Both the position numbers and the translations under genes were made by a program. This document shows, piece after piece, positions 1 to 64,000 of a stretch of 64,000 nt of DNA; position 1 is the first letter of the stretch, and each line of letters starts with the position of its first letter. The notes beneath the pieces are model-generated. The model did not search any database. It was not told where the DNA came from and saw only the letters and a list, made by a program, of their open reading frames with translations. Origin of the DNA: Raillietiella orientalis (taxonomy: Eukaryota); assembly GCA_036172245.1 (NCBI GenBank), contig JAYWIR010000044.1, positions 248,001 to 312,000 of the forward strand, written 5' to 3'.

Positions 1-858
1 GTGCTTTGGAACGCGCGGCATGCGCCGAGGTCTATGAGAACTCTCAGGACGAGGTCAGATCTCAAGGTCAGCTCCGCATCCCTTTGGTTGTTGGCCAGAC
101 TCCCGCCTTAGTCCAGGCGACGCCTTGGCGTGGTGGGTCGCGGCAGCCGGAAGCGCCACGCAAGGCGATTCAGAATGCATTTCAGATCGTTGCAGAATCG
201 CTGCTGCTTAGAGCAAAGATTCTGGTGGCTGCACGAGATCCTGCATTTGGCTTCTTGTATGTGAATGGTTTCAGGATGCGTTCGGGAATAGAAAAAATCA
301 TTGCGGAAACGGTGCTTTGTAGAAAACGCCTCCCGTTTCCAGTAGCAACGCTTTCTCATACCTCGGGGTGCGCGGTCAGCTTTCACCAGCCGTTCCGTTT
401 CGAGTCGTTTCTCCTTGAGAAGAAGCGTTTCTAGGAAACGTAGCTCCGTGGAAACTCCTGCTCGGATAGCAGGTTCGCTGCTTCGAGGAAGGTTTCCCTG
501 AGTTTCCAGGAACGGGCAGAGAAGTCTGCAATGTAGATGTACATGGTACACAACACACGTAGCATGTAAAAGGTAGTGTTTTGGAATCCGGAGAAGCTAT
601 CAGACGTAAAGCTGGAGAGTAACGAGAGCTGATGAGAAGACAGAAATCTTGGAGAATCTTGCATCACATCCAGCAGCAGGAAATTCTTTATGAGGAACGC
701 AACGCATCTTAGAGGAATGTGTGTTTGAGAAACCCGTGCGCGGTATATGCAATCCCGCATGTCACGGGATCTTCAACCTCTTTATGCACGGGTCATTTCT
801 GTGAGGTGGACTCCTCAGCTTGGCATCTCGTATCTCCGCACAATTTTCGGATCACACT

Positions 859-864
859 TTTATT
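859..864 (-). terminator. Putative polyadenylation signal AATAAA of the DIP gene
   Basis: TTTATT on the + strand just downstream of the predicted TAA (893-895). Confidence 0.5.
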
Positions 865-892
865 GCTTACTAGCAGGCATGCTTATCACAGA

Positions 893-1065
893 TTAAAACA
901 GACTGAGGGTGTTTCCGGTCATCAGCACAAGAACAGCAGCGATAACAACACAGCTTATTCTGAAAACGGCGACATGGGAGTGGTGGAGGCTGGATTCGCT
1001 GTTGATCAACATGCTAGGCCCGGAATGGTTCTTGTTTTGAAAAACGTACCTCGTCGAAAAATAAT
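893..1065 (-). CDS. DIP-gamma: DIP-gamma-like terminal exon (GPI-anchor-signal-like tail)
   Basis: tctttccag|ATTAT...; encodes DYFSTRY...HVAVFRISCVVIAAVLVLMTGNTLSLF*, with AATAAA about 30 nt after the stop. Confidence 0.7.
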
Positions 1066-4000
1066 CTGGAAAGACAAGGCACCGTTACCCACGTGGCGGC
1101 GCGTGGTCGCCGCGTATTCCTCGGGATGTCAGATCAGAGGGCAGGGGCATCCACGCAACCACGCAGATCTTGGCAGTTCGTCATGGGGATTCGACGAGAG
1201 ATCGGAACGGAATTCAGATACGAGAAGGAGAGCGAGGCAAGGTATGGTACGTGATTCTTGTGGTCCAGCGGTTGCGTGTTCTGGGACGATGCGAAACTTT
1301 CGTGGAAACTCACCCTTCATGTGCATTTCATCCTTGCCATGGCTTTCTGACTCCCCTGGAGGTAATTCTGGAATTAAGGAAAAAGGATGTCTACACATGC
1401 GTGAATGTATGTACGCAGCAACGGCGAACACTCATGCGGATAGAAGCCAAAGCTGGAACTGACCACGGAGGCGTACGGATTCGTTCGCTTTCCCTAAGGA
1501 ATTTTCCGATTTGCAGTGATAAGTTCCAATGTCGTCGTACTGAGCGTCATGAATCCAGAGTGTGAGTCGAATTCGATATCCCTGCCTTTGCTCTTCGATG
1601 CGGTACTTCTTGCTGAAATGAAACAAAATGCAAGCAATAGTTCCACAGAGGATTCTCCTAAATCTTGCACGTCGGATTTCGACGTGTTCCAAGCTGTGAA
1701 AGACTCAAAGTAAGAGCGCAGCTCACTTGTTCATTAATATTTGTTCCCCTTTACTCCAGTAATTACTTGTCGTAGGGAACGCCTCTATGGTACAATGCAA
1801 CTGAACGTCGGTACCGAACGAAACACCCATTACTTCATTGCTTATCTGTACCAAAGGTGGAACTGATTGTGATGCTGTATTTAACTGTTCTTTAATACTT
1901 ACAAGAAACCTGGACATCTATTTTCTTGCTGACTGCTGGGGAAACATCATTGGAGGCCACGCACAAGTAGGTGCCCATTTGTCTTCGCGTGACGGAAACG
2001 AGAGTGAGCTGATGACCTTTGACCTTTTCAGCTTAAGAACGGAGGAACTGCAAATGCTCCCTTTCTATTGACAAAGAAGTTACCATTGATGATCTTCCCG
2101 TTTAGAAAGACAGTCATTGGTTTGTTATCTTCTCTGTGCCAGGAAATTTGAGGCTTAGGGTGACCTTTCGCATGACAGTTGAGAGTCAAGTCAGTACCCT
2201 CGTTTATGAGCACATCGCTGCTGGTTGTCTCCGAGATGATGTCGGGAGACACTGTAATCCCCCTGAGTAACAAGCCAAAAATGTAATTCTTGCAATTACC
2301 GTGGACATCCAAGCACTTGATCTGCTTCTTCATGGGACTGCTGTTGATCTGACACATGTAACAGCCTCGGTCGCTCTCCCTGACGTGCCGTATATGTAGA
2401 TTCCACTTTTGGAAATCCTCGTGAGAAAGGCCAATCCTGGTGTTGTGGGTTATTACTTTGGTGTGAAGGGTGAGGACTGTTTGGGATTCCGACTTAAGCC
2501 ACACCACCTAAGGATCAGTAGAGAGCTTGAAACCACATCTGCGATGATCTGGATAAGCAGAGCAGAAATCGAAATCGGCTTGCGGGTTTGCGCTATAGTG
2601 AGCGATGGATCATGATGTAATCCATGTACAGTAGTGCGACGATTGATGCCCAATCAGTGTACACTCAGGTTCCATGTCTGCGAAATTTCAATGGAAAATG
2701 TCTAGAATGGCGCTTCAGGGCAACTTTAGTGGCGCATGCGAGCGATTCTGTGAGCGAACATAAGAGAGATGCCAGAGACACCAGCGCACGAAGTTGATGA
2801 CTGTTTGTCTTTTTAGTTTGGATGCTCCCAGCTGTTCATCTCAAGGACTCTGTTCTCATCATTTTCTCCATCCCATCTGCCTCAGTATTTAGTCAATGTT
2901 TGCTTATTTTGAGGTTTCAGATTTCTCTTTGACATTTAGTTTGAATATTGAACTGCCGTGTTACCAGAGATGAGACCTTGGTCACTCGGGCTGCTGATCG
3001 GAGGCCTTCCTTTGGAGTGGGAAGGATTCTTGATTTCCTCTTGCCACAGCTTCCGAGCGTCAATGCGAGTTCATCCCATCCCGATTAGAATGTGGACGAA
3101 GCAGAACGCGTTCCTAGTGATGCATTTTCTGGAACGTTCCTTCTTTTCCTTCCACAGTTCGGATTCCCAGGTTCCCTGATTTATCGCCAATAAGCCAAAT
3201 TTGCTTGTGGGACTCACTTCAAAAGTCGTCATCAATGGTCCTTCCCCATTCCTGCTCTCCCCAGAAGAACAGCAGCAGTGTCCCGAGGTTCGATCAATTG
3301 CTCGGGGGGTTGGGTGCATACAGCGAGTGCTACTACGGTGTTTCCTCACAGAAGAGACGTGGCTAAGATTTGCCGAGCTTGGAACGAGACAACGAAGGCA
3401 GCGAAGTCAAATTATCCGAAAATCGGGAAGGATTCCTCAACAAAATAAGGCGCATGATTAATGCTGAAGTGACCATCACGTAGGACGTCTTACAGGCACG
3501 ATCATTGAGAATGCGTAAAACAAAGAAGTACTATGTGAGAGACTGAGAACTGACCGGGCTGTAGTCCCATCTCCATGGAATGAGAGTGACTCGACCCGGG
3601 TCGGTGTCGAATAGCTCACCCTGCATTCCCAGATTACATTAGCGACCGCCATGCTACTCGTGCACGCTGACGTCACGTCGCGAAGCCACACTCGAAGAGC
3701 GTCACTCAAAGTGATCCAGCCATATTGTGTCACGCGTACATAGATTCCGCGTTTCAACGGTGAAAATGATGAGGGAGGAAGCGCATCATCGTTGATGCTG
3801 CGAAAAGTTGAAAGCTGAAAATCTGTACATGGCGTGCGTTTTAATATCTTCCGTCCATCCGAGAACCCGGCAGGAATCCCACGGGAGATTCACCTTGCCT
3901 TGTCACCTTAAATGAGGAGAAATGCTGCCTCATATCTTAAAATCAACCGACTTCAACAAGAAAGTGATACAGGGACGATGTGAGATGCTGACCAATAGCG

Positions 4001-7000
4001 ATGGGGAAGCCGGTGCGACATGACCTCATGCTGAGGAAAGGGTGCCTCGTGATGCTACCGGACGAGACAGCGCGTCGAAGCCCCATTGACCCTCTCAAAA
4101 CCGCAAGTCGACCCAAGTGAGGTTGACCCAATGGCAGAAATCGCCAGTGCCAAAGGAAAGTTTGCGAGTTTTCATCCTGACCGATGCAACGTTTCAAGAA
4201 AGACTGCCTCCACTCTTAGACACTCCCCCCACCTCTCTAACCACGAAGAAGCCGGCCAGGTCGAGAAGAACGGAGGATCCTTCAGCAAATCCTCACATGT
4301 GTTTAGTGGTATCCAAGGCGTTATGAGAACTGGTCTCGGGTTATTTCGGTTGCTGAGTGCAGAGGTACCTCAAACACCCGAAGAGGCAATCGAGCTCCCA
4401 GAGAAAGGATGGGGCCACCAGAGAAAATCCAACGCAGAGAAGAACAGCGCTGCATAATTGCCCAACTGTTTGAGAGCAGATACAGCGTCTCTTTCTTCTC
4501 CCTTTCGGATCTTTATCGTTGGAAACCGAAGAAGAACAGACAGCTCATCCGAAGGATGCGGCGGCAAGATGGTTTGAATCCTGGGCAACACTCGAGGAAA
4601 GCTGCCGTCAATTCGGATGTAAAGAAACGCGCTGTAGAGCAGTCCTGGGAGCGGTAGTCGAAACGGCTATCAGTTGCAGAGACGAGGAGGCTGCTGGTGT
4701 CGACAGGATTTTAATTCAGTTAATGATCATTTACATGCAGAGAATAATGATCTTCCTGTCATCACCGGGCGACAGCAAGCGAGATGGAAACGAACCAGCG
4801 GGCCGTGGAACGAGAAGTGGAGATCACCGAAGGAACGAGCTTCCTCGCAGGAAGCTCCAGACCACATTCAAGCAAGAACATCGACTCCAGAAAAACACTT
4901 GAATTTAGGGAATTTCGAAATCCTCTGTATGGGACTCACAGGACCAGAAAACGCTCTGCGGGCTCTACAGGATCGGGTCGCTCTGTCATGCCTCAAGGGT
5001 GAAGCTGATCGCAAACACCCCTAAATGAATGCATGCTGAAGAGGGGAAAAAAAAACTCAAGACGAACGCATTCTTTACGAAATCTCTCTTCAGCTGAGGG
5101 GCAATTCTGCTATTCGACGCGGGAGTTTTTGATTCACTGTTGACATTTCGAATCAAAGGTTGGCTGCTGACATCGCAGCATGGTTTTGCAGCATCACCAT
5201 ATCTCTAGGGGTTTCCGATTTTTGAAAAGAAGACCTTTCTTAAGCATAGCGAAATGAATGTCGAAGCAACCTTCAAATCTACCGTCTCTCTATTCTACAT
5301 TGCTTCTCCCAAAGCTCGCTAATGCTATTCGTACACGTCTTCAGTACATGGTATCGAGATATTGATGCAAGAATACGTTAATACACCAAATAGGACCGCC
5401 AACGGATGCATATTATGTTGATGAACCAACGGAATGTCTCGGTCTACCCAATCTCTACCGCCTAGAAAGCCGTGAGTTTGCTGCGGACCGTTGCTTCGGG
5501 CTGCTGCTAACCTCCCCTGATCCAACAGTGCAAGAATGAATCTCTCCCAGGAAGGGTTCAGTTCGCTGGTTGCAGGCGCTGCCGACGGACGAGGATTTGG
5601 AGAGCTTCACTTGCGGAACGTTCGACGGAATGTGGAAGCAAACTAGCGGCGACATTAGAAGTATCTGGAAGATGGGAACACAAGAGTCTCCAGAAGGCAG
5701 CGGTGAACGAACGAGGAAGAAGCACCAAAAGATACATTTGACGAGTGCACGAGCACGTGAGGAAGAAAATCTCTCACAGTTTGACACGAGGATCAAGGGG
5801 AGACCAGGTCCTGCATTGAGCAGCATCGACCTTCGAGGAATTTTCTGTTCAACCTCCAGCACCTGCGATTGGGAGACTGCGGATTCTCATTTTCATTTTG
5901 AGCTTCGACTCCACTTTCTTCCTGTGCAGTCGTGGTCCACCAAGAGCGCCTCTGGTGGACCGTGAAGAAGGCGTGGAAGACGGAAAGAGAGGCTACGCCA
6001 CATCTTCAACGGATGCGTCAACCAAACTGCGTTTGCCGAGGCACGGCGAGCTGGTGACAGAAACCCAGAAGACTTCCCTGAAATGTAATGGGACGCTGGC
6101 TGCTACTGGTGGGCATCCAAAGCTAGTGCCCCGGTGCGAAGGAAAGGGAATTACACCGAGCGTTTCACAAGAATCCATCAGCAGTGCCGAAAGAGACGAG
6201 GCGGAAGGAGAGCAACCAGCGAGGAGTAAGAGCAGTGGTCGTGGGATCTCTAAGATCTCAATACGCAGGAGACAATGTGGGGCTGAGGGGATCAGGGAAC
6301 TCCCCAGGAGATTAGAGGAAACAAATCAGCAAAGAAAGGGGCGTGATGTTCCTGGGACGTAAACCGAAAAGATTGGACAGACTTGCAACGGAAGGACCAC
6401 TGTAAAACACGGGATCTCGGCCTTTCGGCTAAGATCAGAAAATTAGCGAGTATCTGGGACGGATCCCACCCTAAGACCGAATTCAGCATTAGAAAAGGGC
6501 AACAGCTTGATACTGCTAAACGTCGCCTGCCCAGTTAGGAATGGTGAGGAGGCGTTCTACAACACCGGAAGAGAAATAGGAACGAAACACCAAAATGCTG
6601 CCGGGCAGGCATCCCAGAGAGGAATCCAAACTACCATCCTTGCCTTCATAGTTAGGTGTACTGGATGCAGACGAGATGAGGAAAAAGGGATAGGGGTAGC
6701 TCAAGCACCCAATGCAGTGGAAACAGCTATTGGAAGCAGCGCTTGGGTTTGCGCCAGAGGGCGCGGGCAATCCGACGGAACACTTGAGAGAGGGGAAGCG
6801 CACAAGGCTGCAGGCAAGCTCAGTATCGCCAGAGGAATAGGTGAAGAACGTCCAAAGGAATGCATCCGAAGAATCCACCTACATTATCCGAAGATAAGGA
6901 AGATGGCTGAGAGTCCTCTCATGTCAGTTCTTAGCAACTGTAGCATTTTTTCCCTTTAAATACAATATCAAAATGTAGCACGGGATGAGTTGAAGCGACA

Positions 7001-10000
7001 AGAGAAGTAGATGAAAGCTTCCCTGCATTCGCTTTCGCATTATTTTATGTAACTGCATGTACGTCTCAACGTGTTATTGACGACATCCCAGTCGCATCAG
7101 GTCAGAGGGAAGAGGGGCCACGAGGTTTTGTTTCGATTCGGAGTCAAAGAAGAAGCCATGGCAACCTTATAATTTCCCAGGTTTCGAATGTGGCAGGATA
7201 GCACGACCTCCTTTCCGAGAGGAACAGTGGCGTTCGAAGGAGTTTCGGTGAATTCCGGCTCCTGGATCCTGGATTCTGAAAGATCAAATAGTGTACACAA
7301 GCTGTAACATTCAACGCATCAACGATAAAGCAAAACCGTCTATCAAAATTCATGGACACCGTGAACAGGCGCATCGTACGATGAGCGAAAACGAGTATTC
7401 CCTGGGGGCAGTATCATCCAAGAAAGCGCCGTTAGGGGTAAACTTGGTACTCCACTATCAGGCAGGTATCTTAAGCAGGATGCTACCAACAGGCGATTTC
7501 GTTTTCCTACCAAGTGACGTGGCTGACGTGAGATAACCTCAGATCCACGATCATTTTGTAGACAAAGTTTTCCTATCGCATCGCTTACGCTCCTATGTGA
7601 CCACGGGAACGGATCTTATGGGCAGTGGAAGAGATGTGCGATGATTGATGAGATGGGCGATTCCTTAGCTACTGATCTCCGGGCTTTCCAGCGCTAATGA
7701 ATGGAAAAACAGGACTGCAACGAAATCTGAAACCATTTTGCAATTCCTCGCAATTTCAACACGAGATGACCATGAAGTCTGCAACGTAAAGGAAAACCAC
7801 CGCCTGCCCTTTCGGATACTGAGGAGATGTCGACGAAGAGAGTGCGCTGATGTCATCTGAGGATCCACAACGCGACGTTCAGCAGGGGAAAGAAATACAG
7901 CGACCACGGGGAAAACGCAATGGTGGAAGAATCACTAGGAGAACACGTGGCTGCTGAAAGGTCCACCGAGAGAACGAAAGTCCCAACTAGATGCAGCCTT
8001 CTCATTCCCAAATGCAGAAGAAGCAACCAGCAAAGGCATGAAATTGCGCGCAAGAACTTTCCAGCTTCCCACCTGACAGGAGCAATGGAATGTGCCTGGA
8101 ACGACTTCAGATCGTGATGGAATTTCGAGGAATTAGTCGATGATGGATGGATTGGGACGCTGGATTGCGCGTCTGAAGAAAACTTCCTCCCAAACGCAAG
8201 TTTGAGACAAACTTCGGAAACATTGTGAAGATGTGGTGTTCCGTTTGCAGTGCGCTAATGAAGTTCTCTAGGAGTTGAGACTGGACCAGAATTTGTAAGA
8301 AAAATCGGTCGATTCATGGAAGCTGACCTACTTTCGATTCAGGGGGAGGGGTCATGTGATCAACATCGCCAAATCCACAATCGTGGAATTCGCTGCTGTG
8401 ACATGTTCCAGGCTGACCACAAAGAATTATGAGTGTTTCTCATGGAGGCTCTCGAATACAAGACCTCATTATCAGTTTTCCAGGATGCAACCGCCCTTGG
8501 ATTTACCACTGGATCCACGCCTGCTGAGGTCGTTTGTCGACCCAAGGAATGGCTCTCAACGCAAAAGAGGACACTGAAATTATCCTGACTAACCTGGAAG
8601 GTCAATACTAGATAACGGACATCAATACTAAGATAACGAGTCGAGACTTGATTAGCACAAATAAGTTTGACTTTTCTAAAGCACACAGACTGTACACACG
8701 CATACTGGAAGTCTTCCCTGCTGCAGTGCTGCAGAGAAATACGAAGGTCCTCACGTAGCAAACGCCCGGGAATCTTAATGGAAGCGCTCGGGAGACATCA
8801 CGTTCTGAACGCGCTCTCTGTGCGACGAGGGTGCAAGTAAAAGTGACCGGTCATGGTGCCAAAGTTTCTCTGACACTTTGGCAATTCCTCCTGGGTGCAT
8901 TCAAACGCCTGACACCTCCTAGGAAACGTCATCAAACCAAGGTGGACGTGGCATTACTGGTGCCCTCCGTTCGCTAATGCCTCGTGATTTGCTCTCCTAA
9001 AAGACTCTTTGCCGCCTGCTGACCCACAGCAACTTGAAATTCCTGCACGGCTTTGTGAATGCTCTGAAAAATGAAGTATGAAAAAAAAAAAAAAAAAATG
9101 AGGTTTGCAACGATTCCAAGAAGAGTGACTTTAGTGATAGAAATCACTGGTTCGGACTCGGTATCGTGTCCATGCAAATGGTTCTGTAACCAGGTGTTCC
9201 CATTCTCGATGGGGAATGCGAGTAGGGAATCAGTCGAGAACACAAGGCTGCATCTTTACAGACCCATCAATGCCTCGGTACGGAAAGAGAACGCAGAACC
9301 AAGGTACTGCTAGCCTGAAAGACTCATGCCCAGTCCGGAAGGACGCTACCGTAATTTTTCCTGTTTTGACAGCCATGAGATCTATGGTTCCCAGAAAACT
9401 CCTTATTTGATTATTCTTTACTCACGGAAAGACGACGGCATATATCCGGAGAAGTGAGGAAAACAGGCATTTGTTTTTACACTTGATCAATGGATCCAAG
9501 AGTTCTTGAAATTCCAGAGAGACCAGTAAACAAGTCACAGTGATAAGAGATTAAGATGCTGACGTACTTGCAAGATAGGAAATTGCAAAACAGCGTATGC
9601 ACCTTTCTTATGCTCTATTTTATTTGGCACATTTTTTTTTTTACTCTCATTGTGTTAACGACAACCGTGACGACGACAACTACGTGGTAGACGGAGGTGC
9701 TGCAAACTAGGTACTAGTTCGTAGGTACTCATACGTCTGATGGCATTCTCCCATCGTTACGTCGTACTACCCGGGCATACGAGTTACTGTCTGAGATCAG
9801 ATCCAACCTAACCTCATCTCACTCCCTTCACTTAATCTAAACTAAGCCTACCTAACCTAACTTGGCAATCTACTTTTTCAGAACAACGTTCTCATGGATA
9901 CCCCTTCTAGGGCAATGGGTTATTCTCCAGCAATTGGGTTGTACGCCAATCCATATCAAACTGAGCAAATTTCTTTTTCTTCTCCTAAAATAACTTCTGT

Positions 10001-13000
10001 TCCAGAGGAGCGGTGTTTTCGTACTGTGCGCTATGAGGCAATGGCTGTACTGTAAATTAAGAACTGTTCACGGCTACACCACGCTGAAAGCACCGTCTCT
10101 CGTGCGATCGGCGAAGTTAAGCAGCGTCGGGCCCGGTCAGTACTTGGATAGGCGATCTCCTGGGAACCCCGGGTGCAGTGAGCGCTCTTTTTTTTTAACC
10201 TACATCGTAGGCTTTGTGGTTAAGGCTTCCGCGCGTGGCTCCGTGCGTCGCGGGTTCGAATACTTTGGCAGAAACTGACGCCACTGCGTCGTTGGGTTCC
10301 GAGTTTCTCCTGCAAGATGGCGCTGGTTGGTCGAGACATTCGGGCGTGGCCCCGGTGGTGGGTTAAGCCGGAGTCCCCCGATGAAGGTCGGAACAATGGG
10401 AGTCGACCTTCGGGTCCTTCCAGGAATCAAGGAGTGGGGAGTTCCCCCTCCGGGCGTGCAACGGAGAGCGGACCCCCCACACCGGGGGGATCCCTCCGGT
10501 TTCAAGATGGAGCAGAAGCCTTCACAGGAACCTCTCCAGTTGTTCAAAGGAACGGATCCCCCTATTGCGAATCGTCTCCTCTTCACAGAGTGCAAGGAAG
10601 CAAGCGAGAGCGATCCCCCTGCGGGAAGCTGCAGAGCCCCTTCTGAATTTCGGAAGCGTCCCTTCGGGGTTCTCTTCAGAGTGAACAGGAGCGGTTCCCT
10701 TGCGGGTTCCCTTCGGAGAAGAAATTCCTACAAGCGGATCCTTTCCGGGTTCCCTCCGGAGAAGATGAAATGGAGAGGGCTACCCTCCCTTCCGGGGGAT
10801 TCCCTCCTGTAAAAAAAAAAAAAAAAAAAAATGCTTCCGAGACGACCACATCTTTAAGCGTTTGAGAGGAGATAAATGCAAATACAGATGTATCCAGAGA
10901 TAGCCACAATGTCTGAGGAGTCGTCTTGCATCTCTCTTTCGGCTTGCGCTGAGCCTCTTGGCCTTCCGACCAGAAGTCGGAAGGCCAAGAGGAAGGCTTC
11001 TGGTTAAACATGGAACGCATGCATACTTGCTCAGAGGCACATAAAAACTGGATCCAAGCAAGTGGCTCGTGTCTGCTAGTGGGGAAGATGCTGCAATCTT
11101 CAAGCAGCCAGCAGAAAAAGTTGGCCAGCCACCTACACGGGAAACTGAAAAATTCTTCTTCGAGTGGGAGACTTCGAGATAGCTCTAAGGCGGAGAACGA
11201 AGCGGAATCATGCCCTGGACCGGTATCTTGCCAGAAATTTTTATCAAGCACGCAGGCATTTCTTCCATTTTCGTTCTTTGCTTCGTCTTTGCTTTTGTCT
11301 CTGGAGCGAAGGAGCGCGTTGGCACACTGGAAAATGGATCCTGCCTTGGATGGTGAGTGAAGTAAGGAATCATGAGATTTCAGCAGCAAGCACGACTTGA
11401 AATACCAGAGTCTTCCACAGACTCTGTTTGATGCAATCCGTTTTCTTCAGGTTCCTAAAGCAATCTACCCTTTTCCACCGTTTTCTCAACACAGAGGTGT
11501 GGAAAGCAGTAGAAGGAAGATAGGGGTACCCAGGATGAGCAGCGAAAGTGAAAGAGTCACGTGCGAAAATATTCACTAGGAAAGTGTGAAAGAGATGTAG
11601 GAGATACACGGCTGCAGTCAGTACCGGGTGAACCACACGAATACACACGGAAAACTTTTAATTAACCTTATTCAAAGGCTAAGACCATCTACTCTTTCAG
11701 GAGCCGCGCCCTGTTGAATTTTCGCTGCGATATTGCAGGACCGCATCATCAATCACACGACTCGCACGAACTGACACTCATCTTCCAGTGGCGCTGCTGT
11801 CGGATCATGCAACAAGATCACCGGGGATGCTTCAGCGGTACAGCGACCGATTGAACCTTCTCGTTTCAGGAATGGACGTGAACTTCGGGGAATTCTCCAT
11901 CTCTCAGTGAACTGCAAAGGAAGCGTTCCTCTGTCCGTTTCCTTGGAGGCACTTTCATGACCCGTCATGCCATTGGTCTTCTGGTATCTTGAGGATCGTC
12001 TCCCACCGACTTCGCGCGGATTCTCTCCTGCTAACAGAGATCTCATAGAAAAGCCCTCGCGTTTAGAAAGCTGTTGTTGAGCTGTACAATGTATGTCACT
12101 GGATGTCACTTGAAGTGTCACTGGATTCCTTTCTGGATCCTTCTGCACGTCAGATATGACCAGAAGCGCACGACCATCGAAAGGTGCCTTCCCCGAACAC
12201 GTTATAGGTTTACCGGGCTATACAGCGGAGATTCTTCAGGAACATGAAGGCTGCACCTACCGCAGATTCGATTCGCGGAAAATAGGGTCCCATCCACTGA
12301 AGACACGAGTTCGTTTTTGAGAGGGAACCAAAAAGGTACTCGAACTTCGCCTCGACATCGGAAGAAGAACGGACTGCAGTGGAAAAATTTCTGAAGGACA
12401 TTGTGACCTCCGAAGAATGCAGCATTCTGCGAGGTCCTCATGTTCCGTTTTCATGAATCGCCTTCCAGGACTCCTCGATCACTCCGGACTTCCACCTACC
12501 AAAGTTTCCGCGGAACGCGAGAAATCGTTGCGTGTCAATGCTGCTGGTAGTCCCTGAACGTCGATGTGATGCCCCGAACCCCAGCCACGGGCAGGGCACA
12601 GTGGAAAAACGCACGTGGGAATGGTCTGCTTGCGGCATCTCGCCGGCACAACCACTTGGATAGTTTCTTACCGACGGGTTGGAAGGTCGTATTTGCTGGA
12701 GACGCCAGACCTTTCGGCAGCTGGAAGACCAGCGAGCTGGCGGACGCTGCCACTCGTAATTGTGCGCAGGGACTCCTCTGGTAGAGTGAACTGTTGAGTG
12801 TGTGCCCCCCGACGAACTTGTGGTCCCTCCCTCGTTCGTGAACACCTCTGTGTTCCCACTTCCCTGGAAGCAGGACGTGCTCCTGCTGTTGCATCGGGGT
12901 TTCCATTGCAATCCGCGCTCCCATCTCGTTTCCGGGGGAATTTTCCTTCCCGAACTGTGCAAGGCGAGGAGCAGTGGAATCGCTCCCGCACCTGCTCTTC

Positions 13001-16000
13001 AACTACGGTGCCCTCCGAGGACTATGGCGGAGGCTGGCTTTAGCGCTCCCGAACCGGGGGACACCGCAAGGATGTTGATGCCCCTCTTCTTCACGGCAGG
13101 CGGCCTTTCGTTAAGTGCGGTCATCGCAACTATCAGCTGCATCCGCGCCGTCGTCATGGCTCGCCACGTATTGGAGTCGCGAGCGACCCCAACAGAGGTC
13201 ACCAGGATTGCAGACGTCAACATGAGGACGGCTGCTAGGTGGCCTCATCCCAAGGAAGAAGTGAGTAAGGAGATCGCCGGCATTCAACGCCGGTTCTGAA
13301 AAGAACGAACGGCTGACACCAAAGATCCGTGTCCTCATGTCCCCCCCTTCATATCTCTTTTTGTATTTATTTGCGGTCCCCCCCTCCCTCCCGTTCTGGA
13401 CTTTTGGAGTGCCCGACCTGCGTGTCCGGGAGCCCTCCCCTGAAGTTCTCGCCCCTTAGTCTGGGAACTCAGTTCCCAGATGGCTCGTTCCTTTTTTCGA
13501 ATAAATTCCCCGGCGAAACTGGATGATGAACCACTTGGATAGGTTTTCTGGTCGCGAAAGAGTCCGTCGGGGGGTCGTATTTTGGACGCGAGGGCATCGG
13601 CTAGGCAGTATGGTTTTGGACACGAAGAAGTGCGTTCGTCGCTGATGCTTCGGGGCGAACAAGATCGCGTTTTTTGTTTTCGTTTTTCTAGAAGGGAAAG
13701 GTTGGAAGGTTGTTCCGGCGCTCCTATCAGGCAGCACCGCAGAACTTCCTGTTGGCCGTGCCCAAGAACTCAACCCGGAGCAGGGCTTCCTGGTTTCTGC
13801 GCATGCCGTCCCTCACGAGTTCCTCGAAGGGGCGCGGAACTAATGCAATCCCATAGGTCGCCACTCAAATTATCCCGAGCAGAGCAATTACGATTTCCGG
13901 GAAGTGATTCTGCCAGCCACCAGCAGCGGAAGAGGTTCCAGTTTTCACAACTGCTTCCAATGATAAAGGATGATGCTACACTTGATGAGGCAATGCACTC
14001 CGTTCCGAAAGCAAAACTCGGAGGAAGGCGTCGTGCTAAACGGAGTTCTTCGAATGCAAATGAAGGCTTTCCGCATCGCTCGCCGGGTCTCCTGTTTCCA
14101 TGGTTTCGTCCCTCAGCAGCACCGTGTGCTCATTTGCGAGAACTGCTGGCATCCTAAGCAGCAAATAAGTTTTGCACCACCAGTTCTTTCCAGCCTCGTA
14201 GCTGGGAGCAGCTCCAATTAGTACCAGGGAGTTCTTAGCAGCCGCAACCCGCTGTCCGAAGAGCCTCTTCCCTGTTTGCTTCCGGAATCGACGCCTGGTC
14301 TCTAATGCAATCTGGCCATGATTAACGCTCTCGTCACTTCTATTTTTGCCATTCTAATCAAAACACTTTCGGGTCGTTGATAGAATGAAGAGAATACACT
14401 CGCCCTCTTTGATCATTATCAACATAGTGTCACGTTTGTTTATTTTTAACGACTCCTTTCTGATTGGCGTATCAGTAGTCATCATGAACGTAAAGAAAAC
14501 CAGAAATCGCCATTGGCCTCCACTGCCTTTCTGGAGACGCCCAACAAATGTCCTTGATCCAACGAGCGGATCTCGTTCTCCCGGTTTCCCTCTTCTGCTT
14601 CATGGAACTCTGGTTCTTTGCGTCCAGTGGAACTCTGGTGCACGAGAGGGTAAAGAACTAGACTGAGCACGCCGTACGAAGAAGGAGCCTGGAGTGGATG
14701 TGGAGAAGGCAGCATCCTTCTGGGGCATCCGATTCACGAGAACGAATCGCGGCCTACAAGAAGAGGTCAGACGGACTGGTAGATGAACTGTTTGGCTGGT
14801 CTGCAAGACGGTACGTGTCACGGACCTATTCGGAGAACGGCCGAGGCAAATCCCGCCTTCTCCTGATGGGATCTGCGGTGACCCTGTCCGTCATGTCAGT
14901 CTTTTCCGGCTGCTGCTTGGGACATCGGGAATCGGAGGAAACAATCACTACGACAGACTCATTTCACTACTCTTTGTGTTGAATACGGAGATGTCCAACA
15001 CGGAGCAAGGGAGCTCGGTTTGACCTCCATTCTGGCGCCGTCCACCGACGATGCAAACGCCCCAGCCGCTGCAGGCGGCAATCAAGGAATCCATTCTGCT
15101 GCGAGAAATGGATCTAGTTCTAGCTACTACATCTTTGATTTTCAAGTTCCGTGTCGCCTTTTCCTCTATTCCCTTGAACCCAACTGGGGATGTGGATCGG
15201 TGCTCCGGGATGAAAGCAGTTCTTTGCGTCCAGTTAGTAAAGGAGTGTGCTGACTCTATTGGAAGTGTAAGGTGGCTTGATTCCTTCAGTCATTTCTGCT
15301 GGTATGAAAACTCGTAGACAAAAACTTGCCAGAAGAAAAATAGAGAGGCCTTGATTGCAGTAGCAGCAGAAGACGGGATACCTTCCACCGAGTTGATGCA
15401 GATGAGGTGGGACTGGCTCGTTCGGAAGCAGAAGCAGGATATTGAGATTTTGTAGCAAGTTCTTCAAGAGCATTTCAAGATGAGAACCGCGACACCTTGC
15501 ATGCAGCAGTCCGTCTGTGTGAGCTGCCCAGCGTCAGACAAGGAAAGGTCCATGGAGACTTCCAAGCGGTGGTGGCGCCTTTGAATCACTGTTCGGAGCT
15601 GCCAGACCAGCTTCCCCTCACCGCGGTGGTACCAAAGAAGGGAAGTGGTGTCGAAGGAGCTAGAGCCCTGGAGCACCTTCCTGAGATCGCTTTGTTCTTC
15701 CCATCTCCTTCCGCAGACTTCATCTTCGCGTGGACAGTGCGCAGCACGGCTAGGGCGGCATTCCTGAAGGGGAAGTGTAAACGTCTTGCTTGCTGAAGAG
15801 GGCTGGACGCTTGTGGTCTCCCCAATCGGGTTCGCGGCTATCGGGATGTGGGTCTTGCGAGTACAGCGATCGTCCGCAAAGCGGGAGCGAATGTTTCAGG
15901 GCAGATAGGGCAATTAAAACCGGACGGCGTGGTTAAAACCTGATGGATTGGGGGAGGGCTGCCCGTCATGTTTTTACGATTTCCCGGGATCCGAAAGACA

Positions 16001-19000
16001 TTTTCTTCCTGCCGGGAACCGCAGCGCTTTCGCGCCTTCATCTGGGCATTTTATTCCTTCCAAGAATCGGACTATGAATGGCGGAAGGGACGGTTTGGAG
16101 TTCGATGAGGAGCTTTCGGTCATTTGAACCACACGCGGCGGCGACTTTTCCCCACTTTTTTTCGGCTCTCCGGGAATACGCGCGTTTTTTCCCGAAACTA
16201 ATTCCGTGCCCAAACAGCGTGGAATTCAGCAAGCGTCCGTGGTAATTTAATTGAATCTCTCCGGAGATCATGACTCGGGGATGACGATAAAATATCCTGC
16301 AGCACTGCAGTACTACTCTTAAATATCCCGCACACATCAGGTTTCAGCAAGCACAGGATAATGGCAAAGGCTTTCCAGAGTTCAGGAAGGCAAACGGGCA
16401 GTCGGTGGAACCGCCTGAGGAAAGCAAGGCGCTGGGGCAATGAATCGCCAAATAATTTTGCTCCAGACGCCATCTGCTGCGCCTAGGTTCATCCACTCTT
16501 CACACTCCTCGGGTGCTGCGTTAGACAGGAAGGCATGCATGTCGTGGATGCAGAAGGAACCAGTGCCTTGGAGAAGTCCTCCCTCGCATGGACCAACGAG
16601 ATGAATTCACGTTTGGTGATTGGACGGTGCGCGCGGTCAGGGGAAAAAAGGTTGACGGAGACAGAGAGATGCAGGAGCTAAAACAGACTGAATCACCGTG
16701 GCGACGCGATGGATTTCCTGCTCAGCACCTCCGCGTTCCCCTGAGAAGGTCGCGTGGTAACGCAGCTCGGGAGTGCGCGTGTTGGCACGCACTCTGCCCG
16801 GTTAGCTCCAGCGCATCTCGAATCGCTTGAGTTATCGGAGTGCTTTGGCGTCTGGAGCTATCATGCCATGGGAACAACACTTTCTAATGGCTCTTCGCGT
16901 TCCCTAAATACGCCGTTATCATTCTGCGTCGCTGCTGCTTATTAACACGCGCTAAATGCTATCTGACGAAATATCTGCAATCAGCATCTGTCCAGCATTT
17001 GAATACAAGTGGAGTCGCATCACGCAAAACCTTCGAGCTAGTTATCAGTGCGGATGCATTCCTCCTCGCGGTACAGAGTGCTGTTGTTTATGAAAGGTGC
17101 AGAAAGCAACGCTTCATACCACCGTTTCCCTTGGAATTTTTCCGTCCTCGCCCCAGCGCGCATCCTGCCGATCAATTCACGAGCCGACTCACCTATCCAG
17201 GGAATTAAAGAACAAACTTCTCAGCCACTTTGACAGCTCCCTACTCGTTATCTCTCACCTGTCCCTAGAGGCACCTTGGCGAAAAACAATCCTGCCCCAG
17301 GCACCACTCAAGAGCTTATCCACTATCTTCAAACGAGGACGGTGTCCTCCTTGTCCATTGCACCACAGGTTTTCCAGCGACCGGCCACGGATGGGGTTGA
17401 GTGGTTTTCGCAATGGATGCAAAGAACCCTCAAGGGTCGTTTGCAAGAGTCGCAATAGTTTTAACTGAAGTCCATGCTCAACAGATGGCCACTTGTGCCA
17501 CGGGAATACTGACCTACTGTCGGCAAAGTAGATTCGCATCTTTTACCGTCAGTCTCGCAAGACAATTCTTTTCTTTTGGTTCGACAAGTGCTGAGGGACC
17601 GCTCACCTCGTTAGGGGGCACACGCAAACATTGTCTTTTAACTTTTAACGTCTCTTTAACATTGTCTACGCCACCCAAGGGTGTGTGTGTGACTGTGCAG
17701 TTAGGGGGCAATCTCGTATGGGCCACCCCATGAATCCGATAGAAAGAATTTGTTCCTCCTACGCTTGGCAGGGTACCCCGAAAGGCTCCTTGATTCCTGA
17801 AAGGACCCTAGAGTTCAACTTCCAATCCTGATCAGTCAACAGGAGCATCTGGCTCGTTCCCACCAGTGCCGCACCCGAAGTCAACCAGCAGCGTCATCTT
17901 ACGGGAAGACTCGAAACCCACGACGTACCACCCATTTCTCGCAGTTTATCATCTAAGTGGGGATTCAACCCGTAACGTTTGGTACCCCGTCGCGAAGACG
18001 GCAGCCAGACGGCCTCCAGCATAGACGTGCAGCTACGGACAATTCTTCGCTACTTCCTTTGCTACCCTACTACTTGATAGTTCTTAAAACTCTTGCAATG
18101 AGGAACTGATCGCTCTTCTGGATTCCTGCTATACTCCAAGATCCCCTCGGCAGGGTGCTCTCAAAGGAGCAGCAGCAGTCTGGAGTTACTTTGAGCTGTT
18201 CCAATTCTTTCATCGTCTGCTGTGCACCCCACCGGGAAGCCATCGTGTTTGTTCTCCCACCCCTCATCGCTGGATACTCCTTTCATCCGCCATTTGCCTC
18301 CACTGGACCATCCTATTCTATGATCTGCGGTGCCTGAAGACTGCGTAAGAAGGCTGCTCGAGGTGCGCAGAAATCTCCCATAATTCTGGTGGTCTCTTCG
18401 GATTCTCGAGGGGCACAGTCAGGCGCAGCTGCCAAGTCACGGTCGCGCATCCCTCAGCCTCAGCTATGCCCAAAACCACCCGTCATAGTGCAGGAAGTTG
18501 AACCTCGGATGCCTACTCCTTTCAACACCTCCGTCTTGAAGCCGATCTTTGCCAGCAGACTGAAGTTTCAAGCAGATGCCCTCCCGCTTCAAGGAGCACT
18601 CCGAAAGGGGCTTCAGCTACCGGGAGTGTTCTCCGGCTTGCAAGCAGCCCAAGAACCAGCTCCTACGAGAATTCAGGAAGGACTGTCGGGGAAGCCGGCG
18701 GGATTCTCACGCGATTGGAACATCCGAACCCAAGAAGCAACAAAAAAGACGTGCTCTACTTTCGCACCTTCAAGCACTCTTCGTCCGCACCTTCGCTTCG
18801 AGATACAAGGTCCGAGAAGTCTGTTTGAAAAGCTGTGAGAAAGGAAAGAGAAGGACCATCGCGATGCGATCCGCAACCGAGGTCCAGCGGGGCGACTTAT
18901 GACGAGGCAACTTACCCGTACAGCATCTGCGCTTGTGAGAGTCATGCAGACAAGGCTCACCACACTCACCAATATACGAAGATCCACCGGGATAGAAGTG

Positions 19001-20566
19001 ATCTGGGTTTTCCCGAAGAGGTGCTACAAGCTCCAGCTCGAATTCAGCTGAGCTGCCTAGCAACCGTTACGAAGACACCCCTTTTGCTATGAATTGATCG
19101 CCATCTTCGCTCTGGGCGTTTCAAGAACAAGCTCTGTTTACTGAGCGGACGGAAGGACCGTGTGAAATAAAGGACCCGCTATCTTCATGTGATCTTCACT
19201 ACCTTCTGTTCTTGTTCGATGCGTGTCAGGAGATGACACCACTCCCAGCTTCCGAATGCGTCCTACATCCAGCGCCTGTTACAGAAAACCCTCCCAACCT
19301 TCCTCTCCTTGCGATCCTTCAGTCGGTGAAGCATTTCATCATGCCCTTGGATGTACGTGAGTACCACAGAAGAGCGGCGTCTCATTCCAGACTCCACGCC
19401 CTCTGCAGGCACCACCCTGTGTTCAGAATGTTCCGAAAGGTCGGCAGCTCTGAACGTTCCGCGCTTCAAGACGGTTAACAGCAACCAGTAACGGCTGCGT
19501 GCAACTGACTCTGTAGCCTACCCCAAGTGGACTAACAAGGAGGATGGTGGATCCGAGCTCAGCTTGGCGGAGAAACAGAAGAGAGTTTGAACTGGCCTTC
19601 GTGCTCAGTTCATGTCGGAAGGGGAAGGACAACGGTGAGAAGCCTAACGGTACCGTTCAAAGTTTGCGTCACGTGATTAACAGGAACTCCAAGGACCGCC
19701 AAAGATCCGTCCGCCCTCTGGATGAAGTGGAAAAGGAAAGCACTGTCCCTTCCTGCCATGCCTTTCTCCAATTCCCGAGTCGCGCAAGACATCTGAGGAT
19801 GACAAGTGGCATTCTTCCTCAATGGTAGGATGCTTCGTCCCGGATCTCAAAGGCGAAGGAATGGCCACTCTTGTCCATGGAACCCCCATGAAAGACCACG
19901 GTGCGACCAGTAACGGCTGAGTGCAGCTGACGCGGTAACCGCCCCCGCGTGTACCAACAAAGAGGGTGGTGAATCCGAGATCAGGTTGATGGCAGAACAG
20001 AAGAGAGTTTGACCTGACCTTCGTGCTCGGTTCGTGACGGAAGGGGAAGGACAACGGTGAGGAGCCGAACTCCAGTCGTGCGCGAAAGAGATAATGGTAA
20101 TCCCAGCCGTTCCGATACTCCATGTCATCCGGTTAAATTATCTTGTTTGATTTAGGAGAGCTCCTTGAACGCAGAAATCGTTAAGGAGGAAAGATAAATT
20201 TGCGAAAGCGTCTAATGATATTTTGATATTTCAATTACACGGATGGCTGGCAGGGAATTCCCCAAGTGCATTGTAAAAAAAAAAAACTAGTTTACATTTT
20301 TTTTTCTTCCCTGTGTCTTTTTCATTTCATTTCCGGTTCCGTCTGCTTCACGCGATTCTTCTCACCATCCGCGAATTCAAGCGGAACCAAAATTTATCAT
20401 CTCTGCTCTGATTTCTTCAAGAGCGATTTCGATTTTTGCATCGCGCTGCATCTCGCAGGCTGCCGTCGCGTTGCCATCGAAACGGCTTCAGGGATGGCGC
20501 TCTCTAGCCTTTCTTTCGCTTCAGACGCATTGCCGACCAGCCGTTTTCCTCGCAGTACACTTACAA

Positions 20567-20597
<31 letters not shown>

Positions 20598-23500
20598 CAC
20601 ACACACACACGAATAACCGATTAAATCCCCCCTCCAAAAGATGGAGTGCAACCCTAACCCCAGAATGGGGATATAGCTCTCAGTGCACCCATAAAGAGGT
20701 CCGCATTTCGAATGGCATTATCTCGTTGATAGCCCCCGTGAAAGTGAGGAAGAAGTTGCACTGGTAGAGGAGGCTTCACGAGGTGCTCCCCGCCCGCATA
20801 GGGGATGAGGAATCCGCGTTCAGCTGCATCCACAGCTGCGGGTCATCACCAGAGAGTCCTGATTTGGCGCCTCTGGAACGGAATCCGAAGGCGAGCACAG
20901 CATCTCGCAGAAACGCACGTGTTGTAAGAAGACACCTGGAACTGCTGCTTTGTGTATTTCGTGCGTCTGTCTTGGAAAATCGGCAAAGATTACATTTTTG
21001 CATCCGATATTAGCGGTGTGCGACATTTGTGACGGGTTGCCTTGGATACGAAACCGGTCAAAGATAAGACGCTGCAATACGTTACTGAGCTTATCATATC
21101 CACATTTGGAAAACATACATCGAACTCGCTTTGATGAAATGTTCAATGAATACGTGATCGCTGTATACACGGAGGACTTCCGGAGCAGAACTTGAAAAGA
21201 GACGTTATCTCTAAAGAGCAAAGCGTCGTTACCAAAGATTGCTGATACACCGAGAACGTACGTAACGGACGAAGAGCATAGTTTGGGCTTTAGGGGAAGA
21301 AAAGACATGAAGACTGCCACCTCGGCTGGCAACGAGCAAATGGGAGGTTGTGACCTTGGTTAAGCCTGCCGTTCCCCCGAATAGGACGCAAGACTTGAAA
21401 CACACTATGGTCTCCGACTTTCTACCGGAAGATCCAGCACATGTCCGGATGTCTGAGAGTATCAGCAGAGACTGTGGCGCGGATGCGAGGATCTTCTGCT
21501 AGCGGACCGAGATCCGAAGAAGCAGCGAAAGACAGCAGAGGCACTTCCAGATCAGCTTCTCCCACTCTCCACTTTCTCTCCGTCTCCTCCTGCACCGGGG
21601 GACGAGCAGCAGCTGACCGAGGCAGGCCCGAGGGTTTCCACCTGCACCTGCAAAGTTCCTCTCCAGTTCGGAACCACTGGCCTCCTATTGAGAGCACACT
21701 ATCTGCTGCCGCCCACGAGCTCTGCCTAGGTCCCTTGTAAGCAGCCCACGGTCGCAAAACTTCCGCGAAACAGTCGAAACCGAATTAGGGACAGCGTCTG
21801 CCTAGCGTCAGACGAAAGAAATCATCAAGATTCCAGGAAAACTACCGACTCATTTCGTCAGCTGGAGAAAGGGAAGAGAGTACACACTGGTGCAGAGAAG
21901 TTGAACGAAAGTTTTCGAGTTTAGGGACTGATTTGAATTTTCTTTTCAAGCCTGCAGACGTCTCGGAAGAATGGCTGACGCGTCTAAGAATGAGGTTAGC
22001 TTAGGGTAGTTTGGTGTAGGTAGGTTAGGTCAGATCTTTGGAATCACGTCGTAGTCAGAGATGCTTGCATCTCTCTGGAAATCGCGGAACAGTTGTGGTT
22101 GGGCTTTCGGGTCTACCTTAGCTGCCCTTAACTTAGAAGAGAAGCCGGCAACCGTGCTAGCAGCTCAACATCTGGAACCCTGGGAAGTGCTTCACACCGT
22201 CAACGGCACGAAGCCAGAGAGGGATTTCCGAAATCAAGGGCTTGTAGCTGAAGAAATGCGAGGGTGTTCCAAGAGCTCGAAACCTCCGTTTGTGCTTTTA
22301 GGGTTAAGTCGGGTGAGAGTGGTGGGTTCCGGAAATCTGCTCTATGGAGAATTTAGACGCACTGGAGAGAACAGGAAGTATCTTCGCCGCTTTGGCTCTC
22401 ACTTTTACGGCAACTCATTGCCCTCTTGTCAGTCAGCTGGAGGTGGGAGCAGTTTTTTCGTCCAAATCACAATGTCTGGTCTGAGCTAAGATACCATTTT
22501 CTGAGGAAAGAATGCCAGGTGGACGTGTCTTGGTTGTCTTCAAAGCAGGCATTCGTTCCTGGTATGTGACGTCACCGTCCACGTGGGAGGACAGTTCAAA
22601 ACAAACAGGACGTTCCAAACAGGACACTCCAGTTCAAAAGCACGCTACCAGCGTCCTTAGAAGCCTCAGAAATTCCAGAGTGCCGCGAAGCGCTGCTTCT
22701 AGAGCGGTTGCAGGAAGGGCGCAGAACTGCAGCCGACCCGGAATCCCGAGCGTAGCGTCCGGACGACTGCCTCTCAAACATGGAGGGAGAAGTCAAAGTG
22801 GAATTTCTTCGAAACCTGCCTGCGTGAGCAATGCTTCCGGTAACATTTCCTTGGCTACTGTTTGGCTCCAACACTAGCCGCGAGGGGTGAGTCGCCATAT
22901 TTTCTCGCGGCTCGCAAATCTCACCTCTGGCACTGCTGGCACCTCTGGCGGGCTCACGAATCACTTATGAAAATGAAGGGTCAGTCGCGATACATTTAGA
23001 AGTCACAGATTCTAGAATTGGGAAAATTTCGTATGGAGGTTTCCAAGAACCATTCGCCACTGTTTTTGAGTTTCGAAGGCCCCTGCTGCTGTTCGATGGA
23101 AGCCAAGCTGCATACACGATCACCTTGACTACCAGAGGTGGATAGAATATCCAGGGGAAGGAACATCCAGGAAACAGGGAATACGTGAACCCTGGCTCTT
23201 GTGGAAGAAACATCCAGCAGCTAGGTTTCGCACGTCCCTGCAGTAGGAAATTTGACCACCTCTGAAAGGCATGATCCGCCGCTGGCTGTCCGGAAAACGT
23301 TTGTGATTTTGCAAGGTGGGCAGACCGTCAGTGCATCCACGGACCACCTTCCACTGCTCTGGAAAGCGGACATCTATTCTCCAAGTGCGAAACGCTTCAG
23401 GTAGGGACAGCACTGGTAAGCAAGGATAAGAGGGAAACCGGGGTGGACTCCCGATCAGCCTATCCCGGGAGCAGATTCCAAGCTAAATCTAGACCCGGTT

Positions 23501-26500
23501 CCTCCAAGTCTGGCATCAGATGCATTTCTGAGTATGTGTGCCTGCAAAGGAAGATGCATCGGTTCGGGAAGGAGGTTGGCTGCTGCTGTCCCGACAGTGC
23601 TCTTCACGATCTGCTACTGCCACAGCCCTACGCTTGCTGGTACGTTACGGACCAGATGGAAAACCCGGAACGTCGGATGAGACCAGGATTCCTCGAGCTG
23701 ACTCGTTCCTCGGGACTTCTCGCATGTTGCCTCCTTGGCAGCAGGAGGCGAAGACAGGTCAATGCTGCGAGCTCTTCAGACGCGTCTTTTTCAGCTGTCG
23801 GTCACGAGAGGCAGCTGAACGTTGGGGTAACCGGAAGAAAGTTCCGTGGCGCGTCAGGGACTGCTGCACCACGGATCTCCACGAATGGCGCGCACAATAA
23901 ACGAGAAGCTCAGGATGGAGACGCTGCGAATTATTTATCAAGAAAAGGGAGATGCGATGGAATGAAAGAAAAAAAAAAAAACTTGCGGATTTTTCTAGAG
24001 GTCATATTGAAGCGAAAATACCGTCCCAGCCGGGGATGAGGAAACCATCGGAGCAGGCAACCGGAAGAACCGCTCGTTCCTCCAGAAAGGAGAAATTCAT
24101 CGTAATGAGGGTGTGGGTGGGCTCGAGTGAAAGTCGTTCCAAACTGAGAGGGCATTCGATAGCCGGAGAGAAGGAATCGAGCTACGTGCCCGCGTGACAG
24201 CTGGAAAAATTGTTCCTTGCCGATCCATCAAGTGGGATTCGTGTTTCCTCTATTGACACACGCTGATATCGATGCATCGGACGAACCTTTCTCCTCTTGA
24301 GGGAATCATTCAATCCTAATAAGCGTACACGTTGTTGATATTACTTGATGACTTTTCCTTATGGCATTGGGGATGTAGTTATCAGAAATATTGATTAATG
24401 GAGCATGCGGATGACGAAACGATCCGAGAATTCCCCCCCTCCTCCCCCGAAAAATTCGTGTTCGTGGTTCCTCTAAAGGGGTACAAGCAGGGTATTGCTC
24501 CAGCTTCCACGAACAGCCTGCTCCTCTGGAGAACGCAGGGACGAAAGCACACGTCCGTTTCATATCTTGAAGGGATTGGAGAAATTTCTTGGCCTGTCCT
24601 CTTGACTGATCTTTCTTGTGTCTTTCTCGACATTGTCTTGAAGTGATGCGGCTCGCCGCTGCATGAAAAGCGGTGCTTGATGTCGAAGAAGCCTCCACCA
24701 TCTTTCCAGACGCTTCTCTTTTCCCACTCTTTCTCGGAAGCCCTCCATTGCTGATTTCAAAAGGACTGTGGTACCTCGATCCGGCATCAGTGATTCACGC
24801 CGCTCGGAAAAGGATACCGGAAGACGGAGGAGGAAATCACGCGAGACTAAACGTGTGCAAGAATTTTTCGTGGCAGTCCTGAAAGAGGATCTGAAAGAGG
24901 AGGCAGCTGTCTTGGAACGAAGCAGACTCAGTCAGGAATCGCTGAAAACAGCTGACAGTATTGCAGGGACGCCTCGCATGAGGTCATCAGAGGACGTCGT
25001 CTTTTTTTTTTTTTTTTTCTACCCGTCGAAGTTGACATCCGAGTAGGGATATTCCTCAACGTGAACTGTTTAAGAGAGACCAACAGCAGATTCAGAATCC
25101 CAACGTCACGATGCCGCTGAGATCCCCCCATACTCTTATCGTGCGAGGATGGTGGTTCGCGTCGTCTTTTCGTAACCGCGATACTTCTCGTCTCAGAAGA
25201 GTTCCTGAGCCGCGTCGCAGCCCTTTTTCCTCTATGGATGAGCGACTTTGAAAGCAGGGCTAGAAAGGGAAGACGAGACAGCCCTGCGGGAATACCCGTG
25301 GGAGTGCTTCTCAGAAGCCTCGTTCGCTTGCCTGCTTCGTGCATGGACAGCCCTTCACGTTTCGAGGTTCACCTTCCCGTCACGTTTCGAGAAATTCGGA
25401 CTCTCAAGTGCTCAACGGAAGAGATGAAATTCCTAGCACCCAAGAAGAACCTTTTCTCAGTGCACCCTGCAGCGCTCAGTTCAGTTTCGTCGACACTCGG
25501 TTCAACGTACGAAGAGAGTCGACGTCGCGCAAAGAAAGTGAACGAACAAGATCTTGTCGCAACGGCAAGGTTTGGGATCCGACGCCGCCGACATCGGAGA
25601 GACCATCGGAGGTCCGCCGAGACCAACATCCCTATTGCGCCAATGAACTCAGCCCAGGAGGCAGCTGGAAGAAGCGCGTCCTCCTAAGCTTGGAGTCCCA
25701 ACCATCAACAACACCGGGAGCAACAGAAAGACCGCACTGTCCGATTCATATGGAGGTGCAGCAGCTTTGCATGTTGTCAGCATCCATTCAATTCTTCGCG
25801 CTTTCCGTTTCGATCAGAAGCACGAATTTTTCATTTTTTCTCCTTCTGGTGACCCTCGTGACCTCCTGCGAGTAAAATGCTTATTGTCAGAAGTGAAAGC
25901 GCCGAAGGGAAAAAGAGTAGAGTGAGGAACACGAAGGACTTTTTCCTCGTCGAAGACGAAAGTAGTCGCGAGAACGGACCTAGGACGAGTGGAGAATCAG
26001 AACGCCCTTGACATTTGGGCGGCGACGCTGAGCAGCGCTTCAATCTCAGAGTGCCTCCTCTCCCATGTATCTCTATCAAACGGAGCACTCTGCCCAAGAA
26101 ACGCAGCCATGCCAACTCGCCTTCGGTGACGGGACGGCCCTCATTGGTTCATTCACTCCGCGTGCCCGCGGCAACCGAATTGCGTTTCTTCGCCCCACGC
26201 CGGATGACTTCGGTTCCACGGCGTGGCGACCAAAGCATCAAAATTCGGGTAGTCGCCCTACGGGATGACTGTGCCTCAGTTCGACACCGGCGGCGCGGCC
26301 GCAGGCTGCCTCTACGCGCTCGACGGTCCCACTAAGAAATTCCAATTTCTCTTTCAAGGAATGGAGCCCCAGTCACTGTGTCACTGTGCTGTCTGTCAAA
26401 TCAATTAGCGAGTTGCTTGCCAATTACGAAAAATCGAGGCTCGTGAGCGCCAACTCGGAGCGCTAAGCTTCTCCTGAAAATGCCGCCATTAGCTCGAACT

Positions 26501-28217
26501 CATCTCGTGTCAAATAGCAAGGCAGCCTGAGAATCTACCCGGAACGCAAGAAGTACTGGAAGGAACACGGAATCATGGTTAAAACATGCATGTTTCCTTA
26601 TTTAATGGAAATCTCCTGGGCACTGCATGGTGGAAGACTGTTTCTGTGTGAAAGAATGCTAGTGCCGGAAGGATCAATGAATTTTTTCGACATCACTGGT
26701 AGTAAGGGAGTCAACAAAGAAATGGAATTTCTCCAATTTGAACGGGGTATTCAGTCGGATATGCAGCTCCAGGAGGAATTGACGTGACAGGGGAACCACC
26801 TACGATTTCCGATGCTGAAGACCAAACCCAAGGCTGAAGAACTCAAGCTGAGAACTCAAGAGTGTCGAGGAGCTAGATTTTGGGTTCCCTAGATTTTTTT
26901 TTCTTTTTCTGTTCCTGGGCCTGTTGGCGCTCATCTGCCCGTCCCGTAACTCTGCTACAGGAATCGCGGTGAGGAAGCTACTGAGAGGACGACTAGCTGA
27001 CCACGCAGACCTTGCGTTCATCGAGTCACGCACAGCCGTGCAGTGCACATGGCTGCTTGCCGCAGGAGACGTGCGCCAGGAGGATTTTCCAGGCTGAGTC
27101 TGGTCCACTCCCCCTTTGATCCCGACCCGAACAGACTTCCTCACGAGAACGCGGAGTGTTCTGGAGATGATCGAAAAATCTCGAAAGCGTCATCAACTTC
27201 TGGATCAAAGAGCAAGGAAAACTCGAAGCCTCAATGTGCGAAGACGGACGGAAATCCCACAGGAGTTTGGCACGGCGCGATATTCAGAGATGCAAACAGC
27301 CGAAAATAACTCGGCAGGGTGCGTGGAAGACACTCTTTGGTTTGAAGCGGTAGCAAACAGAGATTCCGGTTCTGGGATGCAGAGCCAAGTGTGGAGAGTC
27401 AAAACGACCGGTTTTCATCCATCCCATCTTCTTCCGAAGTTCGCCCAGTACGTAGGAAGAAAACCCCTTTCAAGTCACTGTGTTTCTCCGCAGGAACATT
27501 GCGACCACTCCGAGGCTGACCTTTCGTTAGCAAACGTCCATTTTCCGCTCGGCGAACGAGCGACATCATCGGACGACACCTTCAGTCCAGGAATGATCGA
27601 ACAGGCACGTGCTCCCCTCTGGAGTCAGTCCCACTTCTCGCTCTTTGACCTCCGCTTTGCCCTTAATGTCTACGAGCGGCGTCCGGGTTGCGCAGGGTTC
27701 TCGACTCCAGGGGTGAACCAGTGACGCATCTCCAAAGCTGGCCTACCGCAGCTTTCTACTGGCAAGGCGTCTGCCGTCCCGGCTAAGAAAGTGTTCCCAC
27801 GAGGGCAACAGGAACGGTTCGCTGGTGCTTTCGCGGTCAAGCACGCTGGCCGTTCGCCATCCAGAGACTCGAGCCAAAGCTCTTCAAGAGGAGGCGCTTC
27901 GCCCGCTCCCCGTCGCTCGCGTGCGACCCAGAGTGGGTTCCGCAGAAGCGAGCGCGAGCGTCGTCCAAGGTACATGCAAGAAACCACAACCACAACAACA
28001 ACAACAACGCGGGGAGCGCTCTGGATGATGCTCCAGCGCTTCGGCTCAAGAGCAGTTCCGGCGCGCGTCACCAGGGGGGAGAGTGCGAAAAACGGGTGGC
28101 CTTACCTTTTCTGAAGGTGGCGGAAGCGAGATGCAGGCACAAGAAGCACACGAGGAAGGGAACTCCACCCATGCAGTCCAAACGAGGCATCGCCCTGGAT
28201 GCTGAGCCGCTAGACAT
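893..28217 (-). CDS. DIP-gamma: DIP-gamma / Lachesin-like 3-Ig-domain cell adhesion protein, spliced (exons 28106-28217, 7166-7275, 2300-2507, 2084-2251, 1903-2031, 1727-1862, 1464-1612, 1314-1367, 893-1065; 412 aa)
   Basis: All introns are GT-AG with consistent phases and the exons total 1239 nt. The protein has EPEF..VVLSCHIRNLGNYKVVWLK, ESDRGCYMCQINSSPMKKQIKCLDVHVSPDII (close to the Drosophila DIP-gamma signature as I recall it), MGTYLCVASNDVSPAVSKKI and DIGTYHCKSENSLG. It begins with a hydrophobic signal peptide and ends in a hydrophobic tail. The Ig exons are secure; exon 1 and the last two exons are inferred. Confidence 0.85.
1314..1367 (-). CDS. DIP-gamma: DIP-gamma-like exon 8 (linker)
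   Basis: ttccag|AATTACC...GAAGG|gtgagt; phase 1-1; encodes ELPPGESESHGKDEMHMK. Confidence 0.65.
1464..1612 (-). CDS. DIP-gamma: DIP-gamma-like exon 7 (Ig3, C-terminal half)
   Basis: tttcag|CAAGAAG...CCGTG|gtcagt; encodes KKYRIEEQRQGYRIRLTLWIHDAQYDDIGTYHCKSENSLGKANESVRLR. Confidence 0.9.
1727..1862 (-). CDS. DIP-gamma: DIP-gamma-like exon 6 (Ig3, N-terminal half)
   Basis: cag|TTCCA...AACAA|gtgagc; encodes FPPLVQISNEVMGVSFGTDVQLHCTIEAFPTTSNYWSKGEQILMN. Confidence 0.9.
1903..2031 (-). CDS. DIP-gamma: DIP-gamma-like exon 5 (Ig2, C-terminal half)
   Basis: taag|CTGAAAAG...TTCTT|gtaagt; encodes AEKVKGHQLTLVSVTRRQMGTYLCVASNDVSPAVSKKIDVQVS. This frame is not in the ORF track. Confidence 0.9.
2084..2251 (-). 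CDS. DIP-gamma: DIP-gamma-like exon 4 (Ig2, N-terminal half)
   Basis: cag|TGTCT...AATG|gtaact; encodes VSPDIISETTSSDVLINEGTDLTLNCHAKGHPKPQISWHRED. Confidence 0.93.
2300..2507 (-). CDS. DIP-gamma: DIP-gamma-like exon 3 (Ig1)
   Basis: tag|GTGGTG...CACG|gtaatt; encodes VVWLKSESQTVLTLHTKVITHNTRI...ESDRGCYMCQINSSPMKKQIKCLDVH. Confidence 0.95.
5570..6300 (+). mobile_element. Decayed RLE-clade (R2/NeSL/Utopia-like) non-LTR retrotransposon, C-terminal region
   Basis: Reads DWETADSHFHFELRLHFLPVQ then *RRRGRRKERLRHIFNGC, a C-x2-C-x8-H-x4-C knuckle whose first two Cys codons have become TGA and CGT. This is followed by LPRHGELV (RHN motif), HPKLV (RPDLV) and AVVVGSL (6232-6252). Weaker RT-like pieces lie upstream at about 4050-4950. 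Confidence 0.7.
6415..6437 (+). ncRNA. U2: U2 snRNA 5' fragment (about nt 7-29), non-functional
   Basis: TCTCGGCCTTTCGGCTAAGATCA matches the conserved U2 5' end (stem-loop I). No U2 3' part follows. Confidence 0.8.
6433..6790 (+). mobile_element. 5'-truncated Utopia/NeSL-type retrotransposon, restriction-like endonuclease tail
   Basis: Reads GTDPTLRPNSALEKGNSLILLNVACPVRNGEEAFYNTGREIGTKHQ...TILAFIVRCTG, a degenerate form of RPDLV..DV.CPFENG..AF...K..KY..IVG.LG. Confidence 0.75.
7166..7275 (-). CDS. DIP-gamma: DIP-gamma-like exon 2 (start of Ig1)
   Basis: tttcag|AATCC...TATAAG|gttgcc; encodes ESRIQEPEFTETPSNATVPLGKEVVLSCHIRNLGNYK. Confidence 0.9.
9800..9862 (+). repeat. Degenerate (AACCT/CCTAA)n cluster
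   Basis: ccaacctaacct...taagcctacctaacctaact; a related inverted cluster lies at 21993-22037. Confidence 0.55.
10066..10184 (+). rRNA. 5S rRNA gene (divergent variant or recent pseudogene)
   Basis: Full-length match to metazoan 5S (ACCACGCTGAAAGCACCG..CTCGT.CGATC..CGAAGTTAAGCAGCGTCGGGCCCGGTCAGTACTTGGAT..CCTGGGAAC). The terminal helix GTTCAC/GTGAGC pairs and a T9 Pol III terminator follows. Confidence 0.92.
10188..10196 (+). terminator. Pol III oligo-T terminator of the 5S gene
   Basis: T9 run immediately after the 5S 3' end. Confidence 0.8.
10203..10831 (+). mobile_element. tRNA-derived SINE-like element with internal ~40-bp repeats and A21 tail
   Basis: A-box-like TAGGCTTTGTGG (10208-10219) and B-box GGTTCGAATAC (10253-10263), but the cloverleaf stems do not pair. 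The GC-rich body repeats a GGWTCCCTT..GGGTTCCCT..GGAGAAG unit. Poly(A) at 10811-10831. The 3' body recurs at about 39140-39530. Confidence 0.55.
12540..13526 (+). mobile_element. Unidentified coding repeat family A, copy 1 (decayed ORF + 3' UTR)
   Basis: Protein and DNA similarity to 55409-56056(-), 57430-57920(+) and 59715-60620(+): KTSELADAAT, SVFPL.WKQDVLLLLHRGFHCNPR, AVIATISCIRAVVMARHVLESR. The stop codon and downstream AATAAA are shared with copy 2. Confidence 0.7.
17200..17460 (+). mobile_element. Decayed Gypsy-type integrase fragment
   Basis: TTQELIHYLQTRTVSSLSIAPQVFQRPATDGVEWFSQWMQRTLK resembles the rve motif SQEF..FL...GI.....APYHPATNG.AERF..T.K. Confidence 0.4.
19484..20066 (+). 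repeat. Direct duplication of 161 bp (19484-19644 and 19906-20066); probably family B
   Basis: Both units run accagtaacggctg...aacagaagagagtttga...ccttcgtgctc.gttc.tg.cggaaggggaaggacaacggtgag; offset 422 bp. Confidence 0.85.
20567..20610. repeat. Compound (AC)n(AT)n(AC)n microsatellite
   Basis: Directly visible. Confidence 0.95.
21030..21300 (-). mobile_element. Decayed L2/CR1-type LINE RT fragment
   Basis: FQVLLRKSSVYTAI...YDKLSNVLQRLIFDRFRIQGNP resembles FQSGFR..HS.ETAL...FD.VDH..LL.RL...FGI.G. Confidence 0.45.
22061..22390 (+). mobile_element. Decayed RTE-clade LINE, 3' ORF end
   Basis: ...LLGLSRVRVVGSGNLLYGEFRRTG resembles the RTE C-terminal W.GHV.RM...P..LLYGEL..G motif. Confidence 0.45.
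26540..26790 (+). mobile_element. Possible decayed Gypsy pol fragment (pre-integrase region)
   Basis: FPYLMEISWALHGGRLFLCERMLVPE...RGIQSDM resembles ELS..DG.L..G.R.VVP...WPGI..DI. Confidence 0.3.
28106..28217 (-). CDS. DIP-gamma: DIP-gamma-like exon 1 (signal peptide)
   Basis: ATG at 28217 (or 28190) reads MSSGSASRAMPRLDCMGGVPFLVCFLCLHLASATFRK. It ends at a strong phase-1 donor AAG|GTAAG that matches the phase-1 acceptor at 7275. A CpG-rich region lies just upstream. Confidence 0.65.
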
Positions 28218-28399
28218 GTGGTGTCAGCAGGCTCAATAATGGTATTTCGTGATGGATGCGGTATCAGAAATCAATACTGCTTTTGGAGACCTCCAAGAGC
28301 ATTTTCTTCTCGGCAGCGGAGAGTCCTGTTGAGCCGTGTTCGAGGCGAAGTGCAGGCAAAGTATTTGACCCCCATCCACCTTCCGTGAAATGTGTCAGG

Positions 28400-28760
28400 T
28401 ACTCGCGCAAGCGCAGGAGGAGTGTCTTCCATCCGTGTACGTGCGTGTGCGTCCGGAGCGCCGGTGTCTTTTGCCTCTCGCCAAGAAGAAACAAACAGCT
28501 CTGCGTTGCGGGGTAGCCGCGCGTTCTGCCGCGGCGCTGTCCGGAGGGCCGCGGGGGTCTGTTCGCTGCACACCCTCACCCCCACCCCGCATCACCGGGC
28601 ACCTCACCGGACGTCCGCGAGAACCGGTGGCCTCCGGCCGTCTCGGTGCGCGGAGGTGCTCCCCCTCCTTTCCCGCATCACCGCGCCACCCCTACGAGGA
28701 GACGGTGCGCGCGCGCACCCCCGTGGGATCCGTGAGGGCGAGGTGTTTACACACCCCCTC
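28400..28760 (-). promoter_or_regulatory. GC/CpG-rich region upstream of the DIP signal-peptide exon (5' UTR/promoter)
   Basis: Dense CG/GCGC runs with no credible ORF, directly 5' of the predicted start codon. Confidence 0.4.
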
Positions 28761-29609
28761 CCAGTTTGCGTCGTGGCCTTCCATCTGATAAAAACTTCCC
28801 CTTTCGGAGGAGCTGGCAGGTGCTGCATGCAAAGCAGAGGAAACTTCAAATTAAACAAGTTCCATATTGTTCCTCCGAGGTGCACACATGATTACCGCGT
28901 TAAAAATTCATTCACGAGGAGGTTTTAATTGCTTCCTTTTGCTCCGGGATGCGCCGGAACAAGGCAAACTTTTTCCATCGCGTTCCTTCACCGAATTCCT
29001 TGAGTCAACAAGCCCGGCTGCCAGAGCCGACTGTATGATTAATTCACCTCGTTCGGCCGACTTCCTGCTTGCCCGCGGACCCGCTGCTTTCCTCGCGCGA
29101 ATGGCTGCGCCGGACAAAGGCGGCCTCCTCCTCGTGGATGTCAGGGAGAAACAAAAGGTCTGTCTTCGACTGGATGAGGCAGCAAAGAGCTCGAACCTCA
29201 CCGGGGCGATGGGTGGGGAGGGAAGTCGAGGGCGGGAAGGAAGGTTCAATAATATAATAGGGGTGGAATGGACCAGCCTCTCACAGTGTTGCGCGTGACT
29301 GACTAGAACCTGCGTGGGGCCAGGACGCGAGGGAAAGGTCTGGTATAAATGCCATGGGAGAACGGCCTAGTGTGTCCACCCTGAGGCACCCTTTCAGCAT
29401 ACGTTCCGGCGTAGGTCACCTCGTTGCCTGCCTCATGAGTGAGCTGCAGGTAGCCAGCGGTTCTCTTGGATAAAGGCCACGCTCCTCTTGCATACCTCAA
29501 AGCAGCGTGACAAAGATGGCTCCCGAGCAAAGCGATGCACCCTGGATAAGACCCTGACTCCTGTCTTCCTGGGACTGGGAAAGGGACAACAGCAAAGGCG
29601 AAACGATGA

Positions 29610-29775
29610 TCCTGACAAGACAGCAATGACGACGATGATAAGCAGGTGACGAGAACGGCAGTGACGATGACAAGGTGATGCTGACGACCATACTGACGGT
29701 GGCAGTGACGAAGATAGCGATACAGATGATGAGGGCGATGGGAAGAAGGAGGAAGAGACGAGGAACAAGATGTAA
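29610..29775 (+). repeat. GAY/GAR-rich low-complexity tract (acidic tail of a decayed ORF)
   Basis: One frame reads DADDHTDGGSDEDSDTDDEGDGKKEEETRNKM*. Confidence 0.5.
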
Positions 29776-32700
29776 CTCACAGCCACCTTCGTCACAACTG
29801 CTTCTCCAGGGGTAAACGAAACCAAGTAAACGAGCATCCTGAACGCGACCCCATCCTGAAACGAAGGCGGAAACGCACAAACGGAATGGTAGGCCGTGAT
29901 GGTGATGAAAGTCGGTGGCACAGAGGAGGGATGATGCTTCTTTTCATCTTGGCGATTTCTGCTGCTCGACACGCGGTGGCAGAACACCGGCGAAAGGTGT
30001 GTCATCTTGAGAAGCATCGTCGGGCTACTGAAGGGTCTCTTTCTGGAATGCTCAGCGCTGCTACAGACAGCAGGATTCCAGAAGGACGCACGGAGGGTTC
30101 CTGTATCCTGCAGCAGCCTTCCTTCTCGGTGGTTCTCCCTGCACACGCGTAGTGACTTTCCCATTCGGCGGGAGACCTCAATGCACCATCAAAATGGAGA
30201 TGCGGCGGCACCGATCCCTGAATTTCCTCGGGAGATTCCAAGAAACCTCACATTCAGTGAGAGTCCCCGGAAATCGTCTTCGAGAGTGCCTTCGTGGACC
30301 AGCCGCGCTGCCCTCCACGGTACCATGGGCTTCCAAACTGCAGATGCAGCAGGAGGCGCAGGACATCGGCAGCGCGTCCGGCAACGCGCTCTTGGAAACG
30401 CGGATTCCCTCACGTTCAAGTGTCCACGCAACTGGTGCTTACTGAAGCCAAGCGTTCCTGCTTTAACGGATGCAGACCCGAGGAGTGAAGCGCCCTCTGC
30501 CCGCAAGCATTCAGGCGGCTTGCGTTCCCGAGGGTGCAGGGAGAGAACGAAATGAGACTGGATCGGAAGATCCATAGTCAAGGGCGGAGGTTACCTGCCT
30601 TTCGCCGGGTCCTGCTTTCCTGGAAGCAGAACCTGGCGAAGAATTCTACGGTCCAGGGTTGTGAAGAAGGCAGGTAGGACCAAGAGGAGGAGGAAAAAGC
30701 AAAGAGAATAAAGGGACGGATGAGAAGTGGAAGGAAGGAAGAAGAAGGAAAGAGGAGCAAGAGAGGAGGAAGAAGAAGATGGGTTGGTTCTACCGAACGA
30801 TTCCTCCTGGTGGGAAAGTCTGCCCCTCCTTTCACGATGCGAGTTGATCGCGAGCTGTGCTGCTCTGCAGAGCCTCTGGCAGCCCTGAGGCGTGATGCAG
30901 GATTGCGCAGACGCAGTCGTCATTCTGCTGCCGCCTTCTCGTGAGTAGGTCGGCGCTGCTGCCGTGCTGCCTTGCGAAACGGGATGCTGCCGGATGGCGC
31001 CGGTTCTGCGAGAGTCGCCTTCGCCGGCAGGCCAGTTCCGCGTGCTTTACTGCAGGGGCTTACGTCTCCCCCACTCGCCTCTCCTGGCCGCAGAAATTCA
31101 GCATCACTGTTTCTCCAGGAGAGTTGTCGTTCCTCGAGGAAAAAAAACCCTCCGCCGCAGGTGTGGACGTCCGCAAAGTGACTTGGAGCTCGTGACCACT
31201 TCCCCTCGCTCTGAGCGGGGAACACTAAGTGGATGCGGAGAGAAGCGCATCATCGTTTCCAAGGACACGGCTTTGAGGATGAGGTCCTCTCCGCCGATGG
31301 CACCTCGACGGGGCCGCGGCCTTCTGTGTTGTCGGCCTCCTCCTTGTGTCAGTTTGAGGACACGATGAAACCTAAGATTTAAGGATGAGGAAGCGCTAAC
31401 AGACCTGTAGCATTCCGAATGGAAACTACGAGCCGCAATTTCAGCAGCCAGGAAACCGGAAGAGACTTGATTTTCTTGCAAAAATTTTCTTCTCGATTTT
31501 CTTTTCCTCCACTTATCAGCAGCTTCGACGTCACCACTGAAAGTGGTCCTTTCTCACTTGACCTCACCGACCCATTCTCCATAATGCCGCTCAATTTTAC
31601 CAAACCTGTCTTCAGACGAATGCTCTTCCCTCTCCATCAACCTCTCGTGATCCCAAGCCATCCGGTGAATCAATAGCTCAAGACCACAAAGGCACTTCTT
31701 TGCAGTAGACAAACATCCATTCAAAAGTGCATCGAAGTGAGCTTGGAGCAGCAGCAGCCACGATCTCACAGGGACTCCGGAAGGAAGACCTAGTACCTTT
31801 GGTCACCTCCTCCGTCCCACAGATTCGCGTTCGGAAGATCCAGTAAGGGCTATCACTGATCAGTTTGCTAATGGACCCGAGCTTCCATTGAGTTCCCATG
31901 GCAGCAGAACCAGCAAGGAACAAGGAGTCGCCGGTGAAGAAATGGAAAACCTGGCAGAGAGCAAGCAGCTGTTCGGAGAGCCTCTTCTTTTCCCAGAGCA
32001 GCGGCGGGATTCACCCCCACGCCCCCTCTTCGAAGAACGACGAATGAGCTACGCGAGGGTTCCGGGCCACCTAAGAATTTCAAGTTCTTCCCCTGCGGCA
32101 TTCACTGCAGCCGTCACCGTTTCTCCCTGGAGTGAAGCTTTCGTTCTGGTGTGATGTCTGCTCCAGATAGTCTGCCGGATCGATGGACCGCTGAACGTCA
32201 GAGCAAAACAGTCATTAACTGCTCGCACACATTCTAAGTGCATGCTGTTTCATTCATCAGCGTCGTTTGCTCTCCTTGCATTGAAAGATGGAAACGCGAG
32301 TATCTCCCTTACAAGATCTATGCTTGCATACAGGAGACAGTTCCTGCCTCTTCTCGGAAGCTTCCAAATGGATTCCTGTATCATATATATTTCAGATGAC
32401 CACACTTTTCGTAGTCAACAAACTCCTAATCGTCCTCAGATGTTAGGCACCCGTTTTTCCGAAAGAATGCTTTTACTCCACCACCGACAATTGACTCCAT
32501 TTCCACCTAGCCACGCCGGACGATGTTAGCCAATTTCTTAGATGTCGGCGTGCGGCCACTGAGGATGCCATGCATGTATCGCTTCACCACTGGGCTCAGT
32601 GGGGATGATTCTGCAGCATGAAGGGTGAACTGCCGCATCTCCGAGGTCACCAGTCCCCTCGTCCATTGGAAAAGCTCTCGCCAATAGAAGTTGTATCTGA

Positions 32701-34842
32701 GAGCTTCCAGTGATGGACGGAGTCTCTGGGAATTTCCCTGGAGAGCTTCGAGATCTCGTGCCTCCTGGTCGAAGCCTACGTCTTCCCTCTTCGGTACCAG
32801 CAGACCGTCATCTTGCTGGTGCTCTGGGCACTCCTTTGAAATGACTGTGCCTCAGCAGTTTCCACTGGGAGTGCCTAGTGGAAACTGCAAGCAGCAGGCT
32901 GCGATAGGAGGGCATCGTTGAAGCGCATGTTTCCACGGTGACTCACCTTCGGAGAGATGTCCACGTCTCCAGAATTGCAAGTGGCTCACCGGTCGACATT
33001 CTGGAGAGCCAGTTGCAATCACCATCGCCTCCACCCGAAAGGAGATAAAATCACTCATTGCGTGACGTGGGCTTGGAATGCTTGCGGGTCGACTGAGAAG
33101 AAACCGGCGAGAGCACCTCTTCCGTCCCTTCCCTGCCCGACACAGACCCTCAGGGGCAGGGTCGGGGACGAATACAAAAGAACTAACTGGTGGGAAGCGG
33201 TAGCGGCGACTGACCGCATTCGATGGGTCTTCTGGAACCCGCGTGGGATGCAGGCGCCGTCCTCCTTGACTGCGTCATCCTTCGGAAGAGATTCGAGGTC
33301 ACTTTCCTCATAACTGCGTGGTCGAGGCGCGTGACCCTTCCCGCTGGCGCACCTCCTCGGCGTCCTCGGAACGCTACGGTCTTCCTGACACAGCGCAGGA
33401 TCAGGGGATAGGGGAAGAGAGCGGAAGGTCGCCCCGCATCAAGCGACGCCGTTACGGCGCTTCCCGGGCTCTTCCACACGCTCCGAGGGTCGTCGCATCC
33501 CACCAGCAGGCTGTGAGGAATTTCCCGCGGCCTCCCTTCGTCTAAAGACGCCGCTGCAGGCTGCGCGGGAAGAACCAGTGCGCAGACGGCGAAGACTCTT
33601 CACACTGCCGTCCGAGGGGCAGTACGGAGATGTCCAGCAAGAGGGATCACCGTCTCCGGCGGCGGAGCCCACAGGCATTCCGCCCAGCGAAGCGGTCCTT
33701 CAGCACGGGCACGCGGTGTCGCCTCTTAGCCTGCTGGCCCGTTCCTCCACAGACCCGCCTGCCTCGTCGCTCTCGCTGCGAGGTTCCCACCCTACCGTGT
33801 GACCAGCCACCGTTTCTCCCGTTGGAAGGGCGATGATGCTGAGGCTAAGGGCTGGTAATGCCTTAGTCCAATCCGTCCTTTTCCACTCCGTCCAGGAAGA
33901 GTGCTCTCAGGTTGCGCATGGAACGTGTCCACTCCACAGTCAAATCAAAGTTCTATCTCCTCCTCGTTGGCCTCACACTTCGTCACAGATGCTCTGCAGA
34001 GGTCCGTGAGGGGCTTCCGACTCTGTGCAAGAGTAACCAAAGTCGAAACTCCTGGACTGTTGTCCTGGAGACTGCTCTTTTCGGCCGCGCCCTGATCCCT
34101 AGCTTGCACGGCTCTGTTGAGCGAGGATGGTTTCTGCTGCCTCCCCCGGCAAAAACGCAATCCCCTGCGCAGGAGAACGGTTCAGGGAGCAACAGTGGAG
34201 GATTTCGTATGATCATTCAGGACGCTCTGAAAGTAATCCTTCATCAACGATCAATCCAGGTTTCTGATCCTCCTTTTCCTTTTCATCGCTGTTGCCATTA
34301 GGAATTTCCTTTTCCTGGAAAGGTCGAGGACTGTTCACTCTTCATCGAGTAGTTCACCTTTTGGACATAAATCCATGACAGCGTTCCGTTCTAGTTTCCT
34401 ATGGAACGCAGTCATCTTCCTCTATTTTTGACGGTTGCGCACCATGATCCACTTAAACGTCATGTCTTTAAGGATCAGCGTTCTCAGGATAATATACCAA
34501 GATGTTTTTCCATTTTGTTCAAGAGAGTCCTTGCTGCTCATTTCCAGAACTGCAACACCAACTTCATGCAAGAGAAAATACTTGAGCAGAACCCCCCCCC
34601 CCCCCCCCAAAAAAAAAAAAAAAACACTTCAATTTGATGATTAGTGGAAGTCGGATGTCATCCTCAAATTCAACAAAATTCAGTGCCTTCTCTGTCGAGC
34701 ATCTGACAAATCTTGTGCCACACTTTCTTTCAGCCCGTCAGCTGCGTCGGGAGCTCCCTGGGAGATGGTGCGTGCGGCATGCAGTGCTCCAAGGCAGAAG
34801 AGAAACGCAAGATCGCACGCTGGAGTTAAGGCCTTGACGTTC

Positions 34843-35515
34843 TAGTTGACTCTCTTCGGCCAAGGAAAGAGGACACCCGGAGTGTGCAACACCATCCGAG
34901 GACCCTGCCCTAGCATCGAAGGTTACCCTTCCATGGTGCCGTGGCAGCCTCTTTACGAGGGTTGCTTTCCGCCTGTCCTGGACGAGCCCACGGGGGGTCG
35001 CTAAGGGATTCTTCGCACGCCGCTCGGAGTGCGACTTCTGCCTTCAGCCGACACGACCGCTCCATTTGCTTTGCTCTCGTTTTCCCCAGAGTGAACTGAA
35101 GAGGCCACCTCATGCGCCGGACTGAGGAAACAGTCTAGGTCAGTGGCCGAGACGGAAGTCTGCCAGCCATCCATCGGTGAGGTCAACAGGATGGCGCAAA
35201 TTGTGGAGGAAGAGCTTGGCGGCTAATCCTGTTGACGTGTTTCCGAATGGCGATGCCTGGAAGCGATGGCAACGATGATTCGATAGCTGCTGTTCCCAGA
35301 AGCATGCCAACCACTTCGAAGGAACAGGGAACATTGGAAATCGTCTCGGACGCTCAGAGGTAAGAAATTCTTGGGAAGACTCAAGCTCGCTGGAGAATCG
35401 GGAAGTTTGTCCAAAAGCCTTTGCTGGTGAGATTTTGGAACCGACTCTGTTTTTCTCGGGTGTTCATGCGAACATTTACCGATCGCTGAACGCTGATGCA
35501 TCGGGAATTACGACC
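34843..35515 (+). repeat. Left arm of a 673-bp near-perfect inverted repeat
   Basis: Reverse complement of 37361-38033 with no indels and about 3 substitutions seen. Identical or near-identical peptides appear on opposite strands in the ORF track. Confidence 0.97.
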
Positions 35516-37360
35516 GCAGCACGTGGGCTCCAATGGAAGACCACTAGTCTGGGATAAGAAAAAACGTCCTGGTGGATCCACCTCCCAGATGATGCAGGAA
35601 GGCTCACAAAACGACCGTCGCACCGATCTGGCTTCAGGGAGCGGAAAAAAAAAAAAGCACAAACTGGTCTCCTAGCAACCTCAGCGGCGGTTCGTTCATC
35701 CGATAAACGAAGGAACTCGGGGAATCGAAGAATGCTTTCCCGAAAAAGCAGTGCCCTGGAGAGCTTGTGGTGGTAACTCGCTTCGGCGCTCCGACAACCT
35801 TAGCACAACGCTCTTGACTTTCTGCAGCGCTTCTTCTTCGGAGGTGTACTGAAGAAGAGCGCTGTCTCATCGTAACCATGTTTTATCTGCTCCATAGTGA
35901 CAGCCTGCCATGTGCTAGAAGCAAGTGCTCGGCGAAGAGAGGCCACCAGCATGGCAGCAGCCCTCATGATGGTGTCTCATCTGCCAGCAAAAGTCGCCAG
36001 GGAGACCGCCACCGTCCGGAGCCGCTTCCACATGGGAAGGAACGTCTTTAATCAAAGACCCCTGTTCCCACTTTTCGAACTTTTTAAATTTATTTCCCTT
36101 TGTTCCTAACTTTTTGGAACCAGCGTGGTCAACCCGAATGAACTTTTTTTTTTTGTCATTTCTTGTTTTTAAGGGGGATTCTTCTTCCCCTCTTCGTTGT
36201 AGTTTGTTTTGTTTTTTCAAAATAAAACGTCCCAGCGTAAGCGAGTAAAAACCAAAAAAGCATGAAACGTTTGCGCCGGTCGTAAGCATCCCGACAGATT
36301 AAATTATGACGAGCGGTGGGGTGTTTGACCTCGGAAATGCTGATTGCGTTCCTTGAGAGCTCGTATTTAAACAGGCGCAATGTGTTCGGAACACGCGTCG
36401 GCAATGGCACCTACGGGCAACCGCATCCTCTCCAATCCATCACAGAACAAACACCACAGTGATGCTGGTTATCTGCGATGCTGCGCGCTGGCGCGTTCTG
36501 CAGCCCTTTTCGTTTGGGCTGCCTGCGTCCCTTTCCTTCCACCTCCGTCCCGGAGGTGTTACAGGGGTGAGCGACGTGGTGTAGAAGGACTCTGCTACCG
36601 TTCTGGAGCACGGGGGCAACTCAGGGTTCGCAACCGTCCTCCGGGATTTGCTGGTTTCTGGTGCACCATCAGCGCTTCGCATCTTTATTTGCCGATTCGC
36701 CTCCCGTCCTCAGCACGCTCTCTTCTGGCTTGGAAGTGAAGTGAGAAGCGGGTAGTGAGATGCCAAAGTGCTACTACATCTCATGGTTTGGGGGGAATGA
36801 AGATGGTGTTGAACACAGTTCGGCCACGTGATCACTGAGAGTCGAGAAGATGATTTACATCGATGAATTCTTGTTGCGATGAATTCCACCGATGATCCTT
36901 TTATGGATTGTCACCCTTCATGGAAACTGGATCGCCGAAATGGCGCACAGGAAACCATCCGACAAAATTCACATTTCGTTCCAGGAGGTTCGCTGTTCTC
37001 CCTTCCTCTTGTGAGGCACGGCGTTCCTTTAAGATGTCTTTGCTCAAGTTGAGGAACTGATCTGTACCCGAAGACAGAGCACCCATAAAAGCGAGCGCGC
37101 CCCTCCTCGACGAAGCACGAAAAACTGCTTCCCACGCGGAATGGGTTTCAAGATTTGCCATCTTGGGGAGCATCTGCTGCTAGAACATTTCCTTCTCTCT
37201 TCCTCATCCTCATGGGAGGATGGTTAACTCCTGGATTCGTTGAACTGCGGTCCTAGAACCTGGTAGGGCATCGAGGGATGCCCAATGCGCATGAAATGAC
37301 CTCTCCAGTTAATTCAGGGGAAAACGAGAGCAAGCAGTCGGGTCGCAGCCCACGCGCTGA

Positions 37361-38033
37361 GGTCGTAATTCCCGATGCATCAGCGTTCAGCGATCGGTAA
37401 ATGTTCGCATGAACACCCGAGAAAAACAGAGTCGGTTCCAAAATCTCACCAGCAAAGGCTTTTGGACAAACTTCCCGATTCTCCAGCGAGCTTGAGTCTT
37501 CCCAAGAATTTCTTACCTCTGAGCGTCCGAGACGATTTCCAATGTTCCCTGTTCCTTCGAAGTGGTTGGCATGCTTCTGGGAACAGCAGCTATCGAATCA
37601 TCGTTGCCATCGCTTCCAGGCATCGCCATTCGGAAACACGTCAACAGGATTAGCCGCCAAGCTCTTCCTCCACAATTTGCGCCATCCTGTTGACCTCACC
37701 GATGGATGGCTGGCAGACTTCCGTCTCGGCCACTGACCTAGACTGTTTCCTCAGTCCGGCGCATGAGGTGGCCTCTTCAGTTCACTCTGGGGAAAACGAG
37801 AGCAAAGCAAATGGAGCGGTCGTGTCTGCTGAAGGCAGAAGTCGCACTCCGAGCGGCGTGCGAAGAATCCCTCAGCGACCCCCCGTGGGCTCGTCCAGGA
37901 CAGGCGGAAAGCAACCCTCGTAAAGAGGCTGCCACGGCACCATGGAAGGGTAACCTTCGATGCTAGGGCAGGGTCCTCGGATGGTGTTGCGCACTCCGGG
38001 TGTCCTCTTTCCTTGGCCGAAGAGAGTCAACTA
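37361..38033 (-). repeat. Right arm of a 673-bp near-perfect inverted repeat
   Basis: Reverse complement of 34843-35515; the spacer is 35516-37360. Confidence 0.97.
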
Positions 38034-38429
38034 TGAAGAGGCCGATGTATGGCCTTAACTCGAGCGTGCGATTGCAAGGAAGCCATGCAAGAGTTTTTTT
38101 TCCTTCTGTTCTTTTAGAAAACGTGGAAAATTTAGGTTGTGAGGATGCGAGTTTTACGTGCGGAACCATTTCTTGTTTTGTTTCCCCTGTCGGAGAAGCA
38201 AATTTACTATCTTTCCGTAGGCTGCAGCTTCTCTCGCTGCTTCATTGCTTTCCTGACATAATGATGGAGCTGCCACGTGCTCCATGGATTCGAGAGAGAC
38301 TTAAATTTTAATTCTTCGCCATTATGGCACTCAGCGTCCCAGCAGAAGAAAATTCCGCCTAACTCTACGGAACGGAGATGAGGATTTTTCAGCCGGCAAA
38401 GAGGAGCCATTTCAGTTTGAGAATTTCGG

Positions 38430-38710
38430 CTATATAAGAGTTGGGAGCGGCAAGAACTAAGGGTGCATGTTGCAGGAATGCTTCAGGGTTTCCATGGCGC
38501 CACGCTTTCCTGGTTCCTTCAGTGCGGTGGTATAGGTCCTCTGCAAAGCAGATACCTGGCAGGTAATCTCGCATTGATAGTTGGCTTTTCACAAACTGCT
38601 CCAGAGGTTATGCATCCTCAGGGAGTTTGCAGGAACGCTCTGAGGATGCCACATAATATGAAGCGAAATAAAGTCACATGACTTCATCCACAAGTTGTTT
38701 GCATACCTTT
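38430..38710 (-). mobile_element. Decayed non-LTR RT fragment (motifs 4-5)
   Basis: KGMQTTCG*SHVTLFRFILCGILRAF then ICFAEDL resemble KGVRQGC.LSP.LFN...ILR and LAFADDL. Confidence 0.45.
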
Positions 38711-39139
38711 AAAGGACGTTTCAGCCTTCTTCTGCCATCGGAAATGGCTGCGAGCAGCTTCTGCACTGCCTGCGCCGTGCAACACACTTCCAGGATGCGA
38801 AAGAATGGGCGGAACAAACCTCCTCGACGAAGAGCCGTGAATTCTCTTGGATTCCAGGGATGCGCTGCATGCTCATCAAGGAATTCTAATCTCCCCCCCC
38901 GCCATCAAGCGCTTCTGTCCGACTTGTCGCACCTGAACAGGAAGGCAGGTTGCCTGGAAGCATCTGGAATCACTCCTGCCTGGAGTTCCGGATGAAGGCC
39001 AAAAGACGAGACTCGTTTCCCAGATGGAACGAGTCATCTTTGTGTCCAGTGACGGTGGCTGCAAACACTGCACCCTGAGGACGAAGGCGTGCCCCGCCAA
39101 CGGCAATTTCGTGATCCTTATCCTCTGACCCCTGCTTCC

Positions 39140-39530
39140 TGTTTACCTTCCTCCCGGAGATGTAAAAAGGAGCAATAAGATCCCCCTGCGAGAAGCCTTT
39201 TGGGTGATGCAGAGACCGTGGGTCCTCTTGAAGGCTTGTGCACCTCGCGTCGGGACGCGCACAATTGCTCCAATCAGCCAGCGCCCTTCGGAGAAATTGG
39301 GAAGCCTCGCTTAGAGATTTTCCTCAGAGAAGTAACAGGAGTGGATCCTTTCCGAGTTCCTTTCGAAGAAGAACTGAGGGGCGTCCTTTTCCGGGTGGTC
39401 TTCCCAGAGATGACCAGCGCGATGGTTCCTTCAGGGTCCCCCTACCAAACGTAAGAGAAACGGAGTGTTTCCTTCGGAGCCCTCCCCAGTTCATGGGGTG
39501 GTCCTTTCCCGAGGTGATCCCCTCTAACAT
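39140..39530 (+). repeat. Diverged copy of the repeat-rich 3' body of the 10203-10831 element
   Basis: Shares gatccccctgcg.gaagc and aacaggag.gg.tcc.tt.cg.gttcc.ttcg.agaagaa with 10610-10790. Confidence 0.65.
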
Positions 39531-41081
39531 GAAAAGTCACACGCACCTTCGCTTGGGGTCGACGGTGTTAAAGAGCTCCGTAAGCCCCTAGGCGAACGGT
39601 TCTTGAGTACTTAGACAACCAGCAAAGAAAGAATAAATTAGCCCTAGAGGCGAAGTCTTGGACACATATTGGTGCGTCCAAGAGAACTGCCGGCTTGAAG
39701 GAGAAGGAGGAGCAGGAAGAATGGAGATACGAAGGAGGAGGAATGGAGGAGGAAGAGGAGGAGGAGAAAGAGGAAAAAGAACGGAAGAGATGCCCAGATC
39801 TCCCCAGTATTATCAGCAGCCATCGAAGACTGCCCCGATGAGGATATCAGGTTGGACGGATGGTTGCCTTGACTCAGGACTACAACTGGATCTTCTCTCC
39901 CGCTAACTGTAGTGCCTGAAAACAGAAAAGAGTTCAGACGTGGACGATAGACGGGCAGGTCTGGAGAGGACACTAAGTCTAGTGTACTGCAGACACGCTT
40001 GCGGCCCGTTACAGGGAACGGTAAAGGGCACAAGACCTCGCGGGCTGAAAGAGCGCCGTCTGCTGCAGCGCAGACGTTTCTCTGGTAGAACACCGACGGC
40101 ACCCAGTCGGCAAGTTGGCAGATTCCCTGAAGCAGCATTGCAAACGAAAGCAGCTGCTGGGTTGTCGGACAGTGCGTTAGCAGGCTGCTGCTTTCACCCC
40201 CACCACCAGCCCTATAGGACCCCTCGGTCGCTTCAAAATCCCGCTGGGAGAAACCCAGATCCCTACAGTGTTGCACGACAGCTTCGGTCCCCCCCTCCCT
40301 GAAGTGGCAGGACTCTGGAGTTGCGACGGACGCTTCCACCACTGGGCCAGGGAAAGCGCGGTCCCAGAGTGTGGCAAGTGTGGAGAAAGGGAAACTCCGC
40401 CCCATCTGCTTTTGGATGCGTTGTCCTCTGATGCATGTGAGGAGCTCTTTGATCGCGTCTCTGAACTTCCCAGGAGACCACGCGAGTCCACGTGTCGCAG
40501 GATGTCGCCTGCAGAGGCGATTGCAGTTCTGTTCTGTTCTGTGCCTCCTTCCGGCGACTACTTCCGAGAAGCGATGTCCTCCGTGGCTTCCTGAATTAGC
40601 GGAATTGAACTCCCGCCAATTCGGGCGAGGAAAGAAAAAAAAAAAAAACTTAATGTGTCCGTGTTCTTGTTAAGATTTAGTATTGCGACGACTGCTCACG
40701 GGCGCGACCGGAAGGAAAACCAGCGACCAGTTCTAGCTGGCAAGTTCACAGATGACCTGTTTTTACCAATCACTCTCCAGAGTCTGCCTCACACCGTTTG
40801 AAGGTCACTCTGCACAGGCAGCACAACCGGGACGCTATCCTGGTATTCTTCCGCAATTTGGAAGCCTCATTGAAGAGCTGACCACACTCAAGGCTGATGA
40901 CGCTCTGTGCATTCTCGGGCTCCAGAAAGGTTGCCAGGCTACCGACGTCCGGCAGATTCACCCCAGCTTACAAAGAACTACTGATCTGAACATCCTTAAT
41001 GCCAGCTCCGGTGTCTCAATTCACAAATCGGTGATCAAACCTTATTTTCAAAGCCTTTTGTTTTCGTCTCCTGCTTCCTTC

Positions 41082-41973
41082 TACGAGGCGCATTTCAAAA
41101 GTAAAGGCCGATAGGATAGAAAGAAAGAACAAATGAGAGAAACAAAAATATGTATTGGCGGTTCGAAACACTTACATCTCCATGTCATTTTTCTAATTAG
41201 TCGCCATTTTTTCCCAATCACTTTTGATACCGTGGATGGAGCTTTTCTGAAACCTCTTGCACGAAATTCCGCCGCCTTGGACTTCAGCAGCTCTGCAGTT
41301 TTCAACTGCTCCCTTTCTCTCCCGGGAATCGTCGTGCCACTTCCTCAGGAGCAGGAAGACGTGGTCGTCACTGGACTGTAAGGCGGGTGATCAACAAATT
41401 CCCATTTGAATTTCCAAATTGTCTGGAATGTGCGGCCAGCATGCGTTGCCAAGGCGCGCGTCGTCGTGAAGGAGAACAATTCCTGAACAACGTGGTCAAT
41501 TCCGAATGACACGCCACAGTTTTGAAAGTGTTTCACAGCAGGCTGGAGGAGTGATGGCTGCTCATGACTCCGTAAAGTTCACCGAAGGCGCACCCCTTTG
41601 GTCCCAGAGCACAGATGCCGCCATCTTTCTTTGCTGGAACTTTTTCATCGTGGGTGAACTTGAACGGTGCCACTACATGGATTGCCGTTTTGACCCGACA
41701 TCGACGTGTGTGGAATCCACGTTTCGTCGCTGAGGAATGTGAGGACTTGAAAACTGCGGTGCTGAACTGACTGAACTCCCAGGCGGCGGAATTTCATGCA
41801 GAGGCTTTCAAAAAAAGCTCCATCCACGGTATCAAAGGTGCTTGGGGAAAAAATGGCGACCACGTAGGAAAATGACCTGGGGATGCACGTGTTTTGAACC
41901 ACGAGAACATTTTTGCTTCTCTTTATTTGTTCTTTCTTTACATCCGATCCGCTCTTTTGAAATGCTCTTCGTA
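41082..41973. repeat. Diverged inverted repeat (arms about 41082-41313 and 41741-41973), MITE/foldback-like
   Basis: gtcgccattttttccc.a.ca.tttgataccgtggatggagctttt...gaaattccgccgcc is present on both strands; spacer about 430 bp. Confidence 0.85.
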
Positions 41974-42597
41974 TTTTCCTCCAGGCAGGGCAAAAAAAAA
42001 AACGTGGACGTGTGCCTCGACTCCACGACTTTCCATCCGCCAGCTATGCTTCCACATTTGCAGAAGAGACTTTAAGGTTCATCGGAGCACCCATCCTGAA
42101 ACGCTTGATTTCAGCAGGAGTGTCGTAGCTGGGAATCATCGGTTGGGTTTTGTGATGAAGTCGATTCAGTTTTGCCGCATGCATCTAAAAATGTAAGAAA
42201 GACGTATCTTTCCGTCATTAGCTGTCGGTGAGTCCTCAACAGTGATTTTGTCAATGTACAATGCTTGTACTCCAGTGATAAGCAAAGAGTTACGCGATAC
42301 CTTGCGCACGAAGCTGATTCCAGAACGGTCAATGTCCCTTAATCCAACCAACCACACACTATCAATCCCGTTAATGCCCTTAAGGCTCAATCCTGCCTTC
42401 AATTGCCATCCTAATCACCAACCAACGAAGGATTGCGCTCATAGTCACCAGTTGCTTCCATATAAACGACAGACTACGAACAGTCTTCGATCTACCTCTG
42501 TGACCATCCTATTTCCCATAACTCACTAGAAAATTCAAAATTACCGACAGAACTGTAACGACCACGTTTACAACCTCCTACGTCTGCCATCAGTCTG

Positions 42598-42615
42598 TCG
42601 CTTCTCGGCTAAGAT
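42598..42615 (+). ncRNA. U2: Possible U2 snRNA 5' fragment with internal deletion
   Basis: TCGCTTCTCGGC+TAAGAT corresponds to about U2 nt 2-13 and 22-27, i.e. loss of CTTTCGGC between two TCGGC repeats. Confidence 0.45.
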
Positions 42616-42619
42616 TGGA

Positions 42620-43010
42620 GTGGGAGACGAGACGTCACAAACCAGGTACAGACACTCTCGTCTTTACGCAACCAGACATGACGCGATAGCGACCAGAATG
42701 AGGACAGCGGAGACAGAAAAGGATTGCTGGAAAACCAGGGGTTTCGAATCAGCACGTCCTCTTCGTCCAGTTTTCGCCCTACGGAAGGATAATAAAAGGG
42801 AACTAGTATGTTTCGTGTTCATTGAAAAACTGGAAAACGCCTTCGATGCAGCCAGAATGAAGGAAAGATGATTGCAGGGATGTTGCCTTCCGACTCTCCG
42901 GGAGAGGAAGTGATGTCAGATGGGATATCATCTTAGCCTCGGTCCTCTTGGAACTTGGGATCTAAGAAACTATGCAACTATTCGGGAATTGAGGTTCTCG
43001 TGAAGGTGTG
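42620..43010 (+). mobile_element. Decayed RTE-clade RT fragments
   Basis: RGF...PVFALRKDNKRELVCFVFIEKLENAFD resembles AVFALR...KELHCVFVDLEKAYD, and CNYSGIEVL resembles CSNYRGI.L. An opposite-strand RLYGSNW (LYGSETW-like) lies at 42448-42468. Confidence 0.55.
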
Positions 43011-43149
43011 TACCCAAGAGGAGGCAACATATGGTCAGAGCATGTATCGGATACACTCGCAACAGCTACTGCCGGCTGCAACATCAGCCACGTGGTGCGG
43101 ATGTCCTGCAAGTGCAGGAACAACGAGACGAGGTACAGCAGCTCTTTGA

Positions 43150-43950
43150 CGAGGAGAAGGACTCCTGCGGCCTAGACGACTAAGCACGGTCCACGTAGTA
43201 AACACCCTTGGTTCAACGAGACCAGGGCTTCTATTCCCAAAGCAGGAGGATGTGAAGATTGAGAAGTCCTCCAAGAGCAGGAAGATTTCGAACCTCAGGA
43301 ATTTATTCATTGAGAATGGGTGCTTGCAAAGCAAGCCATGTCGGATGGCAGTGGTGGAGGACTCAGCACAGTACAGAGGATACTTCGTCCGCGAAGACTC
43401 CAGGCTGAAGCGCTGGGCGGGAGAATGAAAATGGAAAGAACTTCTTCCGTTGACAAAGTCCAAGAGGCGGAGGCTCTGTAGCTCGCGCTCAAACTCAAGC
43501 AACACTGATCATGACCTTGATCAGTGCAGCTCATTGAGTCTGCAGTCCACCGAAGAGACTTTGTCCTGTACTCCCCCAGTGGTATTTTTGTGTGACCCCG
43601 ACCAAAGAGCGTCGACGCTTTTCGGGGGAGGCACCCACTTAAATCACAGCCACGGATGCTTCCCTCTCACGCAGCCTGGTGTAGATAATCAGATTATAGT
43701 CAGCATACTTTGTTCCATAGATTTCGCATCAGAGTGCTGGAACTCTCGCTGTTACCTTTCCTCGTAGCCGAGTCTTTCGTCAGCATCTTGGATTGCGTGC
43801 GGAAAAGAGGTTGCACGATACTGCATTCATCCCTGTTCTCAGCGATGCCAGCCAGCAGCCACCGCTTCTGGGAACTGTTGCACGATCTAAAACAGGCTAC
43901 CCACGTGTATGAGCGTCTATGCGATGCTTTCCAAGTTTCGAACCTTCGTT
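43150..43950 (+). mobile_element. Decayed L2-type LINE ORF2
   Basis: PRSKHPWFNE, QSTEETL (HSTETAL), VDNQIIVSIL (VDH.ILL) and HRFRIRV (RFGI.G) occur in the expected order. Confidence 0.55.
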
Positions 43951-45337
43951 TAGCGTACAATTGCTGAGCAGAAACTTGAATTCCCGACTCGGTTCTAGAG
44001 GAGTCCAAAGTCATCTAGAATTTTACAACGGGCAGGCAGGCTCTAAGCACAATGCTGGAGCATTTGGACCGTCTGTGATTTTCGTATCTCGACAGTAGAG
44101 CAAAAACGAACCTGAATGCAAGAGAATCTAGTAGAGCTCTTTAGAAAATCCATCAGCTTAATCGAATCCTTAAGTTCACCAAGAACCAAGCTGGATAAAT
44201 TTTTAGGGCTCCTCAACATGTTCCTTCTTTACAAAATCCTATGAAACAAACGTTCTGTGCCTTCCCTTCTCGCATGTTGATTCTTTCAATCGCCTACTCA
44301 GAAAACCACGGTTTGAGTGGATCGATGCGGTCACTGTGCCACACCACGAATCTGGGGTCACGCAGTGACAGTCTTGCAGAGTCCAAGGCTCCAGAAATCG
44401 AAAGAGGATTTTCCAGCGTAGCGCTGTTGCCTGTTTTCTATTTCAATCGTTTCAAAGTTGCTTTTCCTGAAGCATCATCTATTAGCATCTGCCTTTCGTT
44501 TGCTCCACATTCCATGGGGAGTCCAGGAGAATTCCTTTTTTGGCTTTCCTGAAAGAATAAGACACCATCTGTCGCCGTACTTGCCAAGGACACTCACAGA
44601 GTAGCGCTTTTGAAAGAAACTGTTGCATAACGGACGTCAACCTGCTCGTGCCGTAGCCATGGTTACCAGAAACGCACTTCGCTTCTTGATTTTTCTGTGG
44701 AGGGAACAGAAAGAAATGCGAGTTTTATAAAGAGTTTTGTGGACTAGGGGCATGTGAAGGCCTTACCATTATCCATCATCCATCTATCAGTTGCTCTCTC
44801 ATAAACTTGATCCTTTGTCGCCTGGATGGTTGAAGTCAAACGTTAGCATGGTGCGCCCTAGGTACTGCCTGCCGCAGTGGTCCCCGAAGTGGTGAGTTGG
44901 CCAACCTTAACTGGTGCCCTGCTTAGGGATATTGACAATTTGTGGTAACGAACTGGTACATGCATCTGATCAGACATCTTCAGGGGATCATTTCCGTGCA
45001 CTTGGAATTAAGCTAATTCCAAAATGAGTAGAGGCGGCTTCCGCAATTGCGATTTCTTCTTTCTTTTTCGTTTTCATACTTAACCACTCTCATAGGTTCA
45101 AGAGCCAGTTCGTCCGGCTATCCTCCTCCTGGGATGCCAAGAACGGAGATGTCCTGAGCGAGCCAGGAATTTCCCAGAAGGCGCGCGAACCTACGATCGA
45201 AAGAACGGAGGAACCGCATAGAATAAGGGGACCAGTATCTTTTCGACCTTCATGACCTGTGCAGGAAAACAATTCTTCTCTCTTGCACAGTGCCAGACCT
45301 AAAGGGAAGCCAGAGTCCGTCATATGGATGAGCAGTA

Positions 45338-45890
45338 GGAAGATTTCGAACCTCAGTGATCAATTCATTGAGAACGGGTGCTTGCAAATCAAGCCACGTC
45401 CGACGGCAGTGGTGGAGGACTCAGCACATCACGATACAGAGGGTGTTTCGTCCGCGAAGACTCCAGGATTCAGCGCTGAGCGGTAGAATGAAAGTGGAAA
45501 AAACTTCTTCCGTTGACAAGGAAGTCCAAGAGGAGGAGGCTCTGTAGCTCGCGCTCAAACATTCAACATTTCAGGAGTGACCACTTCTCAGCCCCATTCA
45601 GCTGCGGCCATGAACCGGTCGAGCAGTACGTCTGTTCCCTGGATGCACAGGAGAGACAGCCACTAACAGCGATTTGACACGTGAGACGGCGTCTCGTTGC
45701 GAAGACGACGTCTTCTGCAGCTGCGAGCCTACTTGCAATGTGAGATCTGTATTTCTGACCGGGCGAACTATGACCTGCGAAGTGAGGATCACTCTGTAAT
45801 CCTTAGCACCTACTCACCTGACCTGAGAAAGTGCCTGGATCTTCCGTCTAATGCTACGCATGACATGGTTGTTGCATGGTCCCTGTAATT
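45338..45890 (+). mobile_element. Second L2-type piece; 45338-45560 is a direct repeat of 43280-43494
   Basis: Clear DNA repeat ggaagatttcgaacctcag...ggctctgtagctcgcgctcaaac. Downstream RAYLQ...NYDLRSED resembles the L2 C-terminal P.YL....LRS motif. Confidence 0.6.
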
Positions 45891-46453
45891 TTCTATAAGG
45901 GGTTGGTATCCCTAACGGACGCTCGACGCGAGTTTTCTATTCACGGAGTGCACGGAATGTATTGTCCTCCGTCCGGTTGTCCGTCCTCAAACATGGACGT
46001 GCATCTTGGGTCCCCATGAGTCGTGGCTCTTGTTTCTCGGACGGCCACAGGCTTCGTGCGTTCACGCTTAAGATTCGTGAAGATCTGCATCATCAGGCAG
46101 TGTGGCGGTTTGCCGGACGAGGGAGCGAGCAAGAGGACGTTTCTACCGCTGGGTGCTCAGAAGTAAGAAGCTGAGGGACATGGAGCCTTAGCAAATGTCC
46201 GCGCCATAAACGTGCTCGCCTCGCAAGGGCGATTCGTGACTCCCCCCCCCCCCCCTCGGAAGTGTCGCCTTCAACACTGACTTCACGACTGAGTAGCTGA
46301 AGACACTCTTTTAACAATCTCTTCGTCTAGCTGCCAATTATAATGCAGTCAGAGCCCAGGAAGGAATCGTAAGGAACTATGGTCATCTGCTATGCTTTGA
46401 TTTCGGGATATCCCCTTGGCTTGCAAGCGTCTTCGCGGGGATGGCCCAGCCGT

Positions 46454-46772
46454 CCAATAGATATCCCGACTAAATCGAATGACCGAAGATACCATTAACC
46501 TCCTCATCTTATCCGCATATCTTCAGGGGATGCCACACCGTCTTATTACTCCATTTTTCGGATCCCATGAACTAAGTGCTCCAATAATAAGAACATGGAC
46601 GTCTACTCTCATTCCTTTTAGGGTTGAGATTGCGCCAGTGGTTAATATTTCTGTTCTTTATCCTTTCTGGCAGTGTTAAGCGCATCCTCACCATTTTCAA
46701 ATGGGCATGCAGCATCAAACACCGCTGTTCTATTTTCTTTTTGGAGCACTAGGTCTGGTTTATGTAGGAAAT
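46454..46772 (-). mobile_element. 5'-truncated Utopia (NeSL group) retrotransposon, RLE domain
   Basis: Reads KPDLVLQKENRTAVFDAACPFENGEDALNTARKDKEQKY*PLAQS, then after a frameshift LKGMRVDVHVLIIGALSSWDPKNGVIRRCGIP*RYADKMRRLMVSSVIRFSRDIYW. The PD..D, PFENG, K..KY, GxLxSWDP and SRDIY motifs are all present. This frame is not in the ORF track. Confidence 0.9.
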
Positions 46773-46807
46773 CCACGCTTTGATCTTAGCCGAAAGGCCG
46801 AGAAGCG
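46773..46807 (-). ncRNA. U2: U2 snRNA 5' fragment (about nt 3-37) abutting the Utopia tail
   Basis: Minus strand CGCTTCTCGGCCTTTCGGCTAAGATCAAAGCGTGG versus U2 ATCGCTTCTCGGCCTTWTGGCTAAGATCAAAGTGTAG. Confidence 0.9.
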
Positions 46808-48889
46808 GAAAGCTATAGTAAAATAGCCAAGATCAGATTGTTTTCTAACCTGGAGGGCATTTAACATTGGAAAATCCCCTTTGCCTCGTTCGTTGCCCCA
46901 CGACCCAGAGATGGCACGGAACAGCTCAAGTCCGAGTGGTTTTTCCAGGTATCCGTTGGCTTCGCCCGTTTTCAAGTGTGGGACGCCTTGTTCGCTGACG
47001 CAGCAAGTAGTCGCCATTGCCAGCCTGGGGGATTGCGGTAGAAAAGCGTGGCGTGGGTTAGCCGAGAGACGAGCACGAAGACGTGCAGTTTTCACGAGAG
47101 CATCATCCAGTGTTGGTCATCCACAAATGGGGATTCCGAGCGCGTAAGGTTGGCTGCGAGAAGATGGAGTGCATCGCTTCCAGCCCTGACTTCCCTGGAA
47201 TCTTGCCCATCGGGCTTTACGAAGTTGACCGCATTATCACGTACGGAAGCAAAAATTCTGCATCACTTATTCCGCGTTTGTGATGAAACTCCATCGAACA
47301 AGAGAAACCACTTCTGTCGCCCATTCCTTTCCATCGAGAACGTCAGAACCCCACCTATTACACACCGTCTCCCATGCTAATCGGTCCCCACTTATTGACG
47401 CCCTCAGAAAACGAGGAGCATTTCAAGAGTCCAATGAGGACTGCGGACACTCCCACCATGAAAGCTCCTTCCTTCTCTTGAGCATTGTTCTCTGCAGCCC
47501 TCCTCCGGCATTTAGCAATTTCCACCTCAAACCGATAATCCAGAGTCCGAATTGAGAGTGTCTGTTAGTATCGATTTGCCTCCCCCTGTGCCGGGAGAGG
47601 TGAACTCGATTAGTCGGCGCTTTGTTTGTCTGCAGAAGTGTACATGACAAGAGACGGCTGCTCCTCAACCTTCTGAATGCGTGTTTTCTTTGGGGGTGTC
47701 TGATGTTCCGGAAACGAGTGCCGTCGCTTTCCTATTGTCTGCGCGGATTTCGGTTTCATTCCTCGTATTGGCTTTCTTCCCTGAGCGCTTTTCTTGCAGC
47801 ACCCTACGAACGTTCTTTGAGAGGGTATTCCAGCTGAAGCCATCATTCTCTAAAAAGAGGAGGGAGCGGAGCAAGAGACCTTCCCAACAGTGGGTGCGGA
47901 ATGCACCATAGGGTTGAGGCTAGGAGGAAACTCTTGTAGAATCTTCATGCTGCTCCGAATCTCGTGGTTGCATACTGGTGCCGCTGGTGCTGCAGGCGGA
48001 ACATTCCTGATCGATGTCTCTCATCTCACCATTGCCCAAGAGATCATTGATCTCTCTCTCAGCCGTGGATTGAGGGTGCAGTTCCGAGTTGAATACGAGT
48101 GCGATGACCCTGGCTGCGAGATGGTCTTTTGCTCGAGGAATGTTTTAATGCGAGACCTGGGTGGACACGGAAGACGTGAATTTCCGCCTTACCTGTCAGC
48201 GACTGGCAGCTCCTTCTCAATGAGACACCTTAGAAAAGAAGGCCACAACCAGTAGGGCCACCGATTTTCAAGAAACCGAATCGAGAACGGGAAAGGCATC
48301 TTTAGAGCAAGCAGCTTCCCAAATCTTCCGTCGGGTGTCTCCGAGTGCCCGCGAGGCAATTCAAGGGAAAACCAAGAGGAATCTATTGAAGATTTGGATT
48401 TGCGCCCAGAAGCAAATCTTCTTAAACTCCAGCTTACCCTCATGAAGAGAAAAGAAGTTTCTTCTTACGGAACGACACCGTGTCGAGGATGCGCCCGGGT
48501 GGGATGACGATCCAAAGTTTGTGAACAGAGAGAGCTTGTACGAGCTGATGGACCCATCACCATTGGTGCGAGGCAGGCAGGTTTTTGATGAGGCAGAAAC
48601 GGGGCTCCTAGACGTGCATAAGGATTACTTAGCAGCAGTTTCTGGATGATTTCCCAGAATTTCAAGTGTCGTGGCTTCCGAACTGAAGAAGCTGAAAATT
48701 CCCACAATATAGACGACTCGTCTCCACACATGACGGAACCTCATCCAGAGCTGCTGCTGGAATCCATATGCTTATCTAGATCCCTGCTCGTAGAAGGAAA
48801 AAGGAATCGCAAAGAGCAACGAGACTAAGATTTTCTCCGTCTTCACCCCTAGTCCTGCATATCTTCTTTTGTCGGTATGAGGTTATGAT

Positions 48890-49445
48890 GGTTCCAAGAA
48901 TCCTTCGTTCACACTCGCATCGATTCGTGCCAGTTCCTCTCGGATGTTCACATTCCAAGGGATTCGCCCATCGAGAGCATGCTCCAGCCGATATGTCCAG
49001 TGTGTGAAGCAGCCATATTGGACCTCCTGCTCTCGCCACGACTCTTCCTTAAGGGCATTCGGTGGAACCTTACAGAGTCCCGCTATTAAGACTTTGACGT
49101 CCACCTCAACCCCCTCGTCCACCTCGACGATGCAGAGAGAGTGAGCGAAGTGCTTTCATCTGGGTTCCCTTTCTTTCTTGAGCGCTTAGCAAAGCGCCAA
49201 AGGTGCTTCCGGAAAGGTAGGCAACAGGAACCAGGACCACCCTTCCAGCATCGTGCAGTGAGTGTTCCGAGCATCCAGACGGAGACGAGATGCCCATATG
49301 ATGGATGGTTGATCCTTTGCAGGAAACCACTTCCTAAGATCCCACTCTCGAGCACGAGCCGCTCGTAAGGCCAAGAGAGGAATCTGTAAACATCGAAGGA
49401 AAGGTCGGAGACGTCGAAAAATTCCTGCGGTTCCGTGATCAATTG
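48890..49445 (-). mobile_element. Unidentified coding repeat family B copy
   Basis: EFFDVSDLSFDVYRFLSWPYER...VQYGCFTHWTYRLEHALDGRIPWNVNIREELARID; homologous to 52180-52570(+). Confidence 0.65.
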
Positions 49446-52179
49446 GCACCCTTCTTGCCATCCACCGGTTTCAGGATATGTTCAGCTCTGAGCGACCAAA
49501 GACGATGACAGACTTACCTCAGCCTCCATGAGGATGAGTCCCCAGCAAGAACTCCGTCGCCCGGAAGTCTCTGGGTCGCCGAAAAAAGCAATTAGAGGTC
49601 CTCCCACATCGCCTACAGCCACCTCCGTTTCGCTGCTGAGACCTCTTCTAGGAACCCTTCCTCGATCCCCCAGACTCCACGGGTGGAAACCTGCCCAAGG
49701 GCGCCGTGTCTGCGGCTGTCCGTGCGTTCTCGGTAAGTCCGAAAAGGGAAAGCGGAAGGCCACACAGAGGGAATCTAGGCATTGCTTCCTGGGATGCTCA
49801 GCCCGGGAGGCCGCAAGGGAAAGCGAGATTTTTTTTCCTCTCGGGTGACGCGCGCTCCCGTTCCCTCTCAAGGCGCCCTCTGCAGACGCACGGAAGATGA
49901 TTAAAACTCTCACGTCGAGTGTGCATCTCCGAATCAAATATGCAGCTTCTAATTTGTTTCTCCCCCAACTCCCATCTGTCCCAGATCGGAGGCAACGCGG
50001 AAGACAGGTGATGGAACGACAGCGTCGCTGCTCCCCTCAATAAGCGGCTGTTCCCGGCATTCCCGCGTTGACGCCGGCAATGTGTGCTGCAAGCCGAGGA
50101 GGCTGTGACAGCTCGACGGCCGGCGGCTTCTCCCTGCACAGAAGAAAGAACTCACCGTCAAAATTCAAAAGTTCACGAGAGGCTGCAGCTTTCATCTTCG
50201 CCTGCAGCTCATGGAATTTTTGATAAAGAACCAGCCTCCGCCGCTCTGAAGGAGAACGGGAGAAGAGAGGGAAAGAAAGAAAGAAAGGGGAGAAAAAAAG
50301 AGGGAATGCCAGTAGCTGCAGATTCGACTTCCTGCTTTCGGGGGGCGTCCCGTCTCTGCCGTCGGTGAGCGAACGCGGAGGAGCGCTCCAAATCCTCGTA
50401 GCTCGTCTCCCGAGCTCGCGCATGCTTCCCGAACCAACTGACTTTCGGAGGGAGGGAGGTAGCGTAGGTCCTTCAGCTGAGAGAACACCCTGCGGAACAC
50501 CGGAGAGTCCTCCGGTGTTCCGCCGGATGAAACTCCCCATCTGCCGCGGAACGGAGGTGTTTCAGAGTAGCTTTAGACCAACGCGCACGCGTACCTCGAC
50601 CTCGAATCTTCTCAGGGGCCGTTCCTTAGTTCGGGCCGAGCCCGCTCGTGCGAGCCGCGGCGCTGCGCGAGGCTGAAGCGTTGTCGAAAGGCTACTTTTC
50701 GGAGAGCGAGTGCACCGCCAGGTTTGGAACCCGCGGCCCTCCTCTTGCCACTAGGAGCGGGTCGTTGGCTGAGACTCGATCCCGTAGGATCAGGCGCGGT
50801 CGTTCGGGAAGCGACCTGGCAAGCGAGTCCGGTAGACGTCCTAGCTGACGCTGGATGCTGGAAGACGCCGCCACCTTGCTGACAGGGGGTCAGGACGGAC
50901 TGTGACACAAAGATCCTGGACACCTTTATTCTACGTAGTCCGCTACGTCGCATCTGTAAGCAGACGAGTGGTTCGCGGGTGTTCTCGATACCTAGAGGCC
51001 TTGCGCTTGGGACCCCAATGGCCACTCGATGACCCAACAGCAGTTGTGCTCTCGGAGGCCTTCTGAGAGCGGAAGACCTCCGAGATTTCGTCCCCATCCT
51101 GCCAGAGGGGAGAAAGTCGAAAACTCTTCGACCGCCGCTTTGCCACGAGGAGATGCTGCGAGAGATTGCCCGACCCGCAGCCAGTCGGATGCAGCTCGAC
51201 CGGGCGGCGAAAGCAGCTGAGTAATGCGCAGAGAAAGGGAGTCCCTGAACAAGAATTTCCGAAACCAGAGGAGGTCAGCAGGAATGCCGAGTGACCGACA
51301 GAAACCCTATTCTTGCGCTCTTCCGGACTCTGTTTCCTTTATCCGCGGCGGTCCAGGCAGGGCTTTCCTGACTCTTGGTCTCGAAGACCATCCTGCTCTG
51401 ACCTCGGGAAATTCCCTTGCACAGACGCAGGTCATCGGTGGCGGGAACCATCAGAGTCTGTCCTCCGTGGGTCTGCCTCTATTCTGCACGCTACTGTCGG
51501 CTGTGCCGAGAGAATGGAGTAGAATTGGCGTCGACGGTCTCTGGAAAGTGTTCCCCTCACTCCAAACACTTCCAGAGCTCTCGAAGGCTCCATCTCTGAG
51601 GAAACCGCCAATCACTCATCAGGGAAACTGAGCTCAAATGCCTGCTCCTCCAAATCCCGGTGCCTCCGGCGCGCAGGTCTGTGCCTTCAAGGGTGCCACT
51701 TGACGGTAGTGTCAGGAAACCGTCCCCTCAAACCAATGACTCTGTGCAGCTCGAATGGAAAACACGAAGGCGTCCAGGTCGAAGTTCGCCCTCAAGCAGA
51801 GACAGTCGGAAAATCTGCGCGGTTTCCCGTTCCCAGCGGGAGTTCTGTCCCACGGGATCACGATGGGATTGCAAGCATCGGCGGAAGAGTTCGTTTCGGC
51901 TTGCAAAATCGATGACGCATGTGTTCCGCGGAACATCCTGATGGATCTCTCCGTGTTGTGCCATTTTGTGTTCCACGGGGCGGACTGCACGTCTTCAAGT
52001 CGGTTCCGGATACTAGCCGCTTCCAGGCCATCGTTCGTGATAGGGTCTTCTTGATCCGTGCTGCCATCTCGTTTAGCCTTGCCGAGATGGCAGCCCGTGA
52101 GAGGTCCCCGCCCGCATCCAGTAACGAGGCAGGGGAAGAAGTTTCAAAAGTCCCGTGCCGAAGACACCCTGAAACCAGA

Positions 52180-52570
52180 GGACGGCAACAGGAGTACCAC
52201 GAAACTGAAAGAATTTTTCGACATCTTTGACCTTTCCTTCGATCTCTACAGATTCCTCTTGGGCTTATGAGAGACCCATGTGCGAAGGTGGGTCTTGGGA
52301 TACTCCTGACGCATCCAGAAGTGCTTTAGAGAGAAAAAAACTCAAATTTGAAGATGCCGCCTCCTCTCCTGACGGAGGATGTCCAGACGACCCTTCGAGC
52401 CAGAGGAGTTGGCTTTTCTACAGTCCCGAGATGCTTCGGGCATCCAACACGGCCGCGATGTATGCTGCACCCGCAGATTGGGGCGGCATCCGACAGAGGA
52501 AACGCGCGCAACATCGACGTCCAAGAAGAGCTGGCAACATCGATGACTTTCCCAAAGGACTTGTTTGGCC
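52180..52570 (+). mobile_element. Unidentified coding repeat family B copy
   Basis: gaatttttcgac.tct..gacctttccttcgat.t.tacagattcctct is shared with about 49375-49425(-). Reads EFFDIFDLSFDLYRF/SWAYER...NIDVQEELA. Confidence 0.65.
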
Positions 52571-55408
52571 GGGGTGAACTCTCCGTCGTTCTACCTGGAG
52601 AGCTCAGCGGTAGTGGCGGGCAGCTCGCTGTCCCCAGCCCCCCCCGCCTCAGGTTACTGCCGCCAGCGCTTCTGAATGTCGCATCTGCTTTCCTTGCAAT
52701 TAGCGCCGCCGGCGCTGGACCAGGAGGCGTGTGGCGCCGGACAGAGCCAGGTTCGGGGTTGTGGGGCCACTCTCACACCTGCTAGTGAACCGAGTTGCCC
52801 TACGGGCATCGTGAGGGCCTTCCACCTCCGTGGACAGCCCCAGTCTGGCTGTGGAGGACCTCTTTAAGAGGAGCTGCCACGCTGGCTGCTCCCCGCGGTT
52901 GCAGAGCTCTGCTGCCTGCGCGGTGTTGTCGCTGCGAGTTGCGAGAAGGCGCCAAAAGAGAAAGACACGGCAGGGGTCCCGCAGGACGAGCGGGACTGGC
53001 CTACGCGGGATGTGATCCCCTCCCTTGGGGCTTTCTTTTTGTTTCATTTTTCTCTCCCACTTCTCCCCTCCCCCCCGTGCTTCTTGTGGACTCCATCAAC
53101 AGCTCCCTCAAGGATTGCTGGACTCGAGGGACATGACCACTTTGTCGGTGCTCATTTTCTCTGTGGCTGGATGCCCCTATGCAACCGAGTGCGAGTCCAA
53201 GAAGAGCCTCGCGACGCGTGCGCGGACGGAAGATCCTTGGGAATGCTGCCATCACCCCACGACGCACAAGACGACACGCTGCTCGCCGTGCAATCCCCCC
53301 CTCCACTGAACCCATGAGCAGCGCTGGCGCAGTGACGTCAGGCTGCCCGCGGATGATGCTACGCGCCTTCGGCGCAACGGATCCGCGCAGTTCCGCGTAG
53401 GGAGCAGCTTGCACTGCCGGCACGCTGAGCCGCGCAGCTCTGCAGCAAAGAGGAACTGAAAACGTGGCCGTTGCCTCTCCCGGTGCGTCCACCTACCAGG
53501 CCCGCCCTCGCCAAAGAAGTTCCGGAATCCGCCGCTGCTGCCGGAGTAACCCCGCGCCTCCCGAAATGCACGAGCGGGTCGGAATCCCTGGTATGGAATA
53601 TTGACTACAGAACCTCTTGCTTAGCCCGGCTTCGGAATTCATTTCCCCAGCATCTTTCACCGGTGACATCTATTCATTTCAAGCAGGCCGGCATCCGCAG
53701 CCAGCGCGCTTTGGGATGAAAAATGAAGGCTGCCGGCACTCCGCGTTGTGTACTTTGTAACGAACTTTTTTTCCTTGCACTTATGGGTTCTCCTCGCGGA
53801 TACGCGGAAGAACTCGTTATTCTTAACAAATGACTGAACAAATGTTCCTTGCTCACTTAAGTATCCAATTTGGAATAACGACCTTCGTTACTGTCATCAG
53901 GATGAAGAGGGTAAAAAGCAGGGGCCTTATTCCGGGGGAAAATTCATAGGGAAGGTTCCTCCCTCTCGGAAACCATGAATTCCTGATAAGTGCGCTCTCG
54001 ACTAGGCAGCCTCGAGCTGCGGCGATGGGGGAGATCGGAAGAGGGGTGGGAGGGTACGGTTTTACCGGCGGCAGCGAAAGGACCTCCTCCGTCCTTGCTG
54101 CGGTCTGTGCGCGGCGCGAATTCCGTGCGAAGGAAAGCCTGAGGCACTCACTTCCCCGAAGTTCCCGCGCGAAGGTGCGACCTCCGATTCGTACGCGATC
54201 GAAACGAAAAAGCTGCGACTGCCCCCAACCCGGGGGCAGTTCGAAACAGAAAAGCCTCACCCCTGCTGACTTCCTATTGGTCGCACATCGACAGCATCCC
54301 GTTGGGTTTCGACTGACGATGCCAGGAGCGTGCCGAACACCAGCAGAGGTCGGCTGAGGCGAGGGGGACTTCCGGAGGCGTCTCCCGAATTGCCTGCGGC
54401 AAGGGCGGCACGCACCACCCAACGACCATCGCGGGTACGTCGGGGATCCTTCAGCTCTGTGGGGCATTTTCTCTCCACAGGGACCTCCGAGTCACACGGC
54501 TCCAATGCATTTTCCAGGTTCCATGTTGTAGTAGGGACTCAGTGATCCCGTAGGAAGGAGAACCGAGAAGGATACAATCCAGACAAAAACAACGAGACAG
54601 TCTGACAGCATCTCAACCAAAGTACCGGGATGCCTGCTGCACAAATTATGGAATTGAACGGCTACTTGACGCTTCCCCATAGGCAAGTCTGAAGACTCCG
54701 AAAAGGTCTTAAAGCATGCTGTGTAGCAGCAGCGGCGTAACTGCGGAAACCTCCCTGCCTCCTTAAAAGGCAATCCGCTCATCAACGGACCTCGCTCCTC
54801 AGTTCACTCTTCCATGTAATGGCCGTGTCAATGAAGTAGACGGAACAAGTCCATGCGGAAGGCGTGGCTGCTAAATGAGGCAACTATTTTTAAAAGTCTC
54901 TTGGAAGGCGGTCGCCGGTGCCGCCTCTGTCAGTCGGATGGGCAATTGAGCAAAGGTCGCATTCAAAGGGGTATCCGAAGGAGCCGCTTATTCAAAATCA
55001 GTGAACGAAAATTACAAAGTTAAGCCAGCCCACAGCCAGAGGGACCACCCATGATGGGGACGGAACTGAGGGAGGGACAATGAATAAATGAATGAATATG
55101 GACACGGTTCCCGATGTCCCGGAAGGCGAGTTCACCGATGCCGGGTCGATCACCCGGGGGCTCCTTCCACCTCGCCCCCCGGACTCCGCATTGCCTTTCG
55201 CACGTAGGTGATGGAGACCGCCAAAGGGCTCTCTGGGATGGCGGCCACACGCTTCCTCTCCATCTTCGGTGGTTACAGCTGCTCACAGGCGGCACATAGC
55301 TTCGCTGGAGGAGGGGCGGCCGGCCGGCGGAGATGCCAAAGATTTTTTCCAAGCCCTTTCCAAGTTACCAACTGAGTGTCACCTTGCTTGCTCCGGGCAA
55401 TCCTTTCT

Positions 55409-56056
55409 CATCCGGTTTCACCAGGGGATTTATTCAAAAAAAGGAACGAACCATCTGACACGCAGGTCGGACACTCCAAAAGTCCGGAACGGGAGGAAGA
55501 GGACAACAAATAGAATACAAAAATATGAAAGAGATATAAAGGGGGGTACAGATGACATGGGTCGTTTGTGTCCACCGTTCATTCTTTTCAGTACAGGCGG
55601 TGAATGCCGGCGATCTCCCTCTTCACTTCTTTTTTAAGATGGAGGCCACCAAGCAGCCGTCATCATGTTGACGTCTGTAATCCTGGTGACATCCGTTGGG
55701 GCCGCTCGCGACTCCAACACGTGCTGAACCATGACGACGGCGCGAACGCAACTGATCGTTGAGATGACCACTGAAAGCGAGAGGTCGCCATACGTGAAGA
55801 ACCGCCGAATCACAACTATGGAAGTGTCCTCTTGGGTGCAGGAGCGCTGAAGATCTCCGCCACAGTCCTTGGAGGGCTCTCCGACTGCGACCGCAGTCGG
55901 AGAGCGGGTGCGGGAGCGATTTCCACAGCTCGGGGAGGCAACTTCCCCGGAAACTGGATCGGCGCGCGGATTGCAATGGAATCCCCGATGTAACAGCAGA
56001 AGCACGTCCTGTTTCCGTCGAAGGGGGGACACAGAAATGTCCACGCATGAGGGACG
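55409..56056 (-). mobile_element. Family A copy 2
   Basis: KQDVLLLLHRGFHCNPR...TISCVRAVVMVQHVLESRAAPTDVTRITDVNMMTAAWW, plus a 3' non-coding tail matching 13300-13526. Confidence 0.8.
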
Positions 56057-57429
56057 GTGGTGGTGATAATGTCCGGAGGGTGCAGCTTCCACTGAGGGAT
56101 AGAGGAGACCTTGCCTCAATCGCTTCTGGAACGCAGAAGGCCGGATCGAAGCGCTTCGCAGGAGCACATCGACTTCCCGACGTCTCCCCGTGTCGGGGAG
56201 TCGACGGTCAGCGTCTTCCTAAGCAGATCTGGTTCACCTATTCCCATCGTGAATAATCCCTCTGGTTCCAGGCTTGCATGACTTGGTGAATTTCGTTTCC
56301 TTGTTCCGAACAAACGGCCTGGCAATCCGTGAAAAGAAGCTGCGAAGCCTCCGATTGCAACTCCATCTCATCTTCTGTTCTTGCGAAACCAACTGGCCAG
56401 CTCCTCATCCGAGGTCCAGAGGTGCTTCAAACATCCGCTACCCTTTCGCGAGCGGGGCAGCGGCGTCCCAAGAAGAGAAAAAAGGAAACGTCCAGAGACG
56501 ATTTTTTACTTGTCTTCCAACGAAACCGCAAGTCTCGGACCGAGCGTACTTGGCTGGTTTGCTCAGGACTCTGGTGCACGAAGGAATGCACCAAGGATGC
56601 CGCGAGTAGATCCCTGGAGCTCTTCCTGAGATGTTCCCTCCTCGCCCCACCGGAGGTTTCAGGCACGCATCGCGGCAACGCCAGATGTCCTTTCTGATGC
56701 ATCCCGACTCCTTCTTGGGAATTCCCAGCGCTTCTTCGGGATGCCGGAGATGCCACGCCGATGACTCTCATGGCGGCGGGCGCTTTTCGATAGATGGAGC
56801 GGAGAGCGCCGCTCCTCCCACGTCAGGTTCTTGCAGCACCGTTGGCAACCGTCCGTGAGGGCAGGCGACATCCAGTACGAGACCATGCTGCATTCTCCCT
56901 GGAGTGTGTCACCTGATTTTGACCTGGAGTTTGCTCCCATGATGCTCTTACTGGCTTCTATCAGCTCCAGATGCTTCCGGATGACGCGGTGGACCACCAG
57001 TCCATCATGCACCCCCCTCCCCAAACTGTGGCCTGGTTTCTTGACATACCTGTTAAGGAAAGGACCCGGGATCCCCTCTCAACCACCTAGTCTTCCACGC
57101 AGTCCATTGGTGCCTACCTAGAGGAGCAGGACGACCCCTGGACAGGAAGAAAGGTCAGCAGCACCACGCGGATGAATGCGCAGACCGCGAATCGAAGGTT
57201 CCCGCCGCTGCTGCGCGACGTGGGAAGCGGTGTTCCCTCCTTCCCACTGTTCTTCAGGAAGGAAGGACCAAGCGTCTGTGACGATTTTCTTTGTTCTGAG
57301 CACATGTCAAGCGTGTAGCCCACGAATGTGTGATCTCCGTTGCCGAGGCGTCTTGTCGGCCACCATCTCCACCGAATCGGGCCTGCGCGCCTAATCACCC
57401 TGCGTTGCCTCGGCAGCGAAGCGCTTCCA

Positions 57430-57920
57430 CCGTTGCCGCCGAGCTGCCCATGCAAGACGCGGGAATTTGGCTCCCCGCTGGGGCAACTGACCTCACTCCG
57501 CCGAGTACCCCCTCGGGACCTCTGCCTCCCGATGAAATCGAACTCCTGGAGGCAGGAGGCGTTTGCAATCCCTGCGCCAGACATTCCAGAACCTTCGTCG
57601 CAAAAAAACTTCGGCTCTTGCGTTCTCCTGAGGACGCCCTGCAGCACTCGAAAAAGTCTGTGCTCTTGTCCGCCATTGCTGCGCCGCTGTCTGCCCTCAG
57701 GGCAAGCAACCAGAGTTGCTAACAGGTGGAGTGGATACTTACCCTGAAAGAGCCAAGAAACGCCCGGACGGCCGGGAGGCGAACGAGCAATTGGTGAACG
57801 CCGCCACGCCTCGCTCCCCTCTTCATGGGAGCACCGAACTGCTTGGTGTGTCTCCCGAAGAACTCGTCTGGGTGCTATCCGGACGGAACTTAAGTTTCTG
57901 TAAGAGTTTCGTCCTGTAAG
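57430..57920 (+). mobile_element. Family A copy 3 (upstream part)
   Basis: IAAPLSALRASNQ...QLVNAATPRS...ELLGVSPEELV versus IAAALSALRANSQ...ELVDGATPRS...DLLGVPPEE at about 60000-60200. Confidence 0.65.
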
Positions 57921-59714
57921 GAGGGTCGGAATGTTGAAGATCAAAGGATTTTCTTCTTACGAGCTGGCAATACTGCTTTGGGATGCGACTCATGTGATGC
58001 TGAAAGAGAGGTAGGATTGGAGGGAGGGTGAAGTGACTTCACGGTCTGAATTAGATGGCGAAGACCTGGGTGCAGCCTATGGAGGATGGTTTGTAGTTCT
58101 TAAGCAAGGGGTATGATGGGTTGACGCGAGGCAGTTGGATCCTGCGATTATGTCGGGAGGGATGACGGGAAACGACTTGGCGCTCTTGCTGCCGCTTTAT
58201 CACTTGGAACGCAAAGGCGGAGCAACCAGAGAGCCATAGCACATGTGCGCCATGGCACGTTGGAGCTGGGAAACCAACTAGAACGAGTCAAACCATCTTT
58301 TAGGTCAAGAAAAATCTGAGGGTAGTGGCCTACGGATATCTAGGCAAACCATCATTACGATTATTTCCATCGGAGATCACCAAAAACAGATCATTTTGCC
58401 AAAGAGACCCTGGAATGGGTTTGAGGCTGCCCGAATAGCAACTCTCGGATGCCGCGGGATGCTTTCTTCCTGGCCTGCGGATGGCTCGGGAAGCTCAAAA
58501 AAGCGTAGTAAAGGAACGCATCGAACATGACGGAAAGAAGGCTGCTTGCGGGGGGGGGGGTGCCCCGACAAATCCCCTTCCTCCTCCCTTCCATAGAATC
58601 TATCGAACGCTAGCAGTTGGACCGAACTGCTAAGCTGTGCAGATGAGGCACTGTGAGACTCGTCCCGGGGGGACGTTTTGGTCGGTCATGGAAAAATAAT
58701 TGTGGTCACCGCCAACAATTATTTTTGAGGACGTTTGATGAAGACATCGGAAGGTTTCTGAATGATGTAGATTGGAAGGACTCTTACGGTAGCTTCTAAG
58801 GTTACAACCGTCCGCGTGCCTCCAGCAAGAGAGCAGGGCAGTGGAAGCTGTACGGAAACCTTCCTTCTCCGGACAGTCACCGAAACTGGGCAAAAAAAAT
58901 TCCTACTGTTCGAACCAGCGATTTCCAGACCGGCCACGGGTGAGGCGAAGGCAGCTGACGTCACCTTTTCTCCATGTGTTCCTGAATTCCCTACATTTCT
59001 CGTCCAGACTTCACAAATCTGTGGTTCCCGTGAGAGGCGCCAGGCGTTTCAAGCTGCTTCCTTGAAACTGCGTGCTGTCTCACGGAAAGGGATGGTACAG
59101 CCAGGGCGGCAAGCCGCAAGCTGCCGCCGTCCAGGCGGGCAGACCCGTGAGAAGAAGAAGAAGAAACGGCCTTCCAGCGAAAATGCTACCTGAGGCGACG
59201 GGACCAGACCTTTTGGGGCGAAGAGACCAATGTCTGAATTCAGCAGCGGATGCTGCTAGGATGGGATAAAAGTGCACGCAGATACGCAAGGCTGGAGCAC
59301 CTGCGTCGAAAGGTGTATGCTGCTTTCTTGTGCACCCATCTCTGGAGATTTTGGAGAGATCCATCCCCCGCGCACCCCACAACGGTGTCTTCGCAGAGAG
59401 CGACGTTGCAAGTCTCCTCTGCTCCGCTTTCCTCCTTGGTTGATCCCGGGCTTGTGGGCGCGCTCGCTTGTAGAAAACACTACTTTACTTTGCAGGAACA
59501 ATTAACCGGGAGTTTGGCTTTCGAGGCCTCCATATTCCCAAGGGCGAACATTAGGAAAACACGAATCTGTTGTTTTAGACTGATTGGATGTGTAAATCAA
59601 AAGGAAAACGCCTGACAGACAAAAGAGAGTATATGTACTTAACAAATCTACTGTGCGGAGCGATTGATTACTGCCCAAATAATCCAATAAGACGGCTGCG
59701 AAAACGCGGGCGAG

Positions 59715-60620
59715 TTGCTGTCGGCTTGTCCGGCGGGAAGCTTTTCCGGGGAGGATCCCACGGTCACGTGGCAGGCGGCTGGAGCGAAACGAAGCGAAAG
59801 TTCCACAGGTCCAACGAGCGCTCCGGCAACAAGAGCGCCCTTGGATCTCCTGCGGCCACCAGAACCGCGCGATGTCTGGCGGCAGGCGGCGATGGAGTCG
59901 TGGGTGGCCACTTTGGAAGTGCGCCCAGAGGAACTGCGACCTCTGCGGAATCTCCTATTCAAGCCGCTGAAAGATCTCCTGCAGCAGTGGACACAGTGGT
60001 CCCGGATAGCAGCAGCACTATCTGCCCTCAGGGCAAACAGCCAACCGACAGGGTGGGAGTTTTCCTGCAAAATGGCAGGAGTCGAGAAATTCCTCGACGG
60101 CTGCAAGACGAGCGAGTTGGTGGACGGCGCCACTCCTCGTTCACGGACGAAGGGACTTCTTCGATGGAGTGACCTGCTCGGCGTGCCCCCTGAAGAAGAT
60201 GCGGTCTGTCCCCTGCGTGCGGACGCCTCCGTGTTCCCACTGCAATGAAAAACGGGATGCTCTGCTGTTTCTACACTGGGGACTTTAGCGCAATCAGCGC
60301 AGGCTCATGCTTTCCGGGGGATCTGCCTCCCCTACTGTTCCAGGTGCGGGACCATGGAATCGTTCCCGCGCCTCGTGTTGGACTTCCTGGAGGACTAGTG
60401 GTGGAGACCAGCCTTAGCCATCCGCAGATTCCTTCCGCTTCCGAATTGCTGCGGAGCTTCTTCACGAAAGGCAGGCTGAAGATGGGGGTGCCGTGATCGC
60501 AGCGGTCTGTAGCATCCGCGCCATAGGGACAGCCCGCCATTTGCTGGAGTCTCGTTCGCAGCGAAAGGAGGCCTCATCAAGCCGCCATAGTTGACAGTCC
60601 AGAGTGACCGGGTACAAAAC
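59715..60620 (+). mobile_element. Family A copy 4
   Basis: PTGW...KTSELVDGAT...GLLRWSDLLGVPPEE...SVFPL, KRDALLFLHWG, SFFTKGRL and AVIAAVCSIRAIGTARHLLESR; colinear with 12600-13200. Confidence 0.75.
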
Positions 60621-60659
60621 AAGATCAGGAACATCTGCTAACCTATAAAGTCAACTGCC

Positions 60660-61720
60660 GAGTGCTCCTGAAGACGCCAATGGTCTTTACGACGTTTTGT
60701 CTTCTCACGAAACCTCTTGAGAGTAACTCGTTCCCTGCGTTCCACTCCGTGGTCCCTTGGATGGCCACTCTCAAGCGATGCCGCGATCACACTTTCAAAT
60801 CTGCATCCTCAGAGGAAACTGCGCGAAGGTTCGTGTTCCCACGAGGTGCAGTTCGTGGTGATCTGATTTTAGGTTTCTTATCCAGTGCCCTCGAAGGAGG
60901 CAACATGCCCAGGAGGTGCCAATATCTCGACTACAAACAAGCACGATACCAGAGTGGGTACACCCGTGAGTTCTTGCTCAGCCGTCACCTATCCGTCGCG
61001 ACCCACTCGGTCAGCTTTGCCACCACTTGAGAGCAAGGCCGCAAGGTAACTGGCGCGCCCAGAGTCCAGGAGTAGGTGAGGAATTCTATCGCCCGAAAGT
61101 CAAGAGTGCTATTTGCAACGATAATTTGGAGACTCCCTCTGCTCGTGCATTCAAGTGAAAGAGGATTTTCAGAGTCCCTTGCCTTTCTTTTGAGACACTG
61201 AAACGGAAAGGGATGGCCATATGTTGGAGAGAAAATCCACAAATGGATCGAAGCGCCCCGTGACTGTGGATCGCCCCAGCGACTTGTCCTTCTTCCTTAC
61301 CAACAGCGTCATCCCCACACGTGCAGTCGTTTGAAATTTCGTCGAATGGATTCACTCTTCAGCGCGCCTCAGCACTCTGCAGTTGTTTTGGCTGCTGCCG
61401 GTGCTCCGCACTTGCAGAACGCCAGTAGCAACCAGAACATATGGTTGTGATGAAGAACCGAGTCTGCTTCAGCATGCCTTCGGGTTATACCTAGATGTAT
61501 GGAACTGGAAGCGCGATTATCAGGTGCAGCCACAATGTATTTCAGCCGAGGACGCAATACAGTTCCAAGATTTCGTGTTCTTTGTGGATTTCAGGGAGAT
61601 TGCCTACTAAAGTGCGCAAAAGTGTCGACGACAGCGGCACATCCTGATTAGCTGACCGGATGGAGGTCCACATCGCTGGTGAAACAACCGGTAGCATAGC
61701 ATCGTACTGCGTACCACGCC
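60660..61720 (+). mobile_element. Decayed RTE-clade LINE (APE endonuclease end + RT start)
   Basis: NG..FC, W.S.DGH...RDH and VFPRGAVRGD (TWxSPDG..IDH..RGAD..SDH) at 60680-60870; FVFFVDFREIAY (FVDFxKAY) at about 61570-61610. Confidence 0.5.
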
Positions 61721-64000
61721 ACTTCTTGCCCCCAAAATGCACTGCGTCGGGACGAAACGTTCCGTCCTGAAAGGTGTCTCACGTGATGGCGCCGTCTCCG
61801 TAATTTCGTCCCCGCCTTCTTCCTCTCACAAGATTCAATTCCGAGTAGTGGGTTGGTGGAGAGAGAAACGTGGGAACACGAGCTCGAAAGATTGCACACC
61901 TGAAAGCGAATCTGTAACTCGGCTTCACGTGAGAAGCTGTCTCCTTCCTTAATAAGGGGAGTAACAGCAAGTCGAGCACTTAAACGATTGGTCGACTACC
62001 GCTTTCGGGGACTTAATTTCGAAGAAACGCGCTTCTTCGGACACGCCAGATGAGTTTGGATGGGGTAAACAAAACAAGACCAAAGATGGCTGACTATCGG
62101 AGTCGGCCAGAGGTCTGACCGAACGCAGCAGCTGAAGAGTGGCAGTTGGACACCTAGCGTTGCGGTAGGCTTCCTCCTCAGTCGCTGAGTTTCAACCAGA
62201 GCGACCCTCTGTCACGATTTCAAACATTTTTTTCTCCGCTCTAAAAACAGGAACAGATATAGATTTTCTTTTCATTGGAAAACAATTTGTAGACAGACAA
62301 GGGACAGACTTACGTCACCATGCAGAACTCCCTTATCAGGAGACACAAAATAAAGCATTTCACCAGTCATGAACAAATGAAAAGTTTAGCAAGGATTCCA
62401 TGATGGTAGGAATGACGTCATCATTTGAACGCCATAATACGTAATCACGCATGCATTCGCAATTCCCACCATGGTTCTTGAATGCAATGCCATTCCTGCA
62501 TGTGTCCAATGCAGGTGAGCAGTAACGCAAGCGATACTTCCGGGAGAGAGTTCTCGCTGCCAAGCAACGGAACGCTAAGAGCACTTGGAGAACCCACCGC
62601 GCCACAAACGCCAACGCAACGGATGGTTCTTTCGGTTTCCGAAACGAGAAAGCAAATCTGCACACGATGAGGGCATTCCTCCAGTCCTCATTCCCCCCTG
62701 ACACATCCTTCTCGTGGTCATCCACGGGAAGGACGCGTCGTTCATGGTGTGCGTCCGTACTACACGTCGACACCGCGGTTGGCAACACCCCGCGGTTCCC
62801 TCACGAAAGAGGATGCTTGCTGGTTGCAGCTGCAGAAACCAATAGCGGAGTCGAGGACCGCGGATCCGGTTGCTTTGTGTGCCCTGCGGCAGATTCGGTT
62901 TCGATTTCAAACCTGAAAGGCACGCAAGACGGAATCGCAGGTCCACTCTTCTCCTTCCTCTTCTTCACCGGTGAAACCTGCGAGATGGTCTCAAGCACGA
63001 CCCAAACGCAATTATCCATCACGTGCATCATCATGCATCCATCCACCCATCAATTGAAAGCAAAAGTGCAAGTGGAGCAATTTATAACGCAATTCCTTGG
63101 TAATTTTGCACCTGATAAGATAAATTACATGCTTCTGGATAACAGCAGAGGCGCATCTTTGTAGGCAAACCTGGACATGCGCTAAGTCATAGATCTTCAC
63201 CGACGGTTTTCATTTCATGACGCAAGCTGCTGATTCGGGTGTCGACTTTCGGAGATGCTCCATCGGGAATAGCAATGGTCGTGCTGGAATTCCGTCCGGC
63301 ATGAAAGAGTGGCACCTGAGAAAAGTGGGTACCCCCGAGGAATCACAGAATCTTGAATCGCTGTTGACTGGCAGCGCCAGCTGATAATGCTCCATCCAAC
63401 TCAGCCGCGGTTCGGAAGCTGGCAAACGAGATTATCTGCAGGATTTCCTGCGCCTCGTGAGGACTGCAGCCTTGGAGTGATGGGATGAACTTGCGGTGTC
63501 TCCACTCCTCTCGAAATCGTAGGCACTGCTTACCACGGATGGTCGTCATCACCTGGAGGACATCACAGGTGCCAATGATGTGACCGTCTAACCAGACAAA
63601 TGCAAGATGGACATGATGAAGGGCAAGGGTGAAGTGCCAGAGATCCTGGAGACATCAAGATGAGTCACGAAACTGCATCACGAAAGGCACGTGCGTTCCA
63701 CATTTATTTGCGCAGCCACCGTCTTTTTCTTTGAAAAAAAATTTTTTCCCCCAATGTACGCATCTGAAATCGCAGCATTCTCAAAGTGCATGATAGGAGC
63801 CCACATTAATAACTACTAGAATTATTGATACATCATCGCTGCCTTTGTTTAGAGAATCTGCTCGTTGTGCACACAAATATTTCATGAATAAGAAATACTT
63901 TCCGAACACCTGAGATTTCAAAAATGAGTTCTAAACATTACCAGGAGTCTCATGTTTTCGAGTTTTGTACCAAAAATCGGAGAGTACCATCGAGCACACG

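Follow-up and report, generated by a model that had tools for sequence, protein, structure and literature searches.

The window (the whole stretch of 64,000 nucleotides of Raillietiella orientalis DNA that was analysed) contains a neural gene encoding a Dpr-interacting protein (DIP), one intron of which holds the locus described here (Table 1). Its placement in a DIP intron, proposed in a first-pass annotation, was confirmed by the flanking exons, the best PDB match being DIP-gamma (E 3e-37). In the same gene (~2250-2300, minus strand) a 48-nt in-frame GT-AG stretch corresponds to a 16-residue gap relative to DIP-gamma and, from its sequence, is probably a very short intron. Antisense to the gene, the intron carries a decayed Utopia-type fossil and, near the 3' end of this fossil, an insert (the 6415 copy) in which a 5' part of U2 snRNA (a head) is fused to the C-terminal part of a Utopia-type element. 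The fusion is real. Utopia is a non-LTR retrotransposon of the NeSL clade which targets U2 snRNA genes and encodes a restriction-like endonuclease (RLE; Kojima and Jurka 2015, PMC4640811), and the C-terminus found here is likewise of the RLE type.

Table 1. Features of the DIP intron with its Utopia insert, and the two other U2-headed copies in the window
Feature	Position	Strand	Remarks
DIP gene intron	2508..7165	-	Ig exon ends at 7166 (-) with GT donor; next exon starts at 2507 (-)
Older, more decayed Utopia-type fossil, likely holding the 6415 copy near its 3' end	5363..6400	+	nhmmer E 7e-19 at 5485-6024; protein HMM match at 5363-5680
Probable 8-bp target-site duplication (TSD), 5' copy (CACGGGAT)	6408..6415	+	Exact repeat of 6979-6986; final base doubles as U2 nt 7
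U2 snRNA nt 7-29, loop variant with C at nt 18	6415..6437	+	Numbering taken from L070
Decayed, 5'-truncated Utopia-type RLE coding tail	6438..6790	+	Begins 13 codons before PD
Utopia 3' end and 3' UTR, AT-rich terminus	6791..6966	+	Alignment to L187 tail
Second U2 piece, nt 26-37, 11/12 match	6967..6978	+	Sole window match with at most 1 mismatch, both strands
Probable TSD, 3' copy	6979..6986	+	Exact repeat of 6408-6415
Third capped copy: U2 head with loop deleted, decayed RLE	42598..43075	+	Junction in zinc finger, ~180 nt before PD
Second capped copy: U2 nt 3-35, RLE from ~5 codons before PD, part of 3' UTR	46375..46807	-	RLE E 1e-57

Read along the plus strand, the 6415 copy consists of a duplication, U2 nt 7-29, ~530 nt of Utopia, U2 nt 26-37 and the duplication again. 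The U2 numbering is consistent with the fruit-fly U2 row in S1 Fig of PMC4640811. As had been annotated, the head agrees at 23 of 23 positions with another at 46803-46781, the C in the loop included. RLE homology adjoins it directly, both in tblastn with a local, less decayed copy (E 3e-10) and in nhmmer (6427-6655, E 8e-23), which bears out the RLE assignment of the 6470-6670 region. The supposed read-through from U2 into RLE stands only in part: the RLE does follow directly, but the two peptides quoted for it, DQKISEY and GTDPTLRPN, belong to different frames, and the RLE frame reads EN*RVSGTDPTLRPN. The insert had moreover been taken to measure ~375 bp, which proved too short, Utopia continuing through the YW motif (6728-6733) and the 3' UTR to ~6966, and the second U2 piece to 6978. 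The PD motif of the coding tail has decayed to PN (6477-6482), and the tail has a stop, frameshifts and a ~57-nt deletion; an alignment to L090 was followed through the deletion to YW. When 6860-6975 was compared with Utopia 3' UTRs, the score obtained with the L187 tail was reached by none of 200 shuffles; seven other tails gave weaker results (p 0.005-0.42).

The RLE tail is homologous to L071 and to an HMM made from 21 longer homologues and L071. These longer homologues include proteins of Ixodes and Ladona, both listed as hosts in a table of PMC4640811; together with the DIP gene, the homologue names point to an arthropod. Pfam returned no RLE match for either query, and 4900-7100 as a DNA query brought up a single relative (71% over 108 nt). 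The C-terminal zinc finger plus PD-(D/E)xK RLE of Utopia is recognized through the homology of the RLE tail, with decayed motifs in the 6415 copy, which carries no RT. Unable to code for a protein and without signs of function, the insert is a dead fossil within the intron. That this copy lies in a real U2 gene was considered and rejected, as no U2 3' part follows the copy and no promoter flank precedes it.

The surrounding sequence makes it likely, although not certain, that the 6415 copy is nested in the older Utopia fossil. A remnant motif of the fossil's own RLE is seen at ~6202-6264 (4.5 bits; 1 of 300 shuffles scored higher). Since the DNA model found nothing in 6060-6414 and 6988-7090 showed no significant resemblance to Utopia 3' UTRs (p 0.055 at best in 8 comparisons), this one protein motif is what survives of the host RLE, hence the reservation about nesting. 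It could also be argued that 5363-6966 is a single old Utopia copy into which a head dropped later, the chimera being a positional accident. Such events have a precedent in L063, where a head lies in an old Utopia copy ~20 codons before PD with a 5-bp duplication, and in L171, where the head is antisense; moreover the Utopia sequence upstream of 6415 is on the same strand and roughly collinear. Nevertheless a late head is very unlikely at this locus, where ~325 nt of excess sequence, holding the second RLE remnant, separates zinc finger from RLE and the duplication encloses head and tail, not the head alone.

Two further copies with a U2 head at their 5' break (capped copies) are found in the window. 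The second is a ~430-nt insert in a non-U2 repeat, and empty-site paralogues (L091 and L092) align at both of its flanks; they fit one event or two at the same spot. The possibility of one interrupted element, raised by a weak RT-like match upstream (E 0.003), was discarded because the match belongs to the host repeat with the empty-site paralogues. No duplication was found around the third copy. The RLE tails of the 6415 copy and the second copy are 49% identical, a divergence as strong as had been noted at first. A T-to-C change in the U2 loop is common to the heads of these two (6426 and 46792); the exact variant has six copies genome-wide, three of them associated with Utopia. Two such heads in a window would be expected in 0.005 windows, or ~0.1 if any of 22 positions is allowed, and chance or age is possible as the reason for the common C. 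Utopia-type fragments without heads are also present at 45576-45968 (minus strand) and 45127-45180 (plus strand), and at least five Utopia pieces occur in the window.

Utopia-type elements target U2 in this genome, the U2 3' part following the element, and most copies are dispersed. Rfam gave 46 U2 matches; 30 were viewed and all 30 start at TCTGTTCTT after an AT-rich tail, which is the 3' junction and the U2 position described for Utopia (PMC4640811). A head within 1.5 kb was absent at 29 of the 30. The dispersed 3' ends (L007-L036) have the U2 3' part and downstream flank in common up to ~410 nt and then diverge, with several flank types, a pattern which would be consistent with read-through RNA. 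No duplication was found that explains these 30 tail loci, and 14 of them have no coding sequence left. The same join at TCTGTTCTT is present in relatives such as L070, L174, L178 and L179 and absent 3' of the 6415 copy. No intact U2 gene or junction was matched in the whole assembly (34-mer, 2 mismatches) and no 5' end of a full-length element was found; the assembly may lack the U2 array. The sole candidate seen for a native U2 locus interrupted by Utopia, and a probable one, is L070, on a 2.7-kb contig, where a repeated flank upstream leads into U2 nt 1-37, and a second copy of nt 27-37, 1.4 kb of Utopia and the U2 3' part follow.

An RLE protein search of the genome gave 1,378 candidates, of which 150 were scored (all E below 5e-15); the best 30 loci were examined with 1.5 kb of upstream sequence and 60 of the other 120 with ~850 nt. 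A head stands at the 5' break of 8 of the best 30 (chance 0.002 per locus). The heads start at -52, -86, -299, -349, -490, -783, -1058 and -1199 relative to PD, with junctions ~25 to 1,170 nt before the motif. Six of the eight are clear, L183 having ~70 nt between head and HMM match and L198 being degenerate. The other 60 loci showed no head within ~850 nt upstream (and a U2 3' part in two), so that capping is not general to all lineages.

The window fusions had first been ascribed either to a high-copy SINE-like family of 350-400 bp, with U2 head, RLE tail and one junction, or to a recurrent template switch or truncation hotspot. Copies derived from a master with one head-body junction, as in a SINE, were not found: the eight heads lie at eight different distances from PD, and none of the 15 known junctions, spread over more than 1.1 kb, is common to two copies. 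Capped copies are 45-89% identical, polyphyletic and scattered over the RLE tree, which was built from 340 nt of decayed sequence and has weak deep branches. Even within one subfamily (L175, L176 and L177, 83-89% identical) there are three different junctions, and nine capped copies have upstream flanks related neither to one another nor to that of L070. Among 93 heads examined, only L066 and L136 have a Utopia 3' piece behind them that belongs to their own insert, and U2 has an external promoter and none inside (PMC4494074). In favour of a SINE-like family are the loop substitution in both window heads and the 5 of 15 junctions within ~60 nt of PD, but it is hardly credible. The pattern of a head, 55-100 nt and CPFEN was met at three places in the genome by exact matching, which misses decayed copies including that at 6415. 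As caps recur at many break points, they appear to be repeated by-products of copying and not a new SINE family.

A truncation hotspot is likewise contradicted, since the 5' boundaries of 90 RLE copies (10, 5, 11, 6 and 6 per 60-nt bin upstream from PD) decay smoothly with no peak at PD. What is supported of the earlier proposal is the recurrence of template switching, although at many positions and not at one hotspot. That both window junctions fall just before PD would be largely ascertainment, because a head counts as RLE-fused only if its junction is near PD; a mild preference for this region may exist, but three of the five near junctions were found by looking there.

Most heads in the genome stand alone. 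A 22-mer of the U2 head with at most 2 mismatches occurs at 523 places in 210 Mb (control 0), a density which predicts ~37 windows like this one, so the presence of two heads in 64 kb is not unusual as had been supposed. Among 100 listed perfect heads 93 were examined (the last 7 were left out, and two pairs are paralogues); all 93 start at nt 1-8, 36 of them at nt 1, and end at nt 29-37. With such starts they resemble RNA copies. A TSD (score of at least 7) is present in 32 of 93, compared with 0 of 278 shuffled pairs, and 18 of the 32 overlap the head end. Exact head matches reach nt 37 in 121 cases, nt 39 in five and nt 46 in one. The upstream flank of L070 was found at none of the 93. An RNA 5' start, internal 3' truncation, lack of an A tail and a duplication overlapping the 3' end are the features of tailless retropseudogenes, and the stand-alone heads match these. 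U2 nt ~26-37 is re-copied beside the head in L070, L066, L140, L041, L135 and L132, four of which are without Utopia. The branch-point region of free U2 is exposed, and priming there would also stop heads at nt 37. The sharp stop at this base was therefore dropped as proof of a co-transcript leader: priming on free U2 predicts the same, and one match reaches nt 46.

Among capped copies the clearest is L177, in which an 11-bp duplication surrounds the head and 1.25 kb of Utopia with no U2 3' part; it starts right after the A-rich tail, resembles the U2 target and does not overlap U2 nt 34-37. Convincing duplications were otherwise found in the 6415 copy and perhaps in L191 (9 bp). None was found in L175 and L198, and matches of 7-8 nt in L176, L179, L183, L190 and L204 were not convincing. 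A few bases shared at the junction are visible in 6 of 11 copies (L176, L177, L190, L191, L204 and the second window copy), judged by eye against relatives 65-89% identical and with no statistic; such microhomology was not visible in L175 and was weak or not assessable in L179, L183, L198 and the 6415 copy. Short U2 3' pieces are kept in the capped copies L175, L179 and L066. A three-part structure at L136 (C9:4867550-4869350), with U2 nt 1-35, a whole 5S rRNA with its T-run and a Utopia RLE fragment, indicates a serial jump.

The explanation that we prefer, while giving it only an even chance of being correct, is that capped copies arose when Utopia inserted off-target and the insertion was completed by switching, through microhomology, to U2 RNA as template. 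An off-target nick would prime reverse transcription on the 3' end of Utopia RNA, sometimes with read-through U2; after an early stop the cDNA end would pair over a few bases with U2 RNA nt 29-37 and be extended to the U2 5' end. The U2 RNA copy would supply the upstream half-target otherwise given by U2 gene DNA, and this U2 RNA could be free snRNA or could form the leader of a co-transcript of U2 and Utopia. The capping of 8 of the 30 best loci, the unrelated flanks, the head starts at nt 1-8, the duplication of L177, the three junctions of L175-L177, the short bases shared at junctions, the 5S rRNA chimera of L136 and the re-copied U2 pieces beside heads all argue for such a switch. Against it, most capped copies other than L177, the 6415 copy and perhaps L191 are without a convincing duplication, and the U2 nt 26-37 piece at the 3' end of the 6415 copy is equally expected from insertion in a pre-existing head.

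For the 6415 copy, the order duplication, U2 head, truncated Utopia, duplication is observed directly. Its sequence suggests a dead 5'-truncated Utopia-type (NeSL-like, RLE) non-LTR retrotransposon which landed outside a U2 gene and acquired its head during that insertion, an account that we consider evenly balanced between right and wrong. The order proposed for it is a double jump: U2 nt 37-26 would be copied with a stall at the base of the first stem-loop, the polymerization would jump to the Utopia 3' end, and after ~530 nt of Utopia it would jump back to U2 nt 29. A start on U2 is suggested because the nt 26-37 piece is re-copied beside heads in the six other loci named above.

The same structures could have arisen in two steps, tailless U2 heads having been scattered first and then used by Utopia as half target sites. 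The 523 heads represent potential half-sites of this kind, and truncated R2 copies inserted into target DNA normally show microhomology and have lost upstream target sequence (PMC2718515). At 6415, Utopia would have inserted at nt 26-29 of a head and duplicated ATCA; the Utopia end is indeed separated from the duplication by U2 nt 26-37, and the target upstream has TGTA in common with the U2 end, in the manner of the stand-alone heads whose duplications overlap the head end. However, the cut would fall ~14 nt upstream of the canonical Utopia site (PMC4640811) and the 3' junction is not TCTGT-like. Moreover the L177 duplication is intact at the Utopia tail, with no overlap with U2 nt 34-37, and L136 requires a jump through 5S rRNA. 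We regard the two-step origin as rather unlikely in general, and its application to the 6415 copy as doubtful to a similar degree.

It is less probable still, and in our opinion quite unlikely, that a Utopia truncated within a real U2 gene was transcribed with its head from the U2 promoter and that this RNA was retroposed elsewhere. L070 has the structure of such a source, and the common flank to ~410 nt together with the U2 3' pieces of L175, L179 and L066 is evidence that read-through RNA was mobilised. Nevertheless sister copies with one junction would be predicted, and with 0 of 15 junctions in common there would have to be as many masters as copies.

The element belongs to a known family, and its form combines two known phenomena. 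Weak-specificity copies of Utopia outside U2 genes with TCTGT-like junctions have been described in reptiles and ants (PMC4640811). Unlike Utopia in its target, the 6415 copy is without the U2 3' part or the U2 promoter flank, yet it has a U2 head and a duplication; in the available parts of PMC4640811, U2-capped truncated copies at non-U2 sites are not described and no TSD is given for arthropod Utopia. In a literature search, the reach of which excluded most subscription papers and Repbase reports, no report was found of U2-capped Utopia at non-U2 sites or of tailless U2 pseudogenes in arthropods.

The first phenomenon is the snRNA/LINE chimera (U6/L1, U5/L1, U6/L2 and U6/RTE; PMC4476161; bioRxiv 10.1101/2025.02.02.635956), in which a sense snRNA 5' part and a 5'-truncated element lie inside one duplication, as they do in the 6415 copy (8 bp) and L177 (11 bp). 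As in these chimeras every junction is unique, and internal priming is comparable to that of U5 and U3 (PMC4476161; bioRxiv 10.1101/2025.02.02.635956). Template-switch chimeras are known for L1, L2 and RTE (PMC4476161), whereas the element here is of the RLE type, has captured the transcript of the very gene that it targets and bears a cap in roughly one in four of its best-preserved copies. In PMC4476161 the U2/L1 chimera is inverted, unlike those seen here. The second phenomenon is the tailless U2 retropseudogene (Noll et al. 2015, PMC5322556), which likewise starts at nt 1, is truncated 3' in a single-stranded region, has no A tail and has a duplication overlapping the RNA end. However, that study ties them to relaxed L1 and describes them from therian mammals and anole, together with 8 from maize, whereas the present genome is that of an arthropod and has hundreds.

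Heads of U1 or U2 were also added repeatedly to the 5' ends of SINEU and Tx1-Mar of crocodilians, in separate events and with short junction homology (Kojima 2015, PMC4494074). In contrast to the heads described here, for which no master was seen, SINEU comprises true families with masters and thousands of members moved by an APE-type Tx1 (PMC4494074). R1 and R2 of Drosophila are similar in the microhomology at truncated 5' junctions, in the target pieces re-copied there and in the carrying of flanking target sequence off-target (PMC2718515). Their upstream target piece is nevertheless found on full-length transcripts (PMC2718515), while here it caps copies truncated at many internal points.

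Three points are new: how often capping occurs, that the cap is RNA from the very gene which the element targets, and that an invertebrate genome contains hundreds of tailless U2 heads. It may be speculated, at a level that we hold to be improbable but worth stating, that the first 37 nt of U2, which are the RNA copy of the element's upstream half-target, are carried by the Utopia RNP as a portable cap able to finish any insertion, and that the ~500 stand-alone heads are by-products of Utopia and not of L1. If this were true, a site-specific element could leave its low-copy target gene, and tailless pseudogenes would have been made by an RLE element in an invertebrate. To our knowledge the way in which RLE retrotransposons join their 5' ends and prime the second strand is still an open question, and R2-type proteins are under development as insertion tools. 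The repeated capping of off-target truncated insertions, once with 5S rRNA in addition to U2, would be a natural record of template jumping. Moreover tailless U2 pseudogenes would thereby be extended to an arthropod, and a possible starting route is offered for U2-headed SINEs such as SINEU.

Some minor observations were also made. At L052 (C3:1468989-1472010) a stand-alone head with an 11-bp duplication is directly followed by what we take to be a U6 snRNA 5' fragment, and a Utopia 3' piece lies ~400 nt upstream. The window contains a full-length 5S rRNA match with a T-run (10066-10184, 87 bits), after which come a GC-rich repeat (10287-10434) that is 70% like 17925-17786 and an A-run near 10812. 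In addition, the window has an inverted repeat of ~726 nt (34812-35529 and 37347-38072) with arms 97.7% identical and 1.8 kb apart, and a dispersed inverted repeat pair (12825-13426 and 55457-56057) with 76% identity over 627 nt.

Follow-up and report, generated by a model that had tools for sequence, protein, structure and literature searches.

The window analysed here is a 64-kb stretch of the genome of Raillietiella orientalis with 52% G+C (CpG observed/expected 0.90, TpA 0.48). Among its 148 open frames of about 115 amino acids or more, a single one scores above its own Pfam family cut-off: a 159-amino acid frame on the minus strand (2031-2507), which represents an immunoglobulin-domain exon 50-55% identical to lachesin-like proteins of crabs, mantis shrimp, mayflies and copepods. 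More lachesin-like exons are found at 7142-7261, 1904-2059 and 1468-1857, the exon that faces 7142-7261 across an intron being delimited as 2109-2507. The host is an arthropod. To judge from its sequence, the window also holds three dead, 5'-truncated copies of Utopia-type retrotransposons (A, B and C), each with the first ~30 nt of U2 snRNA attached to its 5' end. The original prediction had named one such fusion, so the observation is stronger than first noted: there are three copies, not one. The U2-derived heads, the element-derived tails containing a restriction-like endonuclease (RLE), and a repeat found near copy C are the following:

46778..46809, minus strand: U2 head of copy A (Rfam U2, 25 bits, E=0.036, model positions 1-30, in a 4-kb scan)
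46645..46764, minus strand: N-terminal part of the copy A RLE, HKPDLV...FDAACPFENGEDAL...QKY, with TAA at its end (translation, tblastn)
46451..46651, minus strand: C-terminal part of the copy A RLE in another frame, ...LIIGALSSWDPKNG...MRRLMVSSVIRFSRDIYWT, with one in-frame TGA (translation, phmmer, tblastn)
6409..6438, plus strand: decayed U2 head of copy B, nt 1 to ~30 (24/27 pattern match; Rfam U2, 16.3 bits)
6439..6959, plus strand: decayed RLE tail of copy B, starting ~12 codons before RPN (tblastn, P0031 E=9.6e-7, P0019 E=1.5e-4)
42598..42620, plus strand: U2 head of copy C with an 8-nt internal deletion, TCGCTTCTCGG^CTAAGAT (two 11/11 blastn-short pieces, starts 6 nt apart)
42621..43087, plus strand: decayed tail of copy C, whose first residues lie in the CCHC finger (tblastn, residues 678-819 of P0031 with E=1.1e-4, P0003 E=4.4e-4)
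43276..43549, plus strand: repeat R230, which may be where the 3' UTR of copy C ends, an uncertain assignment (87% identical to 45334-45560)
45334..45610, plus strand: D, the other copy of R230, perhaps truncated further and lacking a head, also uncertain (similarity to 43276..43549)

The setting of the three copies is dispersed. Their flanks are unrelated, they occur in both orientations (A on the minus strand, B and C on the plus strand), and at least one of them lies in an ordinary intron: because lachesin-like exons flank it at 7142-7261 and 2109-2507, copy B is placed antisense within the 4.6-kb lachesin-like intron 2508-7141. The three U2 heads fall within 40 kb. A 5S rRNA gene (87 bits, T9 terminator) and a tRNA-like stretch are located 3.6 kb from copy B, and this neighbourhood could be an old small-RNA gene cluster, which would speak against retrocopies.

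Copy A lies where a fusion of the U2 5' end to a Utopia RLE tail had been predicted (46454..46807), and the fusion is confirmed by Rfam, pattern matching, phmmer and tblastn. It runs on the minus strand, and the gap, predicted to be 11 nt, proved to be 15-18 nt when counted to the K codon. The head (46809-46778) corresponds to U2 nt 1 to ~31 and is perfect over 30 nt; a 27-nt U2 pattern matches it at 27 of 27 positions, where 100 shuffles give an expectation of 0.00. Copy A is the youngest of the three copies because its head is perfect. The U2 homology ends ...GGCTAAGATCAAAG with the RLE tail directly after it, so that the junction reads ...AAGATCAAAG followed by the 15-18 nt that precede the K codon of HKPDLV...QKY.

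The tail of copy A is read in two pieces. The N-terminal part translates as HKPDLVLQKENRTAVFDAACPFENGEDALNTARKDKEQKY (46764-46645) with TAA next, and is 38-49% identical to Utopia proteins by tblastn (joint E down to 1e-18). The C-terminal part reads EILTTG...LIIGALSSWDPKNG...SRDIYWT (46651-46451), with the end VHVLIIGALSSWDPKNGVIRRCGIPxRYADKMRRLMVSSVIRFSRDIYWT (x, in-frame TGA), and is 45-56% identical to the same proteins. Copy A thus shows three lesions: the TAA that follows QKY, a frameshift separating the two tblastn segments, and this in-frame TGA. Residues of the RLE motif are found in both pieces (KPD...D..E...K.KY and GALSSWDP...SRDIY), for which Pfam gave no family at E<=10. When the 97-amino acid C-terminal part, with X at the stop, was used as a phmmer query against 1.84 billion representatives, 117 matches were obtained at E<=1e-3, the top three at 55-59% identity. 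The named relatives among the 18 matches that were looked up come from turtles (Macrochelys, Chelonia, Mauremys), the dragonfly Ladona fulva, beetles, Drosophila teissieri, ants and locusts. By this homology, the tail of copy A is the PD..D/ExK RLE tail of an R2/NeSL-type non-LTR retrotransposon of Utopia type.

Copies B and C have the same architecture in a more decayed state. The 23-nt core of the copy B head is identical to that of copy A (23/23). Its tail, contained in an open frame at 6447-6959, reads ENxRVSGTDPTLRPNSALEKGNSLILLNVACPVRNGEEA...LMSVLSNCS, with a decayed C-terminal part extending to 6959; it shares 41% amino acid identity with copy A over 34 residues and 61.5% nucleotide identity over 174 nt. 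The tail of copy C (GDET..RHDAIATRM..RPVFAL..LGTWD..) begins ~60 codons before RPVFAL and includes the finger region (..DET..RHDA..).

Head and tail are strictly paired in the window. By tblastn with 10 Utopia proteins, RLE matches were confined to three places in the 64 kb, and no reverse-transcriptase (RT) remnant was found there. Of 200 matches listed for the 32-nt head in a blastn-short search, 4 fall on the three loci and none of the remaining 196 exceeds 10 nt. All three U2 heads therefore have an RLE tail, and all three RLE tails have a head. The R230 repeat has no third copy in the window, and the local alignment of its two copies reaches 43549 and 45610. Copy D was rejected as a Utopia tail in spite of an SSWDAKNG match at 45124 (E=0.28), because the sequence upstream of its R230 resembles copy C no better than shuffled sequence does (score 54, shuffle mean 52).

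The junctions are constant on one side and variable on the other. In all three copies the U2 part ends ...AAGATCA(A/G), at about the same nucleotide (~30; ...AAGATCAA in A, AAGATCAG in B and AAGATTGG in C), which is 8 nt short of the published insertion site, where the 3' flank begins from nt 39. The heads start at U2 nt 1-3. On the element side, copy A starts ~6 codons ahead of KPD, copy B ~12 ahead of RPN and copy C ~60 ahead of RPV. Three different element-side starts indicate three separate junction or integration events, not copies of one chimeric master, and a single SINE-like family is thereby ruled out for copies A, B and C. The proposal of a dispersed retrocopy was accordingly right in part: the head-tail design recurs at two further places, in both orientations and once in an intron, but one amplifying family is not what was found. 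A single U2-headed retroposon family is contradicted by the three element-side junctions, by the ~61% likeness of A and B, and by the lack of a shared 3' region, poly(A) and duplication among the three copies. No chimera was seen twice, so amplification of any one U2-capped RNA would be hypothetical, a point against retrocopies.

A loop variant, CCTTTCGG, is common to copies A and B. In 37 U2-head contexts of other organisms (described below), TT, or AT in one contig, stands where A and B have TC; since TC is absent from these contexts, CCTTTCGG is probably the own U2 sequence of the source species, Raillietiella orientalis.

The remainder of U2 is missing from the window. No U2 above the Rfam gathering cut-off was found in the whole 64 kb, and no U2 3' half at E<=10 in five Rfam sub-scans that cover every copy plus its surroundings (44500-48500, 5000-8500, 42000-44500, 45950-46460 and 6960-7560). 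A profile of U2 nt 39-188 built from five comparison loci and run with nhmmer --max found nothing, its best hit (E=4.4) being in an unrelated place, so that nt 39-188 follow none of the three copies. These scans uphold the prediction that no U2 3' half follows the tail and, with no U2 remainder in the window, the view that this may not be an ordinary disrupted U2 locus. With up to 4 mismatches allowed, nt 39-52 of U2 had one match downstream of A, at chance level (68 of 200 shuffles match). Several short strings were examined as possible remnants and rejected: TCAGTTCTTAGCAAC at 6924 falls inside the copy B reading frame (codons SVLSN), the reverse complement of AAGATCAAATAGTGTAC at 7280 makes up the polypyrimidine tract and 3' splice site that belong to the lachesin-like exon 7142-7261, and TCTGTTCCC, which follows repeat D (45634), lacks significance, as do short U2-like strings behind A and C, all of these having been noticed by eye only.

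The other ends and flanks gave equally little in common. For none of the copies was there an exact repeat of at least 9 nt between the 40 nt upstream and the 2 kb downstream that would mark a target-site duplication, no poly(A) was present in the sequence read downstream of A, B and C, and no 3' UTR or 3' region shared among them was found. These missing 3' marks and the extent of the survey, one 64-kb window, both weigh against retrocopies. None of six pairwise local alignments of the 5' and 3' flanks stood clearly above shuffles, one 5' pair scoring 15.0 against a shuffle maximum of 14.5. The 7-mer AAAGGGG occurs at -73/-74 upstream of both A and B and is a weak hint of a shared promoter element, again at odds with retrocopies. 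An snRNA-type promoter (PSEA) would lie ~40-60 bp upstream of a U2 gene; the invariant positions of the insect PSEA (T5, C6 and C8, as given in the part of PMC1761439 used here) are, on reading, unmatched upstream of A, this consensus being that of insects, among which the host probably does not count.

Utopia elements are U2 snRNA gene-targeting non-LTR retrotransposons of the NeSL clade (Kojima & Jurka 2015, PMC4640811; this paper and those cited below are drawn on in part). Their published insertion site is U2 nt 38/39; the 3' flank is U2 from nt 39 in 44 of 65 families, and the 5' flank is U2 in 11 of 65 (PMC4640811). Their hosts include turtles, Ladona fulva, beetles, a Drosophila and ants, with locusts not in the table of that paper (PMC4640811). 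The window copies resemble Utopia in having a C-terminal CCHC and PD..D/ExK RLE tail and, in 3/3 copies, a U2 5' part that ends adjoining the published site. They differ in that they lack the U2 nt 39 3' flank, in that U2 ends at ~30 rather than 38, and in lying outside U2 genes. On RLE homology together with the U2 5' flank, we take the window tails to belong with Utopia.

Comparison loci show what an ordinary insertion looks like. Among 10 loci encoding Utopia tails on metagenome contigs, five (L002, L005, L006, L007 and L009) have U2 from TCTGTTCTTATCAG onward ~410-1030 nt after the RLE, with scores of 51-113 bits, and in the remaining five only 121-678 nt are present downstream of the RLE. 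U2 thus follows the element in 5/5 comparison loci that show any U2 part, and a remainder after copy A would be easily seen. None of the 10 loci has a U2 head. In one of them (L005), U2, U1, tRNA and U4 genes lie within 2 kb.

A scan for U2 heads in a collection of prokaryote genomes returned 54 loci, which are eukaryotic contigs mis-binned into MAGs and amount to 37 distinct contexts. The head continues with the strict nt 39-50 motif in 18 of the 37 and, by reading, as U2 with a variant stem in another 7; two stop at contig ends, four are interrupted (L015, L020, L027 and L041), and six come from a single organism whose U2 is odd (AAGTAGAAATAACTGTTC). In none of the 37 is an RLE tail directly fused to the head, an observation that does not favour retrocopies.

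The organism with the odd U2 (AAGTAGAAATAACTGTTC) provides a precedent for a U2 leader carried on Utopia RNA. Its contig L055 contains a full U2 gene at 2497-2686 (150.8 bits). At L055 2947 and in L014, U2 genes with the same upstream sequence are broken after ~nt 66 by full-length Utopia. In L042 and L045, full-length Utopia is instead preceded by 2-4 serial U2 5' segments. In L045 every segment has a few extra bases in front and then begins with U2 nt 2 (TCGCTTC); in L042, the head adjoining the element starts CTCGCTTC and the preceding segment starts within U2. None of these segments carries the upstream sequence of the same organism's U2 genes (L055, L014), so these heads must have been reverse-transcribed from RNA. 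This bears out the predicted reverse transcription of a U2 leader together with Utopia and shows that such a leader can be part of reverse-transcribed Utopia RNA, in a lineage and at a U2 site that differ from those of the window.

We tentatively interpret copies A, B and C as retrocopies of U2-promoter-driven transcripts from 5'-truncated Utopia insertions, a reading we hold with slightly less than even confidence. Under the proposed mechanism, a 5'-truncated Utopia copy would integrate into a real U2 gene, making each junction; the U2 promoter would then transcribe the short chimera, the RNA starting at U2 nt 1. Utopia reverse transcriptase may copy this chimeric RNA in trans from the element's own 3' end, in which case the U2 3' half would not be copied, and a lineage that had relaxed its choice of target would insert the cDNA outside U2 genes. 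Relaxed targeting has been described for Utopia of ants and reptiles and strict U2 specificity for wasp families (PMC4640811), and the need to presuppose the former counts against retrocopies. Short RNAs would presumably be copied to the 5' end more often than 5-kb RNAs, which would explain why every tail in the window has a head and no RT-bearing copy is present.

The retrocopy reading would account for the head-tail pairing, the missing U2 remainder, the missing RT-bearing copies and the genic setting. Its support, which brings it close to likely without making it so, consists of the strict 3/3 pairing, the absence of a U2 3' half, the dispersed setting, heads that start from nt 1-3, and the L042/L045 precedent. 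It also appears in line with the 28S leader of R2 (PMC3774820) and with the SIDEs and U12-extended form of that element (PMC3414825), insofar as these sources were drawn on. On this best reading, which might prove correct about as often as not and perhaps a little less, the copies would be processed, U2-capped and derived from several source loci, and would not make up one SINE-like family. Utopia fragments with a U2 cap have quite possibly been dispersed by way of RNA, and the copy A locus is probably not a broken U2 gene.

An unlikely alternative would have Utopia, by 5'-truncated target-primed reverse transcription, hit pre-existing dispersed U2 5' fragments, the head being the upstream target flank. 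The combination of a constant U2 end (~nt 30, near nt 38/39) with a variable element start is what independent truncated integrations would produce, and the dispersed, promoter-less setting fits as well. The targets would be 3'-truncated U2 retropseudogenes, which exist in mammals at about such a length (PMC4494074, in part), or a U2-headed repeat, with few U2 bases left downstream; in this form too we consider the explanation improbable rather than excluded. The window contains no 'empty' U2 5' fragment (0/3 heads without a tail), no common sequence behind the three copies from which a shared U2-headed repeat could be recognised, and no nt 39-52 remainder, the matches being at chance level or in the copy B frame. 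A pool of such fragments in arthropods is without documentation in the literature consulted here. If the heads were plain target flanks, the copies would be ordinary old truncated insertions, and the oddity would be their missing U2 3' halves.

The same 5'-truncated insertions could have occurred in three former U2 genes of an old small-RNA cluster, with the 3' halves lost later or at integration, an account we regard as very unlikely. The three heads within 40 kb, the 5S rRNA gene and tRNA-like stretch nearby, and the AAAGGGG at -73/-74 in A and B are all consistent with it; L005 demonstrates that U2, U1, tRNA and U4 genes can cluster within 2 kb, and a systematic loss of the U2 5' 38 nt on integration has been inferred in Phytophthora (Kojima & Jurka, PMC4640811, in part). 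Yet in target-primed reverse transcription the nick determines where the 3' junction falls, so U2 from nt 39 onward is expected after the element, as seen in the 5/5 comparison loci that show a U2 part. Three losses would be needed, one of them at the young copy A with its perfect 30-nt head, where a 150-nt remainder would be easy to detect and none exists in 64 kb. Copy B, moreover, is inside a lachesin-like intron, and the regions upstream of A, B and C cannot be aligned. The unmatched PSEA positions T5/C6/C8 upstream of A argue weakly in the same direction, the host probably not being an insect (PMC1761439, in part). A template jump of the Utopia enzyme from broken Utopia RNA onto U2 snRNA or a U2-leader fragment, copied to its 5' end, has a similarly low probability. 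Heads that start at U2 nt 1-3 would follow from such a jump, the R2 enzyme offers a precedent in its 156-nt U12 and tRNA extensions (PMC3414825, in part), and the serial U2 segments with extra bases in L045 and L042 resemble repeated jumps. It would require, on the other hand, that three independent jumps all arrive near U2 nt 30, the very place of the Utopia cut in its DNA target. Jumps usually begin at the acceptor 3' end and give near-full-length small RNAs (PMC4494074, in part).

Retrocopies of U2-promoter transcripts have partial counterparts in other systems. U6-L1 and other small-RNA/LINE chimeric retrocopies, which arise by template switching, are likewise dispersed and have an snRNA 5' part fused to a LINE 3' part. 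They differ in carrying near-full-length snRNA, poly(A) and L1-type duplications, whereas the window copies contain only U2 nt 1 to ~30, ending at the element's own DNA target site. SINEU are crocodilian SINEs with U1/U2-derived heads, of which SINEU-3 starts with 32 bp of U2 (Kojima 2015, PMC4494074). They share with the window copies a ~32-nt U2 5' segment at the 5' end of a dispersed non-autonomous retro-element, and in both cases transcription of the head without an internal promoter needs explaining. As described in the part of that paper used here, SINEU have one head-body junction per family, a poly(A) end and no LINE-coding remnant, and are apparently Tx1-driven (PMC4494074); the window copies have three junctions, the RLE coding remnant of the partner as their body, and no poly(A) seen.

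The closest functional likeness may be found in R2, which forms short, internally deleted non-autonomous copies known as SIDEs (Eickbush & Eickbush 2012, PMC3414825). In Drosophila ambigua, a U12-snRNA-extended R2 subfamily carries a 156-nt U12 5' extension; tRNA extensions also occur on R2, and its enzyme jumps templates in vitro and in vivo (PMC3414825). Like the SIDEs, the window copies are short non-autonomous derivatives of a site-specific RLE element in which a 5' leader and the 3' end are kept, and as in U12-R2, an snRNA 5' segment may travel with the element. Unlike the window copies, SIDEs keep the 5' ribozyme, stay in rDNA and have one deletion junction per family, and the U12 segment is a 156-nt piece from one jump on full-length R2. 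A SIDE-like leader plus 3' part is present in 3/3 window copies, each junction occurring once, and by analogy the design would work most like an R2 SIDE with its leader supplied by the target gene. R2 RNA also carries up to 36 nt of 28S (Eickbush et al. 2013, PMC3774820). This too is a target-gene leader on the co-transcribed RNA of a site-specific RLE element that is copied into cDNA; it anneals, however, to its own target and leaves no visible extra copy, unlike the leader in the window, which is visible because the copies lie outside U2 genes. These likenesses and differences are limited to what the cited parts of the R2 papers contain.

Dispersed U2-capped Utopia fragments are not described in the parts of PMC4640811 and PMC4494074 used here, and junctions in S1 Fig of PMC4640811 may show such cases. 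On the usual view, retrotransposons of the site-specific RLE type persist only within the multicopy genes that they target. Should U2-capped fragments be routinely copied to other sites, the promoter and leader of the target gene would be part of the Utopia transposition intermediate, just as R2 includes its 28S leader; a LINE that inserts into an snRNA gene would have a natural way of becoming an snRNA-headed SINE, and scattered U2 5' pieces could serve to trace where Utopia was once active. It is conceivable, although we lean against it, that in this arthropod U2 genes with a 5'-truncated Utopia act as factories, in which the strong external U2 promoter would yield short RNAs running from U2 nt 1 to a Utopia 3' end, to be pasted genome-wide by the Utopia enzyme. 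Such factories would define non-autonomous retro-elements of an snRNA-capped class, with an origin (the promoter of the target gene), a partner LINE and a mode of birth that can all be read from sequence, and would help to explain how U2-headed SINEs, SINEU among them, originate and are transcribed. Also considered was the possibility that spliced co-transcripts arise from a cryptic 5' splice site located at U2 nt 30/31 (CAA|GUGUAG).

U2 sequence occurs together with copies of Utopia, the U2 gene-targeting non-LTR retrotransposon, in eukaryotic contigs binned as a Rubritalea MAG (L042, 2460-2570; L045, 2470-2650; L055, 2497-3065; L014, reverse, 2490-2570). The branch-site-pairing region of U2 in this eukaryote reads AAGTAGAAATAACTGTTC, and the point of Utopia insertion lies after U2 nt ~66. 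Because some of the full-length Utopia copies carry two to four serial U2 5' segments, all promoter-less, these leaders appear to be products of reverse transcription.

A different arrangement is seen in two further loci on mis-binned eukaryotic contigs, L015 (2414-2529, minus strand, and 3169-3287, plus strand) and L027, where the U2 head gives way at nt ~40 to its own stem-loop I in reverse complement (TTAGCCGAAAGCC). Close by on the same contig lie a Utopia-like reverse transcriptase and a gene for 5S rRNA. The terminal bases of the Utopia copies in metagenome loci L007 (~3590-3610, AAAGTGAGCTAA) and L009 (~1200-1216, AAAGTGAGTAGA) resemble U2 nt 28-38 and immediately precede the flank that begins at U2 nt 39. 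Within U2 itself, nt 1-11 (ATCGCTTCTCG) are similar to nt 38-48 (ATCTGTTCTTA). In another metagenome contig, L005 (1800-3858), a Utopia-disrupted U2 has intact U1, tRNA, and U4 genes downstream of it, all in the space of 2 kb, a compact cluster of small-RNA genes that is used as a Utopia target.

The restriction-like endonuclease (RLE) tail of Utopia is present as four repeats in a turtle gene model (P0002, 1107 aa) and as three in one from a dragonfly (P0003, 867 aa), which suggests that tandem truncated Utopia tails exist in both genomes. Each extra unit begins 13-18 residues upstream of the RPD motif, near the start points of the decayed window copies A and B, and perhaps this marks a preferred truncation point for Utopia tails.

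The setting of the window copies includes the following features.

1468-2507 and 7142-7261, minus strand: lachesin-like immunoglobulin-superfamily gene, four exons, 50-55% identity to crustacean and insect lachesins
10066-10300, plus strand: 5S rRNA gene (87 bits) with a T9 terminator at its end, then a tRNA-like stretch
10287-10434 and 10638-10768: repeats, with diverged copies at 17786-17925 and 39284-39413
34812-35529 and 37347-38072: inverted repeat pair, 726 bp, 97.7% identity, ~1.8 kb between arms
43276-43549 and 45334-45610, plus strand: R230, a two-copy repeat, 87% identity

The lachesin-like exons show that the host is an arthropod, and they place copy B within an intron. The first copy of R230 starts ~190 nt past the end of the decayed Utopia tail copy C; R230 could represent the conserved end of the 3' UTR in the Utopia lineage to which copy C belongs, in which case its second copy would be a truncated insertion lacking a head; alternatively, it could be a repeat unrelated to Utopia. 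The arms of the inverted repeat pair may be the termini of a DNA transposon, or the pair may have arisen recently through inverted duplication. The tRNA-like stretch lies no more than 100 nt downstream of the 5S rRNA gene and contains a B-box-like GGTTCGAAT.
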